A stretch of 64,000 nt of DNA from the IMG/VR virus record IMGVR_UViG_3300017569_000030, positions 17,472 through 81,471 of that record; one strand, written 5' to 3'. The DNA comes from a virus. Lineage: Duplodnaviria > Caudoviricetes. The position numbers were made by a program, and so were the translations under genes. The notes below the pieces were generated by a model. That model ran no database searches. It was not told the origin of the DNA and worked only from the letters and a program-made list of their open reading frames with translations. Shown piece after piece: positions 1 through 64,000 of the stretch; the first letter of the stretch is position 1, and each line of letters opens with the position of its first letter.

Positions 1-1965
1 GAGTAGTATAAACGCTGCAAATATGGCATGACAGTTAACGGATATACTATTACTGGTGATCATTATTATTTCTTAAATTTTTATCAATTAAAAGACTTAG
101 TTAATGTATCAGAAGGTGGCGCAGGACGTAATACTATATTTCCTAATTTTCTTGAAGGACAATATGAGTGGTTTCATTATCTATAGATGGCTAAAAAATT
201 ACGTTTAAATGCATGTATGATGAAAGCCAGAGCTGCTGGTTACTCAGAAATCGAAGCAGCCATTCTTGCTAAAAGTTATACTGTAATTCGAGAATCTGTA
301 AATGTAGCTTGTGCCTTTGCTTCTACACAGTTAGATAAACTGCTTGAAAAAGTTTATGCTAATATAGCGTTTTTAGACGATAATGCTCCAGGATTTCGAC
401 ATGGTAGAATAATCGATTCTTAGTATTTAAAAAAATCAGGACAATATAAAATGCTTAATGGGGTTAAAACTCCTACAGGTTGGTTATCCTAGATTCAAGG
501 AATTGTAGTAGATAAACCTGGTAAACTAAGAGGTGATCGTACTGATATACTAATGTATGAAGAGTGTGGATTATGGCCTGGTTTTACTAAAGCTTATACT
601 CAATCTGATGCTCTTGTAGGATAGATTGGATATTAGTGGGGAATCCGCCTCGCTGGTGGCACTGGGGGTGAATCTGGTGCAGCTATGGAAGGATTACGTA
701 ATATGTATTATAATCCTACCATATTTGGAGTTTTACCATTTAGACATAATTACACTTAGACTGGAGAAACTGCTATTACATCTTTCTTCCTACCTGCTTT
801 TAAAACAATAAAAGAAACTAAACTACTTGATCACAGAGGATTTATATCTGAAGAAGAAGGGCGTAAATACTTTGATAGAACCAGAGCGTTAAAAGCTTCT
901 AACCCTCAAGAATTAGTAGTTTATTGTGCTGAATTTTGCTATAATGGTGAAGAAGCTTTTTCTCTCGAAGGTGATAACAAATTTAATAAAGTAAATATAG
1001 CAGAATAGCTTACAAGAATAAGAGCTTTAAAACAATGCCCCCCAATTGAAATAGGATATTTAGAGTATCTTTATAAAGATGGCAAACATACTCAAGAGAA
1101 TATATCTGGATTTAAATGGCTTCCTAATTAGAATGGTAAAATTAAAATTCTTGAACATCCTATTTGGACTCTATCATCTAAAAAGGATGAGGATGGAAAA
1201 GTAATATGGAATCCTCCTTCTGAAAAAATTAGAAACTTATATGTAATTGGAATTGACGGAATTGATATTGGAAAATCTCAGACTTCTGAATACACTAAAG
1301 ATCCTTCTGATTTTTGCTTAGTTGTTTATAAAAGAGCCTACGGAATGGAAGAACCTTAGTTTGTAGCCATTTATAAGGACAGACCTAACGATGTAAGAGA
1401 GTGTTATAAAATTGCTATTAAACTAGCTCAATATTATAACGCTATGATTAATATAGAAGCAACTAGATAGAACTTAATTTCCTATGCTCGTGGATTAAAG
1501 CTGCTCAATCTTTTTATGAGAAGACCTCGAGCTACTTTATCTACTGAAGCAAGAAATACTAATAAACAATATGGAACTCCTGCAACATCAGCTATTATTG
1601 ACCATCAAACAGATTTAATAGCAGACTATGTAAACGACTATTGTCACCTTATATGGTTTGATGAAATGCTTGATGAACTCAATCGCTATACGGATGAGAA
1701 TAAACGAAAGTTTGATATTATCGCAGCTACAGCTATGGCACTTTTAGCTGATGAGGAATTACAAGGACAAGTTCCAAGATTAGTAGAAGAAAGAAAAGAC
1801 ACTTGGTAGGATATAGGATATTATAGAGATTATCAAGGAAATATAAGATATGGAGTTATTCCTAAATAGAATAACTAGATATTAAGTAATAATAATTTTG
1901 GATAGTTATATGACAACTACGGAACTCGATCAAGTGATCCACGAGTATATTCGGGATATTTATAA
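1..1965 (+). CDS. terL: Terminase large subunit, 5'-partial (TAG=Gln)
   Basis: Frame 1 is open from base 1 to TAA at 1963-1965 if TAG is read through. ATPase motifs MKARAAGYSE and KLRGDRTDILMYEE, GGTGG, and the RNase-H-like nuclease motif YVIGIDGID are all in one frame. Confidence 0.92.
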
Positions 1966-2218
1966 TAAAGAATATATCGGTAAACTCTTGATTGAAAAAT
2001 TAAATCCTATTGGTTATTGTATTAGATTTGGATTAAATACTCCAGAAAAGCCGATGGTTATTTATGCTGAATTAGAAGATAAACCATTTCTTAAATTCTT
2101 AAGACAGGAATTAAAAGATAGAAGATTTAATTTAATATATTATGGAGAATTAAAATTAATTTATCCGTAGGATTGTAATCCAATAAATACTGCTTGTGGA
2201 TGTCAAAAGAAGAATTAA
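1910..2218 (+). CDS. Small protein between terminase and portal (about 102 aa)
   Basis: ATG 1910, reads through TAG 2168-2170 to TAA 2216-2218, ends CNPINTACGCQKKN; overlaps both neighbours. Confidence 0.7.
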
Positions 2219-4652
2219 TTGAAAAAACGGATAAAGCCATCAATGAACTAGTCTATGCAAAATATGATTTGCAGAAAGCATATAACTATTATAATGGTAT
2301 AAGAGATGCAGACTAGTTCAGATACCTTGAAGAGGTGTATGGTGCAAATACTCCTACCACTCTTCACTTTACTCCTTTAATTAAAAAACATATTGACGCT
2401 TTAATTGGAGAATATCTTGGAACTCCAATTATTCCAAAGATATTCTGCAAGGACAGTGAAACAATAAATAATATAGATAGAGAGAAGCAACTTAAAATCG
2501 CTTCTGAGTTACATACTTATTTAAAAGGTCATTTAAAAAATTCTATTCTCAATTTTCTTGATGGTAAAAATATAAATGATGGATTGGTTGAATAGCAACT
2601 TTCAAGAATAGTTTAGGATATTAATAACACTTTTGAATCTGAGTATGAAATTGCTGCACAAAATGTTGTAGAATATATTATGCAGTCAAGAGATACTGAT
2701 ATAATGAATGTATTACGTGATTTATTATTAGACTTGTTAATTACTGGTTATGCTTTTTATCGAGTGAAACCAACAGTTGAGAATGATAATATTAAAATTC
2801 AAGCTCTTAATCCATTAAATACATTCATAGATCGAAACTTTGATTCTCCTTATGTTAAAAATTCATATCGCGCAGTAGTTCGTAATTGGATGACTAAAAA
2901 TCAAATTTTAAATGAATACGGTAAGGAGATGAACAGAGATGATAGAAAGCTACTTGATGAAAAATGGGATTCTGTATATGAAAATGCCATGTATTATGTT
3001 AGACTTGGTGAAACTAATGGTGTCCCTGTTACTGATGGATTACAAGGAGGCATTGAAGTAACTCCAGGTTATCCAGATAGTAAATCTGGTTTATTGCATG
3101 AATTAATACCTGTTTATGAGGTTGAATGGCTTGAAACAGATAAAGATTTTATCATGTAGCGATATAAAACAATACGAATTGGCGAAGAAATATATCTATT
3201 AAGAGGTAAAGATGAGAAAGTAATGCGTAGTAAATCAAATCCATCTTATTGTGGTTTATCTATTAATGGCATTTACTTTCTTAATCGAGGTGTTAAACCA
3301 TATTCAATGGTTTTAGCTTGTGCACACCTCCAGGATTGATTATACTAGTTCTGGTTAAATTTCGAGAATTGCTGGAAACCCCTGAGAGTCTTGAATACTT
3401 TAAGTAATAATTTCAAGAATTGGGAAATCAGCAGCTGAGCTTCTAAAAGAAGAGAGTTCAACGACTAAATGTAGGATCAAGTGATCTGAAGTACGAAAAT
3501 ATTAATTTAATATATGATATAGTCTCAACATCTGATGAAAATCAGAGCAGCAGCGAATCGCAAGATTCTAATGCGGACGTAAAATAACGAATTACGTCGA
3601 AGAAAATGTAGTATGACCTCTTAAATTTCTATCGTGATAATTTAATTGCTAACAGCGGAACAATAGGTGATTGGATTGATTACACTCTTATACCTGCTGA
3701 ATTAGGTGTTAATTTACCAGAGAGATTAGTTAAATGGTAGGCTTTAAAGAAGCAAGGAATTGGTGTTTTGGATTCTTCTCAAGAGGGAAGATTAGCTTCT
3801 GGACAAGCCCCTCTTAATACTATCTTTAATGGTTTCGATAACACCGTTAAAACACAGGCAGTACAAGCAATTCAATTAGCTATTGACGCGATAGAACAAA
3901 CTTGTTCTTCTATTACTGGTGTATTTAGAGAAAGATTAAATGGAATAGAACAAAGAGATGCAGTAACAAACATTAAGATTGGATAGAATAATTCATTTAT
4001 TATTACTAAACAATATTATCACTAGATGGATTTAATAGTCAATGAAATGTTACTTGATTGTCTTAATTTAGCGAAAGTTGTTTACAAAAATGGATTGACT
4101 GGAACTATTATTTTAGGTGATAAATATTAGAAAGTATTTACTGCACTACCAGAATATTTCACTTTAACCGATCATGATATACGAATTTTAACTAGTACAG
4201 ATGTCGTAAAGGATCTAGAACAGTTAAAAACAATTATTCCTGAATTTGTTAAATCTGGAGGATTACCGCCAGATATTATTATAGAAGCTATAACTAGTAA
4301 GAGTATCCCAGATCTTAAATATAAGGTTAAAAAAGCTATGCAAGTTTAGAAAGATGAAGCAAACCAAGTTCAACAATTAACTCAATAGAATTAGGAGCTT
4401 CAAAGTTAGCTTAAATAGTTAAATACTGAACTACAGAAAGCATAGAAGAAAATAGAAACTCTTAACTAGAACAAATTAGAATTAGAACAACAAGAAATGT
4501 AGACTAAATACCAAATTGAATGGTATAAAGCACAAACAGATAGAACATATAAAGAAGCTACTAATGAGGAATAGAAAAGAAGAACTCAAGTTGAACTTAT
4601 GTAGCTTTCAGATGGAAATCCTTATAATGATAAAATAAGATAGATTGACTAA
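2200..4652 (+). CDS. Portal protein, spliced join(2200..3336,3609..4652), about 726 aa
   Basis: Follows terminase; motifs HIDALIGEYL, DLLITGYAFYRV, ITGVFRERLNGIEQRDAV resemble crAss-like portals. Exon 1 ends ACAHLQD, exon 2 begins QYDLLNFYRDN; TAA at 4650-4652. Confidence 0.88.
3337..3608 (+). ncRNA. Group I intron (272 nt, no ORF) in portal
   Basis: P1: exon CCAGGAU pairs with GUUCUGG, ending in a U.G pair. P10: UAUACUA pairs with 3' exon UAGUAUG. Core motifs GAATTGCTGGAAAC, AATCAGCAGC, TTCAACGACTA, GATATAGTCT; terminal G3608. Confidence 0.92.
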
Positions 4653-5398
4653 TGGAGCTTAAAATAAATATTACTACTTGTACTGCCTGTGATGATTGCA
4701 AAGTTACAGTAAAAGATTTAAGCGAGTATTTATCAGAAGAATCAACAGGGACAGTTAAAGGTAAATTTAAATTTTCTGAGACTGGATCTATTGATGTATT
4801 ACAATTAAATAAAACTTCAGAAACTCTTTACTTAAATCCTACATATACTGACCATTCAGAAGTACAAGATTCTACTTTACAGATTTCCTAGGATGGATAT
4901 TATAGTTTAGTCCATTTAGTACTTCCTACAGTAGAGTGGTTTAATAATGAATTAGCAAAAACTTCTGGCTCGGCTCTTGGTTTATATTCTATTGTATATT
5001 ATATAGACGAAGATAAAGTTTATAAGTATATAAATGGAACAAGTACAGAAGTTACTATTTCAGAAATAATAGAAGTTAATCCTTCTGATACAACAATATC
5101 AAGTACATCTAAAGACTTTGTTTCTATCTGTAAATTGAGAAAGTGTTATATAAATCTGTGTCAATAGATTTTAAATAACAGAGGATTTTCTTCTTGTTGG
5201 AATAAGAGTAATGTAGATTCAGAACTCATTTATAAGCGAGATCTAGTTTGGACGGCGATTAATGTAATTAAATACCTTACTGAATGTGATCAATTAACAG
5301 AAGTTCAGCGTATTATTGAAAACATTAATGGCTGTAATGGATTATGTAATAGTACTTCTAATAATTCTTCTAGCAATGGCTGTGGCTGCTCTAACTAA
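4652..5398 (+). CDS. Conserved protein downstream of portal (248 aa, Cys-rich C terminus)
   Basis: TAATG coupling to the portal stop; open through TAG 4889 to TAA 5396-5398. Confidence 0.75.
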
Positions 5399-5594
5399 GT
5401 TAAAATTAAAAGTAGCCGATGAATTTTAGAAGCTACTATGTCAAATAAAAAAAGGATATAGACCTAATTATGAATTTATATTAGAAGAAATTTCCTTTAT
5501 AGAATTAATAGAGAAAAAAGAGATAGATGATAAATTATCTTTAACTGCTTTGCAGTATTACTTAAATAATCAATGGCAGATACTACAATCTTAA
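5376..5594 (+). CDS. Small hypothetical protein (72 aa)
   Basis: ATG 5376, one TAG, TAA 5592-5594; overlaps both neighbours. Confidence 0.55.
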
Positions 5595-7384
5595 CTCCTG
5601 GATGTGATAATGAAGAGGTAACCCCTATGACTGTTGATGATACTATAGAGTATTTACAACATGATAACTTCTTATCAGAGTTTGATACTGAAGATGAAAA
5701 ATCCGTATCTAGAGAAAACTTAGGAGTTTATCCTAAAACAGCTGTTTATACTAAAGACGAAACAGATTCAAATATCTCAAAATCTGTTTCAACTGTATTA
5801 AACGAACATTTAGCAGTTGAGGATCCTCATGGAACTCTTAGTGCTGCAAAAGAGTTAATGGATGGTATGGTAAAGGATGATGGTACAACTCCATTTAAAG
5901 CACCTCAAGCAGGTGTAGATCCTACTACTGATAATCATTTAACTACTAAGAAGTTTGTAGAAAAACTAATTGAAAAACATACAAAATTAGTTGGAGAAGA
6001 CGATCCTCACTAGATATTACCAGAAGTACTTTCTATGTTAGAGAAATATGTTAAATCTTCTGACATATATTCTAAAACTCAATTATATACACAGAAAGAA
6101 ATAGATAATTTACTTAAGGCGTTTGTTAAGAAAGATGGTAGTACTCCATTTACAATAGCATAGATTGGATCTGATCCAACTGTTGATAGCCACTTAGCTA
6201 CTAAACGGTATGTAGATAAGACTCTTTATGCTCACTTAGTAGATGTTGACCCTCACGGATTTTTAACTATCTTAAATCAACGTTTAGCATCTTATGCTAA
6301 AATTACAAGTGTTTATGATAAGACTCAAACATATAGTAGAACTCAAATAGATTCATTAATTAATAAATGGGTAAACGAAGCTATTGATTTAGCTATTCAA
6401 TCTTACCAAGAAGAAATTGATGATAGATTTGAGGATATTAAAAATGAGAAATATGTAAAGCAAGATGGGTCTGTTCCATTTAAAAATCCACAATCTGGAG
6501 TTGATGCAGTAGAAGAGGATTAGTTAGTTACTTTACGTCAATTAACTACTCAATCTGATGATTTAACTAAACAGATTGAAGATAAGGAATGTACATGGAA
6601 AACATCTGGTCCTGTTGAAGCAACTGTTGGATTTGTAGAGGAAGATACTCAATTACAAGAGTATTTAACTTTACAAGAAGTGTGTGATGCTATTTTCTAT
6701 GGAAAACGTGTTGAATTAACTGTTCCAGAATGGGTTATGATTAATGAGACAGGAGAAATTACTGTTTGTATTCATGGTTCAACAGGGGAAATTGTATTAG
6801 TTCAACTTTACTAGGATGATAAAGTGATATATACTTGGGAAGGTGATTCTATTAAAGAAACTTTTGCAACTGGATGTACTACTGTAGATAGTGATGCAAT
6901 TACTTCTGATGCCACCATTAAAGTAGTAGTAACTTACACTAATGGTACAACACATGAAGATACTAAAATAATAAAATGTTCTATGCCTGTATTTGTTGGA
7001 TTACTTCCTAAATGGAAAACTGCTAATACCATTACTATGGATTATCTTAAAGAGCTTCAAACTCAAGATACTGAAGGCACACAAAATAGATTTATTGAGT
7101 GTGGTCCAGATGTTACTTCAATTAATTTCAAGTATGTGTTTGAAGATGTAGATTTAAGACATCCGTTTGTAGTACTTCCACAATCTTATCCAGATTTGGA
7201 ATCTTTAGTTACTAAATCACAAAGATTTGGTGTTGAAGCATTTGATGTTATTGATGGTATTCCATTACAAATATGGAATGCATCCACTGAATCTGAAGAC
7301 AGTGTTATATTTAAGATATATGTTTATAAATAGGCACTTGCTAGTATGAACTAGGAAGTTACCTTTAATTTTGTAAGTGAATGA
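5573..7384 (+). CDS. Putative structural/fibre protein (603 aa) with three VKxDGxxPF and three H..DPH repeats
   Basis: Single frame through TAGs to TGA 7382-7384 (ATGA overlap with the next gene). Confidence 0.75.
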
Positions 7385-9681
7385 GTCAATATAGTGAAAC
7401 AATAGGTAGCTTCAGCAGAACTGGTAATTACCCCCTTGAAGCGAATTATATATTCTCCACTGAATCTGAACTAAAAGCCTTCTATGAAGAGCCTTTAAAT
7501 AAAGTAACTTTACATAAAGGCTTATTAAAAGTAGTTGAGCAGGATGAAGATGGAAATCAAGCGTTATATTGGGTTACTGAAAATGAAGGTAACTTAAGTT
7601 TTCAGAAGCTAATAACACTCATAGATATTGAAACTATCAATGAATAGATTGATGATTTGATTGAAGCTCTCAATCAAGAAATTGAGGAGAGAAAAGCTAA
7701 AGACGAAGAATTACTTGGAACAGATGATCTAACTACAATTCCTGGTAATTATGATAGTATTTATGATTTAGCAGAAGCTCTTGTTGAGTTACAACAGAAT
7801 GTCGATACCTTAGAAGAAGAACTTAAAGCAGCTGATGCATTATTAAAGAAAGAACTACAAGCTACAGTAGGAACAGAAGAGGATGATATTGTTGAGTATT
7901 TAAAAACATTAGATTATCCAAGTCTCACTAAAGTATCTGAGGACTTACATAAATTCCTTAATACAATAGATGATACAGATACATCTATTAATACTCTTCC
8001 AGAACTTCAGAAGTTCTTAGAAGGGTATGAATATACTCATCCACTTTCAGAAGTATTTACTGATTTTTGGAATAAAATCGCAGGTGATCCACTGCCTACT
8101 ACATAGTTTAGCACTTTAAGAGGAATACAAGATTTTGTAGAAACTCTTGCATCTGTTACTACTAATAGAGACAATAATTTACAGACAGAAATAAATCAAA
8201 CACAAGTAGGTGTTGGATTAAATAGTGATGGTTCTTATAGTGCAGACAAAGAAACTCATTATTTACAAGATGCTACTTCTGTTATGAATGCTTTAAAAAC
8301 ATTAGACGCTCTAATTTATACAGCAATTCAAGAATATGTATTAGAAGCATCTAATAAAGATATAGTTCCTCTTGAAGTAGTAAAAACATCTAATGGCTAT
8401 ACTATTGGTGCTAAATTATCTTTATCCAATACTACAGGTAATCAACTTTTAAAGAAAGATGATGGTTTATATTATTCTACCACATTAGATTACTCGAAAG
8501 GTGTAATCACTTTAAAAGTTAATGACAATATAATAGCTCAATATGATTTAAATATATCTTCAATAGTCAAGGATGCTTATTATAGTTCAGATACAGAAGA
8601 ATTAGTATTAGTATTTAATACTGCAGATGGAACTGGACAAACAATCCGAATCCCAGTTGCTGCTCTGATAACAGAATGGGAAGTTGATAATTCCGGTCCA
8701 AGTAAAGTAGTTGAATTAACTAAGACTAGATCTGTTAGTGGTAGTGATACATTATCTGGAGATGTTAGAATTTCAACTAACACAGATAATATATTAGAAA
8801 AAGATGGGAATACTTTATTAGTAAAGGGTACTTCTGATAATTTAACCCACAACGGACAATCTCTTGAAACATATTTAACTAATTTAGAAAGTACTGCTAA
8901 CACTCTTTCTACTAACTTAAATGCAGAAATTAATAGAGCTACTACTAAAGAAACTGAACTTGAAAATAAAATTTCTTTAGAAGAAGTTAGGGCTGCTAAA
9001 GCAGAAGAGAATATTCAAAGTTAGTTAGATTCAGCGGTTGAACGTATAAGTGCTACTGAAACAGCAATTACTAATGAAGTAGATAGAGCTAAAGAATCTG
9101 AATAGAGTATCAAAGATTCAGTAACTAAGGTTTCCAATGATTTAACTACAGAAGTTAATCGTGCAACAGAAAAGGAAACTTCACTAGAAAAAGAAATTAA
9201 TGATACTAATACTGCTCTCAATACTTTATCTAATACTGTTACCAATATCTCTAATAGCGTTAGTGAAGCTGGATCAGAAATAAAAGACTTACAAGATGCG
9301 TTATCTGAAGAGATAACTCGAGCAAAAACAGCGGAAGAAAAGAATGCAACTGATATAGCTACTAAAGCTCCAATTGATTCTCCTACCTTTACTGGAATGC
9401 CGCAAGTATAGACTTCTCCAGATATAGATGATGCATCACAAAGAATACCTTCTACAAATTGGGTAACTGAAAAAATTAATAGTATTGTTGCAACCCCTAT
9501 AGAGGATTTATCAAATCACATTAAGGATTACAACAATCCTCATAAAGTAACTGCAGAATAGCTTAGTGTTTACACTAAATCTGAAGTAGATGATAAGTTA
9601 GATGATAAAGCTGATTTAGTTGACGGAAAAGTACTTTCTAGTCAATTACCAGACAGTTTAGTAAATTGGATTGACGTATAA
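7381..9681 (+). CDS. Putative fibre protein (766 aa) with coiled-coil ExxRAxxxE repeats
   Basis: Joins track ORFs 7381, 7657 and 8284 through TAG; TAA 9679-9681; KAPIDSPTFTG and NHIKDYNNPHKVTA are typical phage fibre motifs. Confidence 0.78.
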
Positions 9682-9682
9682 T

Positions 9683-12151
9683 ATGGCAGCTGTAAATTTT
9701 TATAGAGGTTTAAAAACAAAATATAGTGAGTTAGTATATACTGATGGTATATTTTTCGCAACTGACACACAAGAAATTATAATGAACGGTAAGAGTTTTG
9801 GAGGTGGTTCTATTAAAAGTGCTTCATTCTCAAACGGAGTTTTAACTCTCACTTTTTTATCTGGAGAAACCATTGATATTGCTCTTTCCAATGCCACAAC
9901 GACAGAAGCAGGTCTTATGTCTGCTTCTGATAAAACAAGCCTAGATTTACTTGCAAGTGGAGCAGTTTGTGGTGTAACTTATAATGCAGATTCACGTAAG
10001 CTATTGCTTACAGACAAAGATGGAACACAAATAGGTGAAGTTCTGTTAGTATATGCTACCGATTCTAGAGCAGGTCTTATGTCTGCTTCTGATAAAATTC
10101 ATCTAGACGCAGCACAAGAAAACGTAATTGAAGAAGTACAAGTAGATGGTAATGCTTTAACTGTAACAGATAAAGCTGTTAATGTTGATTTATCTGGTAA
10201 GCAAGACAAGCTAACCGCAGGTGATAATATTACTATTGATGGTACTACAATCAGTGCAAAAGATACTACTTATAGTAATGCAAGTGCTGATACTGCTGGA
10301 CTTATGAGTGCAGAGGATAAAGCGAAGTTAGATACAATATCAGAAGGATCTACAAAAGTTGTTGTAGATACGGAATTGAGTAGTACTTCGACCAATCCTG
10401 TATAGAATAAAGTTATTAATAGTGCTTTATCTAATAAGGTAGATAAAGAAACTGGCAAGGGTCTTTCAACTAATGATTATACTACAGTAGAAAAGACCAA
10501 GTTAGCAGCTATTGAAGAAGGTGCTAATAAAACAATTATTGATACAGAATTAAGTGCAACTTCAACTAATCCAGTTGCAAATAATGTTCTTAATAATATT
10601 ATAACCGGATTAAATACTTCTATTACAGAAACATCAGAATCATTAGAGTCATTACAAAGTGAATATACAACAGAAATACAGGATATTAGTACTTCATTAG
10701 ATTCTAAAGCTGACTTAGGCAGTGATGGAAAAATAATAACTAGTCAACTTCCTTCATACGTTGATGATGTGCTAGAATACGCTACTCTTACTTTATTCCC
10801 AACAACTGGTGAAACAGGTAAGATTTATGTTGCTCTAGATACTAATTTAACTTATAGATGGTCTGGTACTACTTATGTAGAGATAAGCCCTTCTTTAGCT
10901 TTAGGTGAAACATCATCTACAGCTTATGCAGGTGATAAAGGTGCAGCTAACAAAGCGGCTCTTGACAGTTTACCTTCAGAAATTGTTACTAGTGTAGTAA
11001 AAGCAGGCTCTTCTACTACATATAATTCAATAGGTGTTGGTTATTCTCAAAAAGATTCTAATAATCAATATCCACTTGGACAATCACGTACAATATAGTT
11101 CGGTTCAGCTACCGCAACTGTAGCAGGATTGATGTCCGCAGCAGATAAAGATAAATTAGACAATATAGAAGCTGAAGCTAATGTAAATAAGATTGAATCT
11201 ATTAAGCTAAATAGTTCAACATTAGATATTGCTGATGATAAATCTGTAAATATTGATCTCTCTAATTATCCTACTACATCGGATATGAAGGATGCAATAA
11301 TTTCTACAGCTAGCCAAATGCAAACAAAATTAGTTGCGGGAGATAATATTACTATTAGTGGTAATACTATTAGCGCAACTGATACTACTTATAATGTTGC
11401 AACAGTAAGTGCTGATGGATTAATGTCTGCAAATGATAAGATTGCTGTTAATGGTATGTTTGATGAAATAGTTCCATTCTATGGAATTAAATCTATAGAA
11501 AGTGCCTCTATTAGTGATGACACCTTTAGTTTAGATGGAACTCGTGATCCAGATGATCCAGAATCAACATCTTTATCAAGTGGAACTAGTTATGTAATAT
11601 ATAATGATACTACTAGTTAGTTTTTAATGTATTGGACTAATAGAAGAACAGGTTCTAGTGCACAACCTTCCACTATATATGTTAAATACTTTGCAAAATG
11701 GACTAGTTCAAAGTATTATGGAACTTATAGTAACTATTATAAAACAGGGTATGGACAAACAGGCAAAGGAATACTTTCTGATGTTATATTTGTTGATCAA
11801 ACTACAGGTAAACATTATCAATACGATGATGGTTTAGTAGAAATTGCTTGTTCTCCTATAGCTACTGAAAGTTCTCTGGGTGTAGTAAAAGTTGGAGAGG
11901 GTCTTACTATTGATTCTGCAGGAACACTTAGTTTCGATCAAGAAATGCTCGTTGGTGTTGAGGATGGATTAACTGATGAAGAAACTGCTAGGCAAACCGC
12001 TGATACTACTCTTCAAACTAACATAGATACGGAAGTAACTAGAGCAAAGGAAGCAGAGACCACATTAACAAATACTATTGCTACTCTTCAAACTACTATA
12101 GATGAATTAACTGCTAGAGTTGCAGCTCTTGAAAATGTTGTAAGTTGGTAA
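9683..12151 (+). CDS. Putative tail fibre protein (822 aa) with repeated (A/D)GLMSAxDK and KLxAGDNITI..TISAxDTTY units
   Basis: ATG 9683; frame continuous through TAG 10403, 11096 and 11618; TAA 12149-12151. Confidence 0.8.
9907..10097 (+). repeat. Exact 29-nt direct repeat AGCAGGTCTTATGTCTGCTTCTGATAAAA (9907-9935 and 10069-10097)
   Basis: Read directly; encodes AGLMSASDK twice. Confidence 0.9.
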
Positions 12152-12152
12152 T

Positions 12153-14087
12153 ATGATTGATACGAAAATAAGACAATAGGGCTTAAAAGCCGATTATGCA
12201 CCTGATACAACACACAAGGATGTTATTTATCTAACTACAGATACAGGTGAAATTTATTTTAATGGAGAAACTTTAGGAATATAGATAGAAGGAGAAGGTG
12301 CAGAAAACCAAATCTTAGTTTACAATGGCGGAACAAGAAAAGGTAAATGGGTTGATGCAGGAGATATATTGGAATTAAAAGATTATGTTTCTTATGGTGT
12401 TCTAGTAGATGAGTCGATCTCTGATCCTCATCTAACTAGAACTGGAAACTTGTCTTTACACAGATCTTTACCAGTTCAATCACAATATAAGGGTTGTGTT
12501 GTTAAAGACAATAAAGTAGTATATTACTTAGATGAAGATGACTGGACATATAAAGAAAATGGTAATCCTAGCAAGGGATATACAGAACAACTTTCAGTTT
12601 TAGATGGAACTGATGGGGATGTCTGTGTTGAAATACCTTAGTTTTATGGATATTGTTATGACTTAGGTGATGGCAAATGGGATGTTCGTATTTCTTTAAC
12701 TAAAGTTTCAGATGATTGGTTTGAAATACCCCACATGTATTGGGGCGCATACAAAGGATGTATTGATAGAACCAGTACTTATAAAGCTAGAAGTGTACAT
12801 AATACTACTGCTAACTTTAGAGGTGGATCAAATAGTCCTACTTATGATTATTTACTAGAGACTAATCCATTCTTCTCTCATTTAGGTAAAGCATCGACTG
12901 GTTTTACTCGCCCTCAATGGCGAACTTATTGTATTAATAATGGTGCACAACCTACCAATTATGAATATTATAAATGGGTAGTATATTGGGCATTTGTAAT
13001 TGAATATGCTAACTTTAATTCTCAAGAAGCGGTAAATTCAGAATTAACTGATGAAGGCTATCATCAAGGTGGATTAGGTTATGGTTTAAGTGATTCAAAT
13101 TCTGTTAGTAGTACAGGAACTTATGCAACAATACCTTGTGGATATACTAACAGTTTAGGAAATCACTCTGGAGAGGTTAAAATTGTTACTGATTCTTGTG
13201 ATCTGAAATATGGTGTAGATTCTAGTATTTATAAATGGTATAGTTATAATGGATGTGTTTAGCAATAGACAACTGTTGAGACAACATGGGATGGAGGTAG
13301 TTGTGAGAGTAAAAATCTTCATATAACATACTTAAATAATACTACTAATATGTAGTTATATAGTGACAACAATGATGCAGGAACTAGATATTACAGTTTT
13401 ACAAGTGTTCCTACTGATTGTACTATTACTTTTAGAATAGATGGAAGCACATTAGCAGATCAAACAGAATATAATAAAGAAGAAAATGGTGATACTTATA
13501 ATGTAACATATCTAGTGGAATGGGGTGTAAATAATTCTAGAAAAACAATACATTTTGAAGGATATAAAGGAGATACGGATATATACTTCTATTATCCAGG
13601 TAATTATTCAACAAATGATCCTGTAGTTGCTACTACATTAGCAGCTGTTACTGGAGCATGCCCTAGATATAGAGGAATTGAAAGTCCCTTTGCTGAAATC
13701 TGGGAATTTCTAGATGGTTGTATAGTAACTTATGATACAGATTCAAAGCAAAATAAATTATATACAAGTCTAGAATGTCCATATTCTGATACTATTAGTG
13801 ATTCTGATTATAGAGGAGATGTTTCTAATAGCGGCGGCTTTGGTAAAAAGCTTTTAATGGGTTCTAGGGCTGATTTTTTCCCTGTTACTACTGGTGGAAG
13901 TTCTAGTACTTATACTTGTGATAGTTTATGGGTAAATACTAGTGCCGAATTGCGCCTCTTGGTCTCTGGTGGGCGCGCGGTCTACGGTTCTTCTTGCGGT
14001 CTCGGCTGCTTGGATGCGTACCGCGGGTTGTCGTACTCGCATGCCGTTATCGGCGGTCGGCTCTTTTTCCTTTCGGTCGGGGCTTGA
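12153..14087 (+). CDS. DGR target protein 1 (644 aa), putative receptor-binding protein with C-terminal C-type-lectin-like domain
   Basis: ATG 12153 to TGA 14085-14087 through TAGs. EYANFNSQEA and PRYRGIESPFAEIWEFLDG motifs; the 3' end is VR1. Confidence 0.88.
13955..14085 (+). repeat. DGR variable repeat VR1
   Basis: 131 nt, ungapped against 14139-14269; 25 mismatches, 24 of them at TR adenines. Confidence 0.95.
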
Positions 14088-14138
14088 CTACCTTGAGACA
14101 TACACTTAAATATTTCTAGTTAATTTTAAAAATAAAAA

Positions 14139-14269
14139 CCTCTTGAGCTCTGGTGGGAACGCGAACAACAGTTCTTCTTGCAGTCTCAGCTACTTGAATG
14201 CGAACAACAGGTTGTCGAACTCGAATGCCAATATCAGCAGTCAGCTCTTTTTCCTTTCAGTCAGGGCTT
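14139..14269 (+). ncRNA. DGR template repeat TR1
   Basis: AAC/AAT-rich non-coding copy of VR1, upstream of the RT. Confidence 0.95.
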
Positions 14270-14389
14270 TTATGGTTATTATGAAATTCTTTTTATTAAT
14301 GAAATTAACTATGCCACTAGGCAAAAAATTACGTATCTAACGGCACATTAGTAAACTATATTGAAAGTGTGCTACAACAAAAGAATATC

Positions 14390-15505
14390 ATGAAAAGAAT
14401 TGATAATTTATATGATAAAATTTGTGATTTATCAAATATTATAGATGCCGCAGCAAATGCTGCCGAAAACAAAAGTAAATAGTATGGAGTACGAATGTTT
14501 CTGAAAAACTCCTTTTAGAATTGTATTAATTTATCTGAGTTATTAAAAAAGGAGCAATATAAAACTTCTCCATATAAATTATTTACAATATATGAACCAA
14601 AAGAACGTCTATTATATAAATTGCCATTTTATCCAGATAGAATTGTTCATCACGCAATAATAAATATACTTGAACCAATTTGGATGAAATTGTTTACACG
14701 AGATACTTATTCCTGTGTTAAGGGAAGAGGTATTCACGGATTAGTAAAAAAGCTAACCAAAGATTTACGATATAATGTTGATGAGACAAAGTATTGTTTA
14801 AAATTAGACATTAAAAAGTTTTATCCAAGTATTGATCACGATATATTAAAACAGATAATACGTAGGAAGATCAAAGATAAAAAAGTATTAAAATTATTAG
14901 ATGAAATTATTGATTCTGCTGAAGGTGTACCAATTGGTAACTATTTATCGTAGTATTTTGCCAATCTATATTTAACTTATTTTGATCATATAATCAAAGA
15001 ATAGAAAAGAGTAAAATATTATTATAGATATGCAGATGATATAGTAATATTATCCTCTAATAAACAAGAATTACATGAGTTACTGACTTTTATTAAAGAA
15101 TATCTTTGGAATGAATTGAAATTAAAAGTTAAAGAAAACTATTAGATTTTTCCAGTTGATAAAAGAGGGATTGATTATGTGGGATATGTATTTTATCATA
15201 CTCATGTTTTATTAAGGAAAAGAATTAAACAAAATATCTTAAAAGCTGCGAGAAATAAGAATATCAAATCTCTTAAAACATATAAAGGTTGGCTTAAATA
15301 TTGTGATTCTAAACATTTAATGCAAAAAATATATAAATTATCTGGATTAAATTTAGATAATTGGAATGGCAGACAAGTTAATAGAATTGAATTAGATGGA
15401 GGAATAATTAAACATATACATAAAATGAAAAATTATTATAATATAGATTTCGTTAAGAATAACAAATCATATTATACAAAAGTTAAGAAATTATGGTTAA
15501 AATAA
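14390..15505 (+). CDS. DGR reverse transcriptase (371 aa, five in-frame TAG)
   Basis: MKRIDNLY start; PFYPDRIVHHA, LKLDIKKFYPSI, GVPIGNYLSQ (Q encoded by TAG 14951-14953), YRYADD (YADD at 15029-15040), GIDYVGY. Confidence 0.95.
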
Positions 15506-17271
15506 GACAAAAAGGTTTAAAGGCTGATTATAAACCAACTTCTACACATAAAGATGTAATTTATATTACAACTGACACTAATGAAATTCTATTAAATAAT
15601 TAGCCTTATATTTTAGATATTGATGATCCTACTGAAATATTATCAAATTAGCATTTAGTTTTAGCTAACACTGGAAAAGGAGTTACAAAAGGTAAATGGG
15701 AGAATATTTCAGAAATTGATCCAAAGCTATAGTAGCAATTATTAGATGAATACGCTTATGGTGTTGAATGGAATTTTGAAACATCTTCTGACCCGCATTT
15801 AACTAGAGTAGGTAATCTTACAATGCATAAGACACTTCCTATTTAGTCTAAATTAAAAGGATGTGTTGCACAAGCAGATCAAATTATGTATTGGCTAAAT
15901 GAAGAAGATTGGAGATTCAAGAAAGCTCCCACGACTCTTGCTGATCAAACTCTTTCAGTAGCCGATGGAGTTTATACTATTGTTAATGATGTTTTCTCCA
16001 CACTTCAATATGAAAACCAGTATATAAAAGTTAATGATATAGCTTGTAAAGTTACAGCCATAGATACAACAACTTCAACTGCAACTCTTTCTCCAGAAGA
16101 AGATATTGAAGCAGGTACTTATGATGTAGAACTTGGTGCTGTTCTTAACGGATATGATGGGACAGTACGAGTATATATCCCTGCCTTCTATATTAAATCA
16201 GTATCTGAAGATACTGTTAGACAGGTATGGTTATCAACAGTTAAAATAGATGATACTTGGACATACTAGCCTTCAATTCTAGTTGATGCATATAGATGTA
16301 CAGTACTTAATACCGTTCCTACAGACTTTGGTTATCTCTCTACACTTCCAGTAAATAGTGCTATTTCTGTAGTGAATGTGAAAGATTACTGCCGTGGAGG
16401 CAATAATCGAAGTACATATGACACTTACCTTACAGACGATCCAAATAGAACTGATTTAGGCAAACCTCGTACTAATATAGGTAGATCTTCTATGAGGACT
16501 TATGCACAGAATGTAGGGAACTATATGATGTCTTATGATGAGTATAAGAATATATTTTACTGGTTATATGTAGTTGAATATGCAAACTTTAATAGCCAAG
16601 AGGCGTATAATGCAGTTCTAACAGATGATGGATATAAACAAGGTGGATTAGGAAATGGAGTAACAACCTGGGGTTATACATAGTGGCAGTATTATAACAA
16701 TGCATGTCCTCTTACTCCTTGTGGATATGGTAACAAACTTGGAAATGGCACAGGTGTTATTGGTTTAGTAACACCAGAATTTATAAGTGGAACAAGTACA
16801 GTTGCTACTCATACCTTTTCAATGCCTCGTTGGAGAGGATTTGATAATCCATTCGGAGATATTTGGACAAATCTAGATGGCATTATAGTTGACAATGATG
16901 TAGATAATCACGCAAATAATATGTGCTATGTATATACTTGCTCTGATCATACTAAGTGTGCAGATACTATTACTTCTGATTATATTAAAACAGGTGAACA
17001 ACTATATTCATGTGGATATATTAAAACATTTGATTTAGGAGATGCTGCACATATTATTCCTAATGCTGTAGGTGGCAATACTACATAGTATATTTGTGAT
17101 TATAATTGGGTAAGTAATAAGAATACTACTTTGAAGACGGTGATTGTGGGCGGCGGCGCGTATAGCGGTGCTATTGCTGGTCTCGGCGACTTCAATTCGG
17201 TTAATGCGGTCTCGGCTGCTTGGGCGATTGTTGGCTTTCGGTCGGTCTCTTCCTTTATGTCTGTTGTCTAA
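15493..17271 (+). CDS. DGR target protein 2 (592 aa), paralogue of target 1
   Basis: N terminus KIRQKGLKADYKPTSTHKDVIYITTDT matches KIRQQGLKADYAPDTTHKDVIYLTTDT of target 1; EYANFNSQEA, PRWRGFDNPFGDIWTNLDG; ends in VR2; TAA 17269-17271. Confidence 0.88.
17140..17269 (+). repeat. DGR variable repeat VR2
   Basis: 130 nt, ungapped against 17493-17622; 15 mismatches, all at TR adenines. Confidence 0.95.
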
Positions 17272-17382
17272 TGGATGGTGTAAAAAGGATAGTGTAAAAA
17301 GAGTAAAATAATATTTAAGGAAAATAAAATAGTATAAATAATATAGGAAAATAGGTGTTTTCCAATAAAACCGAAGAAAGCG

Positions 17383-17434
17383 GATAGGAGTACCCAATCT
17401 CCTATCTACGCCCTTCGTAGGAATATATCTACGA
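17383..17434 (+). other. Two hairpins upstream of TR2 (GATAGGAG/CTCCTATC 17383-17406; TCGTAG/CTACGA 17415-17434)
   Basis: Perfect inverted repeats read directly; function inferred (DGR RNA 5' structure or DNA cruciform after VR2). Confidence 0.5.
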
Positions 17435-17492
17435 CATAAGACAGCTGGAGTGATAAAAAAGTTGTTTTATTGTTGCACAAAACACAATCAAA

Positions 17493-17622
17493 GTGATTGT
17501 AGGCAGCAACGCGAATAACAGTGCTAATGCTGGTCTCAGCAACTTCAATTCGAATAATGCAGTCTCGGCTGCTTAGGCGATTGTTGGCTTTCGGTCAGTC
17601 TCTTCCTTTATGTCTGTTGTCT
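17493..17622 (+). ncRNA. DGR template repeat TR2
   Basis: Non-coding adenine-bearing copy of VR2, followed by the same spacer motif as TR1. Confidence 0.93.
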
Positions 17623-17789
17623 TTTTGAAAAATGTGTTTTATATTTTTAAATTTTTGTAAGATATATTTCCTTGCCACTTGGCAAAAGATGACATAAAGA
17701 CCTCAATTTTGAGGATGAATCTGTGTTAGTAACGTAAGTGAATACTCGGTATTACACTCTTTTCAGTAAAAAATAATTTAAATAGATAT

Positions 17790-18413
17790 ATGAAGAGGAT
17801 AAACAATTTATATTCTCAAATATACAAAACTAAAAATATTTTCCTAGCTGATAAATGTGCTAGAAAAGCTAAGAGAAATAGTTATGGAGTAAAAGATATA
17901 ACTTTTAAATATGAAATTCCAATTAATGGCTCTGCAACAGGTGAAATTCCAAATGATGTAACAGCATCAGTTCCAAGATGGAGAGGTTTTGATAATTTCT
18001 TTGGGGATTTAGAGACTAAATTTAATTATTTATGGGCAACTAATAAAACAGAAGATGGCAAAACTCGTATTACTGATATTTAGGGTAATTATTATACAGT
18101 AGATTCTGGTTATGGTCCTGTTAATTCTTTTTATTTAGGTAAAACAGCAGAAATTATTCCTAAAGCATGTGAAGATGAGGTAAGCAGTAATACTTATACT
18201 TGTTTATGTGTAAATTTTTCGGACGGCGATCTTAGCATTTATTCTAATATTGAAGCTTCAGTATTTCTCTTTCCAACATCTTCCCATTACCTCGGTATAG
18301 TCTTTTATTAGAATAAATATGAGGCTTGTACTCGTAATGAATATGCAATCGGAGAACATATTTATGATACTTGTCCAGTTTTTACTTCTTATATTGAGTA
18401 CGTAGAGCCATAA
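17790..18413 (+). pseudogene. Chimeric ORF (207 aa): about 35 aa DGR-RT N terminus fused to a lectin-type target C-terminal fragment
   Basis: MKRINNLYSQIYKTKNIFLADKCARKAKRNSYGVK aligns with the RT start MKRIDNLYDKICDLSNIIDAAANAAENKSKQYGVR; then SVPRWRGFDNFFGDL matches target 2. No RT catalytic motifs. Confidence 0.75.
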
Positions 18414-18434
18414 TGTAGCATAACTTTTATAAAT

Positions 18435-19148
18435 ATGTACACAGCAATAAAAATAAATTCAATAACTAAACCAGATACTTTTATTAATTTAAATAATGGA
18501 ATTTGGTATTATAACTTTAATATTACAGAAGAAACTGTAACAGTATATAATGAAACAGGAGAAGATAAGCAAACTAGATATACTTGGGTTCAAGTAAGAA
18601 TTAAAGGTACTCCAACTCTTGAAAAATGTTAGGAAGCTATACTTAAAGCATTTAAAAATGAAGATGGAAATACTCTTTATTCTCTTCTAACTATTGATCG
18701 TACCTCTACTGATCAAATAGAGGATATTATATATAATATTAAAGTAGATTTTGGTCAAGAAGTAGCTTTATCTGAAGTTGATCAAGCTAAAAAAGATATT
18801 ACAAGGAAAATAAGTGAGTATGATACTTCAACAAATGTTAATTCTTTCTTTCTAAATGGAATACAAGTTTGGTTAGATAAAAGTACTAGAGTAGGGTTAA
18901 TGAACTCACTTACTATAGAAAAAGAAGCAGGTAAAACTGAATCTACTTTGTGGTTTAATAATATTAGTTTAACAATTAATATAGAAGCTGCCATGTAGAT
19001 GTTGAGTTCTTTGGAAATATATGCATTAGAATGTTATAATCAAACTGCTACACATAAAGCTGCAGTTGAAGCTCTTACCACTGCAGAAGAAATAAATAAT
19101 TATGATTATACAACTGGTTATCCAGAAAAATTAACATTCTCAATCTAA
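18435..19148 (+). CDS. DUF4376-like protein (237 aa)
   Basis: VNSFFLNGIQVWLDKSTRVGLMNS ... LEIYALECYNQTATHKAAV ... YDYTTGYP recognised as DUF4376-like; TAATG coupling to the next gene. Confidence 0.75.
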
Positions 19149-19615
19149 TGTTTTCAACTATATGCTTAATTTTATCCTTTTTAATCTGGGTAAGTTATAT
19201 CATATATGTATATGTTAAATATAAACCAGATAGTATTTCTAAAAGTTATTATTTAACAAAAAATAGAAATACATTTACTTGTTGGATTATATTAATTTCT
19301 ATTTTAATATTTCCAATATGGGTAGAAATAAGCCCTGTAAACTTTTAGTTTTTACCATTTTTATCTATTATTTCTTTAATAATAGTTGGTGTATGTCCGC
19401 GTTATTTAGAATCTGATAGAACAATTCATACTGTTGCTGCAATAGTAACTTGTGTATTGTCTATTATATGGAATATATTAATTGAACTCTATTTTATTCC
19501 AATAATTTTATTAGTAATTATAGGAGTATTATATTTATTATCTGTTTCAGATACATTTTTTTGGATTGAATGTAGTGCATTTTTAAATATCTACCTTTCA
19601 ATTATACTTTACTAA
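19148..19615 (+). CDS. Multi-pass membrane protein (155 aa)
   Basis: Several hydrophobic segments; open through TAG 19346 to TAA 19613-19615. Confidence 0.7.
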
Positions 19616-19643
19616 TCCGATCTATTTTTAGGTCGGATTTTTT
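19615..19643 (+). terminator. Intrinsic terminator
   Basis: ATCCGATCT/AGGTCGGAT stem followed by a T tract. Confidence 0.75.
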
Positions 19644-19672
19644 GTTTTTAACAGTTATTAACATAATCTGTC

Positions 19673-19704
19673 TTGGTTTTGTAAAATTAATGTAATATAT
19701 TTAC
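19673..19704 (+). promoter_or_regulatory. Promoter TTGG-N19-TATATTTAC, copy 1
   Basis: Identical boxes and spacing at 22126 and 25603; resembles the Bacteroidetes TTTG/TAnnTTTG consensus. Confidence 0.7.
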
Positions 19705-19811
19705 GTCATACAATTTTGTTACAAAATTGTTACACTATGCATAGTAGATATATAAGATTAAATTTTTAGTATCAGAGATAAGTTATGTTTTAATAATTCA
19801 TAATTAAATTT

Positions 19812-20702
19812 ATGACAGACAGTAAAGTTTATATGTTTCCCGAGTCGGGAAATAATAATGGTAGTCTTATAGGTATGTTAGCTCCATTACTTTAGTAGAA
19901 AGGTATAGATCCTAATATACTTTTAGCCATGCGAAATAATAATGGGTTTGAAGGTAGTTGGTTTATATGGATTATCCTATTATTCATTATTATGGGATAT
20001 GGAGGGTTTGGAAATCGAGGTACTGGAGAACTTGCTAATTAGATTAATAATGATTATGGAAGAGATCTTTTACTTTAGGCTATTAATGGAAATGGTACTG
20101 CTATTTCTTAGTTAGCTACTACTCTTAATTGTGATGTTAATTCTTTGCAAACAGCAATCAATGCTCTTAGTTCAGGATTATCTCAGGTAGGAAATCAAGT
20201 AGGGCTTACAGGACAACAAGTAGTAAATTCCATTCAGAACGGTAATCAACAGTTGGCTGCACAAATAGCTCAATGTTGCTGTGATAATAAATTGTTAATA
20301 ACAAATCAAGGATATGAAACCAGGATTGCTACATTAGAACAAACTAATCAATTAGGATCTAAAGTAGATGGAGGTACAAGTTCTATCACTAATGCAATAA
20401 TTAATCAAACAGCATTGATTAATGACAAGTTTTGTGCTCTTGAAATGCGTGATATGTAGGCAAAAATTAATCAATTACAAGAGGAAAAGAGTACATTACA
20501 AAGTCATATTAGTAACGCAAACCAAACATCACAAATTCAGTCTTATATAGCAAGTGTAGTTAATCCAATTGCTTAGGAAGTTAACGCTATTAAATCTGCA
20601 CAACCTGCAACTGTTACATTGCCATATTCTTGTGCTACTGCTGTCCCAACTGCTTGGGCTGCACAATATGGGTTGGGTACTACATACGGCTATTGGGGAT
20701 AA
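19812..20702 (+). CDS. Hypothetical protein with QIAQCCCD motif and Gly-rich hydrophobic N-terminal segment (296 aa)
   Basis: ATG 19812, multiple TAG including TAG-TAG, TAA 20700-20702. Confidence 0.8.
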
Positions 20703-20716
20703 GAAAGGAGGTAAGT

Positions 20717-21046
20717 ATGGCTTTACTAAATCCTTTTATATGGTCTAATAAAGGTGGAATACCAAGACTTGAAGCTACAAGTGTTTCAGTAGGAACATCT
20801 AATGTAACATTCAGTTTTCAACCACATAACTTTTTAAGTGTTCCTTATTCAGGGTTAATACTGTTCAAGCTACCTTCTTATACAGCTCCAACTACTGCTG
20901 TTCCCGTAGTGTTTAATACAAATGGTAAGACACAGGCTGTAACAACAATAAATGGAGAAGAGGTAACTTCTGCGGAGCTTAATGGTTCGGGAATATATTT
21001 AGCCTATTATGAAAATGGAACATTGTAGATATTAACAGGTATTTAA
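20717..21046 (+). CDS. Hypothetical protein (109 aa, GGIPRLEAT...)
   Basis: ATG 20717 preceded by AAAGGAGGT; TAA 21044-21046. Confidence 0.78.
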
Positions 21047-21048
21047 TT

Positions 21049-21513
21049 ATGTTTTCAGCTTTACGATAGGGAAGTACAATATATATACTAGAAAAAGGTG
21101 AAACTCCTATATTAAAAATCGGTCAAGTAATAGGTGTAACACATCCATCTTATAATAGTTTTCTAACAGTAGATATTACTGTAAAAGCTAATGAATAGTA
21201 GTTAGACTTTAAAAATGTTCCTAGCTCACAATCTACTACAGTCTATAATAATGTTATTATTACTGAAACTAAAGAGCTAATGATAACCGAAATTGAAAAT
21301 ATGATGTAGGCAAGTAGAAATATTATAGATAGTGTGCATTACCATACTAATATTGTATCTTCATGTGAGAATATTTTAAGGGAATTAAATCCCAGATTTG
21401 CTAAAGAAAAAGAACGAGATGAAGATATAAATAATTTAAAAATAAAGATAGGAGGTATTGAATCTAAAATGGATGAAATTATTGACTTACTATCTAAAGA
21501 TAATTTAAATTAA
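21049..21513 (+). CDS. Hypothetical protein (154 aa, MFSALRQGSTIYILEKG...)
   Basis: Absent from the ORF track because of TAGs; C-terminal coiled coil; TAA 21511-21513. Confidence 0.75.
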
Positions 21514-21514
21514 T

Positions 21515-21691
21515 ATGAACGGATATATTGAAATAAAAGAGGATTCCTACGAGGACACAATTGAACATCTTACAAGAATTAAGAAGTTAGCTTGTAAGTT
21601 AATTAAAATGTTAGCAGAACATTCAGAAGTATATGATGAAGATACAGAAGAAACTACTAGTCGCCGCAGAAGTGGTAGATATAGTTATTAA
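21515..21691 (+). CDS. Small protein (58 aa)
   Basis: ATG 21515, TAA 21689-21691, followed by a terminator. Confidence 0.6.
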   Translation: MNGYIEIKEDSYEDTIEHLTRIKKLACKLIKMLAEHSEVYDEDTEETTSRRRSGRYSY

Positions 21692-21699
21692 TTCTATTT

Positions 21700-21728
21700 A
21701 GGCGGAACATTAAGATTCCGCCTTTTTT
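21700..21728 (+). terminator. Intrinsic terminator
   Basis: AGGCGGAA/TTCCGCCT stem followed by a T tract. Confidence 0.8.
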
Positions 21729-21731
21729 ATT

Positions 21732-22100
21732 ATGAAAGAGGATTTTACTAAATATGATATAAAACCAGAAGCTTTTCTTAATTATTTGAGATATTACGGA
21801 GAACATTTTAATAATAAATTATGTGAGTTTGCTTGTGGTATGAAGGATTATAATAAAGAAAAACTAAATATACTATTATAGGCGAATAAAATTGAACTAC
21901 CAGATGCTAAATTAAATGATGCAGTTTATTTAGCTAATTGGTGTAAATCAGTTTTATTTGGATCTAGTATATAGGATGAAAAACATTTAGTTCTATTTTT
22001 AAAAGATATATTTGAAAAGGAAGGGGATCTTATTTTTAATAGATGGTATGCTGATATGGCAAAGAAAGGAATACCTATTGAATGGGAAGAAATGATTTAA
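21732..22100 (+). CDS. Hypothetical protein (122 aa, YLRYYGEHFNNKLCEFA)
   Basis: ATG 21732, TAA 22098-22100, through TAGs. Confidence 0.72.
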
Positions 22101-22103
22101 TTT

Positions 22104-22145
22104 AATGCCTAATGTTCAATTTAATTTGGATATTAGGCATTTTTT
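22104..22145 (+). terminator. Long terminator hairpin overlapping the next promoter
   Basis: AATGCCTAATGTTCAA/TTGGATATTAGGCATT stem followed by a T tract. Confidence 0.7.
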
Positions 22146-22157
22146 ATTTATATTTAC
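22126..22157 (+). promoter_or_regulatory. Promoter TTGG-N19-TATATTTAC, copy 2
   Basis: Same boxes and spacing as at 19673 and 25603; upstream of the lysin candidate. Confidence 0.7.
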
Positions 22158-22232
22158 AGTATGGATAAATGTGTAAAAATCATTAAAGAATAAAAGATGT
22201 TAATTTATAAAAAGTTATAAAAATAGAGGAAT

Positions 22233-22682
22233 ATGAAATTATTACTGAAAAGAATTGCAAAAAAGAGTAAATATACAATTGGACGTTTATATATAGATAA
22301 TGAGTATTTCTGTGATACTATTGAAGATACAGATAGAGGTCTTACTTAGTCTATGTCCTTATCAGAAATATAGAAAATTAAAGTGAAGAATGAGACAGCT
22401 ATCCCTACTGGAACTTATACTGTTACTATGAATGTAGTTAGTCCTAAATTCAAAAATAAAACATGGGCTAAGCCTTATGGTGGTAAGGTTCCGAGACTTT
22501 TAAATGTTCCTGGCTATGAGGGAATCCTTTTGCATCCTGGCTCAGACCAAGACAGTAGCAGCGGGTGTCTTATCGTGGGATAGAATAAAGTTGTTGGTAA
22601 AGTGGTTAACTCTCAAGCAACTTTTCATAAATTAATGTCTCGATTAAAGGGGATTAAAACAGCAATAATTACAATTCAATAA
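22233..22682 (+). CDS. DUF5675-family protein, putative cell-wall enzyme/endolysin (149 aa)
   Basis: LKRIAKKSKYTIGRLYID..CDTIED..ETAIPTGTY..PRLLNVPGYEGILLHPG..SSGCLIVG; three TAG. Confidence 0.8.
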
Positions 22683-22684
22683 TT

Positions 22685-25576
22685 ATGTCCGATCAAATAA
22701 ATTTATTTGGATAGAATCATAATCAAGTTGGAACTACTAAAGCAGGATTAATACTTAGAACATCTGGAAGTGTAAAAATATAGTGGGGAAATAAATTTAT
22801 TGATTTGTTAAAGAACGGTAAATTAAATGTTGATTCTACTTGTATTTTTAAAGCAGATTCAGTTGGAACAAAGGACGGCATATATGTTATTGAAGGTGAA
22901 GATGGTTCTGATGTTATTCTTTCAATAAAAGGCGAACAAATTCCTTTATTAACTGAATCTACGAATACTTATGTTTCATTTTTAACTGCTTAGGAAACTA
23001 CTGCTGATTAGAAATATTAGGCATTAACTAATATAGGTTTTCTTTATAAAGATTTATCTAGTTTAACTGAAAGTAGTTTACAAAATGGTATAGTTTATAT
23101 TGAATCTGAACAAAGATTATATATTATTAAAGATGGGGCTGCTTCACAATATGTATTAGATATTCCAAATCCATATACTAAATAGTTTGTAATTGCTAAG
23201 ATAGAAGACAATATTGGCTCTTTAGTTATTCAAGGACAAGGTATAAATAATTCCATAGCTTTTGATCATTTTTATATATATGATACTGGTGATGGATGTG
23301 CTATACAAATGAATAGTACAGACGTAGTAAATATTACTCAAGATACAACCCAATTTAGTAATACAGTTGTTACTAATAAAATACAATCAGATGGTGCTAC
23401 TGCTGGTGTTGGATATAGGTTGTATTTATTAGGTTCAGAATCTACATTAGAAGTTGATAATTTAATTGTAAGAAATGGTTTCTCATCAAATAATTCAGAA
23501 GTAATTTATCCAACATATTGGTATTATTCTACTAATATTATTAATTCTGCTGAACTGACTGATGAAGGTTTAATATTAAATCTTAAATATACTAATAATT
23601 ACTAGGCTGAAGATCTTTTATATGTATTTTATGAAAAAGAAATAGAAGAAACAATAAAAGAGGAAACAGATGATGGATCAGAAGATGGAGAAATTGTAAC
23701 ATCAACAGAACTTATATAGCTTTAGTTAGAAGTCGTTGAATTAGGTGATAATGCTATTATAGTTAAAACAGATGAAGATACTCCAGAAGTTAATGCATTA
23801 ACAGGAAAAACTGTATTTCTAATTAAAGGTGAAGGAATATTACGCAGAAATTCTAGTAATTTAGATATTATATCTGCTACAACTTTTGAGGAAGAACAAG
23901 ATGTTGTAAATATTAATTCTAGAATAGGAAATTTAACAGAACTGTCTTTATAGGGGATTGATAATGAATCTTCAGTAGATATATCTGGATATGGTATTTA
24001 TTCTAAAAACTTAGTAGCAGAAGCAGCTTAGTATCAATCAACTTATAATCTTCCAGATGACGATAATTCTTCTAAATTTGCATCTACTGAATGGGTTAAA
24101 AAAGTTGTAAATTCTGAGATTCAAAGTGAAACTGTTGCATAGGATTTTACTACAGATGTTGTTGATTTTAATATTGTAGATTATTTATCTCAACAGTTTA
24201 TAATGGATATTGTGAATGCACAAGCAGTTAATACTTCTACCGCTTACAAAGGGTATCACGGATATGTAACGGTAACTAATGCTAATGAGAGCGTTACTAT
24301 ATCTGGATTAATTAGATCTAAATTAAAAGATGGTACTTACTCTTATCGTACTATTACAGGAATTTGGGATGGTACAAAATGGATTGGAACTGCTAGTTAC
24401 TTAATTAAAGATCAATTTAATCCTGGGTATTACTGGAGTTCAGAAAAAACTGATGATAACACTCCCATCTTTCCTACTTATATTGGTACTACCATACAGA
24501 ATTATACTATTTCTGAACAAATTCCTTATATTTGGTACACTAATGATGGGAATACTTGGACTTTACTTTATTATTATATTAATCCTGAATCAGCAAAACT
24601 TTATATAGCATCAACATTAATGGCACCTCATTTAAATTCTGATGGGACTACTACAAATTGGATGGGTGGATTTATAGCCTATTGTAAAGCTAATGGAGAT
24701 AGTTATACAGTAGCTGAAAATGATTATATAGTAGGCAATTTTATTCCAGCTATAAACGAATTATCAGAAATTGATTTATCCAAATTGCCTAGATTAACTG
24801 CTGATGCAATTCCTGGTTATATTCCAAATATTATAGGATATAAATATATATGGAGTATTAAAGGAGATGCAACAGATTCTGAAAAAACAGATATTAATAA
24901 TTGGACTTTAGAATCCAGTTTTGGAACTATATCTGGTTTAAATCACATGAATATTGGAGAAAATTCTGGAACTGTTAATGCTTGTGTTATATCTAATCAT
25001 AGATGGGTTAAATATGATCCTAATACAAAAATAGTAACAGAATGGTTATATCCTACTAGTACAGGTGTAGAATATTGGAGTGATATACAAGGAACTCCTG
25101 ATAATTGGCAAAATTCTACATGGAGAAAATATTTTTTAATGAATATTTTAAGAAGGTGGTTAGATTTAAATATTCAATTTTATGATACTAAATGGGGATT
25201 TACTTTTAACTGGTCTGGAGAATCCAGCTGTTTTAATATATCTGGATATACAAATATTGCTACTGGAGAAATAACTACTCCAAGTTCTGACGCGGATGAT
25301 AATGATAGTTTTATTCCCACTTCTAAGTTATGGTTGCTTACTGGAGAAGTTTGTGATTATGGATATAAAGCAAATTTCTATTTTAAAAATCTAGAACTTG
25401 GAAAGATAATGGAAAATGTAGGTTTAGCAAATCAAAATAGTGAAATAGAAAAAGGAACAATTGTTGAAACTACTGCTTATGATATTAAAGAAGCTGATGA
25501 TTATGCTATTATAGTAACTGATATGAAAACTGGAAAGCAATACTTTATAAGTAGTAACGGAACAGTCACAAAATAA
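22685..25576 (+). CDS. Large putative structural/tail protein (963 aa)
   Basis: Joins track ORFs 22805, 23309 and 24203 in one frame through TAG; TAA 25574-25576. Confidence 0.72.
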
Positions 25577-25602
25577 TAATTTTTAAAATTCACTATATTA
25601 AT

Positions 25603-25634
25603 TTGGAATTTGTGTTTAAAAAGATTATATTTAC
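25603..25634 (+). promoter_or_regulatory. Promoter TTGG-N19-TATATTTAC, copy 3 (capsid operon)
   Basis: Same boxes and spacing as copies 1 and 2. Confidence 0.72.
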
Positions 25635-25657
25635 CTAACTAATAAAAATTATGAATT

Positions 25658-26689
25658 ATGGAAGAAGGAATTAATGATTTAGACTTTTTAGATGAAGTCG
25701 ATGATTTTGACACAGGTGAAGACACCAATTCACAAAATAATTTAGAATAGGAAAATTCTGGTGAAGAAAGTAATCCTATTTTTAATCCAGATGAAGTAAC
25801 GAGCGATGAATCTCTTATTTCTTCATTGTTACAATTGAAAGGAATAGATGATAGATCCAAAATTAAGTTTGAAAATGAAGAAGGATCTATAGAAGAAGTA
25901 GATTGGAACACATTAAGCAATGAAGATAAAGTTAATATTTTGAAATCGGATGATCAAAATAATGACTTAGATGATTCTGAAATTCAGTTAATCAATTCTA
26001 TTCGTAATAGTGGTATGTCTCCTGCAGAATACTTACAATATGTCACTAATGATGGAATTAACCATTATATACAAAATAACCAATCAAATGGTTATCAGTT
26101 TACGGTTGACCAATACAGTGATGAAGATCTGTTTAAAGCAGATTTTATAAGTAGAATGGGAGATGTTACTGAAGAAGAAGCTCAAGAGGCTCTTGAAAAA
26201 GCACAATCTAATGAAACTTTATTTAAGAAATAGATTGATGCTATTAGAAAAGAGTATAAAACGATTGAGGAAGAGAATCTTAGATAGGAGCAAATAAGTC
26301 AAGAACAAATAGCTCAAGAACAATATGATCAATTTGCTAATCAAATTGGAGATGAAATAAGTAATTTTACAGAATTTTCTGGGTATGATTTAAATTTAGA
26401 AAATGATGATATGCAAATGCTGTATGATTTCATAACAGGAACAGATGCAGCAGGTAATAATTATTTTGCTAAAGCATTATCAGATCCGAAAACTCTTGTA
26501 CAAGCAGCTTGGTTCACTTTGAATGGTCAGCAAATGATAAATGATATAACAGAGTATTTTCAAAAAGAAATTACCAAAGTAAGAAAAGAAAGTTATGAAA
26601 AGGGTAAATTAGATGCAAATAAACCTACTAATACTGTCTATCGCAATAAAGGACATTAGTAGGAAGATTATAATTTAGACGATTTTTAA
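25658..26689 (+). CDS. Acidic protein upstream of MCP, putative scaffold (343 aa)
   Basis: Very Asp/Glu-rich; position directly before MCP; TAA 26687-26689 after TAG-TAG. Confidence 0.75.
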
Positions 26690-26700
26690 TTAGAAATAAT

Positions 26701-29700
26701 ATGTTAGTTGCAAATTTTACAAGTAGAATACCTACTATGGGTCTGCTGTAAGTTTGGCCCCTGTTAATAGTGATATTAATATGCAAACTCTGTGAATTGC
26801 TGGGATTCCTTCAAATATTTGGAAAATCAGCAGTTTTATCTTTGTGAAAAGGTAAAATTCAACGACTAATGTATAACACGAGCACAGAGGTTCTAATTTA
26901 GTTAGAATATGATATAGTCTGAGCTTACATGATGATAAAATGTAAGAATTGTTAGATAAAGAGCTAACAAGGTAACAAAATTTGCAAACTAAAACATACG
27001 AGGATTGGTCAAAGTACCTGGGCAGTAAGCCCCACCGTCTTGGTGTAGTAGCTCGTATGTACACTGATAATACTTTGAACTTTATTACAGATGGTCTTAG
27101 GAACGTCTATTACAAGGATGAGAAAGCAGATCAATTCTAGCTTTCTAGTTCTTTATTGTTTGAGTGGAATGTAGAAACAAATAATATCAAACACATAGAG
27201 TTCGCTGAAGTACCAGCTGAAACTGGAGAAAACGGAAATGAAATAACGATGGCGTTCAAAGAGAACTATTATCAGAAGTATGACATCTTTAGAATTGATA
27301 AGACGAAGCAACAGTGTCAAGTTGTTAGCCGTCCAATTCGCAAGCGTGATGATTACTGGGAAGTACAAGTTCGTTTGATTGATAATAACTTTGATACGAT
27401 CCTTGATACAGATGGATGCCAGATTGGTGATACTACAACGTTCCAATCTGTTGCAGTACCCGAATTGAACGAGGAAGGTTTAAATTTAAGATAGCTTTCC
27501 TCCGTTAAGTTAGTTGCTTAATGAAAAATTAAATAAATATTTCTAATTGCTGGAATGCTAAGTTCTTATTGAATATGCCAATCAGCAGCAAAGCCTTAGA
27601 AAATATAAGCTCAAAGAGAAATACTAAGGAATGTTCAACGACTAGTCTAGATAGACGTAGGGGAAATCAACCCCGAAATGGAATAAATCTAAAATTTAAA
27701 TACAATGAAATATATAGTATATCAAACGACCAATAAGGTCAATGGAAAAATTTATATTGGAGTACATAAAACCGAGACTCCGGATGATTTCGATGGATAT
27801 TTAGGAAATGGAATCTATATTTATCGACCTTCTAGTTATATGCATCCAAAAACGTATTTTCAGTATGCTGTAAAGAAATATGGTATTAAAAACTTTATTC
27901 GTACTACAATTAAGGTTTTTGATATAGAAGCAGATGCTTATAAAATGGAAGCAGACTTGGTAAATGATGAATTTATACAAAGAGATGATACTTATAACTT
28001 AATTTTGGGAGGCAAAGATGTATCTCAATTTATGGTTAAAGTTTATATGTATGATCTTAATGGAAATTATGAAATGGAGTTTGAAAGCTTAATTGCTGCA
28101 GCAAAATATTTGAATCCTAACGCAAAAGGAGGAGGACATTTACCTAGAGCAATAAAGCATAGGCATCAATTTCTTGGGCATCAATTTTCGTATGAAAAGG
28201 TTGATAATATAGGACCTATAAAAGCCATGAAAAATCGAACTCATGTTGAAAAACCTTATACAGGAGGGAAAGTAGGAAGATTCGATAAAGAAGGAAACCT
28301 ATTAGAAACGTTTGAAACAATGACTGACTGCGTTAAAGCAGGATATAAAAATGCAAAGTTAGTTGCATTAGGAAAAAGAAATATATGTAAAGGATTTGTA
28401 TTTAAATATTTAGATTAAGATATAGTCTGAACAGTATAGAAACATACTGATTAACAATAATTGTATTCAAAATTCCAATCTCAGATGGAGTTGCATTAGA
28501 TATTAATTACGGTGCAACTTCGAGTTCGCTCAAAATAAACTCCTTTAATTGCTGGGATCTCTCTATGAGACAATCAGCAGCGAAGATTCTACAATAGAAT
28601 AACGTTCAACGACTATCGAAAGTATAGGTTAAATACCGAATAAACGAGTAGAGTACACTTATCATAAGTGGAAACAGGGAGCACCTTTATAAGGTGAAGA
28701 TATAGTCTAAACTTATATGTGAATATAAGAATAATTACGTAATTTCATGACAACATTCCGTTGCGATGCTAGTTGGTCTAGCTTATATGCAATTCAAGAG
28801 AATGTATTTATGAGTATCTGTGATGATAAGGATAAAACAAAGACCGAAGGCGTATATAAAATGCTCAAGAAGGAAAAAGAATTACTCGATACCTTCATGT
28901 ACGCCATGAATACAGGGTGGAAGTAAGCTAGCCCTGATTAAATTCTTCTAATTGCTGGAAACCTCAAAAGGCAATCAGCAGCAAAGATTTAAAAACTAGT
29001 GACAAACAGTTTTAAATAATGTTCAACGACTATCCGTGATAGGATAAGTAAAATTTTACTGAAATGGAGAATAATTTTAAATATATAGTATATCAAACAA
29101 TAAATATTAATAATAATAAGATTTATGTGGGGGTGCATAAAACAAAAGATCCTTCTATATTCGATGGATATATAGGAAATGGTGTAAATATCTATCATCC
29201 AAGTACTTATGTAAAGCCAAAATATCCTTTTCAATATGCTGTAAAAAAGTATGGGACATCAAGTTTCAGAAGATCGGTGTTATATATTTTTGATAATGAT
29301 AAAATGGCATATAACAAGGAGGCAGAAATAGTAAACGAAGAGTTTATTAAACGCTCTGATACATATAATGTAATTTTAAGTGGAAAAATACATCCTACTT
29401 ATTATATTCGATCTTGTATATATCAATTTGATTTACAAGGTAATTTAGTAAAAAAATGGAATGATATTTATGATGTTTCTGAATTTTTATGTACTTGGAA
29501 AGAATCAGTATATTCAGCAATTAGACACAAATCTCGATTGTATAATTTTTATTGGAGTTATTCTGATAGTATTAATCTTTCTGAATACTCTAGTCCAAAT
29601 GAATCTAGGAAAGTTTATCAATATAATAAGGATGGAAAGTGTATAGCAATTTATAATACTATTGGAGAAGCTGCTAGATATAATAATGTTCAACCAGGAC

Positions 29701-32700
29701 ATATAATAACTTATATTAAAGCAGGAACCTTTTCTAAAGGAGAATATTTCTATTCTTATGAACTATATGATGAGTATGTTTCAAAACCTAGATTAGATTT
29801 AAAAGGAAAGACATTATATTTATATGATTTGGATGGAAATTTTATTAAATCGGAATTTATAGTAGATTTTAAACGAGAATTTGATATTCATACATATAAA
29901 GAAATTTCTAATATAATTCTAAATAAATCTAGCTTAAAAGGATTTCAAATTAGATTAGAATATACTGAAACAATAGAGAAATATTCTCCAAAAAATAAGA
30001 AACGTGCCGTAGAAGTTTATACTATTGACGGTTCTTTAGTTGGTGAATTTGAAAGTGTTACTCTTGCTTGCAAAACTCTTAAACTTGATTCATCTACTGT
30101 ATCTAAAATATTAAGAGGAGTAGCAAAAACAACCAAAGGATATACTATAAAATATAAAAATTAAAGATATAGTCTAAACAATATAGAAATATATTGATTA
30201 ATATATATTGTATGCTTTAACAAAGGCAATATAGATGTGAATTAACTTACGGTTCACAATAAACTCCTTTAATTGCTGGGACCTCTTACAGTGTAAGACA
30301 ATCAGCAGCGAAGATTCTACAATAGAATAACGTTCAACGACTATCGAAAACATAGCATTTATTGCAAAGAAGTGAGTAGAGTACATTAAAAATAATGGAA
30401 ACAGGGAGCATCTCTAAATAAGAGATGATGATATAGTCTAAACTATATAGTAATATATAGCTAATATATTGGGTAAACCAACAATCACAGATCCTAAACT
30501 CCTGTGTTGGGATCTTGCAGCGTGAGCTGTATAACAAATAACTCCTTGAATTGCATGAAACTCCTAAATTGTTAGGACAACCTGCAGCTAAGCCTTTTAT
30601 AGGAAAGTTCAACGACTATCGAAAGCGTAGGTATAAATACTGAGTAAGTGAGTAGAGTAGAGAGTAAAATCTCGAAGTGGGGAGCGTCTCTAAACAAGAG
30701 ATGATGATATAGTCTAACCTATATAGTAATATATAGTTAATATATGGACACAGGTCGCGGTATTTATATAGGTGAGGGTAGAGTATCTGCCCCTTAGTAT
30801 CGTAAGATACTTCGATCAGCTGCTTAATTCGGTGAACCCTGAGATGGGAATACCGAGCCAAGTAAGATAATAAAATTATCTGGGCGTGTGTAACGACTAT
30901 GATATATTATAAATTAAAATTTTCATCAATAATTAATAATTATTAGTATGCAAAAAAGAAAAAAATCACTGTTAATTAGCTTAGTATTAGGTGATGGACA
31001 TATTGCTAAATCTGGAAAGGGTAATTGCTTGCAAATTACTCATAGTATTAAACAAAAAGAATATTTTGAATGGAAACGCCAATTAATTGCAGATCTTTTA
31101 GATTGTAATTTACCTGGAGTTTATCATAGAGAGGATTCAAGACATAACGAATTTTCTCTTAATAAAAGTCATAGATATTTTCGTATCATTAGAAAATGGT
31201 TATATAAAAATGGTATTAAGCGATTTAATAAAAAAATATTAGATTATATTACCGCAGAGGGATTGGCTATCTGGTTTATGGATGATGGTAGTCATTGTGT
31301 AAATCGCAGAAAATCTACAGGAAAGGTAATGAGTCATACTTTTAAATTATATACATTTACTAATGAGGAAGACACAGATAATATTATTCAAATGTTTAAA
31401 GAAAAATTTGGCATTAATGTTTATAAATTAAAATATATAAAAAAGGACGGTTCTCTTAGTTATTATTTACAATGGAAAACAAGAGAAGGTAGAAAGTTTT
31501 GTAATTTAATTCGTCCTTATGTTATCCCGTCAATGCAATATAAATTATTGCAACCAGGAGAATAATATATCTTTAACAGCAGCCAACCAGAAATGGTTGA
31601 AGATATAGTCTAAACAAATACAAATTAAAGTATTTGATTAACAAAATTGTTGATACCTCAAATAGAAGCCGCATGTAACAAATATTGTTACAATAATAAA
31701 CCAACATTACCTCTGTTTAACCAGATTATGAACGATATGGCTGACAAAGCCCAGTCTGATACTGGTGGGCACTGGGTGTTTATAGTAAACCGCAAATTAT
31801 GGAATGATGTGAACACAGTTCTTGGTGAGTATCTCGCTAATTATAGAACTGATGGTACTTATATGTATTCCAAGTCTGCAAACAAAGGTATGGGTGGTTA
31901 TGTCAAGGTCGGAGCAACCTTCGACACATATATTTACGCCGGTGAATTGATTGCCGCATAAATTAAAAATAATTTATGAAAATTTATTTAATTGCTGGAA
32001 CATCTTGAAGTTTAATAAGCTATAAAGGAATTAGTAATAATAAACTTGAAAGCTCAAAAATTATTAAATATAAGACAATCAGCAGCGAAGCTTCTAAACT
32101 ACTAAAGCATGAAGAACGTTCAACGATCATCCCTTTGGGAGTAGATTAATATATTAATCGAAATAATAAACATCTTATGGAATTAAAAAATATAGTTTAT
32201 ATAACAGTTAACTTATGTAATAGTAAATTTTACTTTGGGGTTCACAGAACTAATCCAGAAGTTTTTGACGGATATATTGGTGCAGGAATCTACAGACAAT
32301 CAAATGCCACATTAGATACTGCCTTTCATAAAGCTGTGCGAAAATATGGTTATGATAATTTTAAAAGAACTATAATTGCTATTTTTCCAGATACAGAAGA
32401 AGGAAGAGAGTAGGCTTTTAATTTAGAAGCAAGTATAGTAACTAAAACTTTGATTAAAAGTAAAAATTGTTATAATTCTGCTTTAGGAGGGCAGGGAAGT
32501 ACAAATATAGATACAAAACGTGTTTATATGTTTAATTTGAAAGGAAATTTTTTAAGAAGTTTTTCTAGTATTAGAGAAGCAGCAAACTTTATTGATTCTA
32601 CAAATGAATATAATGTTTTAAAAGCTATTAGAAATAATTGTTTGGGAAAAAATAGTAACAGCAGTTATGGTTATTTTTGGAGTTATAAGAAAAAATTTGA

Positions 32701-34769
32701 AAATAATAATCATTGTAATAGAAAAGTAGCACAATACACAATTTCTGGAAAATTTCTTAGATATTATGATAGTATGACTGAAGCAGAACAAGAGCTTCAA
32801 ATAAGTACAATATATCAAGCTATTATTAAAAAATTTACTTCTGGAGGATTTCAATGGAGATATTATGATGGTGATACATCTGATATATCGACTTTGATTT
32901 CTAGGAAAAATAAAAATTTAGTATTACCTATTAAAATGTTTTCTAAAGATGGAACATTTATAAAAGAGTATAACTGTGTAAACGATTGTGTAAAAGAAAA
33001 TCCAAATTTATCTGCCAGTTAGATAAATAGAGTTTTAACCAAAATAATTAAATCTCATAAAGGTTTTACTTTTACATACAAAGATGAAGATATGATCTAG
33101 TCTATTTAGAAATAAATAGTATATCGAATGAAATTTCGTTTGTGGTAGATAGAGCATTAACTCGTGAATATCCAGATAAGGGTTATGGAGTATGCATCGA
33201 TCTTACCGCAGATAAAACATCTGGAACTCCTGCTGTTGCAAAATTCAGTATCACTGGAAAAGATTTCATGACCAACAAACTTATAGGCGTAGGCGGGTAT
33301 GATGGAAAAAGTTCTGGTGAAGTTGCAAGCAATGTAGCAGGTTCTAAGCTAATAATGATGGGCTTAAAAATATTTATTTGACAGCGTAGGTCCATCAATA
33401 AAAAATTCTTTTAAGTGCTGGAAAGTAGCATAACTGATATTAACTTGTTAAGTTTTAATAATAATATTAGTGCTATAATCAGCAGCCAAGATGTATTTGT
33501 AATTCCTTTAGGAATTAATACACAAGGTTCAACGACTAGGCGCAAGCCATAGATTAATTTATTAAAATTAAATCGAAATGGAGAATAATCAAATCAAATA
33601 TATTGTATATTGTACTACCTGTACAATTAATAAATTCATTTATATTGGTTATCATAAAACCAAAAATCCAGATATTTTTGATGGATATATAGGAAATGGA
33701 ATTTATATAAATAATCCAAGTACCTATAATAATCCTAAACAAAAATTTCAATATGCTGTAAAGAAATATGGTCCTTCTAATTTTATAAGAAGTACAATTG
33801 CCGTATTTAATACCGAAGAAGAAGCGTTAGATTTAGAAGCGGAAATAGTAAATGAAGAATTTCTTAAACGGTCTGATGTATATAACGTGGCATTAGGAGG
33901 TTTAGGAGGGAATTGGATAATAACAGCACATAAAACTTATCAATATGATTCTGAAGGAAACTTTTTAAATGAATATGTATCTATTAAAGATGCTTCTATG
34001 AAAATTAACCGATCTTTCAGAAGTTTATGGAGGGCTATTAATGATAAATGTAAGTGTGGAGGATTTTTTTGGACAGAAACGAAATTTGATAAATTAGATT
34101 TATCAAAAATGAAATTATATGAAGGATTACACACGATACCTACTTTTCAATATGATAATTTGGGAAATTATGAATGTTGTTATGATTCAATTTCTGATGC
34201 TGGAAGAATATTAAATATTCATTCAGCAAATATTTCTAGAGCAATTAAATTAGGAGAAATATGTAAAAATAAGTATTTTACAAATATCTATGCTCCTAAC
34301 TATAGCATTTCAAAAGATAGACAAATTAAATCCTTTGAAATACACCAATATGATTTAGCAGGTAAATATATTACCTCATATAAAAATATGCAAGAAGCTA
34401 AAAATAAATTAAAAATTAAGGCAAATATTTATACTGCTATTAAATTGGGGCAAACGTGTGGAGGTTATCAATGGAATTTTGAAAAGTTGCCTCAAATGCC
34501 TCCTGTTAAATCTAAATCTGGAAAAGCTCGAAGAGTTGGTAAATTTGATAAAAATAATAATCTTGTGGAAGAATATAAGTCCTTAGCAGAGTGCAAAAGA
34601 ATTAATGGAGCTTCAGTAGAACACGTTATTAGGGGTAGAAATGAATTTTCTAAGGGGTACAAATATAAATATTTAGATGATTAAAGATATAGTCTGAAAT
34701 TTAGTCAATTTTGACGCTGGTGTAGCGGCTTTCACTCCTTATAGGTCAGTAATTGTCCGTGAGGCTTAA
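26701..34769 (+). CDS. Major capsid protein, 10 exons: 26701-26742, 26985-27479, 28464-28496, 28738-28918, 30211-30242, 30472-30495, 30747-30779, 31650-31943, 33127-33364, 34714-34769 (1428 nt, 475 aa)
   Basis: Exons join in frame: ..PTMG|QTKT..PELNEEG|YSKFQSQMELH|RNFMTTFR..MNTG|LCFNKGNIDVN|GKPTITDP|DTGRGIYIGEG|LIPQIE..YIYAG|NEISFVVDRAL..KLIMMG|YAGVAAFTPYRS, resembling crAss-like MCPs. Each 5' junction has a P1 helix ending in U.G. Confidence 0.9.
26743..26984 (+). ncRNA. MCP group I intron 1 (242 nt, no ORF)
   Basis: P1 GGGU/GCCC; P10 AGUUUG/CAAACU; AATCAGCAG, TTCAACGACTA, GATATAGTCT. Confidence 0.9.
27480..28463 (+). mobile_element. MCP group I intron 2 (984 nt) with GIY-YIG endonuclease
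   Basis: P1 GAGGAAGGU/GCUUUCCUC; core motifs flank the ORF; ends AATAATTG. Confidence 0.9.
27705..28418 (+). CDS. GIY-YIG homing endonuclease with NUMOD1-like repeats (237 aa)
   Basis: YIVYQTTNKVNGKIYIGVH, YLGNG, EADLVN..YNL. Confidence 0.87.
   Translation: MKYIVYQTTNKVNGKIYIGVHKTETPDDFDGYLGNGIYIYRPSSYMHPKTYFQYAVKKYGIKNFIRTTIKVFDIEADAYKMEADLVNDEFIQRDDTYNLILGGKDVSQFMVKVYMYDLNGNYEMEFESLIAAAKYLNPNAKGGGHLPRAIKHRHQFLGHQFSYEKVDNIGPIKAMKNRTHVEKPYTGGKVGRFDKEGNLLETFETMTDCVKAGYKNAKLVALGKRNICKGFVFKYLD
28497..28737 (+). ncRNA. MCP group I intron 3 (241 nt, no ORF), apparent terminal A
   Basis: P1 GAGUUGCAU/GUGCAACUU; P10 AUUACG/CGUAAU places the 3' splice site after A28737. Confidence 0.85.
28919..30210 (+). 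mobile_element. MCP group I intron 4 (1292 nt, phase 1) with GIY-YIG endonuclease
   Basis: P1 CAGGGU/GCCCUG; core motifs; terminal G30210. Confidence 0.88.
29064..30164 (+). CDS. GIY-YIG homing endonuclease with NUMOD1-like repeats (366 aa)
   Basis: YIVYQTININNNKIYVGVH; repeated YQ(F/Y)DxxG units. Confidence 0.87.
   Translation: MENNFKYIVYQTININNNKIYVGVHKTKDPSIFDGYIGNGVNIYHPSTYVKPKYPFQYAVKKYGTSSFRRSVLYIFDNDKMAYNKEAEIVNEEFIKRSDTYNVILSGKIHPTYYIRSCIYQFDLQGNLVKKWNDIYDVSEFLCTWKESVYSAIRHKSRLYNFYWSYSDSINLSEYSSPNESRKVYQYNKDGKCIAIYNTIGEAARYNNVQPGHIITYIKAGTFSKGEYFYSYELYDEYVSKPRLDLKGKTLYLYDLDGNFIKSEFIVDFKREFDIHTYKEISNIILNKSSLKGFQIRLEYTETIEKYSPKNKKRAVEVYTIDGSLVGEFESVTLACKTLKLDSSTVSKILRGVAKTTKGYTIKYKN
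30243..30471 (+). ncRNA. MCP group I intron 5 (229 nt, no ORF)
   Basis: P1 UGUGAAU/GUUCACA; core nearly identical to intron 3. Confidence 0.9.
30496..30746 (+). ncRNA. MCP group I intron 6 (251 nt, no ORF)
   Basis: P1 AGAUCCU/GGGAUCU; P10 CCUGUGUU/GACACAGG. Confidence 0.9.
30780..31649 (+). mobile_element. MCP group I intron 7 (870 nt) with LAGLIDADG-type endonuclease
   Basis: P1 GGGU/GCCC; different core (AATTCGGTGAA..AATACCGAG..GTAACGACTA..AAGATATAGTCT); terminal G31649. Confidence 0.87.
30948..31565 (+). CDS. LAGLIDADG-family homing endonuclease (205 aa)
   Basis: Two helices LISLVLGDGHI and GLAIWFMDDGS. Confidence 0.87.
   Translation: MQKRKKSLLISLVLGDGHIAKSGKGNCLQITHSIKQKEYFEWKRQLIADLLDCNLPGVYHREDSRHNEFSLNKSHRYFRIIRKWLYKNGIKRFNKKILDYITAEGLAIWFMDDGSHCVNRRKSTGKVMSHTFKLYTFTNEEDTDNIIQMFKEKFGINVYKLKYIKKDGSLSYYLQWKTREGRKFCNLIRPYVIPSMQYKLLQPGE
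31944..33126 (+). mobile_element. MCP group I intron 8 (1183 nt) with GIY-YIG endonuclease
   Basis: P7 is GATCA (32125-32129)/TGATC (33093-33097); terminal G33126. Confidence 0.85.
32177..33115 (+). CDS. GIY-YIG homing endonuclease (312 aa with TAG=Gln)
   Basis: IVYITVNLCNSKFYFGVH; track ORFs 32177 and 32450 join through TAG 32411; first TAA at 33113-33115. Confidence 0.8.
33365..34713 (+). mobile_element. MCP group I intron 9 (1349 nt, phase 1) with GIY-YIG endonuclease
   Basis: P1 UGAUGGGCU/GGUCCAUCA; P10 CAGCGU/ACGCUG; terminal G34713. Confidence 0.88.
33578..34684 (+). CDS. GIY-YIG homing endonuclease with NUMOD1-like repeats (368 aa)
   Basis: YIVYCTTCTINKFIYIGYH; EAEIVNEEFLKRSDVYNV shared with the 29064 ORF. 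Confidence 0.87.
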   Translation: MENNQIKYIVYCTTCTINKFIYIGYHKTKNPDIFDGYIGNGIYINNPSTYNNPKQKFQYAVKKYGPSNFIRSTIAVFNTEEEALDLEAEIVNEEFLKRSDVYNVALGGLGGNWIITAHKTYQYDSEGNFLNEYVSIKDASMKINRSFRSLWRAINDKCKCGGFFWTETKFDKLDLSKMKLYEGLHTIPTFQYDNLGNYECCYDSISDAGRILNIHSANISRAIKLGEICKNKYFTNIYAPNYSISKDRQIKSFEIHQYDLAGKYITSYKNMQEAKNKLKIKANIYTAIKLGQTCGGYQWNFEKLPQMPPVKSKSGKARRVGKFDKNNNLVEEYKSLAECKRINGASVEHVIRGRNEFSKGYKYKYLDD

Positions 34770-34820
34770 TTGTGAAAGCAAGAATTTAAAAATAAAATAA
34801 AAAATAGAAATATAGATTAG

Positions 34821-34850
34821 TAAGGGAGAGCCTTAATACCCTCTCCCTTA
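34821..34850 (+). other. Perfect 10-bp hairpin after MCP (TAAGGGAGAG/CTCTCCCTTA)
   Basis: Read directly; lacks a long T tract. Confidence 0.6.
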
Positions 34851-34877
34851 CATTATTTAAATGTTAAATGAATTAAT

Positions 34878-35741
34878 ATGGCAAACAAGACAGTTACTAA
34901 AACTGATATTGTATTTGATGGAAAAATTATCACATTAAGAAGTGTGTATGATAAGGCAGGAATTAAATATTTTATTCAGCCTTGTAAAAATAAATTAGGT
35001 CAATATCCTCCATGCATCAAACGTGTGGATTCTACTGGGAATATGATTATGAGTGAAAAAGAAAGAGACGCTTGGTCTGAAGGCAAAGCTGTTTTCTTTC
35101 CAGAAAATCACATGTTTGAAATAACAAGCGGAAAGACCTATAACTTAGATGATCCTCGCGAAAAAGCAGAGTGGGATGCTATATGTAATTGCCCTCTTAT
35201 TGCTCCTAGCAGGGATGCAAGAGATGCAAATGGAAATCTTATTATAGATGGACCGCAATATTCTACCTTAAAGAAACCTGCTCGTATGGGTGTAGCAGAG
35301 CTTTATGTTGATAGACCTGGATTAGATACTCAACGCAGAGTTTCACATAAGAAACTTGTTCATACTGCTGAATCATATATTTATGATGATGAGCGTGGAA
35401 CAGATGGTCGTTTGAATATGGCTAGACTACTTGGTAAGAATATGAAGAATCAACCAGATGCAGATGTTACAGACTTCTTAATCCGCATTGCCGAGAAAGA
35501 ACCTCAGAAGATTATCAATCTTTATACAGGTGGAGAAACATCTCTTCGTCTATTGTTTATAGAAGCTCGTGAAAAGAAAGTTATCTATATTAAGAATAAG
35601 TTATACTTATATGGAGATAATATTGTTTTAGGAGCAACAGACGATGCGGTTATCGCTTGGATGAAAGATCCAAAGAATCAAAAGGTTCTGGAATTAATTA
35701 AAAAAGACACTTATCCAGATTATTATCCTAGTGCTGAATAA
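34878..35741 (+). CDS. Conserved crAss-like protein downstream of MCP (287 aa)
   Basis: Intact ORF with no TAG; position in the capsid module. Confidence 0.85.
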   Translation: MANKTVTKTDIVFDGKIITLRSVYDKAGIKYFIQPCKNKLGQYPPCIKRVDSTGNMIMSEKERDAWSEGKAVFFPENHMFEITSGKTYNLDDPREKAEWDAICNCPLIAPSRDARDANGNLIIDGPQYSTLKKPARMGVAELYVDRPGLDTQRRVSHKKLVHTAESYIYDDERGTDGRLNMARLLGKNMKNQPDADVTDFLIRIAEKEPQKIINLYTGGETSLRLLFIEAREKKVIYIKNKLYLYGDNIVLGATDDAVIAWMKDPKNQKVLELIKKDTYPDYYPSAE

Positions 35742-35773
35742 GATATGAATTTGTAGCTGAAAAACTTATTTAA

Positions 35774-36763
35774 ATGACAGCTAGACAAGTATGGGAAGGC
35801 ATGTTAACAGAATTAAGTAAAGTTAATGCACCTAGTATGCTATTATAGGACTTTAATTATTTCTTTAACAAAGCCATTCGTCAATATATAAATAAACGCT
35901 ATAACATCTATGATGTTAATTAGCAGACAACTGACGATCTTAGAGTTTTAAAAGCTACTACAATACTTGATGTTAATAAGTCAACATAGTTTGAACCTTA
36001 TAATGGAATTTCAGACTTGGGTGCGGGAATATCTAAAATATTTGGAGCAACTTATGAAGTATAGCTTCCTCCCGATTATATGCATTTACTAAACTGTATT
36101 TGTATATATAAAGTTAACAAACGATTTAAGTGCTATAATGAAGGAGATGATGTTTAGTTTGCTGCTAAACGTCTTACAGCAGATGCTTGGTCAGTAATAA
36201 TAAATGATTATTATAATAGACCTCTCCCAGAGAGACCTTATTATTATTTACATCAAGTAAATACTAATGAATGGATTCCTACTAATCCACTTACGAATAG
36301 TGAAACCTTATCTGCTAATACTAGGGGTACAGACCCAACAAAGGAAATTTCTTCAAGTACACTTAGTGGAGAAGGGTTAGCACCTAGAAAAGTATCTGTT
36401 TCTGGATTTACTGGTGATATGGTAGAAAGAGAAGCAGGTATGAGGTATGGAAATAGTAGTAATGTAAGACTCGAAATTCGTTATGGTCATGATGACACTG
36501 TTTTTAAGTTAGAAAAAGTGTTTATTGACTATATAAAAACACCACAAGAAATAAGATTAACATAGGAACAAGTTAATTTAACAGAAGACACATCACAAAT
36601 CATGGAATTTCCAGATTACGTGTGTCAAGAGATAATAAATGAGCTGACAAATTTGGTCATGGAGAACACAGCTGATCCAAGACTTTAGACACATCCAGTT
36701 ATAACTTAGTCTATTGCTAATCCAGCTCAAGCATAGACACCACAAGCTACTCGTGAGTAGTAA
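35774..36763 (+). CDS. Putative head-tail ring protein (329 aa, ten TAG)
   Basis: MTARQVWEGMLTELSKVNAPSMLLQDFNYFFNKAIRQYINKRYNIYDVNQQTTDDLRVLK resembles conserved crAss-like neck proteins; missing from the ORF track. Confidence 0.8.
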
Positions 36764-36780
36764 AATTAAAAATTTAAATT

Positions 36781-37743
36781 ATGTTTACATTTACAACTAC
36801 TAATGTAATTAATTCTAACAAAGACCTTACTACTGGTAAGCCTCTTTGGAGCGCACAAGTTGCAACAGCAGATAAAGGAGCAAGTTTTAATGTAAAGCGT
36901 GTTAATAACTTTAAAGCAGAGAATGTTGAAGCTATTTATAAAGCAGAAGCTAGTGATCCAGAACTTGCTGCAGTTGCTATAGATCTTTCTCAACTTAATG
37001 CAACAGAAGGTGAGCAATATCGCCTTGCATTATATATTGGTCTTACACAAGCTTCTCAGAACTCACGTTATTCCAATGATTTAATATTCAAAGGTAAACC
37101 TTTTACTGTTGAATTTGTTTGGAAAGCAGATGCTGTTACTACTGTTGAAAATCTTGTTAAGACAATAAAGAAATATGAACTTCTTGTTTATGGTGAGAAG
37201 TTATTGAATATTTCTTATAGTGGAAATTTCATTCTTCTTGAAGCTACTACTGAATATCAAAGATTCCGTAAAGTAAACCTTGAAAAATTTGATGCAAGTG
37301 CTCATTTTGGAATGGGTGATTATACAGTAGTTCGTTCTCTTGAAGATATGACTGAAATGGATTCTAACTCTGCAGTAACTGATGCATTTAAGAGTGGTTC
37401 TACAACAACGCCTACAGAAGGTTATTTTGTTGGAAAAGAAGGTTTTGGAACTTATTCTTATCTGCTCCACAATCTTCGTTTGCCTACTTCTGCTCGTACA
37501 GATGCATTTGCTATTAATCAAGACGAAACTCCTATTGTGGGGGCTAAATATGATCAATATACAATTCGTTATTGTGTTAATCGTGGTCCTCTTGGTACAA
37601 ATGCAGTAGGTGATTAGGTTAAATCGGTTACAACTCATGTATTTTATGTGAAGAGTGATTTATCTGATGATTTTAAGACAAATCTTGAGACAATCGCAGG
37701 AACTGCTGGTATTATAACAGTACCAAAAGTAGTAACTCCTTAA
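36781..37743 (+). CDS. Putative auxiliary capsid protein (320 aa)
   Basis: MFTFTTTNVINS..; one TAG at 37615; TAA 37741-37743 then a terminator. Confidence 0.78.
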
Positions 37744-37757
37744 TATTGTTATTTCAT

Positions 37758-37790
37758 AGGCGAGGGCGCAATTTCGCCTTCGCCTTTTTT
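37758..37790 (+). terminator. Intrinsic terminator
   Basis: AGGCGAGGGCG/CGCCTTCGCCT stem followed by a T tract. Confidence 0.85.
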
Positions 37791-37799
37791 CTTTTTATT

Positions 37800-38498
37800 A
37801 TGTACACAAAAGTATCAAAATTAGCTTCACAAGTTTATAATAATATAAACTCTGGGCTACAAGGATTCAGAACAAATGATTCTATGTCTCTTGAATTACT
37901 TGCTGATTCAGTTGTACAAGAACGATTACAAGTAATTAAAGAGTACTCATTAAAAGGAATATTACCTGTAAAGGATTTATATATATCAGTTAACTGTATT
38001 CCAGTTGATTGCAAAGATATTGAAAGATGTAGGTGTAATATGGGAAGTAGTGATGATTGTGAAAATACTGCCACAGCACATTTTGAAATACCCCAAATTG
38101 TAAATGATTATGGAGCTATGTCAATAGACTATATAGGTTCAGCAGATCATCAATATCCATTTCTTTATTCAACATCTTCAACCATATTTAGATAGAGGAA
38201 ATATCGTAAAAGAGGAAAGAAAAAACCTTTTGTTTGGATAGATACTACTCCAAATGAAAATGGAATGTATGATTGCTTTGTGTTTAATGCTCCTCTTTTA
38301 AGTACAGTATCTATATCTGCGATATTTAAGGATTTAAGACAATTAGAAGGGTATGGGTGTTGTGAAAGTAATTCTGATGATAATCTGAGCTTTATTGATA
38401 ATGAAGTTGTAAGGCGTTTAACTCAAAAGATGATTAACTGGTATCGTGCTTATGCATAGATTCCAGGACCTAACACACAAGCATACGATCAAGGATAA
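37800..38498 (+). CDS. Putative tail ring protein (232 aa)
   Basis: ATG 37800; through TAG 38193 and 38457; TAATG coupling to the next gene. Confidence 0.72.
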
Positions 38499-39187
38499 TG
38501 AATAACTTCCATTACGCGCTAAGTTTAATGAATACCTTATATGGTATTGAAATGCAAGAAGACGATTTTGAAGAAGCAGCATTGATTGCTTGGGGTCTTA
38601 TTGGTAATAAAAGAACAAGATTATATAGATATAGTACTTGTGTAGAGGATTGTTCTGAAGGAATTTAGCTTCCATGTAACTGTGAACAATTAGAAGCGGT
38701 TACAACTGATTTTGAAGAGTGGGATTATTCAACAAACGATACACCAAATGGTAATGATTATTCTGCGTTTGTTGAATCATATATAGAACACCGAAAAGCA
38801 TTTAGAAATCCTTTATATTTGTCAGGTAAACTTATAAGATATGAACGAGTAGGAGATATGCTTTATTTTGATAGGCCTCACGGACGCATTAATATACTTT
38901 ATAAAGGAGTAATATTAGATGATGAAGATCTTCCAGAAATTACTGACAAAGAAGCAACTGCTATTGCTGCTTATTGTGCCTATGTTGTTAAATTTAAAGA
39001 AGGAATGATGACTAATAATGCTGGCATAATTCAATTAGCTAATGTATTAAAGTCAGATTGGAACATTAAATGTGATTAGGCTAGAGCAGATCACTATATG
39101 TCTCAGAATGAATGGGATGAGGTACTTGACGCGAAGACCAGTTGGAATAGAAAGCAATATAATAAATCTTTAAAACTATATCACTAA
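38498..39187 (+). CDS. Putative tail ring/tubular protein (229 aa)
   Basis: FEEAALIAWGLIGNK..GVILDDEDLPEITDKEATAIAAYCAY; TAA 39185-39187. Confidence 0.72.
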
Positions 39188-39188
39188 T

Positions 39189-40217
39189 ATGCCAAGACTT
39201 GCATTAGGTTGTGCTTTTAATTTGACCGATATGTTTATGAATATGCCTCTTAAGAAATTGAAAATGAACTGTTACCAATGCAAAGATCTAATAGGAACTT
39301 GTCATCGAGATAAGTTAGCATCAAAAATATTTACTAGTTGTTTAAAGTTAGTTATAGAGGATATAGTACAAAACAATGTTACTTTCTGGTTTCCTATGAA
39401 TGGAATTAGAAAGTGTAATATGCATATAAAGAAAGTTGATGGGGATGAATTTAAGATTTGTCGTAGAAAAGGAAAATGGTTAGATGTTGATTTTTTAGCA
39501 TCTGATTTTTCTGGATATGAAATCAGATTATTTATGTCTGGAAATCGTACCCCTCGCGAAAAGATAGTTTATGTTACTTCTAAATATAAAAATATAATCA
39601 CAGAAAAGACCAATCAAGGTTTTGCTTACGGAGATGGTAAAAATGATAAATATTTAAAGGATTATCTCGATTAGGTATATGTTTTATATCCAAAAGTATT
39701 AAAATCTGATATAAAAAAAATTTTAAATTTTGGATGGAAGTCATTATATTTACATAATAGTTATGGTGGAGACACTTTAATAACTAATAATAAAGATGTT
39801 TGGGTTTATATTGGAAGATTAAAGAAAAAACCTTTAGATCATTTCTATTATTATATAAGACGATTAACTGTTAAATTAAGAGTCATATATAAAAGAAAGA
39901 AATTTAAATGGGATGGTTATTATTATTTTGCATTATCTAATTCAAGATATGAATATTATTTATCTCAATTTAACAAAAGAGGACGCAAAAGAAGAACTTT
40001 TGATTTTGGATCTGTATTCTTATATGAAATTCTTGATGAATGTAGAATAAACGAACATTATAAAAAATATATCTTCCGAGTTCCTTATATATCTTATGTT
40101 AAAATAAAATTTTTTGCTAGAGATCTAAAAACAGATAAAGCCGAATTAATTGAAATACGCGAGCCTATGAAATTTAAAGATATATCAGTTTGGGAAAATA
40201 AATATTCCGTTTTATGA
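39189..40217 (+). CDS. Basic protein, possibly IHF/HU-like (342 aa)
   Basis: Lys/Arg/Tyr-rich; through TAG 39672 to TGA 40215-40217; the fold call rests on position and composition only. Confidence 0.65.
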
Positions 40218-43200
40218 AGAAACAAGAAGCCATTAATACGTTTACTGGTGGAATGATCAGTGATTTTAACCCAATTATCACCCCAGATAATGTATTAGTT
40301 AATGCATTAAACGCCACCTTAATTACTATGAATGGTAATGAGAATGCATTATAGAATGATATGGGTAATGGAAGAGTAGAAACAGCCTATTTACCAGAAG
40401 GATATATTCCAGTAGGTACTTGTGAATATGGCGATATAATTTACATTGTTTCTTTTAACCCTCTAAATAATAAATGTCAAATTGGATGCTTTCCAAGCCC
40501 AGAACGTAACATTGACAGTGATGAAATATCTGATTGGGGAGTTGTATTATAGAATGAAGATTTTCAAAAATTTAATGGAACAGAGCCTACTGGAGAATTA
40601 ATAACTAATTCTGTAAAGAAAATTATTTATCAAAAATCCATGAATCCTGGAGATAAATATTTAATTTATGGAGATCAAATTTCGACTGGAGCAAATACTT
40701 TATCCGATTATGGGAATGTACAACATACTCATAATAGCTATCCAAAATTTATTAAAGCACATGTTGTAAGTATAGAAGATTCTGGTAAAATCACATATCT
40801 AGATTCTACAACTCAATGGTATAAAAATAGTAATAAGGATAGTAATAAGGATAATGACTATTATATTAAAAACGGACAGGTAACGAACCAAGAGGATATT
40901 GATGATTATAGAAGTAAATTGTAGTCTAACTATTCTGTATTTCATTCTAAAATTTCTGGTAAGTTAGCTTTACTATTTGAATTAGAAAAAATCACTGGGT
41001 TTAGCTGCTCTTGGTTTTATTCTGAAGTAAAATCAACTGAAGAAAGTACTAATACTGAAGAAAATACTAATAAAGAATATAAAATTGGATTTGCTATTAA
41101 TTGGACTACTGATAATAATAATATTAATCCTAAATATATTGTATTGACTAAATCTGAATGGAGTAGTAATCAAATACTTGTAAAAAAAGAAGAAACAGAT
41201 GACAAAGGTATTACTAAATATATTTGGGAACCTACTACTTATTCTGATGAAATTCCCAAAGCGTTTTTCAAAAAAGATGACACAGGTGAATATAAAGTAA
41301 ATTCAGAATATTGCCATTCTGAAATAAGTAGAATTTTTTATCCAGAAAATGATAGTTGTGATTATAAAAAATTTATAACTCCTATACAAGGAGAGATTAC
41401 TTCAATAGAGCATAGTAAATCTTATGATATACAAATTAATTCAATATTATATGCTTTAAAAAAACAGGGCATAAGTAATCAAGCTGTTGAAAGTGAGATA
41501 GAATATAATTATGATAATCCTATTACTAAAATAATATATAATAGTGATAAAACAGGTATATATATAAATCCTATTTATTATAAGAAAGGCGACAATGGGA
41601 ATGAATATTATACTCTACAAAATAGTGAATATTTTAAATTAAACGAATTAAAAACTTCGGATAAATTTGTATCTGATGATATTATTAATAATACTTTAAA
41701 TTATTCAGTTGTAAAAAATGATTTGCTTGATACAACTTTTAAAGTTGATAAATCAAATGATTTAACAGGATTAATTTATCATTATTAGATTTGTCCTGCA
41801 ATGCCGTATGGTATATTACAAGAATATGCTGTTGATGGATATATTGATTTTAGTAAGATTGGAACTACTAATATAGAATTAAATCAATGGCGGTATTATA
41901 ACTCTGGAGAAACTTCTACTTTAACTTGGGGATTAACTGCATATACTGAACAAGACCAATCTATAAAAGATGTTACTTTTGAATTTATAGATTCAGGTGG
42001 TGTAGCAGCTTATTTTCACGCAATAAATAAAGTTTCATATAATGGAAGTTTTACTGAATATTTAATATTAAATACAAATACTAATACTTATTTAAATAAT
42101 CGTAATTCTGATAGTAATTAGACATATCACAAAGGTATTGAAGTAATATATACAGACGATAATGCATCAGATTTTGATACTACTAAATATATTTATTTAG
42201 ATGGAGAGGGACAACCAGTTACAAAATTTAATCCAAATACCACCTATTATTATGATGATTGTGGTGTATTATATCCTAACTGGTTGTATTTGGTTCGTAT
42301 TACTGTACGTTATGGAGTACAAGATGCATTAGGAAATTATATTGATACTACTTCAAAAATATTTTATAGATGGCTTTGGACTAATAGTATGTTTAATGAA
42401 TATTATTATACTGTTAGTGATTTTAATAATTTATAGCCAGAATTAAATTTGAACGCTCTTGTAAATTATAAGCAAAAGGATAATTTTAAAGTAATGCAAG
42501 CTGAGTATAAATCTATAAATTCTGAAGTAGATAAATAGAATTATGAAAACTTATCTGCCACAGTTTAGGCTATTAACCAAGTAAAAACACCTGAGGCAAA
42601 CTTAGGAATGAATATTACTTCGGGATTATCTGAGAATTATGGAATGTTTTCATTACTTGATAATGATGATACTAAAGCTATTGATGTAAATATTTATTTA
42701 GCTCAAAAATACATTGAAAATTCAGTAGAACCTACAGTTCTTAGTACAAGTTCTTCCAATTCAGTTGTATTTGCAGGAGTTAATGAAACTAGCGACGCTT
42801 CAGTTAATGATACAGTATTAAATTAGGAGGTTGGTACTGATTTACTAGCAGCACTTGGTTTAGACTAGACTAGTAATTATGAAGAAATATATGATAGTGC
42901 TACTGCTTATGAAAATTACAAAAATTCATTTAATTTAAGAATTAAGGGTGATGCAGAACTAAACAATGAAAATTTAGGAGTTTATATATCATATAATCAA
43001 GAAGAAGTAAGTTTAGATTCAGAAACACCAGTGGGTAATGGAAAAGATGGCAAATATACTAAATATTCTTGTAAATTATAGAATATTGACAGTTATTATA
43101 CTTCTGATTTTCTTGATTTAACTCTTTCCCTTATTCATTATAGTAAATTTTATAATACTTTAAAACAAAAATCTAAAACATTACAATTTATTAAACCATT

Positions 43201-44590
43201 AATTTATAATATAGAGGATTTATAGTATTATAATTTAGATTTGAACAGTAATGATATGTGTTTTAGTAAGATAGCAACTGTATGTATAGGAGATGATGGT
43301 GATGGTGGTGATCGAACACGTCTTGGTGTTGGTTATCCTACGACACTTGACGGTAATTATATACATAAGGACGGAAATAATGATGTATTTGACCAGGTAA
43401 GGTTTCCATGGAGAGTATCTGGTAAAAATGCTTTAAATTGGTTCAATGAAAAATACCAAATATCTGATGATGGTGAAAATTTATATAATTATATGCCTGG
43501 CATTTGTTTAGTGCTTCTTATACATCACAAGAATTATGGTAATAGGTATCAATTTGTTGATGGATATATGGAATCCAAACATAATGCAATTACAGCTAAT
43601 TCTTCTTATGCATTTACTAAAATGCCGTTTGATGAATTTAAAGGACTCAATTAGAATTTCAATAATGTTTCTACGGATAATTGTGTATGTTTTTTAACTT
43701 GTATGGATGAGAATAATAATGTACATATATTAAACAACGCTTTTAATCTTTATAAGTCGTATAGTTCAAGCAGTGGATTAGGTCTATTTGCTACTACGAA
43801 CATTAATGGAACAACACAAAAGTTTCCTATATCTAATTTAGTAGCATCTCTGTTAAGTTCTATATATTACGGATCTTCAGAATCAGTTAATCAATCAGTT
43901 GTTGTGGTTGATTCTAATATTTATTTAAGTGAACATCTTGTAAATTTTATTAATGATATTGTAATAGACATAAAACCTAAGTCATAGAATTTATCTATCT
44001 TTGAACAAAATGTAGATACTTATAATTAGTATGTTGCAATGCATACACTATCATTTAATAGTTATTTAGGGGAAATACAAAAGCAATTAATAGAAAATGA
44101 TAAATAGGAAGATATTAACACTTCTAATGTCAATTTTATTCTTAATAATACAAGACTTAATGCTCCTCTAGTTATTGCATTGGAATATATACAACCAGAA
44201 TCTAACTCAGAGAACTATAATTCTGTAATTTACACTTTAGATAGTGATATTCCAATTTTATCAAATTAGACCGTTACTTCTAATATGTTATATTATTTAT
44301 CTGATACAAATGAATTAATAAAATTATCTAGTAAATTTCCGTTTAAAGTATATGAGACCTTTAAAGAAAACAACGGAGTAATTCAAAGAAGTGATCCAAA
44401 AATAGTATTAAATAGTGATTTAAATTCAAGTTTTAAGTTATATAATGGAGTTTTAAAATGTACAACATCACATATTGGTGATCGAGGTCCATACGTTTAT
44501 GGAATATCTGGTAAAGAAGAGACATGGTCCGAAATAACTCCTATCATAAAGAAAGAGTCATTAATATATGAAGCAAGATTAGCACAATGA
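40214..44590 (+). CDS. Large tail protein (about 1458 aa)
   Basis: NALNATLITMNGNENALQNDMGNG N terminus; eight track ORFs share this frame; TGA 44588-44590. Confidence 0.75.
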
Positions 44591-47500
44591 GTATTATATG
44601 GAATAAAGTAGTTGGTGATAAGTCAATTAAATTTGGAGTTTTGAGTAAAGTGACTCCGACTAAAGGTAATTTAGTGTATGAATACAATCCTTTTAGAAAT
44701 TATAGACTTACTAACTATAAATTTGAGTACAACAATTAGCTTTACTCATTAAAAGAATTATATAATGATTTTAATATATATCCTATTATAAATACAGGAA
44801 CTTTTTGGAAAGTAAATGGAACTAAGTATTATGATTTTAAGAATACAAATAAAGTTTTAGTAATAGAATAGAGTAATAATGCTATTGTGCTTGAAAATAA
44901 ATCATTACTTTCTGACCAATCTTCTATTCCAACGGAAAATTATTATATATACGATAATTAGATATATCAAAAAGTTGCAACATATAAATTGAATGATACA
45001 GATTATCAAAAGACTTCTGGAAATAAAATAACATTAAACTATTATAAGTATAGTTATAGTGATTCAGAAACTTTCTCTGGAACACAATTAACTTTTTTAA
45101 TTAAAAAGAAAAACTTTGAATATATTTTCTGGCAATGGAGTAAAGCTCCTACACAAGAAACAGAGTTATTAGAATTATATACTAAGTATTCTGATGAAAT
45201 CTATAATGCTTTAAAACAACTTGATTCAATTACTTGGAATGAAAATGCATCTATTAGTATGTATTATCCAGGTGAATTAGTTGATTTTGAAACCGATTAG
45301 TTCTCTTTTTCTATTAATAATCCTGTAAATATAGTTGCTTAGCCTAGTTATGATGGATCTGTTAATTTAATTTTAAATGATGGACTTAATTAGCCGAGAT
45401 TAATTAATAGTAGGTTTAGTTCTACTGGAAGAAATACTTATGAGGTTATAGATAGAAAAGGAAATAACGATACTAATATATATGATTAGGGAGATCAATT
45501 TGATATTGATACTTCTTTATTTAAAAGAGTTACTAAAATTCCGAAAATTACTTTTAATGGAGTATCTGCAGGAGGTAATTTGAAAGTAGGAAATTATCAT
45601 TTCTATTTTAAATTTGCTGATGCAGATGGAAATGAAACTGATTTTATTGGAGAATCTGGTTTAGTAAGCCTTTTTATTGGTTTTGATAATTATGCTTCAG
45701 TACAAACTGGAGAGCGAGATGAGAATAGTTTTAAAACTGTAACATTTACTATTAAGAATATTGATTCAGCTTATCAATATGTTCATGTATATTATTCTCG
45801 AAGTACTGCAGAAATTAATCAAAACGATATTACTCAGTATGTAAAAATTGATAAAAACTTCTTAGTTAATAACGTTGCAGTTTGTACTTGTAATATTACT
45901 GGTTTTGAAAATATTATTGAAGTAACAGCAGAAGATATAAATCCTTTTTATAATATTGTAGATAGTGCTGTAGCACAAACTACATGTTAGAATATGTTAT
46001 TCTTAGGTAATGTACATAAACCAGATATAAATTATAAAGAATTAAGTGATTTATCTTTAAGGTTTTTACCGTATTTGCAAGAAGAATTGTATAATTCAGA
46101 TATAGATTAGAATTATGATATTTCCACCTCTAATAAAGGTTATATTGATCCAAATTTTATTTATAATAAAGTTGGATATTGGCCTAACGAAATATACAGA
46201 CTTGGAGTAGTATATTTACTACCAAATGGAGAATTATCTCCAGTATTTAATATTAGGGGAATACATCAAATTACAGCATACGATGAAAATTTATATACTG
46301 ATTATCCAGTATATAAAGATGGAGAACGAAATTACATACAATATAATGAAGAAACATATTATTTAATAGAATCTACATCAAATAAAAGCTATGAAAATGT
46401 TAAAGGTGTTTTAACTTTAGAGCAAGGATCTGACACTAATACAATATATTCTATTAATATTAAAGTAGATGCAGAAGTAATTTCTGAATTAAAAAAATAT
46501 GTTAAAGGTTATTTCTTTGTAAGACAAAAACGTATTCCTACTGTATTAGCACAAGGAATTACTATAGGAATTGATAGAGAATCTGGAACACCAACTATTC
46601 CTACTGCTGATGGATTTTTAAGTGATTTATCAAATTCTTTAGATTCTACTTATGTAGAAACTTCTGATATTAATGGAGTGAATTTTATATCTGAAGGATT
46701 TTTGCATCGCTACACTTTTTCTTTAAAAAAGAAAAGTTCTGGATTATTTAGTAGTATCTTAAAAGGAATAGCAATAGGTGTTGCTGTTGTAGCATTAGCT
46801 GTAGCCACCGTATATACTGCAGGAGCTGCAGGAGCTTTAGCTGCAGGACTCACATTAAGTGGGGCTATAACTGCAGGAGCAACTGCTGTTACTACTACTG
46901 CTGCTGCTGTATTAGGAGCAACAACTGTTGCTGCTGTTGGTGGAGGATTAGCTGCTGCAGGTATTACTGCTGCTGCTGTTGGTTTAACAGTAGGAGCAAC
47001 TATTGCAACTGCAGGAGCAATTCAAGAAATAAGGTATGGTATATCTTCAATGATTTAGCATAGTAAAAAAGAATTAAAGGGACGAGATACCGAAATACCT
47101 TCTGGATATAAAAGGGTCGAAAATGATGACTCTAGGAAATTAACACAAAGTTATTTGGATAGGCTCATTATTAAGGATCAAAACTATAATATTAATTGTG
47201 GTATATTATGTCCCGATTATGAAGTTAACCAACCTTATTTTAATTCAATCTTTACTGGTAATGAACATTATATAGAATTGACTAAAACACAAGGAATAAA
47301 TGAATTAAATGGTCTTGATTCTAATTATTTCTCAAATGATACAGAAAGACATTTTTATATTCCTTCTTACTATGATAATTCTTCAATACAAAGTTACACA
47401 TTTAAAATTGTTCCAGTAGGGGATAATGTAAAATGTGCGGGAGTTGATGATACTATCTTTAGGGCTAGAGCAGGAGAAGCTGAAGAAGCTTGGAGATATG

Positions 47501-50500
47501 AATGTATTGGAGAAGATTACAAATCTGATCAAGTTAAAGGTTCTAGTTCTGAAGATGAAGAAACTATATCAAATAAAAAGATAAATAGTGACATTATTAG
47601 AGGTAGTTTTGGACCATATTTAGCAATAAATAATTTATAGAATAGATTAGGAACAGCTAAAACTGTAAATATATATATTCCAGGTTATAGTAAAACTAAT
47701 ATGGAAAAATACTTCTATTTAAGAATGGAAGATACTTCTACATTTGAAGCTATTTCTGAAAGATTTGATATAAACGATTTAATGGATTATTCAGATAAAA
47801 CTTATATTTCTGACAATGTTTCAGAATATAATTTCTATTTATACAGAGGAGATTGTTATTTATGTTAGTTTACACATAGAGTAAATAGAAATTTTAACGA
47901 TCCAAGTTCACCTTATAATGATGAAATTGTAGACGAGGATTGTTGGAAAGAAAATTATGATCCACAAAATACTGAAAAATATGAAGAAATAAATCTTGGA
48001 GATGTTAATGCAATTCAACTCGGAATGTGGTGTACGTTTAGAGTTCGGTCAACATATAATTTGAATATAAGAACTGTTGATAATTCTAATGTAGATGAAA
48101 TTGCCATGACAGGCCATCCTAGAGCATATTTTCCATTTTAGGATATGAGTGTCGAAGGTTCTTACAAACATCCAGAAGCACAAGTATATAATCAAGGATT
48201 TGAAAGATCTTTAAGTGAAAGATATAACTTTGAAGTACCTGATGTTCCATATATTAAAAACTGGTTTAAAACACGTATTATGTATTCTGATGTTCATGTA
48301 AATGATGCATTTAAGAATGGATATAGAGTATTTCAAGGAACACACTATCGAGACTATACTAGAGAATATGGAGAAATAGTTAAATTAGTAACAATTAAAT
48401 CCAATATTCTTTGTATATTTGAACACGCTGTTGCACTTATTCCTGTTAATGAACGCGCATTAGCCGCTCAAGGTGATGGTGGAAACGCATATATCAACAC
48501 ATCTAATGTATTACCTGAGAATCCTAAAATTATTTCCGATACTTTTGGTAGTCAATGGGCTGATAGTATTGTTAAAACATCTGGAATCTTTGGAGACTCT
48601 ATTTAGTATGTATATGGTGTTGATACTATTGCAAAGAAAATTTGGCGTACAGATGGTACAAGTTTAACTTGTATTTCTGATTTTGCAGTTCAAGAGTTTT
48701 TAAATAACAATATTACACTAGGAGAACGTGAATTAACCCCAACTATAGGTATTAGAAATGTTAAATCATTCTATAATGCTTATAAGAGAGATGTTCTGTT
48801 TACATTCTATGATAATACTTATGGATTTGAAGAATGTGTCTGGAATTTATGTTGGAATGAACTATTAAGTAAATGGGTTACATATTATAGTTGGGTTCCA
48901 AGTGCTATGGAAAATATTAATAATATTCCATTCTCATTTAATAGAAATACATCTAAATGGATTGCTAAATTAGGAACAAGTCATACTAATAGTTCATTTG
49001 CTGATGGCATTACTTTAACCAATTCAATAATTAATAATAATTCTAGCGACGGATGGATTGTTGATAATAGAGAATTTACTGTATAGTATGTTAATACGTC
49101 TGGAGAATTAACAAATAAAACCTATAGAATATCTACATGTAATAATACTAATTACATTGGTATGTTATCGTTAAGCAACAGAGTTCTGCCAGATTACAAT
49201 TTCTTCTATACAGTCGATTTTAGTATTGAACGAGATAATTATTAGAATTATAAATATTTTAATGTCGAGCCGTTCTCGGGAACAGTTGTTGTAACTGATC
49301 TTTATGGTGATACAAATACATATTCAATAAACAATGGAGTATTTACACTTGGAGGTTTCGGTATTTCAGATGCTAAATACTCTGGTAAGTCAATAAAATT
49401 ATATTGTTTAACACTTAAATCTGGATATTCTCCTCGGAATTTAATGTCAGAATTATATTATCGTAATTCAGCAGGTAATAGTTATGCAGATGATTCTAAG
49501 AATAGAATAACAACAAGTAATTTATTATCAGAGTCAGACACATATTTTACTTATCCAATTTATAAAAATAAAGCAGGAAAACGAGAATGTTTAGATAATC
49601 CAATAAATAAAACTAATATAGTTACTTTACTTAATATTCGTGCTACTATTGATTTAACTCCAGAATCAAATAAGAATGATGATTATTATAATATGATTGC
49701 TACCTATAATGAAGAAACAAGCAAAGTAGGAAGTAATTATTATTCATCAGTTATAGCATTAACTCCAAAATGGAATCTTCAATTCTTATCTACAGATTTC
49801 TGGAAGCACGGATAGGCAGGTATTATAGATATATCAGATGATCTTTATCCTACTTATTGGTATGGAGAACAACATCCATTTGAATTTGAGTTTGTAGTAG
49901 TTGATAATGCTCAAACACATAAAATCTTTGATAACTTAGAAATTATAAGTAATAATGCAGAACCAGAATCATTCCACTATGAAATAGTTGGAGATTGTTA
50001 TGACTTTGCAGACGATAAGAAGAATATGTATATTAGATAGGAAGCTACTAAAGAACTTTATTAGTATAATGGAGTTGATGTAGTATATGATCATGATTAT
50101 ACTAAATTAGAAGAAGAGCAGCGACCTATTGAAGGCTCAAATTATTATGATAAATCTACTTTATTACCTCTTTGGTATACTCGCCAAGATACTATAAACG
50201 AAATTGAGGATCATTATCATTTAAAAGATGGAATTAGTTCATCTAAAGATTTTTCAGCTATGGCAGGAGGAGAAATTGTTAAATATTAGAATTTAGGAGA
50301 ATTTAGAATTTGGAATCATGCTAAAGCTGTCGATATAAGAGATAATGGAGGAAGGCTTAGAGGTAATATGCAATATAAAGAAGATAGATGGTTTATTCAA
50401 ATCAATCCTCTTAATATTGTTTAGAAAAATGAGAGTGCTTGGACAAACGGTAAGATACCAATTGAATTAGGACAAAGTCCTCTTCCAGATACTATATTAG

Positions 50501-50718
50501 AAAAAGGACACTTTGATATTCCTAGTGCAGATGAAAGTGAAAGTCTTTATAATAGAGATATGGTTAATTGGAATTGGGCTGAAATTAATTCTTCTCAAAT
50601 TAGACATTCTGAATCTAAATTAAAAGATAAATGGATAAAAATTCGTATTAGATACAAAGGAGATAAATTAGCTGTAATAACAGCTATACGTACATTATAT
50701 AGTATAAGTTATGCTTAA
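44587..50718 (+). CDS. Very large tail (muzzle/stabilisation-like) protein (about 2043 aa)
   Basis: GNLVYEYNPFRNYR start; six track ORFs share frame 1; C-terminal KLKDKWIKIRIRYKG; TAA 50716-50718. Confidence 0.75.
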
Positions 50719-52657
50719 AAAATATGATTTTGGGGGAACATTTAGTTTTTCTAGTTCCCCCCTTTCTACTCTATATCCAAGTACTTCTCCATATAAAGCA
50801 CCAAATTATAACAATAGTTCAGATTTAGCTCTAAAGTTAGGATTACTTTTGTCAAGATCTTCAAATAATGATAATGCCAATATTGGTTAGAATTTAGTAA
50901 ACTCTGCTATTAATTAGACTACATCTTTATCTTATTTAAATGATTCTAGTTAGACTTCTAATAATTCTACTTATTTAAATCAAGGATTTTCTGCTTTAAA
51001 TTAGATAGGAAATTAGGTTGGAGGAAAAACAGGTCATGTAATTTCTGGATTAAGTAATATCGGAACTAATATTCAAAGAGTATCTGAAGCATTTAAAAAA
51101 GGTTCTACTGCTACTAAAGCAGCAAAAGCAGGATCTGTTGGAGGAACAATAGGTGCAGTTGCAGATACTTTAGATGTATTTATGCCAGAAAAAACTGAAT
51201 ATAATGGACCAAAAGGTGATATTACTCGTACCGCTGATTCTGTATATGATAGTATATCTGACGCTGCAATGATGATGGGTCCTTATGGAGCGTTAGTTGG
51301 AGGTATAATGAAAGGTGGAAAGCTATTAGGTAAAGGAGTTAATGCTTTAGGTGGCGGAACAGACTCAATGACAACCACAGATGCAGTTTTAGGATCTTCT
51401 TTTCTTAATTTGACTCCTATAGGTTTAATAAATGGATTTGGAGGTAAAAAAACCGATACTATTTATAAAAATAATCAAGCTTTTGAAACTGTTGGGGCAT
51501 CATATACTGGAACAAATAATACTGTTGATAATGCTCTTTAGTATAGTGGGAAAAAATATGGATTGTTTAGTTCTGGTAGTAGAAAAAAAGCAAACAGAAA
51601 AATTGCAGAAGCCAACCGTTAGCAAGGAATTGTTACTAATATTGCAGACACAACTCGCGATCAATTAGAATTAAGAACTAGTATGTCGGCATTAAATGGA
51701 ATTAACCGAGCTATTGATTTATATGGAGGATATGATTAGTCAGCTGTTAGAGTAGGAAGAAAAGGTATGTCTTTAGAGAAACTACATAATAGTATGAAAA
51801 TAGTTAGAGCCTAGAAAGGAACTAAAATAAGATATACTTCTAAACCTACTTATAATGAATGGTTATCAAAAGTTCCAAAAGATAGATTATCACCTAACTA
51901 TGATTTAGAAAGAGCTTATAAATATCTGCCATTAGATATGTTAGAAGATTGGAGATTATCCTCTACAGAGGATTTAAAAAATGGCAAGAATCATTTAAAG
52001 TCTATATATCCTATCGGCGAAGATTATATTTTTTTAAAACTAGGAACTAATAATCCTACAGATTCTAACTATAATCCAGAATTACATTATGAAACTGATA
52101 CATATTATAATGGATCAAACGGATTAAAAGAAACACACGATTTAGTTTATGATGGGGATAGATACTACTATCGTAAGAAAAAAACTAAAATAACTAAAGA
52201 AAATCCTAATTCAGAAGAAAATACTCCAGAATTTAAAGAAGGGGGTTCTATTGAATTAGTAGATCCTACTTTAATTGTGGAAGAACATGATTCTATTATA
52301 GAATTAGTTGATCCTACTACTGAGGATGATATAGAAGAATTTAAGGAAGGTGGTTCTATTAATGTAATTCCTGACGGTGCACTTCATGCTAGACTTCATC
52401 ACATGGAAAATGATGAGAATATAACTAAAAAAGGTATTCCTGTAGTTGATAATGACGGAGAATAGCAGGCTGAAATAGAATAGGGAGAGATAATATATAG
52501 GAAAGAAGTAACTTAGAAATTAGAGGAATTAGAGAAAAAATATAGCGATGAAAGTACTTCTGAAAAAGAAAAAGATGAATTTGCTTTAGAAGCAGGAAAA
52601 TTAATCGCAGAAGAAACATTAAATAATACTTCTGATAATACAAATACTTTATTATGA
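50711..52657 (+). CDS. Putative ejection/cargo protein (648 aa)
   Basis: Ser/Asn/Gly-rich N half, FKEGGSI twice, NVIPDGALHARLHH; TGA 52655-52657. Confidence 0.7.
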
Positions 52658-53430
52658 ATAATATAAGATATTAGAGACCTATAGCTAAATTTTAGTACGG
52701 AGGAAGAGCTATTGCTATTGCTAGAGAGCCAGCTCTGCTAGATTATATAGATGATGCTGTTTCATCCATAGGTAAATCTGGAGCTTTATCTAAAGTAGGA
52801 ACTGTTGTAAAAGGATTAGTTAAAGCTAACCCAGTGGCAACTTTTGTTTCTGCATTATTAACTCCAACTCCTACATCAGCTTCAGATACAATAACAGCTC
52901 AAAGAGAGATGTTAAATGAGGGTAGAAGAATGATTGCAGAATAGCAAGCAGCTGCTAAATCAAAAGTAAAACCAGAAACGAAACCAAAGACTAAATCGAA
53001 AGTTAAACCGAAAACTGAAGCTGAACCTACTGCAAAACCGAAAACTGAAGCTGAACCTACTGCAAAACCAAAAGCTAAACCAACATTACGTCAGCGAATC
53101 GGAGATAAAATTGCAGGAAGATCTTAGTCCACATCTTCTCAAACTCCTCAAGATCCAATAGAAAAACCTTGGTATAAAAAGAAATGGCCTTATATTACTG
53201 GAGGTATAGTATATAGTAATTATGCTTTAAGAAATAATCTTATAAACCCTGCTATTAAAACATGGGTAAGCGGACCTGATACTACTTCAGTATAGCGACC
53301 AAATACACAAACAGCATAGTCAGAAATATATCAGCCTGTAGTACAAAATAATGATACTGTTGTACAAAGTGATGCTGCATTTATTCCAGGAGATAGTATA
53401 ACAATAGGCGGTTAGACCTATGGAAGATAA
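52654..53430 (+). CDS. Putative cargo protein (258 aa) with Lys/Pro/Thr linker
   Basis: AKFQYGG near the start; missing from the ORF track; TAA 53428-53430. Confidence 0.68.
53005..53069 (+). repeat. 30-nt tandem repeat x2 (AAACCGAAAACTGAAGCTGAACCTACTGCA), KPKTEAEPTA
   Basis: Read directly. Confidence 0.9.
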
Positions 53431-53454
53431 TTGATCTCAATAAAAAAAAAAACA

Positions 53455-54714
53455 ATGAGTACCCCTAAAGGAGCAATTAAAAAGAATGGTAAATGGGTAA
53501 CTAAAACCACTGGAACTGAATTACATTATACTGGTGGAGGAACAGATTATAGTTATTATGCAATAGGCGCAGATGGAAAACCTTATTTTTATGACCCAAA
53601 CACAGGTAAGTTTACCGCAAGAAAGGCATATCGTCCAAATCCTAGCAAAAATAAAAGTGTAAAAGCACAAGAAGCTGCTTATGCTAAATAGAATACTTTA
53701 CGTGGTAATAAGTATAATGCATCTAGAAATAATATGCAATTAGCAGCAAGTGATTTAAGTAATCACTTTAAAACATTTAAAGAAGCATTTGATTATGCGA
53801 GATCAGTAGGTGCTTCGGGTTTATTATGGAAAGGTGGAAGTTATAATACAAGATCTAAGGGTGAAACTGTAGAAGAATGGCAGAATCAAATGAAAGCTAA
53901 TAGTAAAAATCCTGTTTCTTCCGAATTTACTACTGGTGCTATGGGTATTTATAATAATGGCAAATATCTAAGTGAAGTAGATGAAAATGGAAATTATGGT
54001 TAGAAGAAAATGGGTGATACCGAAACCGTAATCGAAGGAAAGAAAGTACCTGTTGTGAGATCTAAAAAAGCAACTTATCATTATTCTTCTGCCTATGATC
54101 CTTATATGTTTGGTAATATAATGGGAATGTTTAGTCCTACTAATCAAATTGGAGCTATTTCAAGAGCTACTAGAGGAGAAGGTGGTTCTTGGGGTTAGAG
54201 ATACTTTGATAATCTTATAGGATTAACTAGTTCTACTGCACCTTTTTAGAATAAAGGGTTAGCTAGTATAAGTTCTGGTATAGAACAATTAGCAGATGAA
54301 CATCCTTATACAAATGCTGCTGTTAATATGGTAGTAGATGCTGTAGCTTTAGGAGGACCTAAAAGAATACCTGAACAAAAAATTCCTATTAGAAAATGGG
54401 GATGGAAAAATAGATATAAAAGAGTACCTACTTCTACTGAAGTTCCTGTTGATGAAGGATATATAAATGTAAATCCATTTAATCCAAACGCAGGATAGTT
54501 TATAAAAACAGGAGAAGGGACTGCTACTATTCCAGGAAAGTCAGTAAGAGTTGAAAGACCTTAGTCAGAATGGAAAAGAGTATAGAGAACTACTGGTTAT
54601 ACCACAATACCGGCATCTTGGGATTTTGACGCAGGAACTAGTCTTCTTGGAGGTTTTGCTTCTGCAAATAGCAGTTAGGATTTATTAAATAGAAGTAATG
54701 AAAATAACAATTAA
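53455..54714 (+). CDS. Hypothetical cargo-cluster protein (419 aa)
   Basis: Three track ORFs in one frame through TAG; TAA 54712-54714. Confidence 0.68.
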
Positions 54715-55276
54715 TAATAAAGAGTATAATGTAAAAGAAGCTCATTCTGAAGAGGAAAAAGAGAGAGGTTTACAAGGAATAGAGAATTTAGGAGAAAGTG
54801 AAGGTATGCTTTTTTTCTTTGATCCTCCAGAGATTGTAGAATTTTATATGAAAGATACTCTTATTCCACTTGATATTATATTTATCAATGAAGATCAAGA
54901 GGTAATCAAAGTTGCTAAGGGCAAACCAAATGATGAAACTCTCATTTCCTCAGATGAAGAAGTTGCTTATGTCTTAGAAGTAAATCAAGATTCTAAAATT
55001 AAAGTAGGGGATGAACTAGATTTTTCAGACGAAAAACTTCCAGTAATGAAAGTATTAGCCCAAGACGGTAGTACACAAATGGAATTATGGGGAGGGGAAC
55101 GAATTTTCCGTAGAACATTTACAAAATAGTTAATTAATTTAGTTAAAAAATCAAAAGAATTAAAAGATGATGAAGAAAAACTAAATTCTTTGTATAAACG
55201 AATTGGGAGAAAAATGTTTAAAGAGATTCAAGCTCAAAATAATCGTCCTAATGAATATGTTAAATCTCCCAATTAA
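54698..55276 (+). CDS. DUF192-domain protein (192 aa)
   Basis: RGLQG..EGMLFFF..FYMKDTLIPLDIIFI; extends through TAG 55127 to TAA 55274-55276. Confidence 0.8.
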
Positions 55277-55289
55277 AAAGAAAATATAT

Positions 55290-55320
55290 TTGGAATAATC
55301 AACTTTAATTAGTATTTTTG
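55290..55320 (+). promoter_or_regulatory. Promoter TTGG-N19-TATTTTTG
   Basis: Same spacing as the other three; the -7 box fits TAnnTTTG. Confidence 0.6.
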
Positions 55321-55362
55321 ACTTAAACTTAGTTTAATTAATTAATTAAAATTTTAAAAATT

Positions 55363-55653
55363 ATGCGTATAATACCTAAATTTTAGCAAGGTGGTCCTAT
55401 GGGTGCTGAAGCACCTGTAGAAGAGCCTATGGCAAGTGCACCAGAGGAAGCACCTGTACAAGAGCAGCAAGATCCAATAATGATGTTAGCACAAATGAGT
55501 GCTCAAGCACTTCAAAGTCAAGATTGTCAGATAGCAATGCAAGTATGTCAAGCATTTTTGGAAATGATGCAACAGAATCAAGCTCCTCAAGAAGCTTAGG
55601 GTGAGCCAGTCTTTCGTAAAGGAGGTAAACTTGCCTATAGAATTAAGAAATAA
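55363..55653 (+). CDS. Small Gln/Met/Pro-rich protein (96 aa) bracketed by KFQQGG and FRKGG
   Basis: ATG 55363; TAA 55651-55653. Confidence 0.75.
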
Positions 55654-55669
55654 TAATTATTTAATTTAG

Positions 55670-55706
55670 ATGGGAGCATATAATTAAATATATGTTCCCA
55701 TTTTTA
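55670..55706 (+). terminator. Terminator-like hairpin
   Basis: ATGGGAGCATATA/TATATGTTCCCAT followed by Ts. Confidence 0.7.
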
Positions 55707-55717
55707 GTTTAAATATT

Positions 55718-58714
55718 ATGTCATTAGTAAGAAAATTAGCGGAAGGAGGAAATACTCCAACAACATATAAAATGTATGGTAAAACATACAATTTTGATGA
55801 TTTTCAACGATCTTCGGATGAAGGATTAGATGAATATCTATCTAATTTAAAGAGAGGAGAAAAGGATCGTGATTAGTTTATCGAAGCATATAATAATATG
55901 ATGTCTGGTATTAAAGACGGAACTATTACTTTTGAAAATGGGTATTATCATGATTCAAAAGGTCGATATTCTAATTCTAAAAAGAAAAATAGAGATTATT
56001 ATGGGCTAATAGCCAACTATTTATATAGTAAACAAGGAAAACAAGGGGAAATCGAATCCAATTGGAATGGAAGTCAAAGTATTGGTAAAGATTTAATTAA
56101 GGAGATTTTTAATTCTAATACTGGAAATTTACAAGATTTTATTGACTTAGATCCTCTTGATAAGAAGACCAATAAACGAGGAATAGATAGAAGAGCTAGT
56201 TATTTATCTGATAAACTTCAAGAAATCTATAATACTTTTGATACCAGATATTCTGGATATACTGCTCAAGAAAAAGCTAATGCTTTAAGTAATATACAAG
56301 CTGCTATTAATGCTTTAAGTAATAAAACTATCGATGCTGGAGATTATCTAGCTTTAAGTAGAGCAGCAAGTGGTTTGGATTATCGTACAATGTTTGGAGA
56401 TGTTTCTAATACTCCTTCTATTATTCAAGATAGTGAAACTCCAACTATTAATGAACGAGTTACCCCTAATCAAAGAAATGGTCAAGGAAATAATCAAAAT
56501 AATAACTCATCTGAACAACTATCAGAAGATTAGTTTAACACTTGGATCGATTCACAATATAAACCTGTTACTAAATATGCTACAGGAACTTTAACGTTTA
56601 GCAAAACTGGTAAATGGACTTAGGATCAATTTAACAAAATATTAGGTTCTTTATCACAAGCACAAGTATATGGTATGATCAATAAATTATTTAATGATCC
56701 TACTTATAAGTTTAATAAGGATTCTGAAGTTACAAAACACTTTGGACAAGGATATACATTCCAAGTTGCTAATAACACAGCATTATTTGGATTACTTCAT
56801 TGGGCATAGCAAAAAGGATGGCTTGAAGATATAGGTAATGGTTCTTATTATATACCATATAGTCATAAAAACGGAAGAACTGGATGGTCTGTTAATCTAG
56901 ACACTAATCAATTACAAGAAATTGATAGAACTAAAGTTCCTTCTGTTCGCAAACAACTATCAAAAAGTTTTCAATAGTATTTTACTCAATCACATAAAAA
57001 CGGAGGTATTTTAAAAGCTCAAAATGGTACTTCTTTTAATAACATCTGGGCTGGTGATAACTCTGACACTGGTTATAGTACTTATTTAAATAGAATATTT
57101 AATAATACTAATGTATTAGATTGGATGAAAGGTAATTATAATGGAGATACCGCCACATCCGACTATTCTAATTACGTTAAACGTAATGTTGATCAAAGAC
57201 ATTAGTATAAAATAAATGATTACAATAATAGTTCTAAATACACAGCTAATGAAGGTGTTAGAACGTTTAATACTGGATATTAGAATAATGGTAATACATT
57301 GAATTATACTCTATTCGGAAATACTTCTGAAGACTATAATAATAAAACAGGTGGAGCTGCTTATAGTTTGATTAATTTCTCACGTCCTAATAAAGCGTTG
57401 AATACAGGTGATAGTTATAATTCTGATAAAGCTAAAGCTTATATTGATAATGCATTAGGACTTCAAACATATTCTAGAGTTGCATCACTTACTGATCCTA
57501 ATATTAAGACTGGAGGATTCGGTGATTGGGGCTCTTATTGGAAAGGATTAGGTAATACTGGTGCTTATTATTATGTTGCTGAAGGAGATACTTCTGGAAA
57601 AGGACAATGGATTCCTACTTCAGATACTTCTTTAAATAATTATCAAGCATTTGATAAACCTGCAGATTCTCAACCTGCAGTTGAAACTCCTACTGAACCA
57701 ACTAATGAAGGTCCGAGTTCAAATATTTATAGAACTCCAAATTCAAAAAATCAAGGTTCTCCTATTGGAAGTACAATAGGAAATGCACTAGGTACAGTAG
57801 CTTCTAATGGAGATTTAGTTGGAGCAGGAAGATTATTATATTCATTGAGAACAAATAATCGCGTTGCTAAAGTATTCCGTGATGCCTTACATCCACTATT
57901 AATAGATACTTATGAATTATATTCTCCTGTTACAGGAGCATTTAGTGAAATGTAGTTTAGAAATAGGCAAGCTGCTAATACACGTCGACTTGGAAGTAGG
58001 ATTGCGGCTAGTAATTCGGATGCATCTCTTGGAGCTGCTGCTATGTTAGATGCTAATAGGCAGGCTACTGATCTAGAGTATCAAGGATTCTTAGCGGATG
58101 ATAAGGAAATAAAGCGCACACAAGCAGAAGCTTTAGCACGACAAGAGGGTAATGCTTATCGTAGAACAGACGTTGCTAATAAGAATAGAAAATCTATTCA
58201 TGATACTAATATACAACGATCTGAATTAGAAGCAACCAGACTAAAATAGAACTGGCAATCTACTGATAATTTCTTATCAGGAATTGAACAACGACAAAGA
58301 GCTAAATATGCCAAGGATAAAGCACATAAACAACAATTTGATTATCAAGTTGCTGAGGATTAGCTTAATTCAGAAGTTAATAGCTATTTAACTCCAGAAA
58401 TGTCCAAAGTTGAAGCAGCAAGACAAAAACTTGCAACTGTTAATCCATCTAATACTACTGCTTATAATCAAGCATATAATGAATACTTAACAGCAGCACA
58501 ATCTTATTCTAAAAAGAAAAGTCAATTATCTAATTGGATTCAAGCAAGACAAAGAGCTAATTATGCAAATATATATGGATATAAATATACTAATCCATAT
58601 TTAAATTAGACTGCTGAACAATATTGGGATAAAAACTATGCTAGTTTACGTAATGGTGGTGCTTTAAAAGCAAGAAATATTATAAACAAAATAATTCATG
58701 AAAATCGTTCCTAA
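55718..58714 (+). CDS. Large cargo/ejection protein (998 aa)
   Basis: MSLVRKLAEGG; four track ORFs in one frame; TAA 58712-58714. Confidence 0.72.
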
Positions 58715-60572
58715 ATTTTAGAATGGGGGATTTGCTAGTTATTTTACAACATATCAACCAGTATAGGTGCCAAAAGTTGATACTGGAACTACTACAAAAA
58801 GTAGTGGTTCTAGTACATCAACTAAGTCTAGTAAAGAAAGTGATGATACTAAAGGTAAGTTAACAGAAAAGGATTTCTTTAATATGATTAAAGATATTGA
58901 TGGACTTCCTAATGAAATGACTGAAATAGTATAGAATCTTACTAGAACATTTTAGATATAGAATATAATGGGAATAGATACTTAGGATCTATCTACCACA
59001 TATCTTAAAAATTTATTATAGATTAAAATTGCTTCCTAGAATAAAGCAAAATACGATGAAGCTTGGAAAAATGCTTCTGAAAACGGTTCTATGGCTGAAC
59101 CTGCTATTGCTCTTAATGGCGATATAATGGTACAAACTAAAGATGGTTAGTTAACTAATGTTAATCTTCAAACTTATTATGCTAATAAGGATTAGTTAAC
59201 ACCATTGTCTGTGTCTTAGTTACTAAATCTACGCGCTCATTCTTCTGCTTCTAATTGGGATTAGAAAATATTCAATATTGTCAATAATAGTATGGGATAT
59301 GAGAGTTTTTAGGCTTTACTTGATAAGGCTAAAACAACTTTAGGATCTACAGAATACTCTGAAAAAGGCATACGCAGCAAGGATGCATTATTAGGATTAC
59401 AAACAGTTTAGGCTTTATCTCCTCAAGATAGAGAAAAATATATATAGTGGGCAATGGATGGAGTATATAATTATGATACTGCTTCATCTAACAATATTGA
59501 ATAGATTAATGCTCTGTTTAATTATATGATGTCTGTTTTACCACAACGAGCAAAGACTTGGGCTTCTATTAAAACTGGAATTGCTAATAGTGAAATTGCT
59601 GCTAGAGAATTAATTGGAGAATACTTAAAAACAGGAGCTATTTCTAATAGTCATTATAATGTTTCTTATGAAGGCTCAAGAGATAGTATATCTAAGGGTT
59701 CTTCCAAGTCTGGTAGTAAATCTGGAGGAATAGATAATACTGATGCAGGTTTCTGGACTCAATTACAAGCAGGTCAAGGAGGAGACGAAGCTCCTTATAC
59801 TATATTAAATGGAAAGGGAATGCAATCAATTACTGGTAAATATTATGGAGTAACTCCTGGGTTAGATAATAACAAATCATTAGGAGATTATATTTCTGAT
59901 TCCAAGGTTGGATATTTGATTAAAAATACGCATAATATTACTTTCGGAGATATTCCTATTTCAACAGATAGTTTTAATGATGTTATGATTAATGCAGCTT
60001 CTGGAGTCATGGCTGTTACCCTACCTAAAAAATTAGACGGAACAGTTGATTTATCTGTAGCAAAAACTTACAATGAAATAACCACACAACTACGTGATGA
60101 AGGTTTATAGGTAGGCACAGATTAGTATAAGAAGCGTATGGGCCAATTACTAAAAGATGCAAAATTATATACATTGTTAACTTCAGACGGGATGCCAAAC
60201 CCAGATAGATTTGGATTTTTCTTAGTTCTTACTGGTCTAACTAGTAAAAAGGTACAAGGAGTTGTAAATAAAACTAATAAATCTTTTGATGATATACAAA
60301 GCGATTGGGTAATTAATGCAGGGGATGATAATGGTTTATATGATACACTAAAGTAGGGATTAACTAATAAAGATAGAGGTGAATATGATGTAGATGCTGC
60401 GGGATATGGATTTATCTATAATGATGATCTGTATAAAGGTAACATTTATATACCTCTTAATATTAATCCAATTAATGCTAAAAATGCAGATGATAGTACT
60501 ATTTCTGATGCTGAGGCTAGGATCTATGAGAAGTTAACACAATAGAAATCAAATGAATCTATACAATTATGA
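58698..60572 (+). CDS. Cargo/ejection protein (624 aa)
   Basis: MKIVPKFQNGG; TGA 60570-60572 (ATGA overlap). Confidence 0.72.
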
Positions 60573-63500
60573 AATAGAATGATTGGATAGTAGCAAAGTT
60601 AAATAATCCAGACTACGATGTCTATGATTTTAAATATATTTCAGGTTTAACACTAGATAATACACAATTACTTCCTAAAAATGCTTATATTAATAGTCCT
60701 CTGATTACATCCAATTAGTAGTTTTAGAATGACAAAGGAGAATTTAAAGAATCAATGTTTGATACCTTTTATTCTAAATCAGCTTCGGATTTTTCTGATT
60801 TCTCAGCAGAAGATGAGATGGATAATTATCAATATAGTATGTGGGATGTTAGGAAACCTAAAGACGGAAAAGTAAAAAATCCTAATTTCTCATTAAATAT
60901 ATAGAATAATCCAGACCATGTAAAAATAGGAGCTTATGATTTTAATCAAATAACTCCCTCTGATAAATCAAGAAGAGAATTAGCATAGGAAAGTAAAATA
61001 TACGATCCTGCTACTAATACTTGGTCTGAGAATACTCTTAATGATATTTCTTTATTTAAAAATCCTATAAAATATATTGAATCTTTATTTGATGATCCAT
61101 TAGTATATGCTACTTATGATGAAGACACTTATGAAGTTGATCCTAATACAGGAAAATAGGTTCTTCATTAGAAAGGAGAATGGAAAATTAATGAAGATGG
61201 AGAATATTATACTGAAAAACTAAATGGAAGATCTTTAGTTGGAAAATCAGTAGTTTCATCTACTGATTATTTAACTAGTGAAGATTCTTCTGTAAATAAA
61301 TATGATTTCTTTGATTCGGATGGTTTAGATAAATCTGTAACAGGAACGATAGTTAAAAATTTAGCAGCTTATGCCCCTGTTTTAATTCCAGGTGTAGGTA
61401 CAGCTTATGCTGGATTAATGGTAGGCAGAGAAATAACTAAATCTTTACCTATGCTTTATGGTATGGTAACAGGTTTATCTGGTTCAGATAATACTGATTC
61501 TTAGTTATTAAATACTATTGCTGCTTATGGGCAGAAATTTACAGGAAGTACATCTGACTATTCTCAAAATAACACTTTTACTTTTGAGAATATTGGATCT
61601 ATGATTTCTGATGTTGCTCTTCAATGGGGACAATAGAGATTTATAGCTGATACTTTTTCTAAACTAACCACAGGCGGTGATCGTGCTATTAAAACTGCTT
61701 ACGTAAAAGCACAAGCTGACTATGCTAATAGAGTAGGGAAGGTGTTTGAAGATGCTTCAAAAGGTAAATTATCACTAGATCAATTAAGTAATTATATCGG
61801 GACAACTAATCTCAATAATATCAAATCTGATTTAATTGATTCCGGAAAATGGGTAGATTCTGTATTAGGAAAAGCAGCCATAAATAAATATGTTACTCCT
61901 GCACAAACTATTCTTAATAATAGAATAAAAACTGGTTAGGATTTATCTTTAGCTTATATGGCTGTCATATCTAATACAGACGTATATGATTCAGTACTTC
62001 AACATGGAGGAACTCCTTTTGAAGCGGCAGCTATTGCTTTAGGTAGCACTATAGGAATGTTTTCAGTTGATAAGTATCTTCACTTAGGAGAGGCTTTCTT
62101 TAATGAAGATTCTGCAAGAAAAGCCATCAGAACATCTGCGGTTAATAGTGCTAACGAACTTAGAAATACACTCGGATGGCAACAAGCTGTCGATACTACT
62201 ACAAAGAAAGGTATTGTTGGATTAATTCAAAAAGGTATTAATTCGGGTAAAAAAGCTGTTCAAAATTATGAAAATGCTTTAAAAGAACATACTCTTGGAT
62301 TTGCAGGAAAAGCTCTTGGAGAAGGTATTGAGGAAGTTAGTGAAGAAATCGTGACTGACTTAACCAAAACCTTAGGAGAATTAGCAGGACAACTTGGATA
62401 TTTTTCTCAAACAGATTATGGTGCTTGGGATAATGTCATGGAGAGATATGGAATGTCTCTTTTAGGAGGTGCTGCTGGTGGTGGATTATTCTATACTAAA
62501 TATGCTATTGATAATAGAGGAAGAGCTAATCAAGAATTTCAAAATGATCTTGTTTATTTAATTAGAAATGGTAAGAAAGATGAAGTTCTTGCAGAATTAG
62601 CTAAAATGAAAGATAATAATCAACTTGGTGATAAAAATCTATCTGTTGATACTACAACAGACGATAAAGGAAATAGAACCTACTTAACAGCAGATTCTGA
62701 ACATCAATCTCAAGCTGATTATATATATAATACTCTTGTATCTAATATAAATCAATTAGACACAATACTTAATGGAAGTGGTTTAAGATTAAATGAAGAT
62801 GAACTGTTTGATAAAATGGTTCAAGGTGAATATACTGCAGGAGCATTAAAAAAGTTTTTAGTGGATAATAAACAAATATCTTATATCACTAATTATTAGC
62901 AAGATTTCCAAAATTTAGCTAATTAGATAATTAATAAACAAAAAGAAATTTAGGAGCATATTAATAATACTCCAGATCCTTCTAAAAGAGGAACTGAATT
63001 TCAAGAGAAGCTATCCAAATTAAAACAAGAAGAATAGGAATTGATTAATCAGAGAGATTATTTATTTGGCGAAGGTTCTCTTGGATATGTTGAAAAAATG
63101 CTTTTTGCTATAGATTTAGGGGTTAGTGGTCCATTAGTCTCTTTGTCTAAAGAACAATATGCTAAAAATAATTTCGGAAAAGATATTTCTGAATTATCTG
63201 CTTCTGAAAAACAAACTCTTGATAAGTAGTTTGAAGACTATGAAAAAAATTCTAAGAAAACAAGCTTAGATACTGCATTTAAACTATTTAAGTCAATGCA
63301 GAAGAAAATTAACCCTTCTGTACAAGAGTTAAATTCGTTAGACTTATCTGAAAGTATTGCACAATTTAAACAGCTAATCGAAGAAGATCCATATTCTAAA
63401 TAGAAAGGTATTTACGATTTATTAGATGGCGAAACTGAAGAAGATTTAGCAGCTCTACAATAGCAAGAAGGAGAATCTGATGAAGATTATCAAAAACGAT

Positions 63501-64000
63501 TAAAAGAACGTGAAACTAAAGTTAAGGAATATAATCAAGCTCATATTAATGAATGGATTGATAAATTTACTAATTTAAATTTAGATAGACATCATTTAAG
63601 ACTCTTACATAGTAAAATGGGAGTATTAAAAAATGAAATAATTAAATCTATTGCTTCTAAGTTTATAATTCCTAATGAAACAGCTTTATCTAATTCTATT
63701 CGCGATGCTATAACTTCTGGAGCATCAGATGATGTTATTAGAAGTATTATCCGACAAAGTAAAGAGGATAAATATAAAAATTTATATGGAGAAATGCCTT
63801 TTATTGATCCTATTCTATTCAGTCGATTGTATAGAAAATTAGGAGAAGATAGAGGTAATGAAACTGATTATTTAATTTAGGGTGATATATATACTCTTTT
63901 TAATCAATGGTTAACTGAAAATCCAGATAATCAAGAATTATTAAGTGATTCTGAGAATTTAGGAACAAATTATGGGACAGTCTATAATAACTTTCTGAAT
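60569..64000 (+). CDS. Giant ejection-cluster protein, 3'-partial (possibly virion RNA polymerase associated)
   Basis: MKQNDWIVAKLNNPD start; open to the window end through TAGs. No polymerase catalytic motif seen in the window. Confidence 0.65.

Follow-up and report, generated by a model that had tools for sequence, protein, structure and literature searches.

The window analysed here, a 64,000-nucleotide stretch of DNA from a probably crAss-like gut phage, taken as a whole, contains an Avd-less, crAss-type DGR built of two old and divergent cassettes that lie head to tail on the + strand, in the order target1-VR1-TR1-spacer-RT1 and then target2-VR2-TR2-spacer-RT stub (Table 1). Cassette 1 is complete and active, cassette 2 has lost its reverse transcriptase (RT) through a deletion, and the comparisons below suggest, with a probability of roughly 55%, that the one intact RT serves both templates. 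The gene order had already been proposed in the initial annotation and was recovered when TAG was read as Gln, a reading required for the long ORFs; translation tables 11 and 4 give fragmented ORFs. The surrounding record that was searched is linear and 81 kb long, with a CheckV completeness of 49%, i.e. about half a genome. Its TerL matches PHROG 6681; identity is only ~27% with that of ICTV Crassvirales, against 59% and 43% with those of two unclassified gut contigs. The crAss-like phages rank with the most abundant viruses of the gut and use their DGRs to rewrite receptor-binding fibre tips.

Table 1. Coordinates of the DGR locus and its upstream neighbour, as positions in the window.
Feature	Position	Strand	Description
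Upstream fibre-like gene	9671..12151	+	826 aa, TAG=Q; context only
Target gene 1	12153..14087	+	644 aa, 6 in-frame TAG=Gln; tail protein, paralogue of target2
VR1	13955..14085	+	last 131 nt of target1; ends at stop codon
TR1	14139..14269	+	non-coding template repeat of cassette 1
Sp1	14307..14389	+	P1 hairpin 14312-14323, then A-run; P2 14342-14348 with 14367-14373, TAGTA...GAAA core
RT1	14390..15505	+	371 aa, 5 in-frame TAG; only intact reverse transcriptase
Target gene 2	15493..17271	+	592 aa, 8 in-frame TAG; tail protein, predicted C-type-lectin/FGE-like C-terminal domain; ORF open
VR2	17140..17269	+	last 130 nt of target2; ends at stop codon
TR2	17493..17622	+	template repeat of cassette 2
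Sp2	17668..17789	+	P1 17673-17684; extra hairpin 17701-17714; P2 17720-17726 with 17744-17750; TAGTA box at 17727
RT2 stub	17790..17894	+	first 35 codons of a second DGR RT
Stub ORF continuation ('target3')	17895..18413	+	C-terminal fragment of a third fibre paralogue, in frame; without VR or TR of its own

Differences between template and variable repeat are confined almost entirely to adenines in both pairs, and a recount returned the figures first reported. Pair 1 (131 nt) has 25 mismatches, of which 24 lie at TR adenines (16 A>G, 3 A>C and 5 A>T) and one is a G>T, with 24 of the 30 adenines of TR1 changed in VR1. All 15 mismatches of pair 2 (130 nt) fall at TR adenines, of which TR2 has 26, while the non-A sites are identical (104/104); an in-frame TAG in TR2 (17574-17576) reads TGG in VR2. 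Across the 81-kb record there is exactly one VR per TR. The earlier claims that each VR matches its own TR only and that the two templates are distant relatives also held: cross matches at non-A sites reach only the background level of ~50%, with no cross-templating between the cassettes, and TR1 and TR2 are 67% identical. The exact TR1 and TR2 patterns found no match in IMG/VR, nor did the TR2 pattern in JGI metagenome contigs.

In the prototype DGR of phage BPP-1, adenine-specific TR-to-VR mutagenesis changes a receptor-binding protein at its C-terminal, lectin-fold tip; a spacer RNA lies between TR and RT, and the system has Avd, one TR, one VR and the standard genetic code. The present locus shares the adenine-specific change, the TR-RT spacer and, in the model of target2, a match to the Mtd fold, but differs in its two TRs, in reading TAG as Gln and in the absence of Avd: no match to Avd (PF05635) was obtained across the 81 kb with a cut-off as lax as E<=1, and no ORF lies between VR and RT. 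Most crAss DGRs are without Avd (PMC12386605).

RT1 and target2 share 13 nt, the 3′ end of the one running into the start of the other; the start of RT1 itself was set at ATG 14390 by family alignment, where the ORF list gave GTG 14369. The protein matches RVT_1 at 2.4e-20, retains intact YADD and IGNYLSQ motifs and belongs to the DGR clade of RTs. It is 50-56% identical to the RTs of crAss DGRs, with the closest relative (P0002) at 78%. Searches for related loci returned nothing, either with RT1 as the query against IMG/VR or with an RT1+P0002 profile against metagenome contigs. Evidence of activity comes from two near-identical strains (P0139 and P0140), which at the protein level differ at 11 of 44 residues inside VR1 and at 1 of 145 outside it (p=3.7e-7), the variable codons being enriched among those templated by TR1 adenines (11/20 vs 3/23). 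Because VR1 is hypervariable between such similar strains, RT1 works in nature, and VR1 is diversifying mostly at codons templated by TR1 adenines.

The two target genes are paralogues, 35-47% identical over three segments, and both match PHROG 5302 'tail protein' (6.8e-77 for target1 and 1.9e-78 for target2). Pfam gave no match for target1, target2 or the stub chimera, and PDB sequence searches, single and profile, gave none either. The AlphaFold2 model of the target2 C-terminal domain (pLDDT 92.7) finds its best PDB match in the DGR variable protein TaqVP 5VF4 (prob 1.0, TM 0.41-0.45), followed by Mtd and FGE, so that the VR-bearing domain is predicted to adopt the C-type-lectin fold of a DGR target. 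A short N-terminal anchor motif is common to both targets and the upstream fibre-like gene. A sigma-70 promoter scan was uninformative, with 21 sites against 27 expected by chance.

The claim of an RT stub behind TR2 stands for the first 35 codons of the 207-aa ORF (17790-18413); the remainder proved to be the C-terminus of a third target paralogue. A profile of RT N-termini, built from 101 RTs, matches the stub at E 2.5e-16 over model positions 1-37 only and stops at 'YGVK'; RT1 is the only other match in the record. Over these 35 residues the stub is 46% identical to the N-terminus of RT1 and 56% to that of the RT in L015, the corresponding locus of a complete 176-kb relative (G001). Further on, residues 58-140 of the ORF align with residues 441-535 of target2 (32% identity, E 8e-9), and the fragment also matches target1 and the tail protein of cr85_1; it comprises the C-terminal ~40%, the last ~150 codons, of a fibre paralogue, for which no TR-like match was found. 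Since 35 RT codons are thus fused in frame to a fibre C-terminus, the stub is a deletion scar: cassette 2 lost its RT by a deletion joining RT2 codon 35 to the third fibre paralogue, and the position of the scar behind TR2 means that TR2 once had an RT of its own. About 10 JGI contigs carry the junction, in three variants (P0122, P0123 and P0124), and it is therefore real and older than the split of these strains.

The history of the two cassettes can be read in part from the complete 176-kb relative, which has one cassette with one RT at the corresponding locus. That cassette looks orthologous to cassette 2: its sole DGR target is 53% identical to target2, its TR is 77% identical to TR2 and 71% to TR1, and its spacer, which an intact RT uses together with the TR, is 67% identical to Sp2. 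Its locus also includes a homologue (L_583) of the upstream fibre-like gene, and the N-termini of that gene and of target2 match one and the same place in the relative L014. On this comparison with a single relative, cassette 2 seems to be the resident one, with its RT lost, and cassette 1 the extra one. The two cassettes are indeed adjacent, as first described, but a tandem duplication is too simple a reading of them, as both are old and have diverged, and the resident is apparently the one without an RT. Cassette 1 may have entered by an exchange of fibre modules, whereupon the presence of RT1 would have made RT2 redundant and allowed its loss.

How a single RT might act on two different templates is suggested by the spacers between TR and RT. 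Trained on nine other crAss spacers alone, an HMM recognises Sp1 (20.2 bits, E 3.7e-5) and Sp2 (37.1 bits, E 2e-10) as its sole matches in the record. This structured spacer also lies upstream of the RT in each of the 10 reference crAss DGRs inspected. It resembles Rfam RT-17 (RF03020) and RT-18 (RF03021) in a hairpin followed by AAAA and a helix around UAGUA...GAAA, just 5′ of the RT gene, but both copies fall below the gathering thresholds: Sp1 scores 37.5 bits on RT-18 (threshold 41.3) and 33.3 bits on RT-17 (threshold 40.4), and Sp2 25.4 bits on RT-17, where reference spacers reach 30-44 bits. Six of eight reference crAss loci match RT-17, only cr6_1 above threshold; because most score below it, the crAss spacers look like a divergent RT-17/RT-18 subgroup. 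RNAalifold on a MAFFT alignment recovered P1 only, and P2 was scored by a fixed-register script. P2 pairs at 7/7 positions in Sp1 and at 5/7 in Sp2, with a conserved U.U mismatch as in LMMB, cr55_1 and cr60_1, whose DGRs have intact RTs. The linker between P1 and P2 measures 31 nt in Sp2, owing to a hairpin insertion, against 14-20 nt elsewhere.

On the favoured reading, RT1 would reverse-transcribe both the TR1-Sp1 and the TR2-Sp2 RNA, recognising each through the common spacer of P1 hairpin, A-run and P2 (TAGTA...GAA), an element conserved across RTs only ~50% identical. Two receptor-binding fibres would then have their lectin-fold tips diversified independently of each other. The consensus-like Sp2, the zero non-A mismatches of pair 2, the intact target2 and the active RT1 are consistent with such use of TR2. 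The perfect TR2/VR2 state itself has little discriminating power, because the strains that share the scar are too close for decay to be seen (the chimera fragment is 97-99% identical among them), and a decay clock based on zero non-A mismatches since the deletion was dropped on the same ground. Variants of VR2 were sought in the protein collection through a 46-aa sense ORF and a 120-aa antisense ORF over VR2, neither of which was found, and through a 60-aa table-11 fragment, whose sole match was a relative at 64% identity; P0130 and P0132, which are full-length relatives of target2, end at the TAG immediately before VR2.

The serious competitor, to which we give somewhat worse than even odds, is that cassette 2 was recently orphaned and is frozen: RT1 could not use the TR2-Sp2 RNA, and TR2, Sp2 and the stub would be relics that have not yet decayed. 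In crAss-like phages DGRs commonly decay by losing the RT (PMC11054128), an RT fragment also sits after the cr85_1 tail gene, and intact-looking relics are to be expected among strains as close as those bearing the scar. The insertion in Sp2 and an RT-17 score below that of every reference spacer point the same way, as does the age of the divergence between the cassettes, visible in the TRs and the RT N-termini; with the stub so distant from RT1 over its 35 residues, RNA specificity could differ. The extra TR-VR pairs of the three-TR phage Lera, moreover, have been read as decayed, with 3 and 10 non-adenine changes in the TR2 and TR3 pairs (PMC12386605). Pair 2, unlike these, has no non-adenine mismatch, and Sp2, in which P1, P2 and the two sequence boxes are all kept, lies nearer than Sp1 to the consensus of the clade. 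Target2, too, is intact. In known RT-loss loci the RT gene is likewise deleted or fragmented, with the target and sometimes the TR kept; the difference here is an intact, active RT, from a clade with the same spacer, only 2 kb upstream, and for this reason the loss of RT2 need not have silenced cassette 2.

It is very improbable that TR2 is served instead by another intact DGR RT, encoded in the half of the genome missing from the record. A linear record of 49% completeness leaves room for one, and the initial claim of a single intact RT is borne out as one RVT_1 match in the 81 kb at hand. But the complete relative has a single RT, at this very locus, the RT directly follows its own TR-spacer in every locus inspected, 80 related ones from IMG/VR and 10 crAss ones from GenBank, and the stub shows that the RT of TR2 was located here as well. 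It is scarcely credible, even for a metagenome assembly, that misassembly produced the stub and its junction, or that they mark an uncommon, defective form of a genome with two intact RTs, given that a 97-aa junction-spanning fragment is identical on 6 contigs and occurs in two other variants on 2 contigs each, an independent 64-kb contig among the carriers.

The layout as such is rare, but not unprecedented, within a known system. The initial premise that several VRs usually share one TR was overstated as a ground for novelty, for DGRs with several TRs and one RT have been published for the Zeta crAss-like phages Lera and ct1yV3 (PMC12386605), and one survey assigns about 20% of multi-VR DGRs to the multi-TR, one-RT kind (PMC6642488). 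The crAss-like Lera and ct1yV3 resemble the present phage, itself probably crAss-like, in amber recoding within the group, in combining several TR-VR pairs with one RT and in their lectin-fold tail-fibre targets; Lera differs in its Avd gene and in the non-adenine changes of its extra pairs, and only here does a deletion scar, an RT stub joined to a fibre fragment, reveal the former RT of the second TR. Single crAss-type cassettes (LMMB, PMC7290462; cr52_1, cr55_1, cr7_1 and others) agree with this locus in gene order, in their homologous tail-protein targets, in the TR-RT spacer and in RTs that are 50-56% identical, whereas here two stand in tandem with different TRs, the second without RT. 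The surveyed multi-TR DGRs, such as that of Stenotrophomonas SKA14 with two TRs and six VRs, likewise have more than one TR per RT, but they are mostly bacterial chromosomal and are not documented to have arisen through loss of a second RT (PMC6642488). What is new in the present case is the stub chimera scar, the recurrence of its junction in several strains, the apparent orthology of cassette 2 to the sole cassette of the complete relative, the spacer in both template RNAs and the hypervariability of VR1.

A broader account is offered tentatively, at just under even odds: RT1, having arrived with a foreign fibre cassette, would have functionally replaced the resident RT and would drive two unrelated template RNAs through a shared RT-17/18-like spacer, crAss-type DGR RTs would be promiscuous and modular, and multi-template DGRs would arise by stacking of cassettes followed by loss of redundant RTs. 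The locus also serves as a natural experiment on the specificity of a DGR RT for its own template RNA, a matter that has been poorly tested, as an active RT adjoins a second, different and intact template and spacer whose own RT has left a dated scar. Should RT1 not use TR2, the locus would be an ordinary snapshot of early DGR decay. If RT1 does use both, this would explain the origin of the published multi-TR DGRs, mark the conserved spacer as the portable recognition module and be of use in multiplexed DGR engineering.

Two private TR/VR pairs lie beside one intact, active reverse transcriptase (RT1) at this locus. A repeat search returned two direct-repeat families, VR1 with TR1 and VR2 with TR2, and base-by-base counting gave 25 mismatches over the 131 nt of pair 1, 24 of them at TR adenines and the remaining one an adjacent G>T, and 15 over the 130 nt of pair 2, all at TR adenines. 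Most VR changes affect the first or second base of AAY and AGY codons. The 81-kb record holds one VR per TR, cross matches between the pairs remain at background level, and TR1 and TR2 share 67% identity, so the initial annotation was correct in assigning each VR to its own TR only and in describing the templates as distantly related. DGRs in crAss-like phages are already established (PMC7290462), fragmentary DGR cassettes in these phages are known (PMC11054128), and a survey of 948 DGRs found more than one TR in about 20% of multi-VR loci (PMC6642488).

Features of the DGR locus and neighbouring genes
Feature	Positions	Strand	Description
Portal ORFs	2194-3339; 3606-4652		PHROG 6547 matches: N-terminal half; C-terminal half
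Fibre gene	9671-12151		826 aa, fibre motif at its start
target1	12153-14087	+	644 aa, ORF with TAG=Gln
Fibre motif, target1	12165-12263
VR1	13955-14085		repeat family 1
TR1	14139-14269		repeat family 1
RT1	14390-15505	+	371 aa, ORF with TAG=Gln
target2	15493-17271	+	592 aa, ORF with TAG=Gln
Fibre motif, target2	15499-15597
VR2	17140-17269		repeat family 2
Two hairpins	17383-17431		in the VR2-TR2 gap
TR2	17493-17622		repeat family 2
In-frame TAG	17574-17576		in TR2; TGG at the same place in VR2
Chimeric 'RT stub' ORF	17790-18413	+	207 aa, ORF with TAG=Gln
Downstream gene	18435-19148		homologue follows the complete relative's cassette

Wherever a TR adenine precedes G, the VR carries G (10/10 in pair 1, 7/7 in pair 2, and 11/11 in a relative's pair, L015:11603-12033), and the outcome at adenines in non-AG contexts is mixed in the same three pairs. 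Selection for Gly at scaffold positions templated by AGY, or a context bias in the RTs concerned, may lie behind this pattern. The VR-TR gap measures 221 nt in cassette 2 versus 53 nt in cassette 1, and the former contains two neighbouring hairpins, an 8-bp GATAGGAG/CTCCTATC stem followed by TCGTAG/CTACGA.

Translation tables 11 and 4 give only scattered short ORFs across the region, and reading TAG as Gln yields long, closely packed genes on the + strand, with the DGR locus in the structural module downstream of TerL, portal, and fibre genes. The in-frame TAG of TR2 is harmless only because the phage decodes it as Gln. In-frame TAG codons inside the annotated GenBank tail-protein CDSs of cr52_1, cr53_1, cr6_1, cr60_1, and cr7_1 (L004, L007, L009, L010, L003) indicate that this recoding is used in their DGR target genes too. 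The portal gene is seemingly split by a gap of 266 nt that may be an intron or other interruption. A 645-aa TerL query matched its nearest GenBank relative, MT835539.1, in three pieces over 4.1 kb (30237-34331; L013:20001-24095; 59% identity), a spread that points to introns or insertions within this gene.

Both targets have homologues among crAss 'tail / tail-collar fibre' proteins. The last 378 residues of target2 make up a module that recurs in 1,159 50%-identity clusters and in each case sits at the C-terminus, preceded by variable N-terminal parts. For its AlphaFold2 model (pLDDT 92.7, pTM 0.92), the closest structural match is TaqVP, a DGR variable protein of Thermus (5VF4, prob 1.0), with Mtd and formylglycine-generating enzymes next; the model predicts a C-type-lectin fold, as is usual for DGR targets. 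An N-terminal motif of ~33 aa, KIRQxGLKADY...IYxTTDT, is common to three consecutive fibre genes (826-aa gene, target1, target2) and also opens fibre genes in two relatives, L014 and L015. The motif probably serves as a virion-attachment anchor and is likely a recombination site for fibre-module exchange.

RT1 matches RVT_1, carries YADD and the DGR hallmark IGNYLSQ, and is closest in GenBank to crAss-like DGR RTs (50-56% identity); no Avd was found in the 81-kb record. A 190-aa table-11 fragment of target1 bearing VR1 shares a 90% cluster with two further natural variants. Between variants P0139 and P0140, 11 of the 44 VR1 residues differ, versus 1 of 145 outside VR1 (p=3.7e-7), and across the three sequences variation affects 11/20 VR1 codons whose TR1 template has A as first or second base versus 3/23 other codons (p=0.008). 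RT1 is active: variation of this kind, observed at the protein level only, is what a working DGR leaves in a population. Three of the 14 strain-variable VR1 positions (residues 160, 175, 177 of P0138, P0139, and P0140; ~13992-14045) are templated by the adenine-free TR1 codons TCT, TCG, and GCC; either TR1 is different in those strains or non-adenine changes occurred.

A shared deletion scar marks the former place of a second RT. The ORF after TR2 had been described as an RT stub, which holds for its N-terminus; the remainder proved to be the C-terminal part of a third fibre paralogue. The ORF begins MKRINNLY..., as do all RTs of this clade, and an RT N-terminus profile from 101 related RTs matches only RT1 (E 2e-19) and this ORF (E 2.5e-16) in the record, in the latter over model positions 1-37, ending after 'YGVK'. 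From about residue 57 it resembles the C-terminal part of target proteins, 'VPRWRGFDNFFGD' aligning to 'MPRWRGFDNPFGD' of target2 (residues 441-535, 32% identity, E 8e-9), with further matches to target1 and the cr85_1 tail protein. A deletion has therefore placed the final ~150 codons of the paralogue in frame behind RT2 codon ~35. The paralogue fragment has no VR-like match to TR1 or TR2, a third TR would not fit in the 21 nt before the next gene, and, as just the final ~40% of the modelled lectin/FGE-like domain is present, folding as a receptor-binding tip is unlikely.

The TR-RT interval of all 10 reference crAss DGR loci inspected holds a single copy of one common spacer element, in which a 4-5-bp hairpin (P1) is followed by AAAA, a linker, and a URGUA...GAAN core. 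Compensatory changes are seen in P1 (TGCC/GGCA, TACC/GGTA, TGGC/GCCA), and in helix P2 the 7 nt 5' of URGUA pair with the 7 nt 3' of GAAN in 64/77 cells (24-45 with the partner strand slid), several positions having multiple compensatory pair types. The nearest Rfam motifs are RT-associated RT-17 and RT-18; RT-17 is matched by 6/8 reference loci at 30.5-44.5 bits, one alone reaching the gathering score. The window contains exactly two copies, Sp1 after TR1 and Sp2 after TR2: an HMM built solely from nine reference spacers assigned 37.1 bits (E 2e-10) to Sp2 and 20.2 bits (E 3.7e-5) to Sp1, with no other match in the 81-kb record. In Sp2, P1 and the two boxes are retained and P2 is 5/7 paired with the conserved U.U mismatch, a score equal to that of LMMB, cr55_1, and cr60_1, whose RTs are intact. 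The Sp2 linker carries an extra inserted 14-nt hairpin and the Sp2 RT-17 score is the lowest (25.4 bits). Since the features retained by TR2-Sp2 RNA are those conserved across an RT clade of ~50% mutual identity, use of this RT-less cassette's RNA by RT1 is plausible.

On this sequence evidence, RT1 would serve both TR1 and TR2, a reading to which a probability of roughly 0.55 is given. The second template, spacer, and target are undecayed. That cassette 2 is instead frozen deserves serious, if lesser, credence: the scar-bearing strains are very close, the junction fragment being 97-99% identical between them and the neighbouring target1 fragment about equal (96-97%), so the perfect pair 2 fits recent orphaning and ongoing homing alike.

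RT1 is the sole RVT_1 gene in the 81-kb record, in agreement with the earlier claim of a single intact RT, and CheckV rates this record 49% complete. That TR2 is served by another RT in the remainder of the genome is nevertheless improbable, as a relative found via its target2 homologue (175,872 bp, rated 100% complete) has one RT genome-wide. The relative's only cassette runs target-VR-TR-spacer-RT, and 27 of its 29 VR/TR mismatches are at adenines. It is nearer cassette 2 than cassette 1 in target protein (53% versus 42% or less), TR (77% versus 71%), and spacer (67% versus 56%), and its RT N-terminus is 56% identical to the stub (stub versus RT1, 46%). With polarity taken from this single relative, cassette 2 is inferred to be resident and cassette 1 with RT1 a later addition, probably gained by fibre-module exchange at the shared N-terminal anchor sequence of the fibre genes (repeat D5).

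The survey of related genomes proposed at the outset revealed a second RT region or RT N-terminal stub ORF in 0/80 IMG/VR loci (±8 kb; RTs 52-65% identical to RT1), and close relatives of this RT seldom come in the two-cassette, one-RT arrangement. A second spacer was likewise seen in 0/80 (±8 kb), a weak count because the HMM detected just 27/80 spacers. TerL is only ~27% identical to ICTV Crassvirales, and the genome parts examined of its nearest TerL relatives contained no DGR. In cr85_1 (NC_055883.1, L002:7373-7753), the tail-protein gene is directly followed by a piece of RT sequence that lacks annotation and shares 65% identity with residues 139-257 of RT1. It is the remnant of a decayed DGR in this Steigviridae reference genome, and the locus yielded no spacer element.

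Under the standard code, the first 97 codons of the chimeric ORF, junction included, form a callable gene, whose exact protein occurs on 6 JGI contigs and whose variants C23R and E75N+N79K occur on 2 each; an independent 64-kb JGI contig carries one junction variant together with a target1 variant. Three variants across several contigs make an assembly artefact barely credible and indicate that the junction predates the split of these strains. The scar records one way in which a two-template, one-RT locus can come about, and the locus is a clean natural test of RT-template specificity.

Follow-up and report, generated by a model that had tools for sequence, protein, structure and literature searches.

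The window, by which we mean the whole 64,000-nucleotide stretch analyzed here, contains a cassette that is a tandem, Avd-less diversity-generating retroelement (DGR) in a TAG-recoded crAss-like gut phage, with all features on the plus strand. DGR target gene 1 (12153-14087), taken from the open reading frame list with TAG read as glutamine, encodes a tail-fiber-like protein of 644 aa with the first variable repeat (VR1, 13955-14085) at its C-terminus. It is followed by a non-coding template repeat (TR1, 14139-14269) with 30 adenines, 10 of them before G. The DGR reverse transcriptase (RT) gene (14390-15505) starts 120 nt downstream of TR1 and encodes 371 aa; it contains five TAG codons in frame, and its product matches RVT_1 (E=2e-20). 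DGR target gene 2 (15493-17271; 592 aa with TAG as glutamine), to which target gene 1 is paralogous (repeat families D3-D5), carries VR2 (17140-17269) at its C-terminus, and the second template repeat (TR2, 17493-17622) has 26 adenines, 7 before G. The stop codons of the 644- and 592-aa reading frames fall 2 nt past the ends of VR1 and VR2, and a Pfam search gave no match, to a C-type-lectin-fold variable domain or otherwise, in either target. At 17790-18413, about 35 N-terminal codons remaining from a second RT run on in frame into a target-like domain, and repeat family D10 connects this remnant (17790) with the RT gene (14390). Because this remnant is not a functional RT, TR2 is presumably served by the RT at 14390. 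Within the 81-kb record, no further VR for TR1 and no PF05635 (Avd) match were found, and the VR-TR-RT spacing leaves no room for avd.

The RT carries the motif IGNYLSQ, which fits the [ILV]GxxxSQ pattern of the DGR type, together with YADD. The glutamine of IGNYLSQ is itself encoded by TAG, and homologs have an invariant glutamine where the RT has its TAG codons at residues 188 and 252. A tblastn search with the RT matched DGR RTs, including BPP-1 Brt (E=1e-38), and identity to the DGR RTs of crAss-like phages is 50-56%. The cassette shares the compact target-VR-TR-RT layout and the lack of avd with the ‘lineage 3’ DGRs (Wu et al., 2018; PMC5758913), for which absence of Avd is typical (PMC5758913). 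Amber codons within the RT gene have been reported for Zeta crAss-like phages (PMC12386605). Like these systems and crAssphage LMMB (PMC7290462), the window has its VRs at the C-terminus of tail-fiber genes, and the RTs, at 50-56% identity, fall in one clade.

The alignments of TR1 with VR1 and of TR2 with VR2 are ungapped. Mismatches fall at TR adenines in 24 of 25 cases for the first pair, the remaining one being at another base, and in all 15 for the second. The first-pass annotation of this DNA had reported that every TR adenine followed by G reads G in the VR, and the alignments bear this out at 17 of 17 sites (10 in TR1 and 7 in TR2), one of the TR1 sites not being a true AG. At that site (14146-14147), the corresponding VR reads GT rather than GG, and in three related contigs (L171-L173) the TR base equivalent to the G at 14147 is an A, so that the codon was AAC at the last copying and the true AG sites number 16 of 16. 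The other 39 TR adenines appear in the VRs as A (17), G (11), C (3), or T (8). The excess of G at AG adenines (17/17 versus 11/39) is significant (Fisher exact p=4.4e-7), and none of the 17 AG adenines is kept as A, versus 17 of 39 elsewhere. The reported share of G among all adenine changes, 28 of 39, was reproduced, as was the reading of TR1 AGC AGT CAG CTC (Ser-Ser-Gln-Leu) as GGC GGT CGG CTC (Gly-Gly-Arg-Leu) in VR1. In TR2, an in-frame TAG is TGG in VR2. At their 3′ ends, each TR and its VR differ only at AG adenines, and no separate GC-rich IMH, the kind of element that sets homing direction, could be defined.

Four of the AG changes had been described as synonymous, and they are: TCA>TCG at 14259 and 17597, GTA>GTG at 17501, and GCA>GCG at 17561 (14075, 17148, 17208, and 17244 in VR coordinates). 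All four, however, lie in the flanks of the repeats, beyond the outermost of the other adenine changes, and flanks might not transfer in each homing event.

To place these counts in a wider context, close relatives were gathered through an RT alignment search in IMG/VR; a single-protein search of IMG/VR with the RT and exact TR/VR pattern searches returned none. TR/VR pairs were detected by a diagonal scan with TR adenines as wildcards, blastn self-comparison having missed four of six known pairs. When the count was repeated across related pairs, six other crAss-like DGRs had G at 45 of 48 AG adenines, and the IMG/VR relatives, with 123 TR/VR pairs, had it at 314 of 366. A tree of 132 RTs places the window in an Avd-less clade of 79 leaves (support 0.92) comprising crAss-like and IMG/VR phages. 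Within this clade, G is found at 360 of 425 AG sites, the other changed sites being T (24) or C (3), and 9% of AG adenines are kept as A, versus 38% of other adenines. At the 53 loci outside the clade, by contrast, G is found at 27 of 131 AG sites and A is kept at 67% (p=5e-42 versus the clade, with loci that are phylogenetically non-independent and many AG sites homologous across loci). The median fraction of G at AG sites per locus is 0.88 in the clade and 0 outside. Typical Avd-dependent bacterial and archaeal DGRs share adenine-specific TR/VR differences and AAY-rich templates with the window, but in 59 such pairs (49 loci in the control set, L087-L170) AG adenines are 71% A and 16% G. Adenines before G also make up 7% of TR adenines in Avd-dependent DGRs, 14% in the window’s clade, and 30% in the window. 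In the clade, the 5′ neighbor matters as well, since G is reached at 95% of CAG, 67% of TAG, 38% of GAG, and 19% of AAG sites. Thus, the AG rule of the first-pass annotation holds as near-deterministic, with YAG as the effective context and the effect specific to this RT clade.

Editing of the TR RNA by an adenosine deaminase acting in a YAG context, with the resulting inosine read as G by the RT, would yield clean A-to-G changes at specific sites, and ADAR-type enzymes do prefer a 3′ G. Bacterial TadA, however, acts in a UACG context, not YAG, no PF00383 deaminase match was found in the 81-kb record (approximately 49% complete), and the pattern tracks RT phylogeny over phages from sample types as different as human gut and environmental ones. 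We therefore consider editing very improbable.

A different concern is that cDNA replaces a tract too short to take in the AG sites, or at any rate the flanking ones, which would then persist uncopied as fixed differences between TR and VR, like the IMH/IMH* differences of BPP-1. Of the window’s 17 AG sites, 8 come 3′ of all ordinary changes and 3 come 5′ of all of them. The last three differences (CAG, CAC, and CTAT) are invariant in IMG/VR relatives, and in a sister subclade some 3′-end differences are demonstrably fixed, one site having T in the VR with either G or A in the TR. Yet six AG sites in the window, all nonsynonymous, fall between other adenine changes and are G all the same. Across the loci compared, AG sites with ordinary adenine changes on both sides are G at 148 of 162 and kept as A at 2.5%, versus 34% for other internal adenines. 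Untransferred flanks should also gather all kinds of differences, whereas the window’s flanks are identical save for adenines. Fixed differences are thus an unlikely explanation of the pattern.

Selection alone is equally unlikely in our judgment. Under this explanation, the RT would behave like that of BPP-1 at AG, mostly faithful and sometimes inserting G, and only VRs with glycine, arginine, or tryptophan at these scaffold positions would fold, so that all-G repeats are what is seen. Such an enzyme would suit the loci outside the clade, where AG sites mostly remain A, and a codon table shows that in most cases the AG adenine opens an AGY codon, changed to GGY, at an apparent conserved glycine; selection must therefore contribute to some degree. 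Nevertheless, across related pairs, G also occupies 48 of 55 fourfold-degenerate third positions that precede a G. Among those located between other adenine changes, 14 of 17 are G and none is kept as A. At the 21% G of other DGRs, moreover, the 6-10 sites of a TR would all be G in about 1 in 10^5 products or fewer. Selection of this kind would also strongly favor A-to-G mutations in the TR, yet the AG spelling is conserved and is commoner in the clade (13.7% of TR adenines) than in other DGRs (7.2%).

Independent VR alleles bear on the same question. Contigs L171-L173 contain three distinct VR1 alleles of this phage, with a TR1 identical to that of the window save for the A at the 14147 position, and differing alleles from one TR indicate recent DGR activity. 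All 27 AG sites shared by these alleles are G, and AAY sites vary among them. Four alleles of a single Carjivirus (crAssphage) TR are G at 33 of 35 AG sites. The LMMB allele retains A at two, showing that A is viable there, though rare, a further point against selection alone. Alleles also speak to context-specific repair, in which a faithful cDNA would place T opposite a resident G of the VR and G:T-to-G:C repair would restore the G, making G sticky. Very-short-patch repair systems of this type exist. At other adenine sites, however, G is not sticky and flips to A and back among alleles, and the activity would be needed in very different hosts while tracking the RT clade. Such repair is, in our view, a far-fetched account.

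The conversion of AG adenines is restricted to one RT clade and persists at synonymous sites and across alleles, and we think it likely that it reflects a near-obligate, clade-specific insertion of C opposite a template A that follows a copied G, combined with masked codons and drift. The RT’s own nucleotide choice as the cause is something we infer from VR end products that have already passed through selection. The RT copies the TR RNA from 3′ to 5′, so that at 5′-AG-3′ the G is copied first and the A is met next. The enzyme of this clade would then place dC opposite that A in an estimated 85-95% of cases, most often with a 5′ pyrimidine, and dC opposite a TR adenine gives the VR a G. Elsewhere, chiefly in AAY codons, adenines would undergo ordinary randomization, with about one-third remaining A. 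A YAG adenine would then be a silent spelling of G, in which AGY stands for glycine, CAG for arginine, and TAG for tryptophan. The proposal that A-to-G conversion before G is near-deterministic, with glycine and arginine held as AGY and CAG and randomization left to AAY, is supported by every comparative test run.

The first-pass annotation noted that DGR RTs show some A-to-G bias, and the direction of this bias has already been published for BPP-1 (2025-26): a template G directly 3′ of A strongly biases that enzyme toward C insertion, that is, A to G (bioRxiv 10.1101/2025.03.24.644984). In BPP-1 and the window’s clade alike, the just-copied 3′ base governs the inserted nucleotide, and misinsertion after G is almost only of C. 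In BPP-1, however, a 3′ G lowers the mutation rate, so that most AG adenines remain A. G misincorporation in NAG is 0.08% (PMC12875486). Here, A is kept at 2.5-9%, and the window’s clade must therefore have altered this property. The 5′ neighbor is without effect in BPP-1 but not in the clade (CAG versus AAG), and the natural BPP-1 TR contains no AG dinucleotides. DGRs outside the clade, with AG sites mostly A, agree with the published behavior of BPP-1. The catalytic motifs of the clade have residues of their own, namely YADD rather than YMDD, leucine rather than threonine before the SQ of GxxxSQ, and tyrosine rather than phenylalanine in motif A, and these clade-specific active-site residues make a short list of candidates for the AG outcome.

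Previous descriptions of lineage 3, LMMB, and Zeta DGRs take all TR adenines to be A-to-N sites (PMC5758913, PMC7290462, PMC12386605), with LMMB diversity given as 4^28, and we found no mention of context-determined outcomes in these three papers. Near-determinism at AG and masked codons appear to be new. If the RT does act in this way, a large, abundant DGR branch, that of crAss-like and many other gut and environmental phages, would carry two classes of adenine, one randomized and one converted. Published diversity estimates of 4 to the number of TR adenines would be too high, by about 4^10 for TR1, and some hypervariable residues predicted from TRs would actually be fixed glycines, arginines, and tryptophans. 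The clade would then offer a naturally occurring form of the enzyme that has turned a weak context effect of BPP-1 into a nearly absolute one, with a bearing on how DGR enzymes single out adenine and on the design of DGR-based directed-evolution tools.

It is tempting to speculate that the masked Gs are functional and not just tolerated, although we regard this as doubtful. Because the RT would turn YAG into YGG, the cDNA would match the VR flanks perfectly while the TR DNA would not, giving an Avd-less DGR a homing direction without a separate IMH/IMH* pair. The cDNA would then home to the VR and never the TR, a form of programmed recoding inside a mutagenic polymerase.

Why A should be written for G in these templates is a separate matter. 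Weakening of TR RNA structure by the A spelling is unsupported: changing AG to GG shifts the minimum free energy of TR1 from -29.3 to -34.1 kcal/mol and that of TR2 from -31.4 to -30.0 kcal/mol, which is less than when equally many adenines picked at random are changed to G (-41 and -37 kcal/mol, respectively). The earlier suggestion that the TR stores glycine and arginine codons stands as regards masked codons, but the storage may be neutral drift. Near-identical TRs differ in having A or G before G, and the VR has G in both cases; since both spellings yield the same VR, TRs may drift between them, and AT-rich genomes, this phage’s included, would build up the A spelling. In line with this, the AG share of TR adenines grows as the GC content of the locus drops (Spearman -0.35, p=0.0014, uncorrected for phylogeny), which is suggestive of AT drift loading TRs with AG sites.

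When TR1 (14139-14269) and TR2 (17493-17622), the template repeats of the two diversity-generating retroelement (DGR) cassettes, were compared with their variable repeats VR1 (13955-14085) and VR2 (17140-17269) in ungapped alignment, pair 1 differed by 24 changes at adenines and one mismatch elsewhere, and pair 2 by 15 changes, all at adenines. As the first-pass annotation had counted, every TR adenine directly 5' of a G (AG site) is G in the VR (17/17 over TR1 and TR2), but one of these is no true AG site, which leaves 16/16. VR1 reads GT at 14146-14147, and three related contigs (L171, L172 and L173) keep A in their TR (codon AAC) at 14147, where the window has G (AGC). The codon was therefore AAC at the last copying, and the sole non-adenine mismatch of pair 1 is a recent point change in TR1. 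The 39 non-AG adenines read A at 17, G at 11, C at 3 and T at 8 positions in the VRs (Fisher's test, AG versus other adenines, p=4.4e-7). Earlier descriptions of 28/39 adenine changes ending in G, and of Ser-Ser-Gln-Leu in TR1 becoming Gly-Gly-Arg-Leu in VR1, agree with our comparison. The four synonymous changes then put forward are present, but all lie in the repeat flanks and none between ordinary adenine changes; the six AG sites that do lie between such changes are all nonsynonymous.

A recount over related TR/VR pairs, synonymous sites included, had been proposed as a check, and it bears the pattern out. The pair scan, blind to what adenines become, covered three sets of loci. In six DGRs of crAss-like phages, whose RTs (reverse transcriptases) are 50-56% identical, G stands at 45/48 AG adenines, and eighty IMG/VR loci recovered with the RT alignment (123 distinct pairs) have G at 314/366, with a strong effect of the 5' neighbour (CAG 284/299, TAG 18/27, GAG 9/24, AAG 3/16). 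In the control set, made up of eighty varied DGR loci from bacteria and archaea together with reference phages (59 pairs), AG adenines are kept as A in 71% and are G in 16%. A midpoint-rooted tree of the RTs (132 in all) places the window in a clade of 79 leaves (support 0.92) that takes in all crAss-like and IMG/VR loci plus one Prevotella MAG. Inside this clade, with the window excluded, AG becomes G at 360/425 sites, A is kept at 9% and the per-locus median fraction of G is 0.88; the corresponding values outside are 27/131, 67% and 0 (p=5e-42, with homologous sites counted repeatedly over loci). A few elements outside the clade that lack the accessory protein Avd share the tendency, namely ANMV-1 (L181, 7/8), vir525 (L179, 4/4) and Perkons (L178, 2/3), which come from two viruses of archaea and one phage of Psychrobacillus (a Bacillota-phage element). 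The Avd-bearing phage Saumur has G at 0/3, and the BPP-1 TR (L087, 2717-2850) contains no AG dinucleotide.

Protein-level selection alone could be held to yield G at these sites, since most are AGY codons where a scaffold glycine is likely. Several sequence comparisons, however, argue against it as the sole cause. G also stands at 48/55 fourfold-degenerate third-position adenines before G, including 14/17 of those between other adenine changes, where A is kept at none. Within the variable span, AG sites are G at 148/162 and keep A in 2.5%, as against 34% for non-AG adenines. Three distinct VR1 alleles of the phage's own lineage, from separate metagenomes and with a common TR, vary at AAY sites while each has G at all nine shared AG sites. 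Four alleles from one Carjivirus TR have G at 33/35 AG sites; because the crAssphage LMMB allele keeps A at two CAG sites, A must be viable there, but rare. Finally, near-identical TRs carrying either A or G before a G both have G in the VR, so that the two spellings are equivalent.

The direction of the A-to-G bias, now confirmed statistically in AG context over related pairs, is already published for BPP-1. Two high-throughput studies showed that the error spectrum of the BPP-1 enzyme is set by the base just copied, and that a G just copied brings a strong bias to C insertion and a lowered error rate (bioRxiv 10.1101/2025.03.24.644984; PMC12875486). A full-text literature search for DGR with 'AG dinucleotide' found no study beyond that of BPP-1, and the publications consulted on DGRs of crAss-like phages and of lineage 3 handle all TR adenines as randomised (A-to-N) sites (PMC5758913, PMC7290462, PMC12386605). 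Copying of the TR RNA runs 3' to 5', so at 5'-AG-3' a C is already paired with the G when the enzyme meets the A. At AG sites the control set behaves as the BPP-1 enzyme does; in the window's clade the same tendency would have turned nearly obligatory, with dependence on the 5' neighbour added. Near-obligatory C insertion is the simplest account of statistics that are themselves confirmed, its causal part being our inference. RNA editing and context-specific G:T repair are both less consistent with the data. The clade's catalytic motifs are distinctive, with YADD (YMDD elsewhere), Leu replacing Thr ahead of SQ in GxxxSQ, and a motif A Tyr where other RTs have Phe. In the RT alignment (P0001 numbering), Thr103, Ser108, Tyr145 (Phe elsewhere), Leu186 (in GxxxSQ; Thr elsewhere), Ala215 (giving YADD) and Asn250 are each at least 87% conserved within the clade and rare outside; these residues are correlates of the AG outcome and candidate causes.

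With such an enzyme, a TR adenine in YAG would be a silent spelling of G, masking Gly as AGY, Arg as CAG and, in TR2, Trp as an in-frame TAG. Because the spellings are equivalent, a TR can fill with AG under AT pressure. AG sites make up 30% of TR adenines in the window, as against 14% for its clade and 7% outside it, and lower locus GC goes with a higher AG share in a test uncorrected for phylogeny. AG spelling might conceivably serve to distinguish TR from VR in homing. The idea that A spelling weakens TR RNA structure found no support.

At the 3' TR ends of the IMG/VR subclade (L007-L086; L014 and L015 are examples), the three final TR/VR differences are invariant (CAG>CGG, CAC>CGC, CTAT>CTTT), and at one invariant site the VR has T with either G or A in the TR. 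Some of these terminal differences appear to be fixed, in the manner of IMH/IMH*, and not products of mutagenesis, so that some flank AG sites may never have been transferred. Untransferred flanks as the explanation of the AG differences are less consistent with the data.

The source genome fragment is from an AT-rich crAss-like gut phage (about 30% GC) in which TAG is a sense codon. ORFs broken by TAG merge into long genes once it is read as Gln, and ARAGORN detected no tRNA gene anywhere in the window's 64 kb. The RT gene (14390-15505; RVT_1) has five in-frame TAG codons, two at Gln residues invariant among homologues, one of which is the final residue in the DGR signature motif IGNYLSQ (GxxxSQ); this directly supports TAG as Gln. 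It follows TR1 in cassette 1, whose target gene 1 (12153-14087) carries VR1. Cassette 2 lies in tandem, with VR2 in target gene 2 (15493-17271), then TR2 and, at its end, a remnant of a second RT (17790-18413), in which some 35 N-terminal RT codons run in frame into a domain like the C-terminal part of the targets, with a PRWRGFDN motif and no recognisable VR. Since only these RT codons are present, cassette 2 lacks an RT of its own. About 40-50 nt downstream of each TR, at 14312-14323 and 17673-17684, a short palindrome-like motif recurs, TGCCACT(A/T)GGCA, with a run of A after it; it may serve both cassettes as a cis element in priming or in binding of the RT.

What the first reader, a model, noticed from the sequence alone, without database searches (positions are those of the whole stretch)
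26701..34769. Major capsid gene is 82 percent intron: nine group I introns, ten exons
Seen: 1428 coding nt spread over 8069 nt; junctions supported by P1 U.G pairs and mostly by P10; exon sum divisible by three. Known: intron-rich crAss-like lineages exist. Inference: nine self-splicing events for the most abundant virion protein is extreme and may act as a timing device or a heavy load.
Basis: partly seen in the sequence, partly recalled or inferred. Interest (0 to 1): 0.72.

Follow-up and report, generated by a model that had tools for sequence, protein, structure and literature searches.

The report
Phage capsid gene with nine introns
The only major capsid gene seen in this gut crAss-like phage fragment is cut into ten pieces by nine self-splicing-type (group I) introns, an extreme but not new kind of case; one intron ends in A instead of the usual G.

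Summary
Confirmed. The window is from a crAss-like phage that reads TAG as glutamine. Its major capsid (MCP) gene runs from 26701 to 34769. Ten exons (42, 495, 33, 181, 32, 24, 33, 294, 238, 56 nt; 1428 nt in all) join into one frame. That frame aligns without a gap to the uninterrupted 1428-nt MCP genes of five relatives, and with one compensated indel to a sixth.

All nine inserts are group I introns. Four pass Rfam's threshold. The five that hold homing-endonuclease genes give partial RF00028 hits and keep the core motifs. Every 5' exon ends in U opposite a G.

Eight introns end in G. Intron 3 ends in A, and an independent contig has the same base.

Relatives carry 0 to 7 introns at about 15 or more sites, and one intron block sits 99% identical in a diverged exon background. 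That is the signature of mobile, selfish elements. Nothing supports a timing device.

The kind is known (Yutin 2021: a crAss-like MCP in five fragments). The published per-gene counts I found are 3 to 4. Earlier notes of this scan, which I did not check, report 8 and 11 introns in related capsid genes.

Splicing itself is inferred, not shown.

The parts
26701..26742 (+). MCP exon 1 (42 nt, 14 codons, ATG start)
   Evidence: It aligns to residues 1-14 of intron-less MCPs.
26743..26984 (+). Intron 1, 242 nt, no ORF, ends in G
   Evidence: RF00028 scores 56.4 bits, above the gathering score of 50. By eye the P1 is GGGU/GCCC, with a 5-bp P10 (CAAAC/GUUUG).
26985..27479 (+). MCP exon 2 (495 nt), with an in-frame TAG at 27138-27140 read as Gln
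   Evidence: phrog_11589 major head protein. The TAG column holds Q in 4 relatives and E in 2.
27480..28463 (+). Intron 2, 984 nt, ends in G; holds a GIY-YIG-type homing endonuclease ORF at 27705-28418
   Evidence: RF00028 scores 45.5 bits on the 5' part and 24.8 bits on the 3' part. P1 is 9 bp. The ORF hits phrog_314, NUMOD1 and TIGR01453. Orthologous introns sit at the same site in L006, L007, L015, L078 and L079.
28464..28496 (+). MCP exon 3 (33 nt micro-exon)
   Evidence: It reads YSKFQSQMELH, against YVKYQSNIERH in L001.
28497..28737 (+). Intron 3, 241 nt, no ORF; the last base is A (28737), not G
   Evidence: RF00028 scores 85.4 bits. An 11-bp P1 with a terminal U.G runs straight into a 7-bp P10. 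The sequence is identical in the independent contig L084. No in-frame T...G junction exists.
28738..28918 (+). MCP exon 4 (181 nt)
   Evidence: tblastn hit with E 2e-9. The junction is gap-free, and the H-R-N-F motif is kept in intron-less relatives.
28919..30210 (+). Intron 4, 1292 nt, ends in G; holds a GIY-YIG-type endonuclease ORF at 29064-30164
   Evidence: RF00028 scores 46.5 bits on the 5' part and 24.4 bits on the 3' part. P1 is 6 bp. Orthologues are found in L082 and L083.
30211..30242 (+). MCP exon 5 (32 nt micro-exon)
   Evidence: With the last T of exon 4 it reads LCFNKGNIDVN, against LLFNKTNVDKN in L001.
30243..30471 (+). Intron 5, 229 nt, no ORF, ends in G; a sibling of introns 3 and 6
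   Evidence: RF00028 scores 81.2 bits. P1 is GUGAAU/GUUCAC. See alignment A1.
30472..30495 (+). MCP exon 6 (24 nt micro-exon)
   Evidence: It reads GKPTITDP, against GKPTLFDP in L001.
30496..30746 (+). Intron 6, 251 nt, no ORF, ends in G
   Evidence: RF00028 scores 98.2 bits. P1 is 7 bp and P10 is 8 bp.
30747..30779 (+). MCP exon 7 (33 nt micro-exon)
   Evidence: It reads DTGRGIYIGEG, against DTGRPIYIGDG in L001.
30780..31649 (+). Intron 7, 870 nt, ends in G; holds a LAGLIDADG endonuclease ORF at 30948-31565
   Evidence: This is the weakest Rfam match: 16.5 bits, E 0.034 on the 5' part and 17.7 bits on the 3' part. The core motifs AACGACTA and GATATAGTC are present, as are P8 and P9 hairpins. 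The ORF hits LAGLIDADG_2 with E 5e-27.
31650..31943 (+). MCP exon 8 (294 nt)
   Evidence: tblastn hit with E 6e-21.
31944..33126 (+). Intron 8, 1183 nt, ends in G; holds a GIY-YIG-type ORF at 32177-33115 with 4 in-frame TAG
   Evidence: RF00028 scores 22.6 bits, E 7e-4 in a targeted scan. Both P7 strands have changed together (GAUCA/UGAUC instead of GACUA/UAGUC). Orthologues are found in L082 and L011.
33127..33364 (+). MCP exon 9 (238 nt)
   Evidence: tblastn hit with E 2e-20.
33365..34713 (+). Intron 9, 1349 nt, ends in G; holds a GIY-YIG-type endonuclease ORF at 33578-34684
   Evidence: RF00028 scores 33.7 bits, E 3e-7 in a targeted scan. P1 is 9 bp (8 bp by eye) and P10 is 6 bp (ACGCUG/CAGCGU). 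The P7 motif starts at 34686.
34714..34769 (+). MCP exon 10 (56 nt including the TAA stop)
   Evidence: The junction reads MMG-Y-AGVAAFTPY, against NWG-Y-SGVGVFSPY in L001, with no gap.

Best explanation
This is the major capsid protein gene of a TAG-to-Gln-recoded crAss-like phage. The genome sizes of its relatives and its intron density point to the large-genome 'Zeta' type. The gene has been colonised nine times by mobile group I introns. A late transcript of about 8.1 kb must undergo nine group I splicing reactions. In each, an external G attacks after the exon-terminal U of a U.G pair in P1, and the freed exon then attacks after the intron's last base, guided by P10. The result is a 1428-nt frame that is translated with one TAG read as Gln. 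Five introns carry homing-endonuclease genes: four I-TevI-like GIY-YIG-type and one LAGLIDADG. During mixed infection these would copy the introns into empty capsid alleles. Three of the four ORF-less introns (3, 5 and 6) lie 24-33 nt from an endonuclease-bearing neighbour, so they can be carried along in the same repair tract. The load is best read as selfish accumulation in a conserved, essential target, not as a regulatory device. What is shown: the exon map, the group I identity of the inserts, the optional presence of introns in relatives, and a co-conversion signature. What is inferred: that all nine actually splice, the hitch-hiking, and the cost.
For: - **Exon map.** The joined exons total 1428 nt with no stop except one TAG. 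They align gap-free to five uninterrupted 1428-nt MCP genes, with one compensated indel to a sixth (L009), and end to end to L001 with no gap at any junction.
- **Phage identity.** A close homologue hits the Crass_capsid family at 52.3 bits against a cut-off of 27. The Crassvirus muzzle protein is encoded at 44587-50718.
- **TAG recoding.** 56 of 68 long frames end in TAG, and the frames fuse when TAG is read as Q. TAG columns hold Q in 11 of 15 cases.
- **Group I identity.** RF00028 is above threshold for introns 1, 3, 5 and 6. The other five give partial hits. The GATATAGTC motif occurs exactly once per intron, shortly upstream of each 3' junction. Every RF00028 hit in the 64-kb window lies in this gene.
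- **Splice-site pairing.** P1 and P10 are longer than in mismatched controls.
- **Endonucleases.**
- **Mobility.** Across the 83 related loci mapped, the same gene holds 0 to 7 introns at about 15 or more sites. L084 shares the intron 2-exon 3-intron 3 block at more than 99% identity, yet exon 4 diverges by about 17% beyond the first 31 nt.
- **Single copy.** The 81-kb record holds one MCP copy. A relative estimated 100% complete, with seven introns, also holds only one.
Against: - No RNA or protein data are available, so splicing is inferred.
- Intron 3 has A where the second splicing step normally needs G. No in-frame U...G junction exists there, so this allele may splice poorly or in another way.
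- Intron 7 matches the Rfam model only weakly, at 16.5 bits.
- The record is estimated only 49% complete, so a second capsid gene in the missing half is not excluded.
- The contig is a metagenome assembly, so the linkage of all nine introns on one molecule is not proven.
Confidence: 0.87

Rival explanations
1. The allele is defective. With A instead of G at the end of intron 3, the capsid mRNA cannot be completed, or it is ligated at the G two bases downstream, which writes a UAA stop. On this reading the contig represents a non-viable or helper-dependent genome.
For: The last base of intron 3 is A. The tail of sister intron 2 ends AAUAAUUG, whereas intron 3 ends AAUAAUUA. The P7 strands match those of canonical sibling intron 5, so the G-binding site is unchanged. 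Ligation at G28739 would give CAU|UAA.
Against: The same A is present in an independent assembly from another sample, on a diverged exon 4 background and with different downstream introns. All ten exons are intact and conserved. P1 and P10 at this junction are the longest of the nine, 18 continuous base pairs.
Confidence: 0.08
2. The count is inflated by assembly. Co-existing strains with different optional introns were merged into one contig, so no single genome carries all nine.
For: The introns are optional among relatives, and haplotypes with other combinations exist (L084). The record is a metagenome-derived contig.
Against: The micro-exons of 24-33 nt between introns 2 and 3, and between introns 4, 5, 6 and 7, are shorter than a sequencing read, so those neighbours should be linked within single reads (inference). 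Independent assemblies of relatives carry seven introns, one of them in a record estimated 100% complete. L084 independently confirms the linkage from intron 2 through exon 3 and intron 3 to the start of intron 4.
Confidence: 0.06
3. The introns are kept because they do something useful, such as delaying or gating capsid synthesis.
For: All detectable group I introns in the 64-kb window sit in this one late gene. The literature discusses possible regulatory roles of phage introns (PMC11878797, PMC3073962).
Against: Most relatives, including the closest found, make the same protein from an uninterrupted gene. Number, site and endonuclease content vary freely. The co-conversion pattern and the endonuclease genes explain the persistence without any benefit to the phage.
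Confidence: 0.05

Closest known systems
[quoted passage not shown] 2021, PMC7886860)
   Same: The phage assemblage matches: crAss-like, with relatives of 145-190 kb, stop-codon recoding and a high intron density. The gene is the same. Group I introns with endonuclease domains split the frame across reading frames.
   Different: The published case has five fragments (four interruptions, three of them with intron-type domains) and no recoded stops in that gene. Here there are ten fragments, nine introns recognisable as ribozymes, micro-exons of 24-42 nt, an in-frame TAG, and one intron ending in A. I did not test whether this phage belongs to the Zeta group by phylogeny.
Staphylococcus phage Twort gene with three similar group I introns; Bastillevirinae polymerase and terminase genes with up to three (PMC3073962, PMC11878797)
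   Same: Several related group I introns sit in one essential phage gene. Sibling introns lie close together, which raises the possibility of exon skipping.
   Different: Those genes have three introns per gene, against nine here. Splicing was shown by experiment there and has not been shown here.
Phage T4 td / nrdB / sunY introns with I-TevI-type endonucleases (own knowledge; reviewed in PMC3984707)
   Same: The mechanism proposed here is the same: self-splicing, an endonuclease ORF looped out of the ribozyme core, in-frame stops soon after the 5' splice site, and homing with co-conversion of flanking exon sequence.
   Different: T4 has one intron per gene. The endonucleases here match the GIY-YIG and TIGR01453 models only below their cut-offs.
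Agaricus bisporus mitochondrial cox1, 'the largest reservoir of mitochondrial group I introns' (PMC2987802)
   Same: One conserved, essential gene acts as a sink for many mobile group I introns with endonuclease ORFs.
   Different: That is an organelle gene of a eukaryote, which depends on nuclear and intron-encoded maturases. It is not a virus structural gene.
Jug jumbo gut phages (PMC12880540)
   Same: These are gut Bacteroides-type phages with many group I introns in essential genes. Metatranscriptome reads confirmed splicing for 37 of 76 predicted introns.
   Different: Those introns are spread over many genes (about 18 per genome, terL in 2-3 fragments), and the phages use the standard code.

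Membership tests
Group I intron (Rfam RF00028) | Covariance-model score at or above the gathering score (50 bits) | tested here: met
   This holds for introns 1, 3, 5 and 6, which score 56.4, 85.4, 81.2 and 98.2 bits.
Group I intron (Rfam RF00028) | The same score criterion, applied to the five ORF-containing introns (2, 4, 7, 8, 9) | tested here: inconclusive
   All five fall below 50 bits, because the 0.6-1.1-kb ORFs split the model. Scores are I2 45.5 + 24.8, I4 46.5 + 24.4, I9 33.7 (E 3e-7), I8 22.6 (E 7e-4), and I7 16.5 (E 0.034) + 17.7. All five keep the P4/P6, AACGACTA and GATATAGTC core motifs.
Group I intron | The 5' exon ends in U, paired with G in P1 | tested here: met
   This holds for 9 of 9. 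The P1 mean is 7.0 bp, against 3.8 bp in 72 mismatched exon/intron pairs. For introns 1 and 8 the script picked another G; by eye their P1 is 4 bp.
Group I intron | The intron ends in G (omega-G) | tested here: not met
   This holds for 8 of 9. Intron 3 ends in A at 28737 under the only in-frame, homology-consistent junction. The base is the same in L084.
Group I intron | Self-splicing activity | not testable with these tools
   No RNA data are available. This needs in-vitro transcription and splicing, or cDNA.
Crassvirales major capsid protein (Pfam PF23898 Crass_capsid) | Profile match above the curated cut-off | tested here: met
   I tested the uninterrupted homologue L004:9956-11380, because the exons were not joined for tools. 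It scores 52.3 bits against a cut-off of 27, E 4e-14. Exon 2 of the window alone hits phrog_11589 major head protein, E 2e-4.
Zeta group of crAss-like phages (Yutin 2021) | Placement in the Zeta clade in TerL/MCP/portal trees | not tested
   Only indirect evidence exists. Relatives' contigs span 85-190 kb, with those estimated 95-100% complete at 155-166 kb. TAG is recoded and intron density is high. No Zeta reference sequences were on hand.
GIY-YIG homing endonuclease (PF01541 / TIGR01453 grpIintron_endo) | Profile match above the curated cut-off | tested here: inconclusive
   PF01541 scores 13.6-18.1 bits against a cut-off of 22.6. TIGR01453 scores 30.6-36.3 bits against a cut-off of 56. The clear matches are NUMOD1 and phrog_314 'homing endonuclease'.
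LAGLIDADG homing endonuclease (PF03161) | Profile match above the curated cut-off | tested here: met
   The ORF at 30948-31565 scores 95.2 bits against a cut-off of 25.

The most novel reading that the evidence does not exclude
Intron 3 (28497-28737) may be a natural group I intron that completes exon ligation after a terminal adenosine. On this reading the 3' splice site is set only by an unbroken 18-bp guide (an 11-bp P1 running straight into a 7-bp P10). This would explain why the same A persists in two diverged phage genomes. A stranger variant is also possible. If the ribozyme instead uses the G two bases downstream, splicing itself creates a UAA stop four bases before an AUG, and the capsid protein would be made as two chains.
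Probability: 0.3. Interest if true: 0.65.

Novelty: new member of a known kind. Interest (0 to 1): 0.45.

Why it matters
The gene shows how far mobile introns can load a single essential virus gene. The most abundant virion protein would depend on nine RNA splicing events and on stop-codon suppression. If each step were 90% efficient, only about 39% of transcripts would be complete (simple arithmetic, not measured).

It is also a practical warning. Standard gene callers would miss this capsid gene entirely.

The set of relatives, with 0 to 9 introns at about 15 or more sites, is a natural series for studying intron homing, hitch-hiking of ORF-less introns and their cost. Intron 3 is a concrete, testable exception to the rule that group I introns end in G.

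Tried and rejected
- **PHROGs on single exons.** Only exon 2 matched. I used an uninterrupted homologue as proxy for the family tests.
- **GenBank phages.** Megablast of the whole locus found no match. tblastn of exon 2 found only two unannotated records.
- **More copies of the intron 3 end.** I scanned IMG/VR and JGI metagenomes with N at the last base. Only L084 came back, and the metagenome scan found nothing.
- **The 11-intron relative.**
- **Automated test for canonical T...G boundaries in relatives' introns.** This was confounded because the junctions were scored against the window's own, diverged protein. I use it only for the window and L084.
- **Spliced-alignment artefacts.** My script invents 2-5-residue micro-exons in L015, L016 and L083. 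I corrected the counts with the P7 motif.
- **Automated P1 finder.** It picked a wrong G for introns 1 and 8.
- **Alternative junctions for intron 3**, all rejected:
  - Ending at G28729 gives a stop in every phase.
  - Ending at G28739 with the 5' exon ending at U28496 gives CAU|UAA.
  - Ending at G28739 with the 5' exon ending at U28497 gives a frameshift into a stop.
  - CA|U... is in frame, but it drops a conserved Arg and would need cleavage at an A-U pair next to a good U.G pair.
- **tRNA scan.** ARAGORN found no suppressor tRNA in the window.
Full report
**What the window is.** All long frames lie on the + strand. Of 68 stop-to-stop frames of at least 100 codons, 56 end in TAG, and many are followed in the same frame by the next one. 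With TAG read as Gln they fuse into tightly packed genes of up to 2043 codons. In gap-free alignments of the capsid gene, TAG columns hold Gln in 11 of 15 cases. A close homologue of the capsid protein matches Pfam Crass_capsid at 52.3 bits against a cut-off of 27. The 2043-codon gene at 44587-50718 matches the Crassvirus muzzle protein. The record is an 81-kb virus contig, estimated 49% complete. Relatives' contigs span about 85-190 kb, and those estimated 95-100% complete are 155-166 kb. This size, the recoding and the intron density fit the Zeta group of crAss-like phages as described by Yutin et al. (PMC7886860). I did not test clade membership.

**Checking the observation.** A tblastn search with exon 2 found MT835470.1, whose capsid gene is one uninterrupted 473-codon frame (L001 9782-11203). 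Aligning that protein to the window located eight of the ten coding pieces between 26701 and 34766. I found the other two micro-exons and fixed every junction by reading the DNA around each gap. My own spliced protein-to-DNA alignment recovered the same ten pieces.
- The exons are 26701-26742, 26985-27479, 28464-28496, 28738-28918, 30211-30242, 30472-30495, 30747-30779, 31650-31943, 33127-33364 and 34714-34769.
- Introns make up 82.3% of the 8069-nt locus.
- The product aligns end to end with the L001 protein at 55% identity, with no gap at any of the nine junctions.
- Five IMG/VR relatives (L004, L008, L010, L012, L013) have uninterrupted capsid genes of exactly 1428 nt that align to the joined exons without a gap, at 74-77% DNA identity. 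A sixth, L009, aligns with one compensated indel.
- This fixes every exon junction to the base.

**Are the nine inserts group I introns?**
- Rfam's RF00028 model passes its gathering score for introns 1, 3, 5 and 6, at 56-98 bits.
- The other five each contain an ORF of 0.6-1.1 kb that splits the model, and they give partial hits. Intron 2 scores 45.5 + 24.8 bits and intron 4 scores 46.5 + 24.4 bits. Intron 9 scores 33.7 bits with E 3e-7, and intron 8 scores 22.6 bits with E 7e-4. Intron 7 scores 16.5 bits with E 0.034, plus 17.7 bits for its 3' part.
- All nine share the core sequence blocks (AAUUGCUGG-type P4, AAUCAGCAGC-type P6, (U)UCAACGACUA, GAUAUAGUC) in the right order.
- GATATAGTC, allowing one mismatch, occurs exactly once in each intron, shortly before its 3' end.
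- In intron 8 both P7 strands have changed together, from GACUA/UAGUC to GAUCA/UGAUC.
- Intron 7 is the weakest by score. Downstream of its ORF it still has a P3 partner, a P8 hairpin, the P7 strand, and a P9 hairpin and tail like those of intron 2 (read).
- All nine 5' exons end in U. The U can pair with a G in a helix averaging 7.0 bp, against 3.8 bp (sd 1.4) when exons and introns are deliberately mismatched. P10 averages 4.7 bp against 2.7 bp.
- Every intron has an in-frame TAA or TGA within 0-16 codons of its 5' splice site (read), as is usual for phage introns.
- No RF00028 hit lies anywhere else in the 64-kb window.

**The endonucleases.**
- The ORFs in introns 2, 4, 8 and 9 match phrog_314 'homing endonuclease', NUMOD1 and I-HmuI NUMOD-like DNA-binding modules. 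They also match TIGR01453 'group I intron endonuclease' and the GIY-YIG domain, but below the cut-offs.
- The ORF in intron 7 is a clear LAGLIDADG_2 protein.
- The four intact ORFs (introns 2, 4, 7 and 9) contain no TAG codon. At the phage's own TAG frequency of 1.35%, 16 would be expected (P about 1e-7). The ORF in intron 8 has four.

**Evidence for mobility.**
- I mapped the capsid gene onto 82 related loci.
  - Most are uninterrupted, including the closest relatives found.
  - About twenty carry one intron and a few carry two to four.
  - L081, L082 and L083 carry seven each, after correcting script artefacts with the P7 motif.
- Together the occupied sites number about 15 or more.
- The same site is occupied in at least one relative for intron 1 (L081-L083), intron 6 (L077, L083) and introns 2, 4, 8 and 9. 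For introns 5 and 7 the relatives' sites lie 2-5 codons away. Only introns 2, 4, 8 and 9 also have sequence-level orthologues.
- Only the site of intron 3 is otherwise seen solely in L084.
- L084 is a 6.5-kb contig from another sample. It matches the window from the end of exon 2 through intron 2, exon 3, intron 3 and the first 31 nt of exon 4 with 7 differences in 1298 nt. It then shows 22 differences in the next 128 nt of exon 4, and carries different introns further on.
- That is the pattern expected from homing with a short co-conversion tract. It also shows intron 3 (no ORF) travelling with intron 2 (ORF), 33 nt away.
- Introns 3, 5 and 6 are siblings with nearly the same core but different guide regions. 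Each lies 24-33 nt from an endonuclease-bearing intron. Hitch-hiking on the neighbour's double-strand break is a reasonable inference for why the introns cluster around micro-exons.

**The anomaly.**
- Intron 3's 5' site is fixed by an 11-bp P1 ending in U28496.G28512.
- The 3' exon must start at C28738. Every relative has His-Arg-(Asn/Gly)-(Phe/Tyr) there, and CGUAAUU pairs with AAUUACG directly next to P1.
- The intron therefore ends in A28737. Sister intron 2 ends AAUAAUUG, and intron 3 ends AAUAAUUA.
- Every alternative with a terminal G gives a stop or a frameshift.
- The only other in-frame join (CA|UAAU) drops the conserved Arg and would need cleavage at an A-U pair.
- The P7 strands, which form the G-binding site, match those of canonical sibling intron 5.
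- The identical sequence in L084 argues against an assembly error, and for an allele that survives in nature.
- By established knowledge of the mechanism (PMC3984707), the second step uses the terminal G. So one of three things is true: this intron ligates after A, helped by its unusually long continuous guide; or it uses G28739, which writes UAA at the join four bases before the AUG at 28747; or the allele is crippled.
- I cannot decide between these with sequence alone.

**Comparison with what is known.**
- Yutin et al. reported group I introns in MCP genes of Delta and Zeta crAss-like phages, up to 14 introns per genome, and one MCP in five fragments. The Crassvirales review repeats this.
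- Cultured phages reach three introns per gene: Twort (PMC3073962) and Bastillevirinae (PMC11878797).
- Jug phages average 18.5 introns per genome spread over many genes, with splicing confirmed by RNA reads for about half.
- Nine in one gene therefore exceeds the published per-gene counts I found. It is the same kind of thing, and relatives with seven exist.
- Earlier notes of this scan, which I could not verify, report 8 and 11 introns in capsid genes that share sequence words with this one.
- The fungal cox1 gene (PMC2987802) is the organelle analogue.

**Verdict.** The interpretation as nine group I introns is supported. The 'timing device' reading is not supported, and selfish accumulation is the better reading. 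Splicing, and above all the fate of intron 3, still needs RNA or peptide evidence.

Noticed in passing
window 28497-28737 (last base 28737); L084 5263-5503 (minus strand): Intron 3 ends in A instead of G. The same base is present in an independent contig from another sample. If G28739 were used instead, the join would read CAU|UAA, with an AUG four bases downstream.
   Followed up: partly
window 27705-28418, 29064-30164, 30948-31565, 33578-34684, against the rest of the window: The four intact intron-encoded endonuclease genes contain no TAG codon, where 16 would be expected at the phage's own rate of 1.35% (P about 1e-7), and all end in TAA. They look written for the standard code inside a TAG-recoded genome. 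That would fit early expression or recent arrival.
   Followed up: partly
window 32177-33115: The endonuclease gene of intron 8 has four in-frame TAG codons. Two lie inside regions homologous to the other endonucleases. It is therefore either adapted to the recoded state or a pseudogene under the standard code.
   Followed up: no
L084 (IMGVR_UViG_3300029966_000107) against window 27471-28960: Intron 2, exon 3, intron 3 and the first 31 nt of exon 4 are more than 99% identical to the window. The rest of exon 4 differs at 22 of 128 positions. This is a co-conversion tract showing that the two introns moved as one unit.
   Followed up: yes
window 28497-28737, 30243-30471, 30496-30746: ORF-less introns 3, 5 and 6 share almost the same ribozyme core but have different P1/P2 guide regions. 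Each lies 24-33 nt from an endonuclease-bearing intron.
   Followed up: partly
L081 about 13136-13586: A relative has two introns separated by a micro-exon of only about 14 nt near codon 455-457 of the same capsid gene.
   Followed up: partly
window 14307-14390: Sub-threshold Rfam hits to RT-18 (37.5 bits against a gathering score of 41.3) and RT-17 RNAs lie in the region where other readers noted a diversity-generating retroelement.
   Followed up: no
window 32097-32110 and 33089-33103: In intron 8 both strands of P7 differ from the other eight introns in a compensating way: GAUCA/UGAUC instead of GACUA/UAGUC.
   Followed up: no
whole window: ARAGORN finds no tRNA gene in the 64 kb, so the TAG suppressor must lie elsewhere in the genome or come from the host.
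   Followed up: no

Follow-up and report, generated by a model that had tools for sequence, protein, structure and literature searches.

In the present study, the third intron of a phage major capsid gene was found to end in adenosine (A28737) and not in the guanosine (omega-G) that closes the other eight introns of the same gene, and this last base was confirmed by comparison of the sequence with intronless relatives. We consider it probable, from the sequence, that intron 3 is a true group I intron of IA type whose terminal G was mutated to A, and that it is still excised precisely to leave CAU-CGU in the message. Natural omega-A group I introns have already been published, and intron 3 probably adds a functional member to this rare known set. 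What it contributes beyond them is a comparative proof of the junction, built-in omega-G controls, and an omega-A intron that appears to have moved as the passenger of a homing intron. [quoted passage not shown] TAG is read as Gln across the window: big open reading frames (ORFs) are seen only when TAG is translated as Gln, and the TAG positions align with CAG or CAA in the relatives. The major capsid gene (26701-34769, on the plus strand, as are all the features given below) is composed of ten exons and nine group I introns, with 1428 coding nt that include one in-frame TAG for Gln and specify a protein of 475 residues. The exon and intron map of this gene was obtained by laying the intronless homologue L010 on the window using tblastn and a junction solver, and four of the introns, including the one at 28495-28729, were called by Rfam at gathering level. 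The gene product gave a weak match to a PHROG major head protein; it shares 54-57% identity with proteins from records of uncultured human-gut phages, and its identity to annotated Crassvirales major head proteins is about 21%. A megablast search of GenBank phages with 26000-32000 returned no match, and a solved-structure search using the intronless capsid protein matched nothing. One capsid gene was found in the 81-kb record, which holds about half of the genome, so a second copy may exist elsewhere. The recoding, the introns and the capsid matches fit the description by Yutin et al. (2021, PMC7886860) of large crAss-like phages that are recoded and dense in introns. Zeta-group crAss-like phages, with genomes of 145-192 kb, show the same stop-codon recoding and a capsid gene cut by several group I introns (PMC7886860). 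The capsid gene in that report is in five fragments and its terminal nucleotides are not discussed, whereas the gene described here has ten exons and one omega-A intron. For the annotation of such recoded and intron-dense phages, this means that the terminal G cannot be used to set intron boundaries.

Boundaries of intron 3 and its sister introns

Intron 3 (28497-28737) is 241 nt long and carries no ORF; it was recognised by Rfam and its junction was taken from intronless relatives. It is preceded by exon 3 (28464-28496), an exon of 33 nt encoding YSKFQSQMELH that was located by tblastn against the intronless capsid protein and by the junction solver, and the last 7 nt of which form the exon strand of P1. 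It is followed by exon 4 (28738-28918), which is 181 nt long, begins with Arg-Asn-Phe and provides the exon strand of P10 with its first 7 nt. In 18 relatives the coding sequence runs uninterrupted through this place and reads Gln-(Met/Val)-Glu-(Arg/Leu/Lys)-His-Arg-Asn-(Phe/Tyr/Ala)-(Met/Ile)-Thr, with the junction falling between His and Arg; the third residue after the junction, otherwise Phe, Tyr or Ala, is Val or His in some ORF products. The junction Arg is invariant in all 18 (codons CGC, CGT, CGA and AGA), and because the His-Arg pair is kept throughout these relatives, the mature message must be CAU-CGU. The first-pass annotation had placed the start of exon 4 at 28738 from the demands of the reading frame, and this start is now fixed independently by the intronless relatives; every coordinate in it proved correct on re-check.

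The junction of intron 3 cannot slide, since the bases on its two sides differ: the first base is T in the intron and C in exon 4, and the last base is A in the intron and T in exon 3. When all the in-frame pairs of donor and acceptor were enumerated, there were zero solutions with U at the -1 position and G at the omega position that kept His-Arg-Asn-Phe, and each pair that does have U(-1) and a terminal G deletes or replaces conserved residues. A register with the 5' site after U28497 and C28738 as the omega base, giving His-Cys-Asn, was ruled out by the invariant Arg. Hence the earlier reading that intron 3 ends in A was borne out, with A28737 directly preceding CGUAAU and the junction held by the 18 intronless relatives. 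The nearby G28739, two bases downstream of A28737, could compete as a cryptic site; splicing there breaks the frame, as had been stated, and joins CAT to TAA, which is an immediate stop. The tail of intron 3, AATAATTA (28730-28737), that is AAUAAUU at 28730-28736 and then A28737, parallels the tail of intron 2, AATAATTG (28456-28463), so that the resemblance noticed at first pass stands.

Terminal bases of related introns were then compared. About 13 further distinct and reliably mapped capsid-gene introns in the relatives all allow a U...G solution, the junction-solver rows WIN q266, L014 and L017 being disregarded for wrongly chained HSPs. For intron 1 of L013 a non-G ending was at first indicated, as an artefact of scoring against a reference with Asp; the canonical U/G solution there gives Asn at a variable residue. 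At the site identical to that of intron 3, other relatives carry two different endonuclease-bearing introns, which end in ...TTTTTG before CGTAAT (L028) and in ...ATATTTG before CGTAAT (L041-43). Within the window, intron 5 (30243-30471) is an ORF-less paralogue with 81% identity to intron 3 and ends in G, and intron 6 is a further sibling ending in G. As both siblings end in G, the G is taken as ancestral and the A of intron 3 as derived. The check on related introns that had been proposed found the same A in a second lineage, and G at the end of different introns at the same site.

Ribozyme core and guide pairings

The Rfam model RF00028 matched 28495-28729 with 85.4 bits (gathering score 50) and an E value of 2.5e-20, over the full model from 1 to 253. 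In P1, GUUGCAU (28490-28496) pairs with GUGCAAC (28512-28518) over at least 7 bp, with the wobble pair U28496.G28512 at the 5' site. The internal guide sequence (28505-28518) contains the P10 strand AAUUACG (28505-28511), the wobble G28512 and the P1 strand up to 28518. P10 is formed by AAUUACG with CGUAAUU (28738-28744), giving seven contiguous Watson-Crick pairs with two G-C pairs at the junction. The first-pass annotation had described a P10 of 6 bp at 28506-28511; the pairing holds, and its real length is 7 bp from 28505. This P10 is the second longest among the nine introns of the gene, and the longer one, of 8 bp, belongs to intron 6 with its omega-G, so that the 7-bp P10 of intron 3 is consistent with compensation for the terminal A and does not prove it.

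The canonical P7 reported earlier (GACTA/TAGTC) was confirmed, with the 5' strand GACUA at 28611-28615 and the 3' strand UAGUC at 28703-28707. The 5' strand is the same in the omega-G introns 5 and 6, and its first base, G28611, pairs with C28707. This pair we take to be the guanosine-binding pair, equivalent to G264-C311 of Tetrahymena under the Tetrahymena/T4-type consensus. In intron 3 it is still G-C, and P7 shows no compensating change relative to the paralogues. Downstream of P7 come J7/9 (UAAA, 28708-28711), the P9 hairpin (28712-28729) and the 3' tail AAUAAUU, in which U28735-U28736 could pair with the A residues of J7/9. By analogy with the sister introns ending in ...AUUG, this would be a possible P9.0.

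Comparison with introns 5 and 6 further supported the fold. Two-sided changes keep P4, P5, P6, P6a, the helix between P7 and P3', and P8 paired; 9 of the 48 predicted pairs are compensatory between intron 3 and these two introns, and P3 was also recovered. J6/7, P7 and P7' are identical across introns 3, 5 and 6, and J8/7 has a single difference among them, at which intron 3 holds the Rfam consensus base. The stretch from P7 to P3', of about 60 nt (28616-28675), contains two hairpin-forming stretches with compensatory changes relative to intron 5 under the general Rfam model. From these features the core is putatively assigned to the IA type, in the phage style, with candidate extra helices between P7 and P3'.

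Intron 3 thus has the conserved core, the U.G wobble of P1, the G-C pair of P7 and the P10 of a group I intron, and it departs from the family in its terminal base, A28737. Published group I introns with omega-A exist (PMC8146996), and for this reason the departure leaves intron 3 within the family. Omega-G is near-universal and is not strictly defining for group I introns; the previous wording that it is almost invariant was right as to its near-universality, and has to be read together with the omega-A precedents in Coxiella and in hexacoral mitochondria.

Sharing of the intron 2 and intron 3 cassette between two capsid lineages

Seven contigs, each assembled separately and together representing at least five samples, two project series and two lineages, carry the same terminal A; they all come from a few related sample series, and the base was read on L001, L031-L033 and L047-L050. 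The contigs of the window type are the window record itself, Ga0315759_100037, which is 100% identical to the window across 3.7 kb, and Ga0315758_105058. Those of the second lineage are Ga0315757_1000070, Ga0315758_100391, Ga0187364_100341 and Ga0315756_101120 (= IMG/VR 3300029966_000107), which diverge from each other by 0.3-0.5% and keep the A in every one. All seven have AATAATTA followed by CGTAAT. Pattern scans of IMG/VR and of the JGI metagenome contigs, in which any omega base was allowed, found no G version of intron 3: at this exon position the IMG/VR scan picked up nothing beyond the L001 contig and a single omega-G intron with an endonuclease gene, and the JGI scan nothing beyond that same omega-G contig. 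A scan with the P9 hairpin of intron 3 matched only unrelated introns in other genes. Each of 24 sequencing runs, with no RNA run, contained about 4% of the sampled words, and the four runs inspected left 28732-28920 uncovered and matched only conserved ribozyme-core fragments from other organisms.

Intron 2 (27480-28463) lies 33 nt upstream of intron 3 and contains an intact GIY-YIG homing endonuclease ORF (27705-28418) of 237 codons, which matches the PHROG 314 homing endonuclease with an E value of 1.9e-28; an ORF of 237 aa was called in the second lineage too. The ORF in intron 2 is the nearest endonuclease gene to intron 3. A cassette (27500-28768) that runs from intron 2 through exon 3 and intron 3 into the first 30 nt of exon 4 is about 99.6% identical between the lineages, with 5 differences in about 1270 positions. 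The flanks of the cassette diverge by 10-12%, with 88% identity in exon 4 and about 90% at the end of exon 2. Of the 279 codons of the capsid gene that follow exon 3, 80 differ synonymously and 39 non-synonymously between the lineages, with no frameshift or stop; as judged from these counts, purifying selection acts in both lineages on the capsid exons downstream. Since introns cannot outdo capsid exons in conservation by descent, the cassette must have been exchanged recently, and the sequence comparison shows that it was shared horizontally between the two lineages. Both lineages were found together in sample 3300029967.

The simplest route would be that intron 2 homed and that its downstream flank, with the ORF-less intron 3 as a passenger, was co-converted. 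The establishment of an omega-A intron in a second capsid allele under purifying selection argues for splicing. Linkage of intron 3 to the driving intron 2 also means that a mild splicing defect could be carried along, and the movement of an ORF-less intron as passenger of an endonuclease-bearing neighbour is a route that could spread sub-optimal ribozymes. The proposal made at first pass, that an omega-A intron functions in an essential gene, has gained indirect support from the intact core, the purifying selection and the transfer to a second allele.

Proposed splicing and competing explanations

In the splicing pathway that we propose, the first step would be as in other group I introns, as expected from the intact canonical core: exogenous guanosine, bound at the unchanged G28611-C28707 site, would attack after U28496. 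In the second step, the poor fit of A in the guanosine pocket may be offset by the unusually strong 7-bp P10 together with the short P9.0 at U28735-U28736, which would hold the phosphate between A28737 and C28738 in the active site for attack by the 3' OH of U28496. Ligation would likely be slower than in the omega-G sisters, with little hydrolysis at the 3' site and little circularisation, and the linkage to intron 2 could carry an omega-A allele that is neutral or mildly handicapped. Intron 3 is well suited to the study of these points, as it has only 241 nt, a built-in control in intron 5, its omega-G paralogue of 81% identity, omega-G introns at the identical site, and an established presence in two capsid alleles.

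The first natural system to be compared is the intron Cbu.L1917 of the Coxiella burnetii 23S rRNA gene, which reportedly ends in A and self-splices in vitro, and which is thus, like intron 3, a group I intron of the bacterial world without omega-G. Both systems have two introns around a tiny exon, of 34 bp in Coxiella and 33 nt in the phage; the odd intron is said to be the upstream one of the pair in the former, and is the downstream one in the latter. They differ in the host gene, which is an rRNA gene in Coxiella and a protein gene of a phage here, and in mobility, there being no evidence in Coxiella of a two-intron cassette moving between alleles, whereas here the cassette moved. The Coxiella introns also belong to subgroups IB2/IA3 (PMC10136302), differing from the phage intron. 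The ND5-717 intron of hexacorals offers a natural omega-A in an essential protein-coding gene; its exons are perfectly ligated in vivo according to RNA-seq and RT-PCR, with an efficiency below that of the neighbouring omega-G intron, and slower ligation with little 3'-site hydrolysis or circularisation has been suggested (PMC8146996, PMC6545197). That intron, however, is in a eukaryotic organelle, is strictly vertical and obligatory, has giant P8 insertions and is sometimes back-spliced, whereas intron 3 is small, ORF-less and horizontally moving. By its last base A and its junction fixed by intronless homologues, intron 3 fits the natural omega-A group.

Phage IA2 introns, such as those of orf142 of Staphylococcus phage Twort and of T4 td, nrdB and nrdD, probably have the same type of core as intron 3, sharing with it the conserved P7 strands CAACGACUA / GAUAUAGUC and, putatively, the extra helices after P7. 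They also resemble it in the occurrence of several introns in one late gene, of micro-exons and of sibling introns. The Twort and T4 introns, in contrast, end in G, and Twort orf142 has three introns as against nine in the capsid gene. An engineered Tetrahymena ribozyme, G264A:C311U, reportedly accepts omega-A, and thereby illustrates that the active site of a group I intron is able to work with A at its 3' splice site. In that ribozyme the binding pair was changed to A-U, whereas in intron 3 the pair stays G-C and the pocket has not co-varied. Where the G-C pair was kept in Tetrahymena and omega-G was replaced by A, ligation is said to have been severely impaired.

This reported phenotype of Tetrahymena G414A counts in favour of another explanation, according to which intron 3 splices poorly and is kept by its linkage, over 33 nt, to the homing intron, with capsid perhaps supplied by co-infecting relatives. 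Super-Mendelian transmission in mixed infections is supposed to maintain such an allele. The cassette-like movement in company with intron 2, whose endonuclease gene is intact, the presence of both lineages in one sample and the guanosine-binding site without compensating change all agree with this explanation. On the other hand, the A is the assembled consensus in at least five samples, is retained in each lineage amid the microdiversity noted above, and stands upstream of capsid exons under purifying selection; no capsid gene with a strong defect could make up the prevailing genotype. We therefore regard a handicapped intron of this kind as unlikely, and precise excision of a functional omega-A intron as the preferred reading.

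Use of another 3' site is very improbable. In Tetrahymena, mutation of the omega base is known to bring cryptic 3' sites into use, and two G residues lie 2 and 12 nt downstream of A28737. Of these, G28739 would give the truncated product described above, and G28749, which is in frame, would give a capsid protein lacking Arg-Asn-Phe-Met. Such products are opposed by the conservation of Arg-Asn-(Phe/Tyr/Ala; Val/His in some ORF products)-(Met/Ile) in all the relatives, by the perfect P10 pairing, which is obtained only when exon 4 starts at 28738, and in the case of G28739 by the immediate stop.

We hold it extremely unlikely that A28737 is edited to inosine by a TadA-type deaminase, which would create an omega-inosine fitting the guanosine pocket. 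UACG, the core motif of the bacterial tRNA adenosine deaminase TadA, is present at 28736-28739 within a 12-nt palindrome (28733-28744), and the reported targets of TadA include UACG sites in the hairpin loops of some mRNAs. No stable local hairpin was predicted here, however, with a minimum free energy of 0 kcal/mol for stretches of 23 and 41 nt, and the motif arises automatically from a G-to-A change in AUUG-CGU. A sequencing or assembly error with G as the true base, the alternative given in the first-pass annotation, would concern a single base, with sister introns ending in ...ATTG, and is virtually excluded by the A on seven contigs from at least five samples and two diverged lineages and by any-base scans of IMG/VR and JGI metagenome contigs that gave no G form.

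A different reason for the persistence of the A would be fidelity. Exon 3 has 33 nt and is frame-neutral, and intron 2 could use the 3' site of intron 3; a terminal A would be readable only by intron 3 through its own 7-bp P10. Exon skipping has been documented in the tandem introns of Coxiella and of phage Twort (PMC10136302), and this motivates the idea that omega-A is kept because it blocks skipping of exon 3 by the intron 2 ribozyme as well as 3'-site hydrolysis. On the sequence evidence we rate this idea as doubtful. If it were true, the recurrence in Coxiella (Raghavan et al. 2007, J Bacteriol 189:6572) of an exon of about 34 nt between two introns, one of them without omega-G, would be no coincidence.

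Architecture of the capsid gene and the 3' splice site of intron 3

The major capsid gene of the window (26701-34769) consists of 10 exons and 9 group I introns. Four of the exons are micro-exons, which measure 33 nt (28464-96), 32 nt (30211-42), 24 nt (30472-95) and 33 nt (30747-79). Endonuclease ORFs are carried by 5 of the 9 introns; four of these ORFs are of the GIY-YIG type and one is a LAGLIDADG endonuclease (30933-31565). Across the 3' splice site of intron 3 we found a perfect palindrome of 12 nt, AATTACGTAATT (28733-28744), and the P10 guide strand of this intron (28505-28511) has the same sequence as the first 7 nt of the palindrome. A stable fold of the palindrome on its own was looked for by folding prediction, and none was predicted.

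Introns of relatives near exon 3 and at the site of intron 4

Judged by the introns of relatives, the region of the 33-nt exon 3 is a hot spot for introns. Four distinct intron positions were found within about 35 nt among contigs of relatives (L028, L041-43, L044 and L046), and these are Gly|Tyr, Ser|Gln, a position within the Val codon after Gln (GT|T) and His|Arg. Every intron in this region terminates in G, except intron 3 of the window. Intron 4 of the window (28919-30210; 1292 nt) contains an endonuclease ORF of 366 codons, whereas the intron of the second phage lineage (L001:1449-1674) is 226 nt long and ORF-less. Both occupy the identical site (after ...ACAGGGT) and have their 5' end in common, and from the sequences it looks like an endonuclease gene was gained or lost within one intron.

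Genetic code of the phage and intron 8

On sequence grounds, the phage is recoded genome-wide with a code of the code-15 type. In the alignment of capsid exon 2, an in-frame TAG (27138-27140) stands opposite CAG or CAA (Gln) in relatives. The converse case, CAA or CAG of the window at TAG in relatives, was also found, for example in Lys-Phe-TAG-Ser-Gln. In the window, almost every large ORF is open only if TAG is read as Gln.

Intron 8 gave no Rfam call at the gathering score, and the 3' region of its P7 is a variant (33095-33110), with GATATGATCTAGTCT in place of GATATAGTCT. For the GIY-YIG ORF of this intron (32177-33115) to be unbroken, four TAG codons in it have to be read as Gln, whereas no TAG occurs in the endonuclease ORFs of intron 2 and intron 4. 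These differences suggest that some of the endonuclease genes in the introns have become adapted to the recoded genetic code of the phage.
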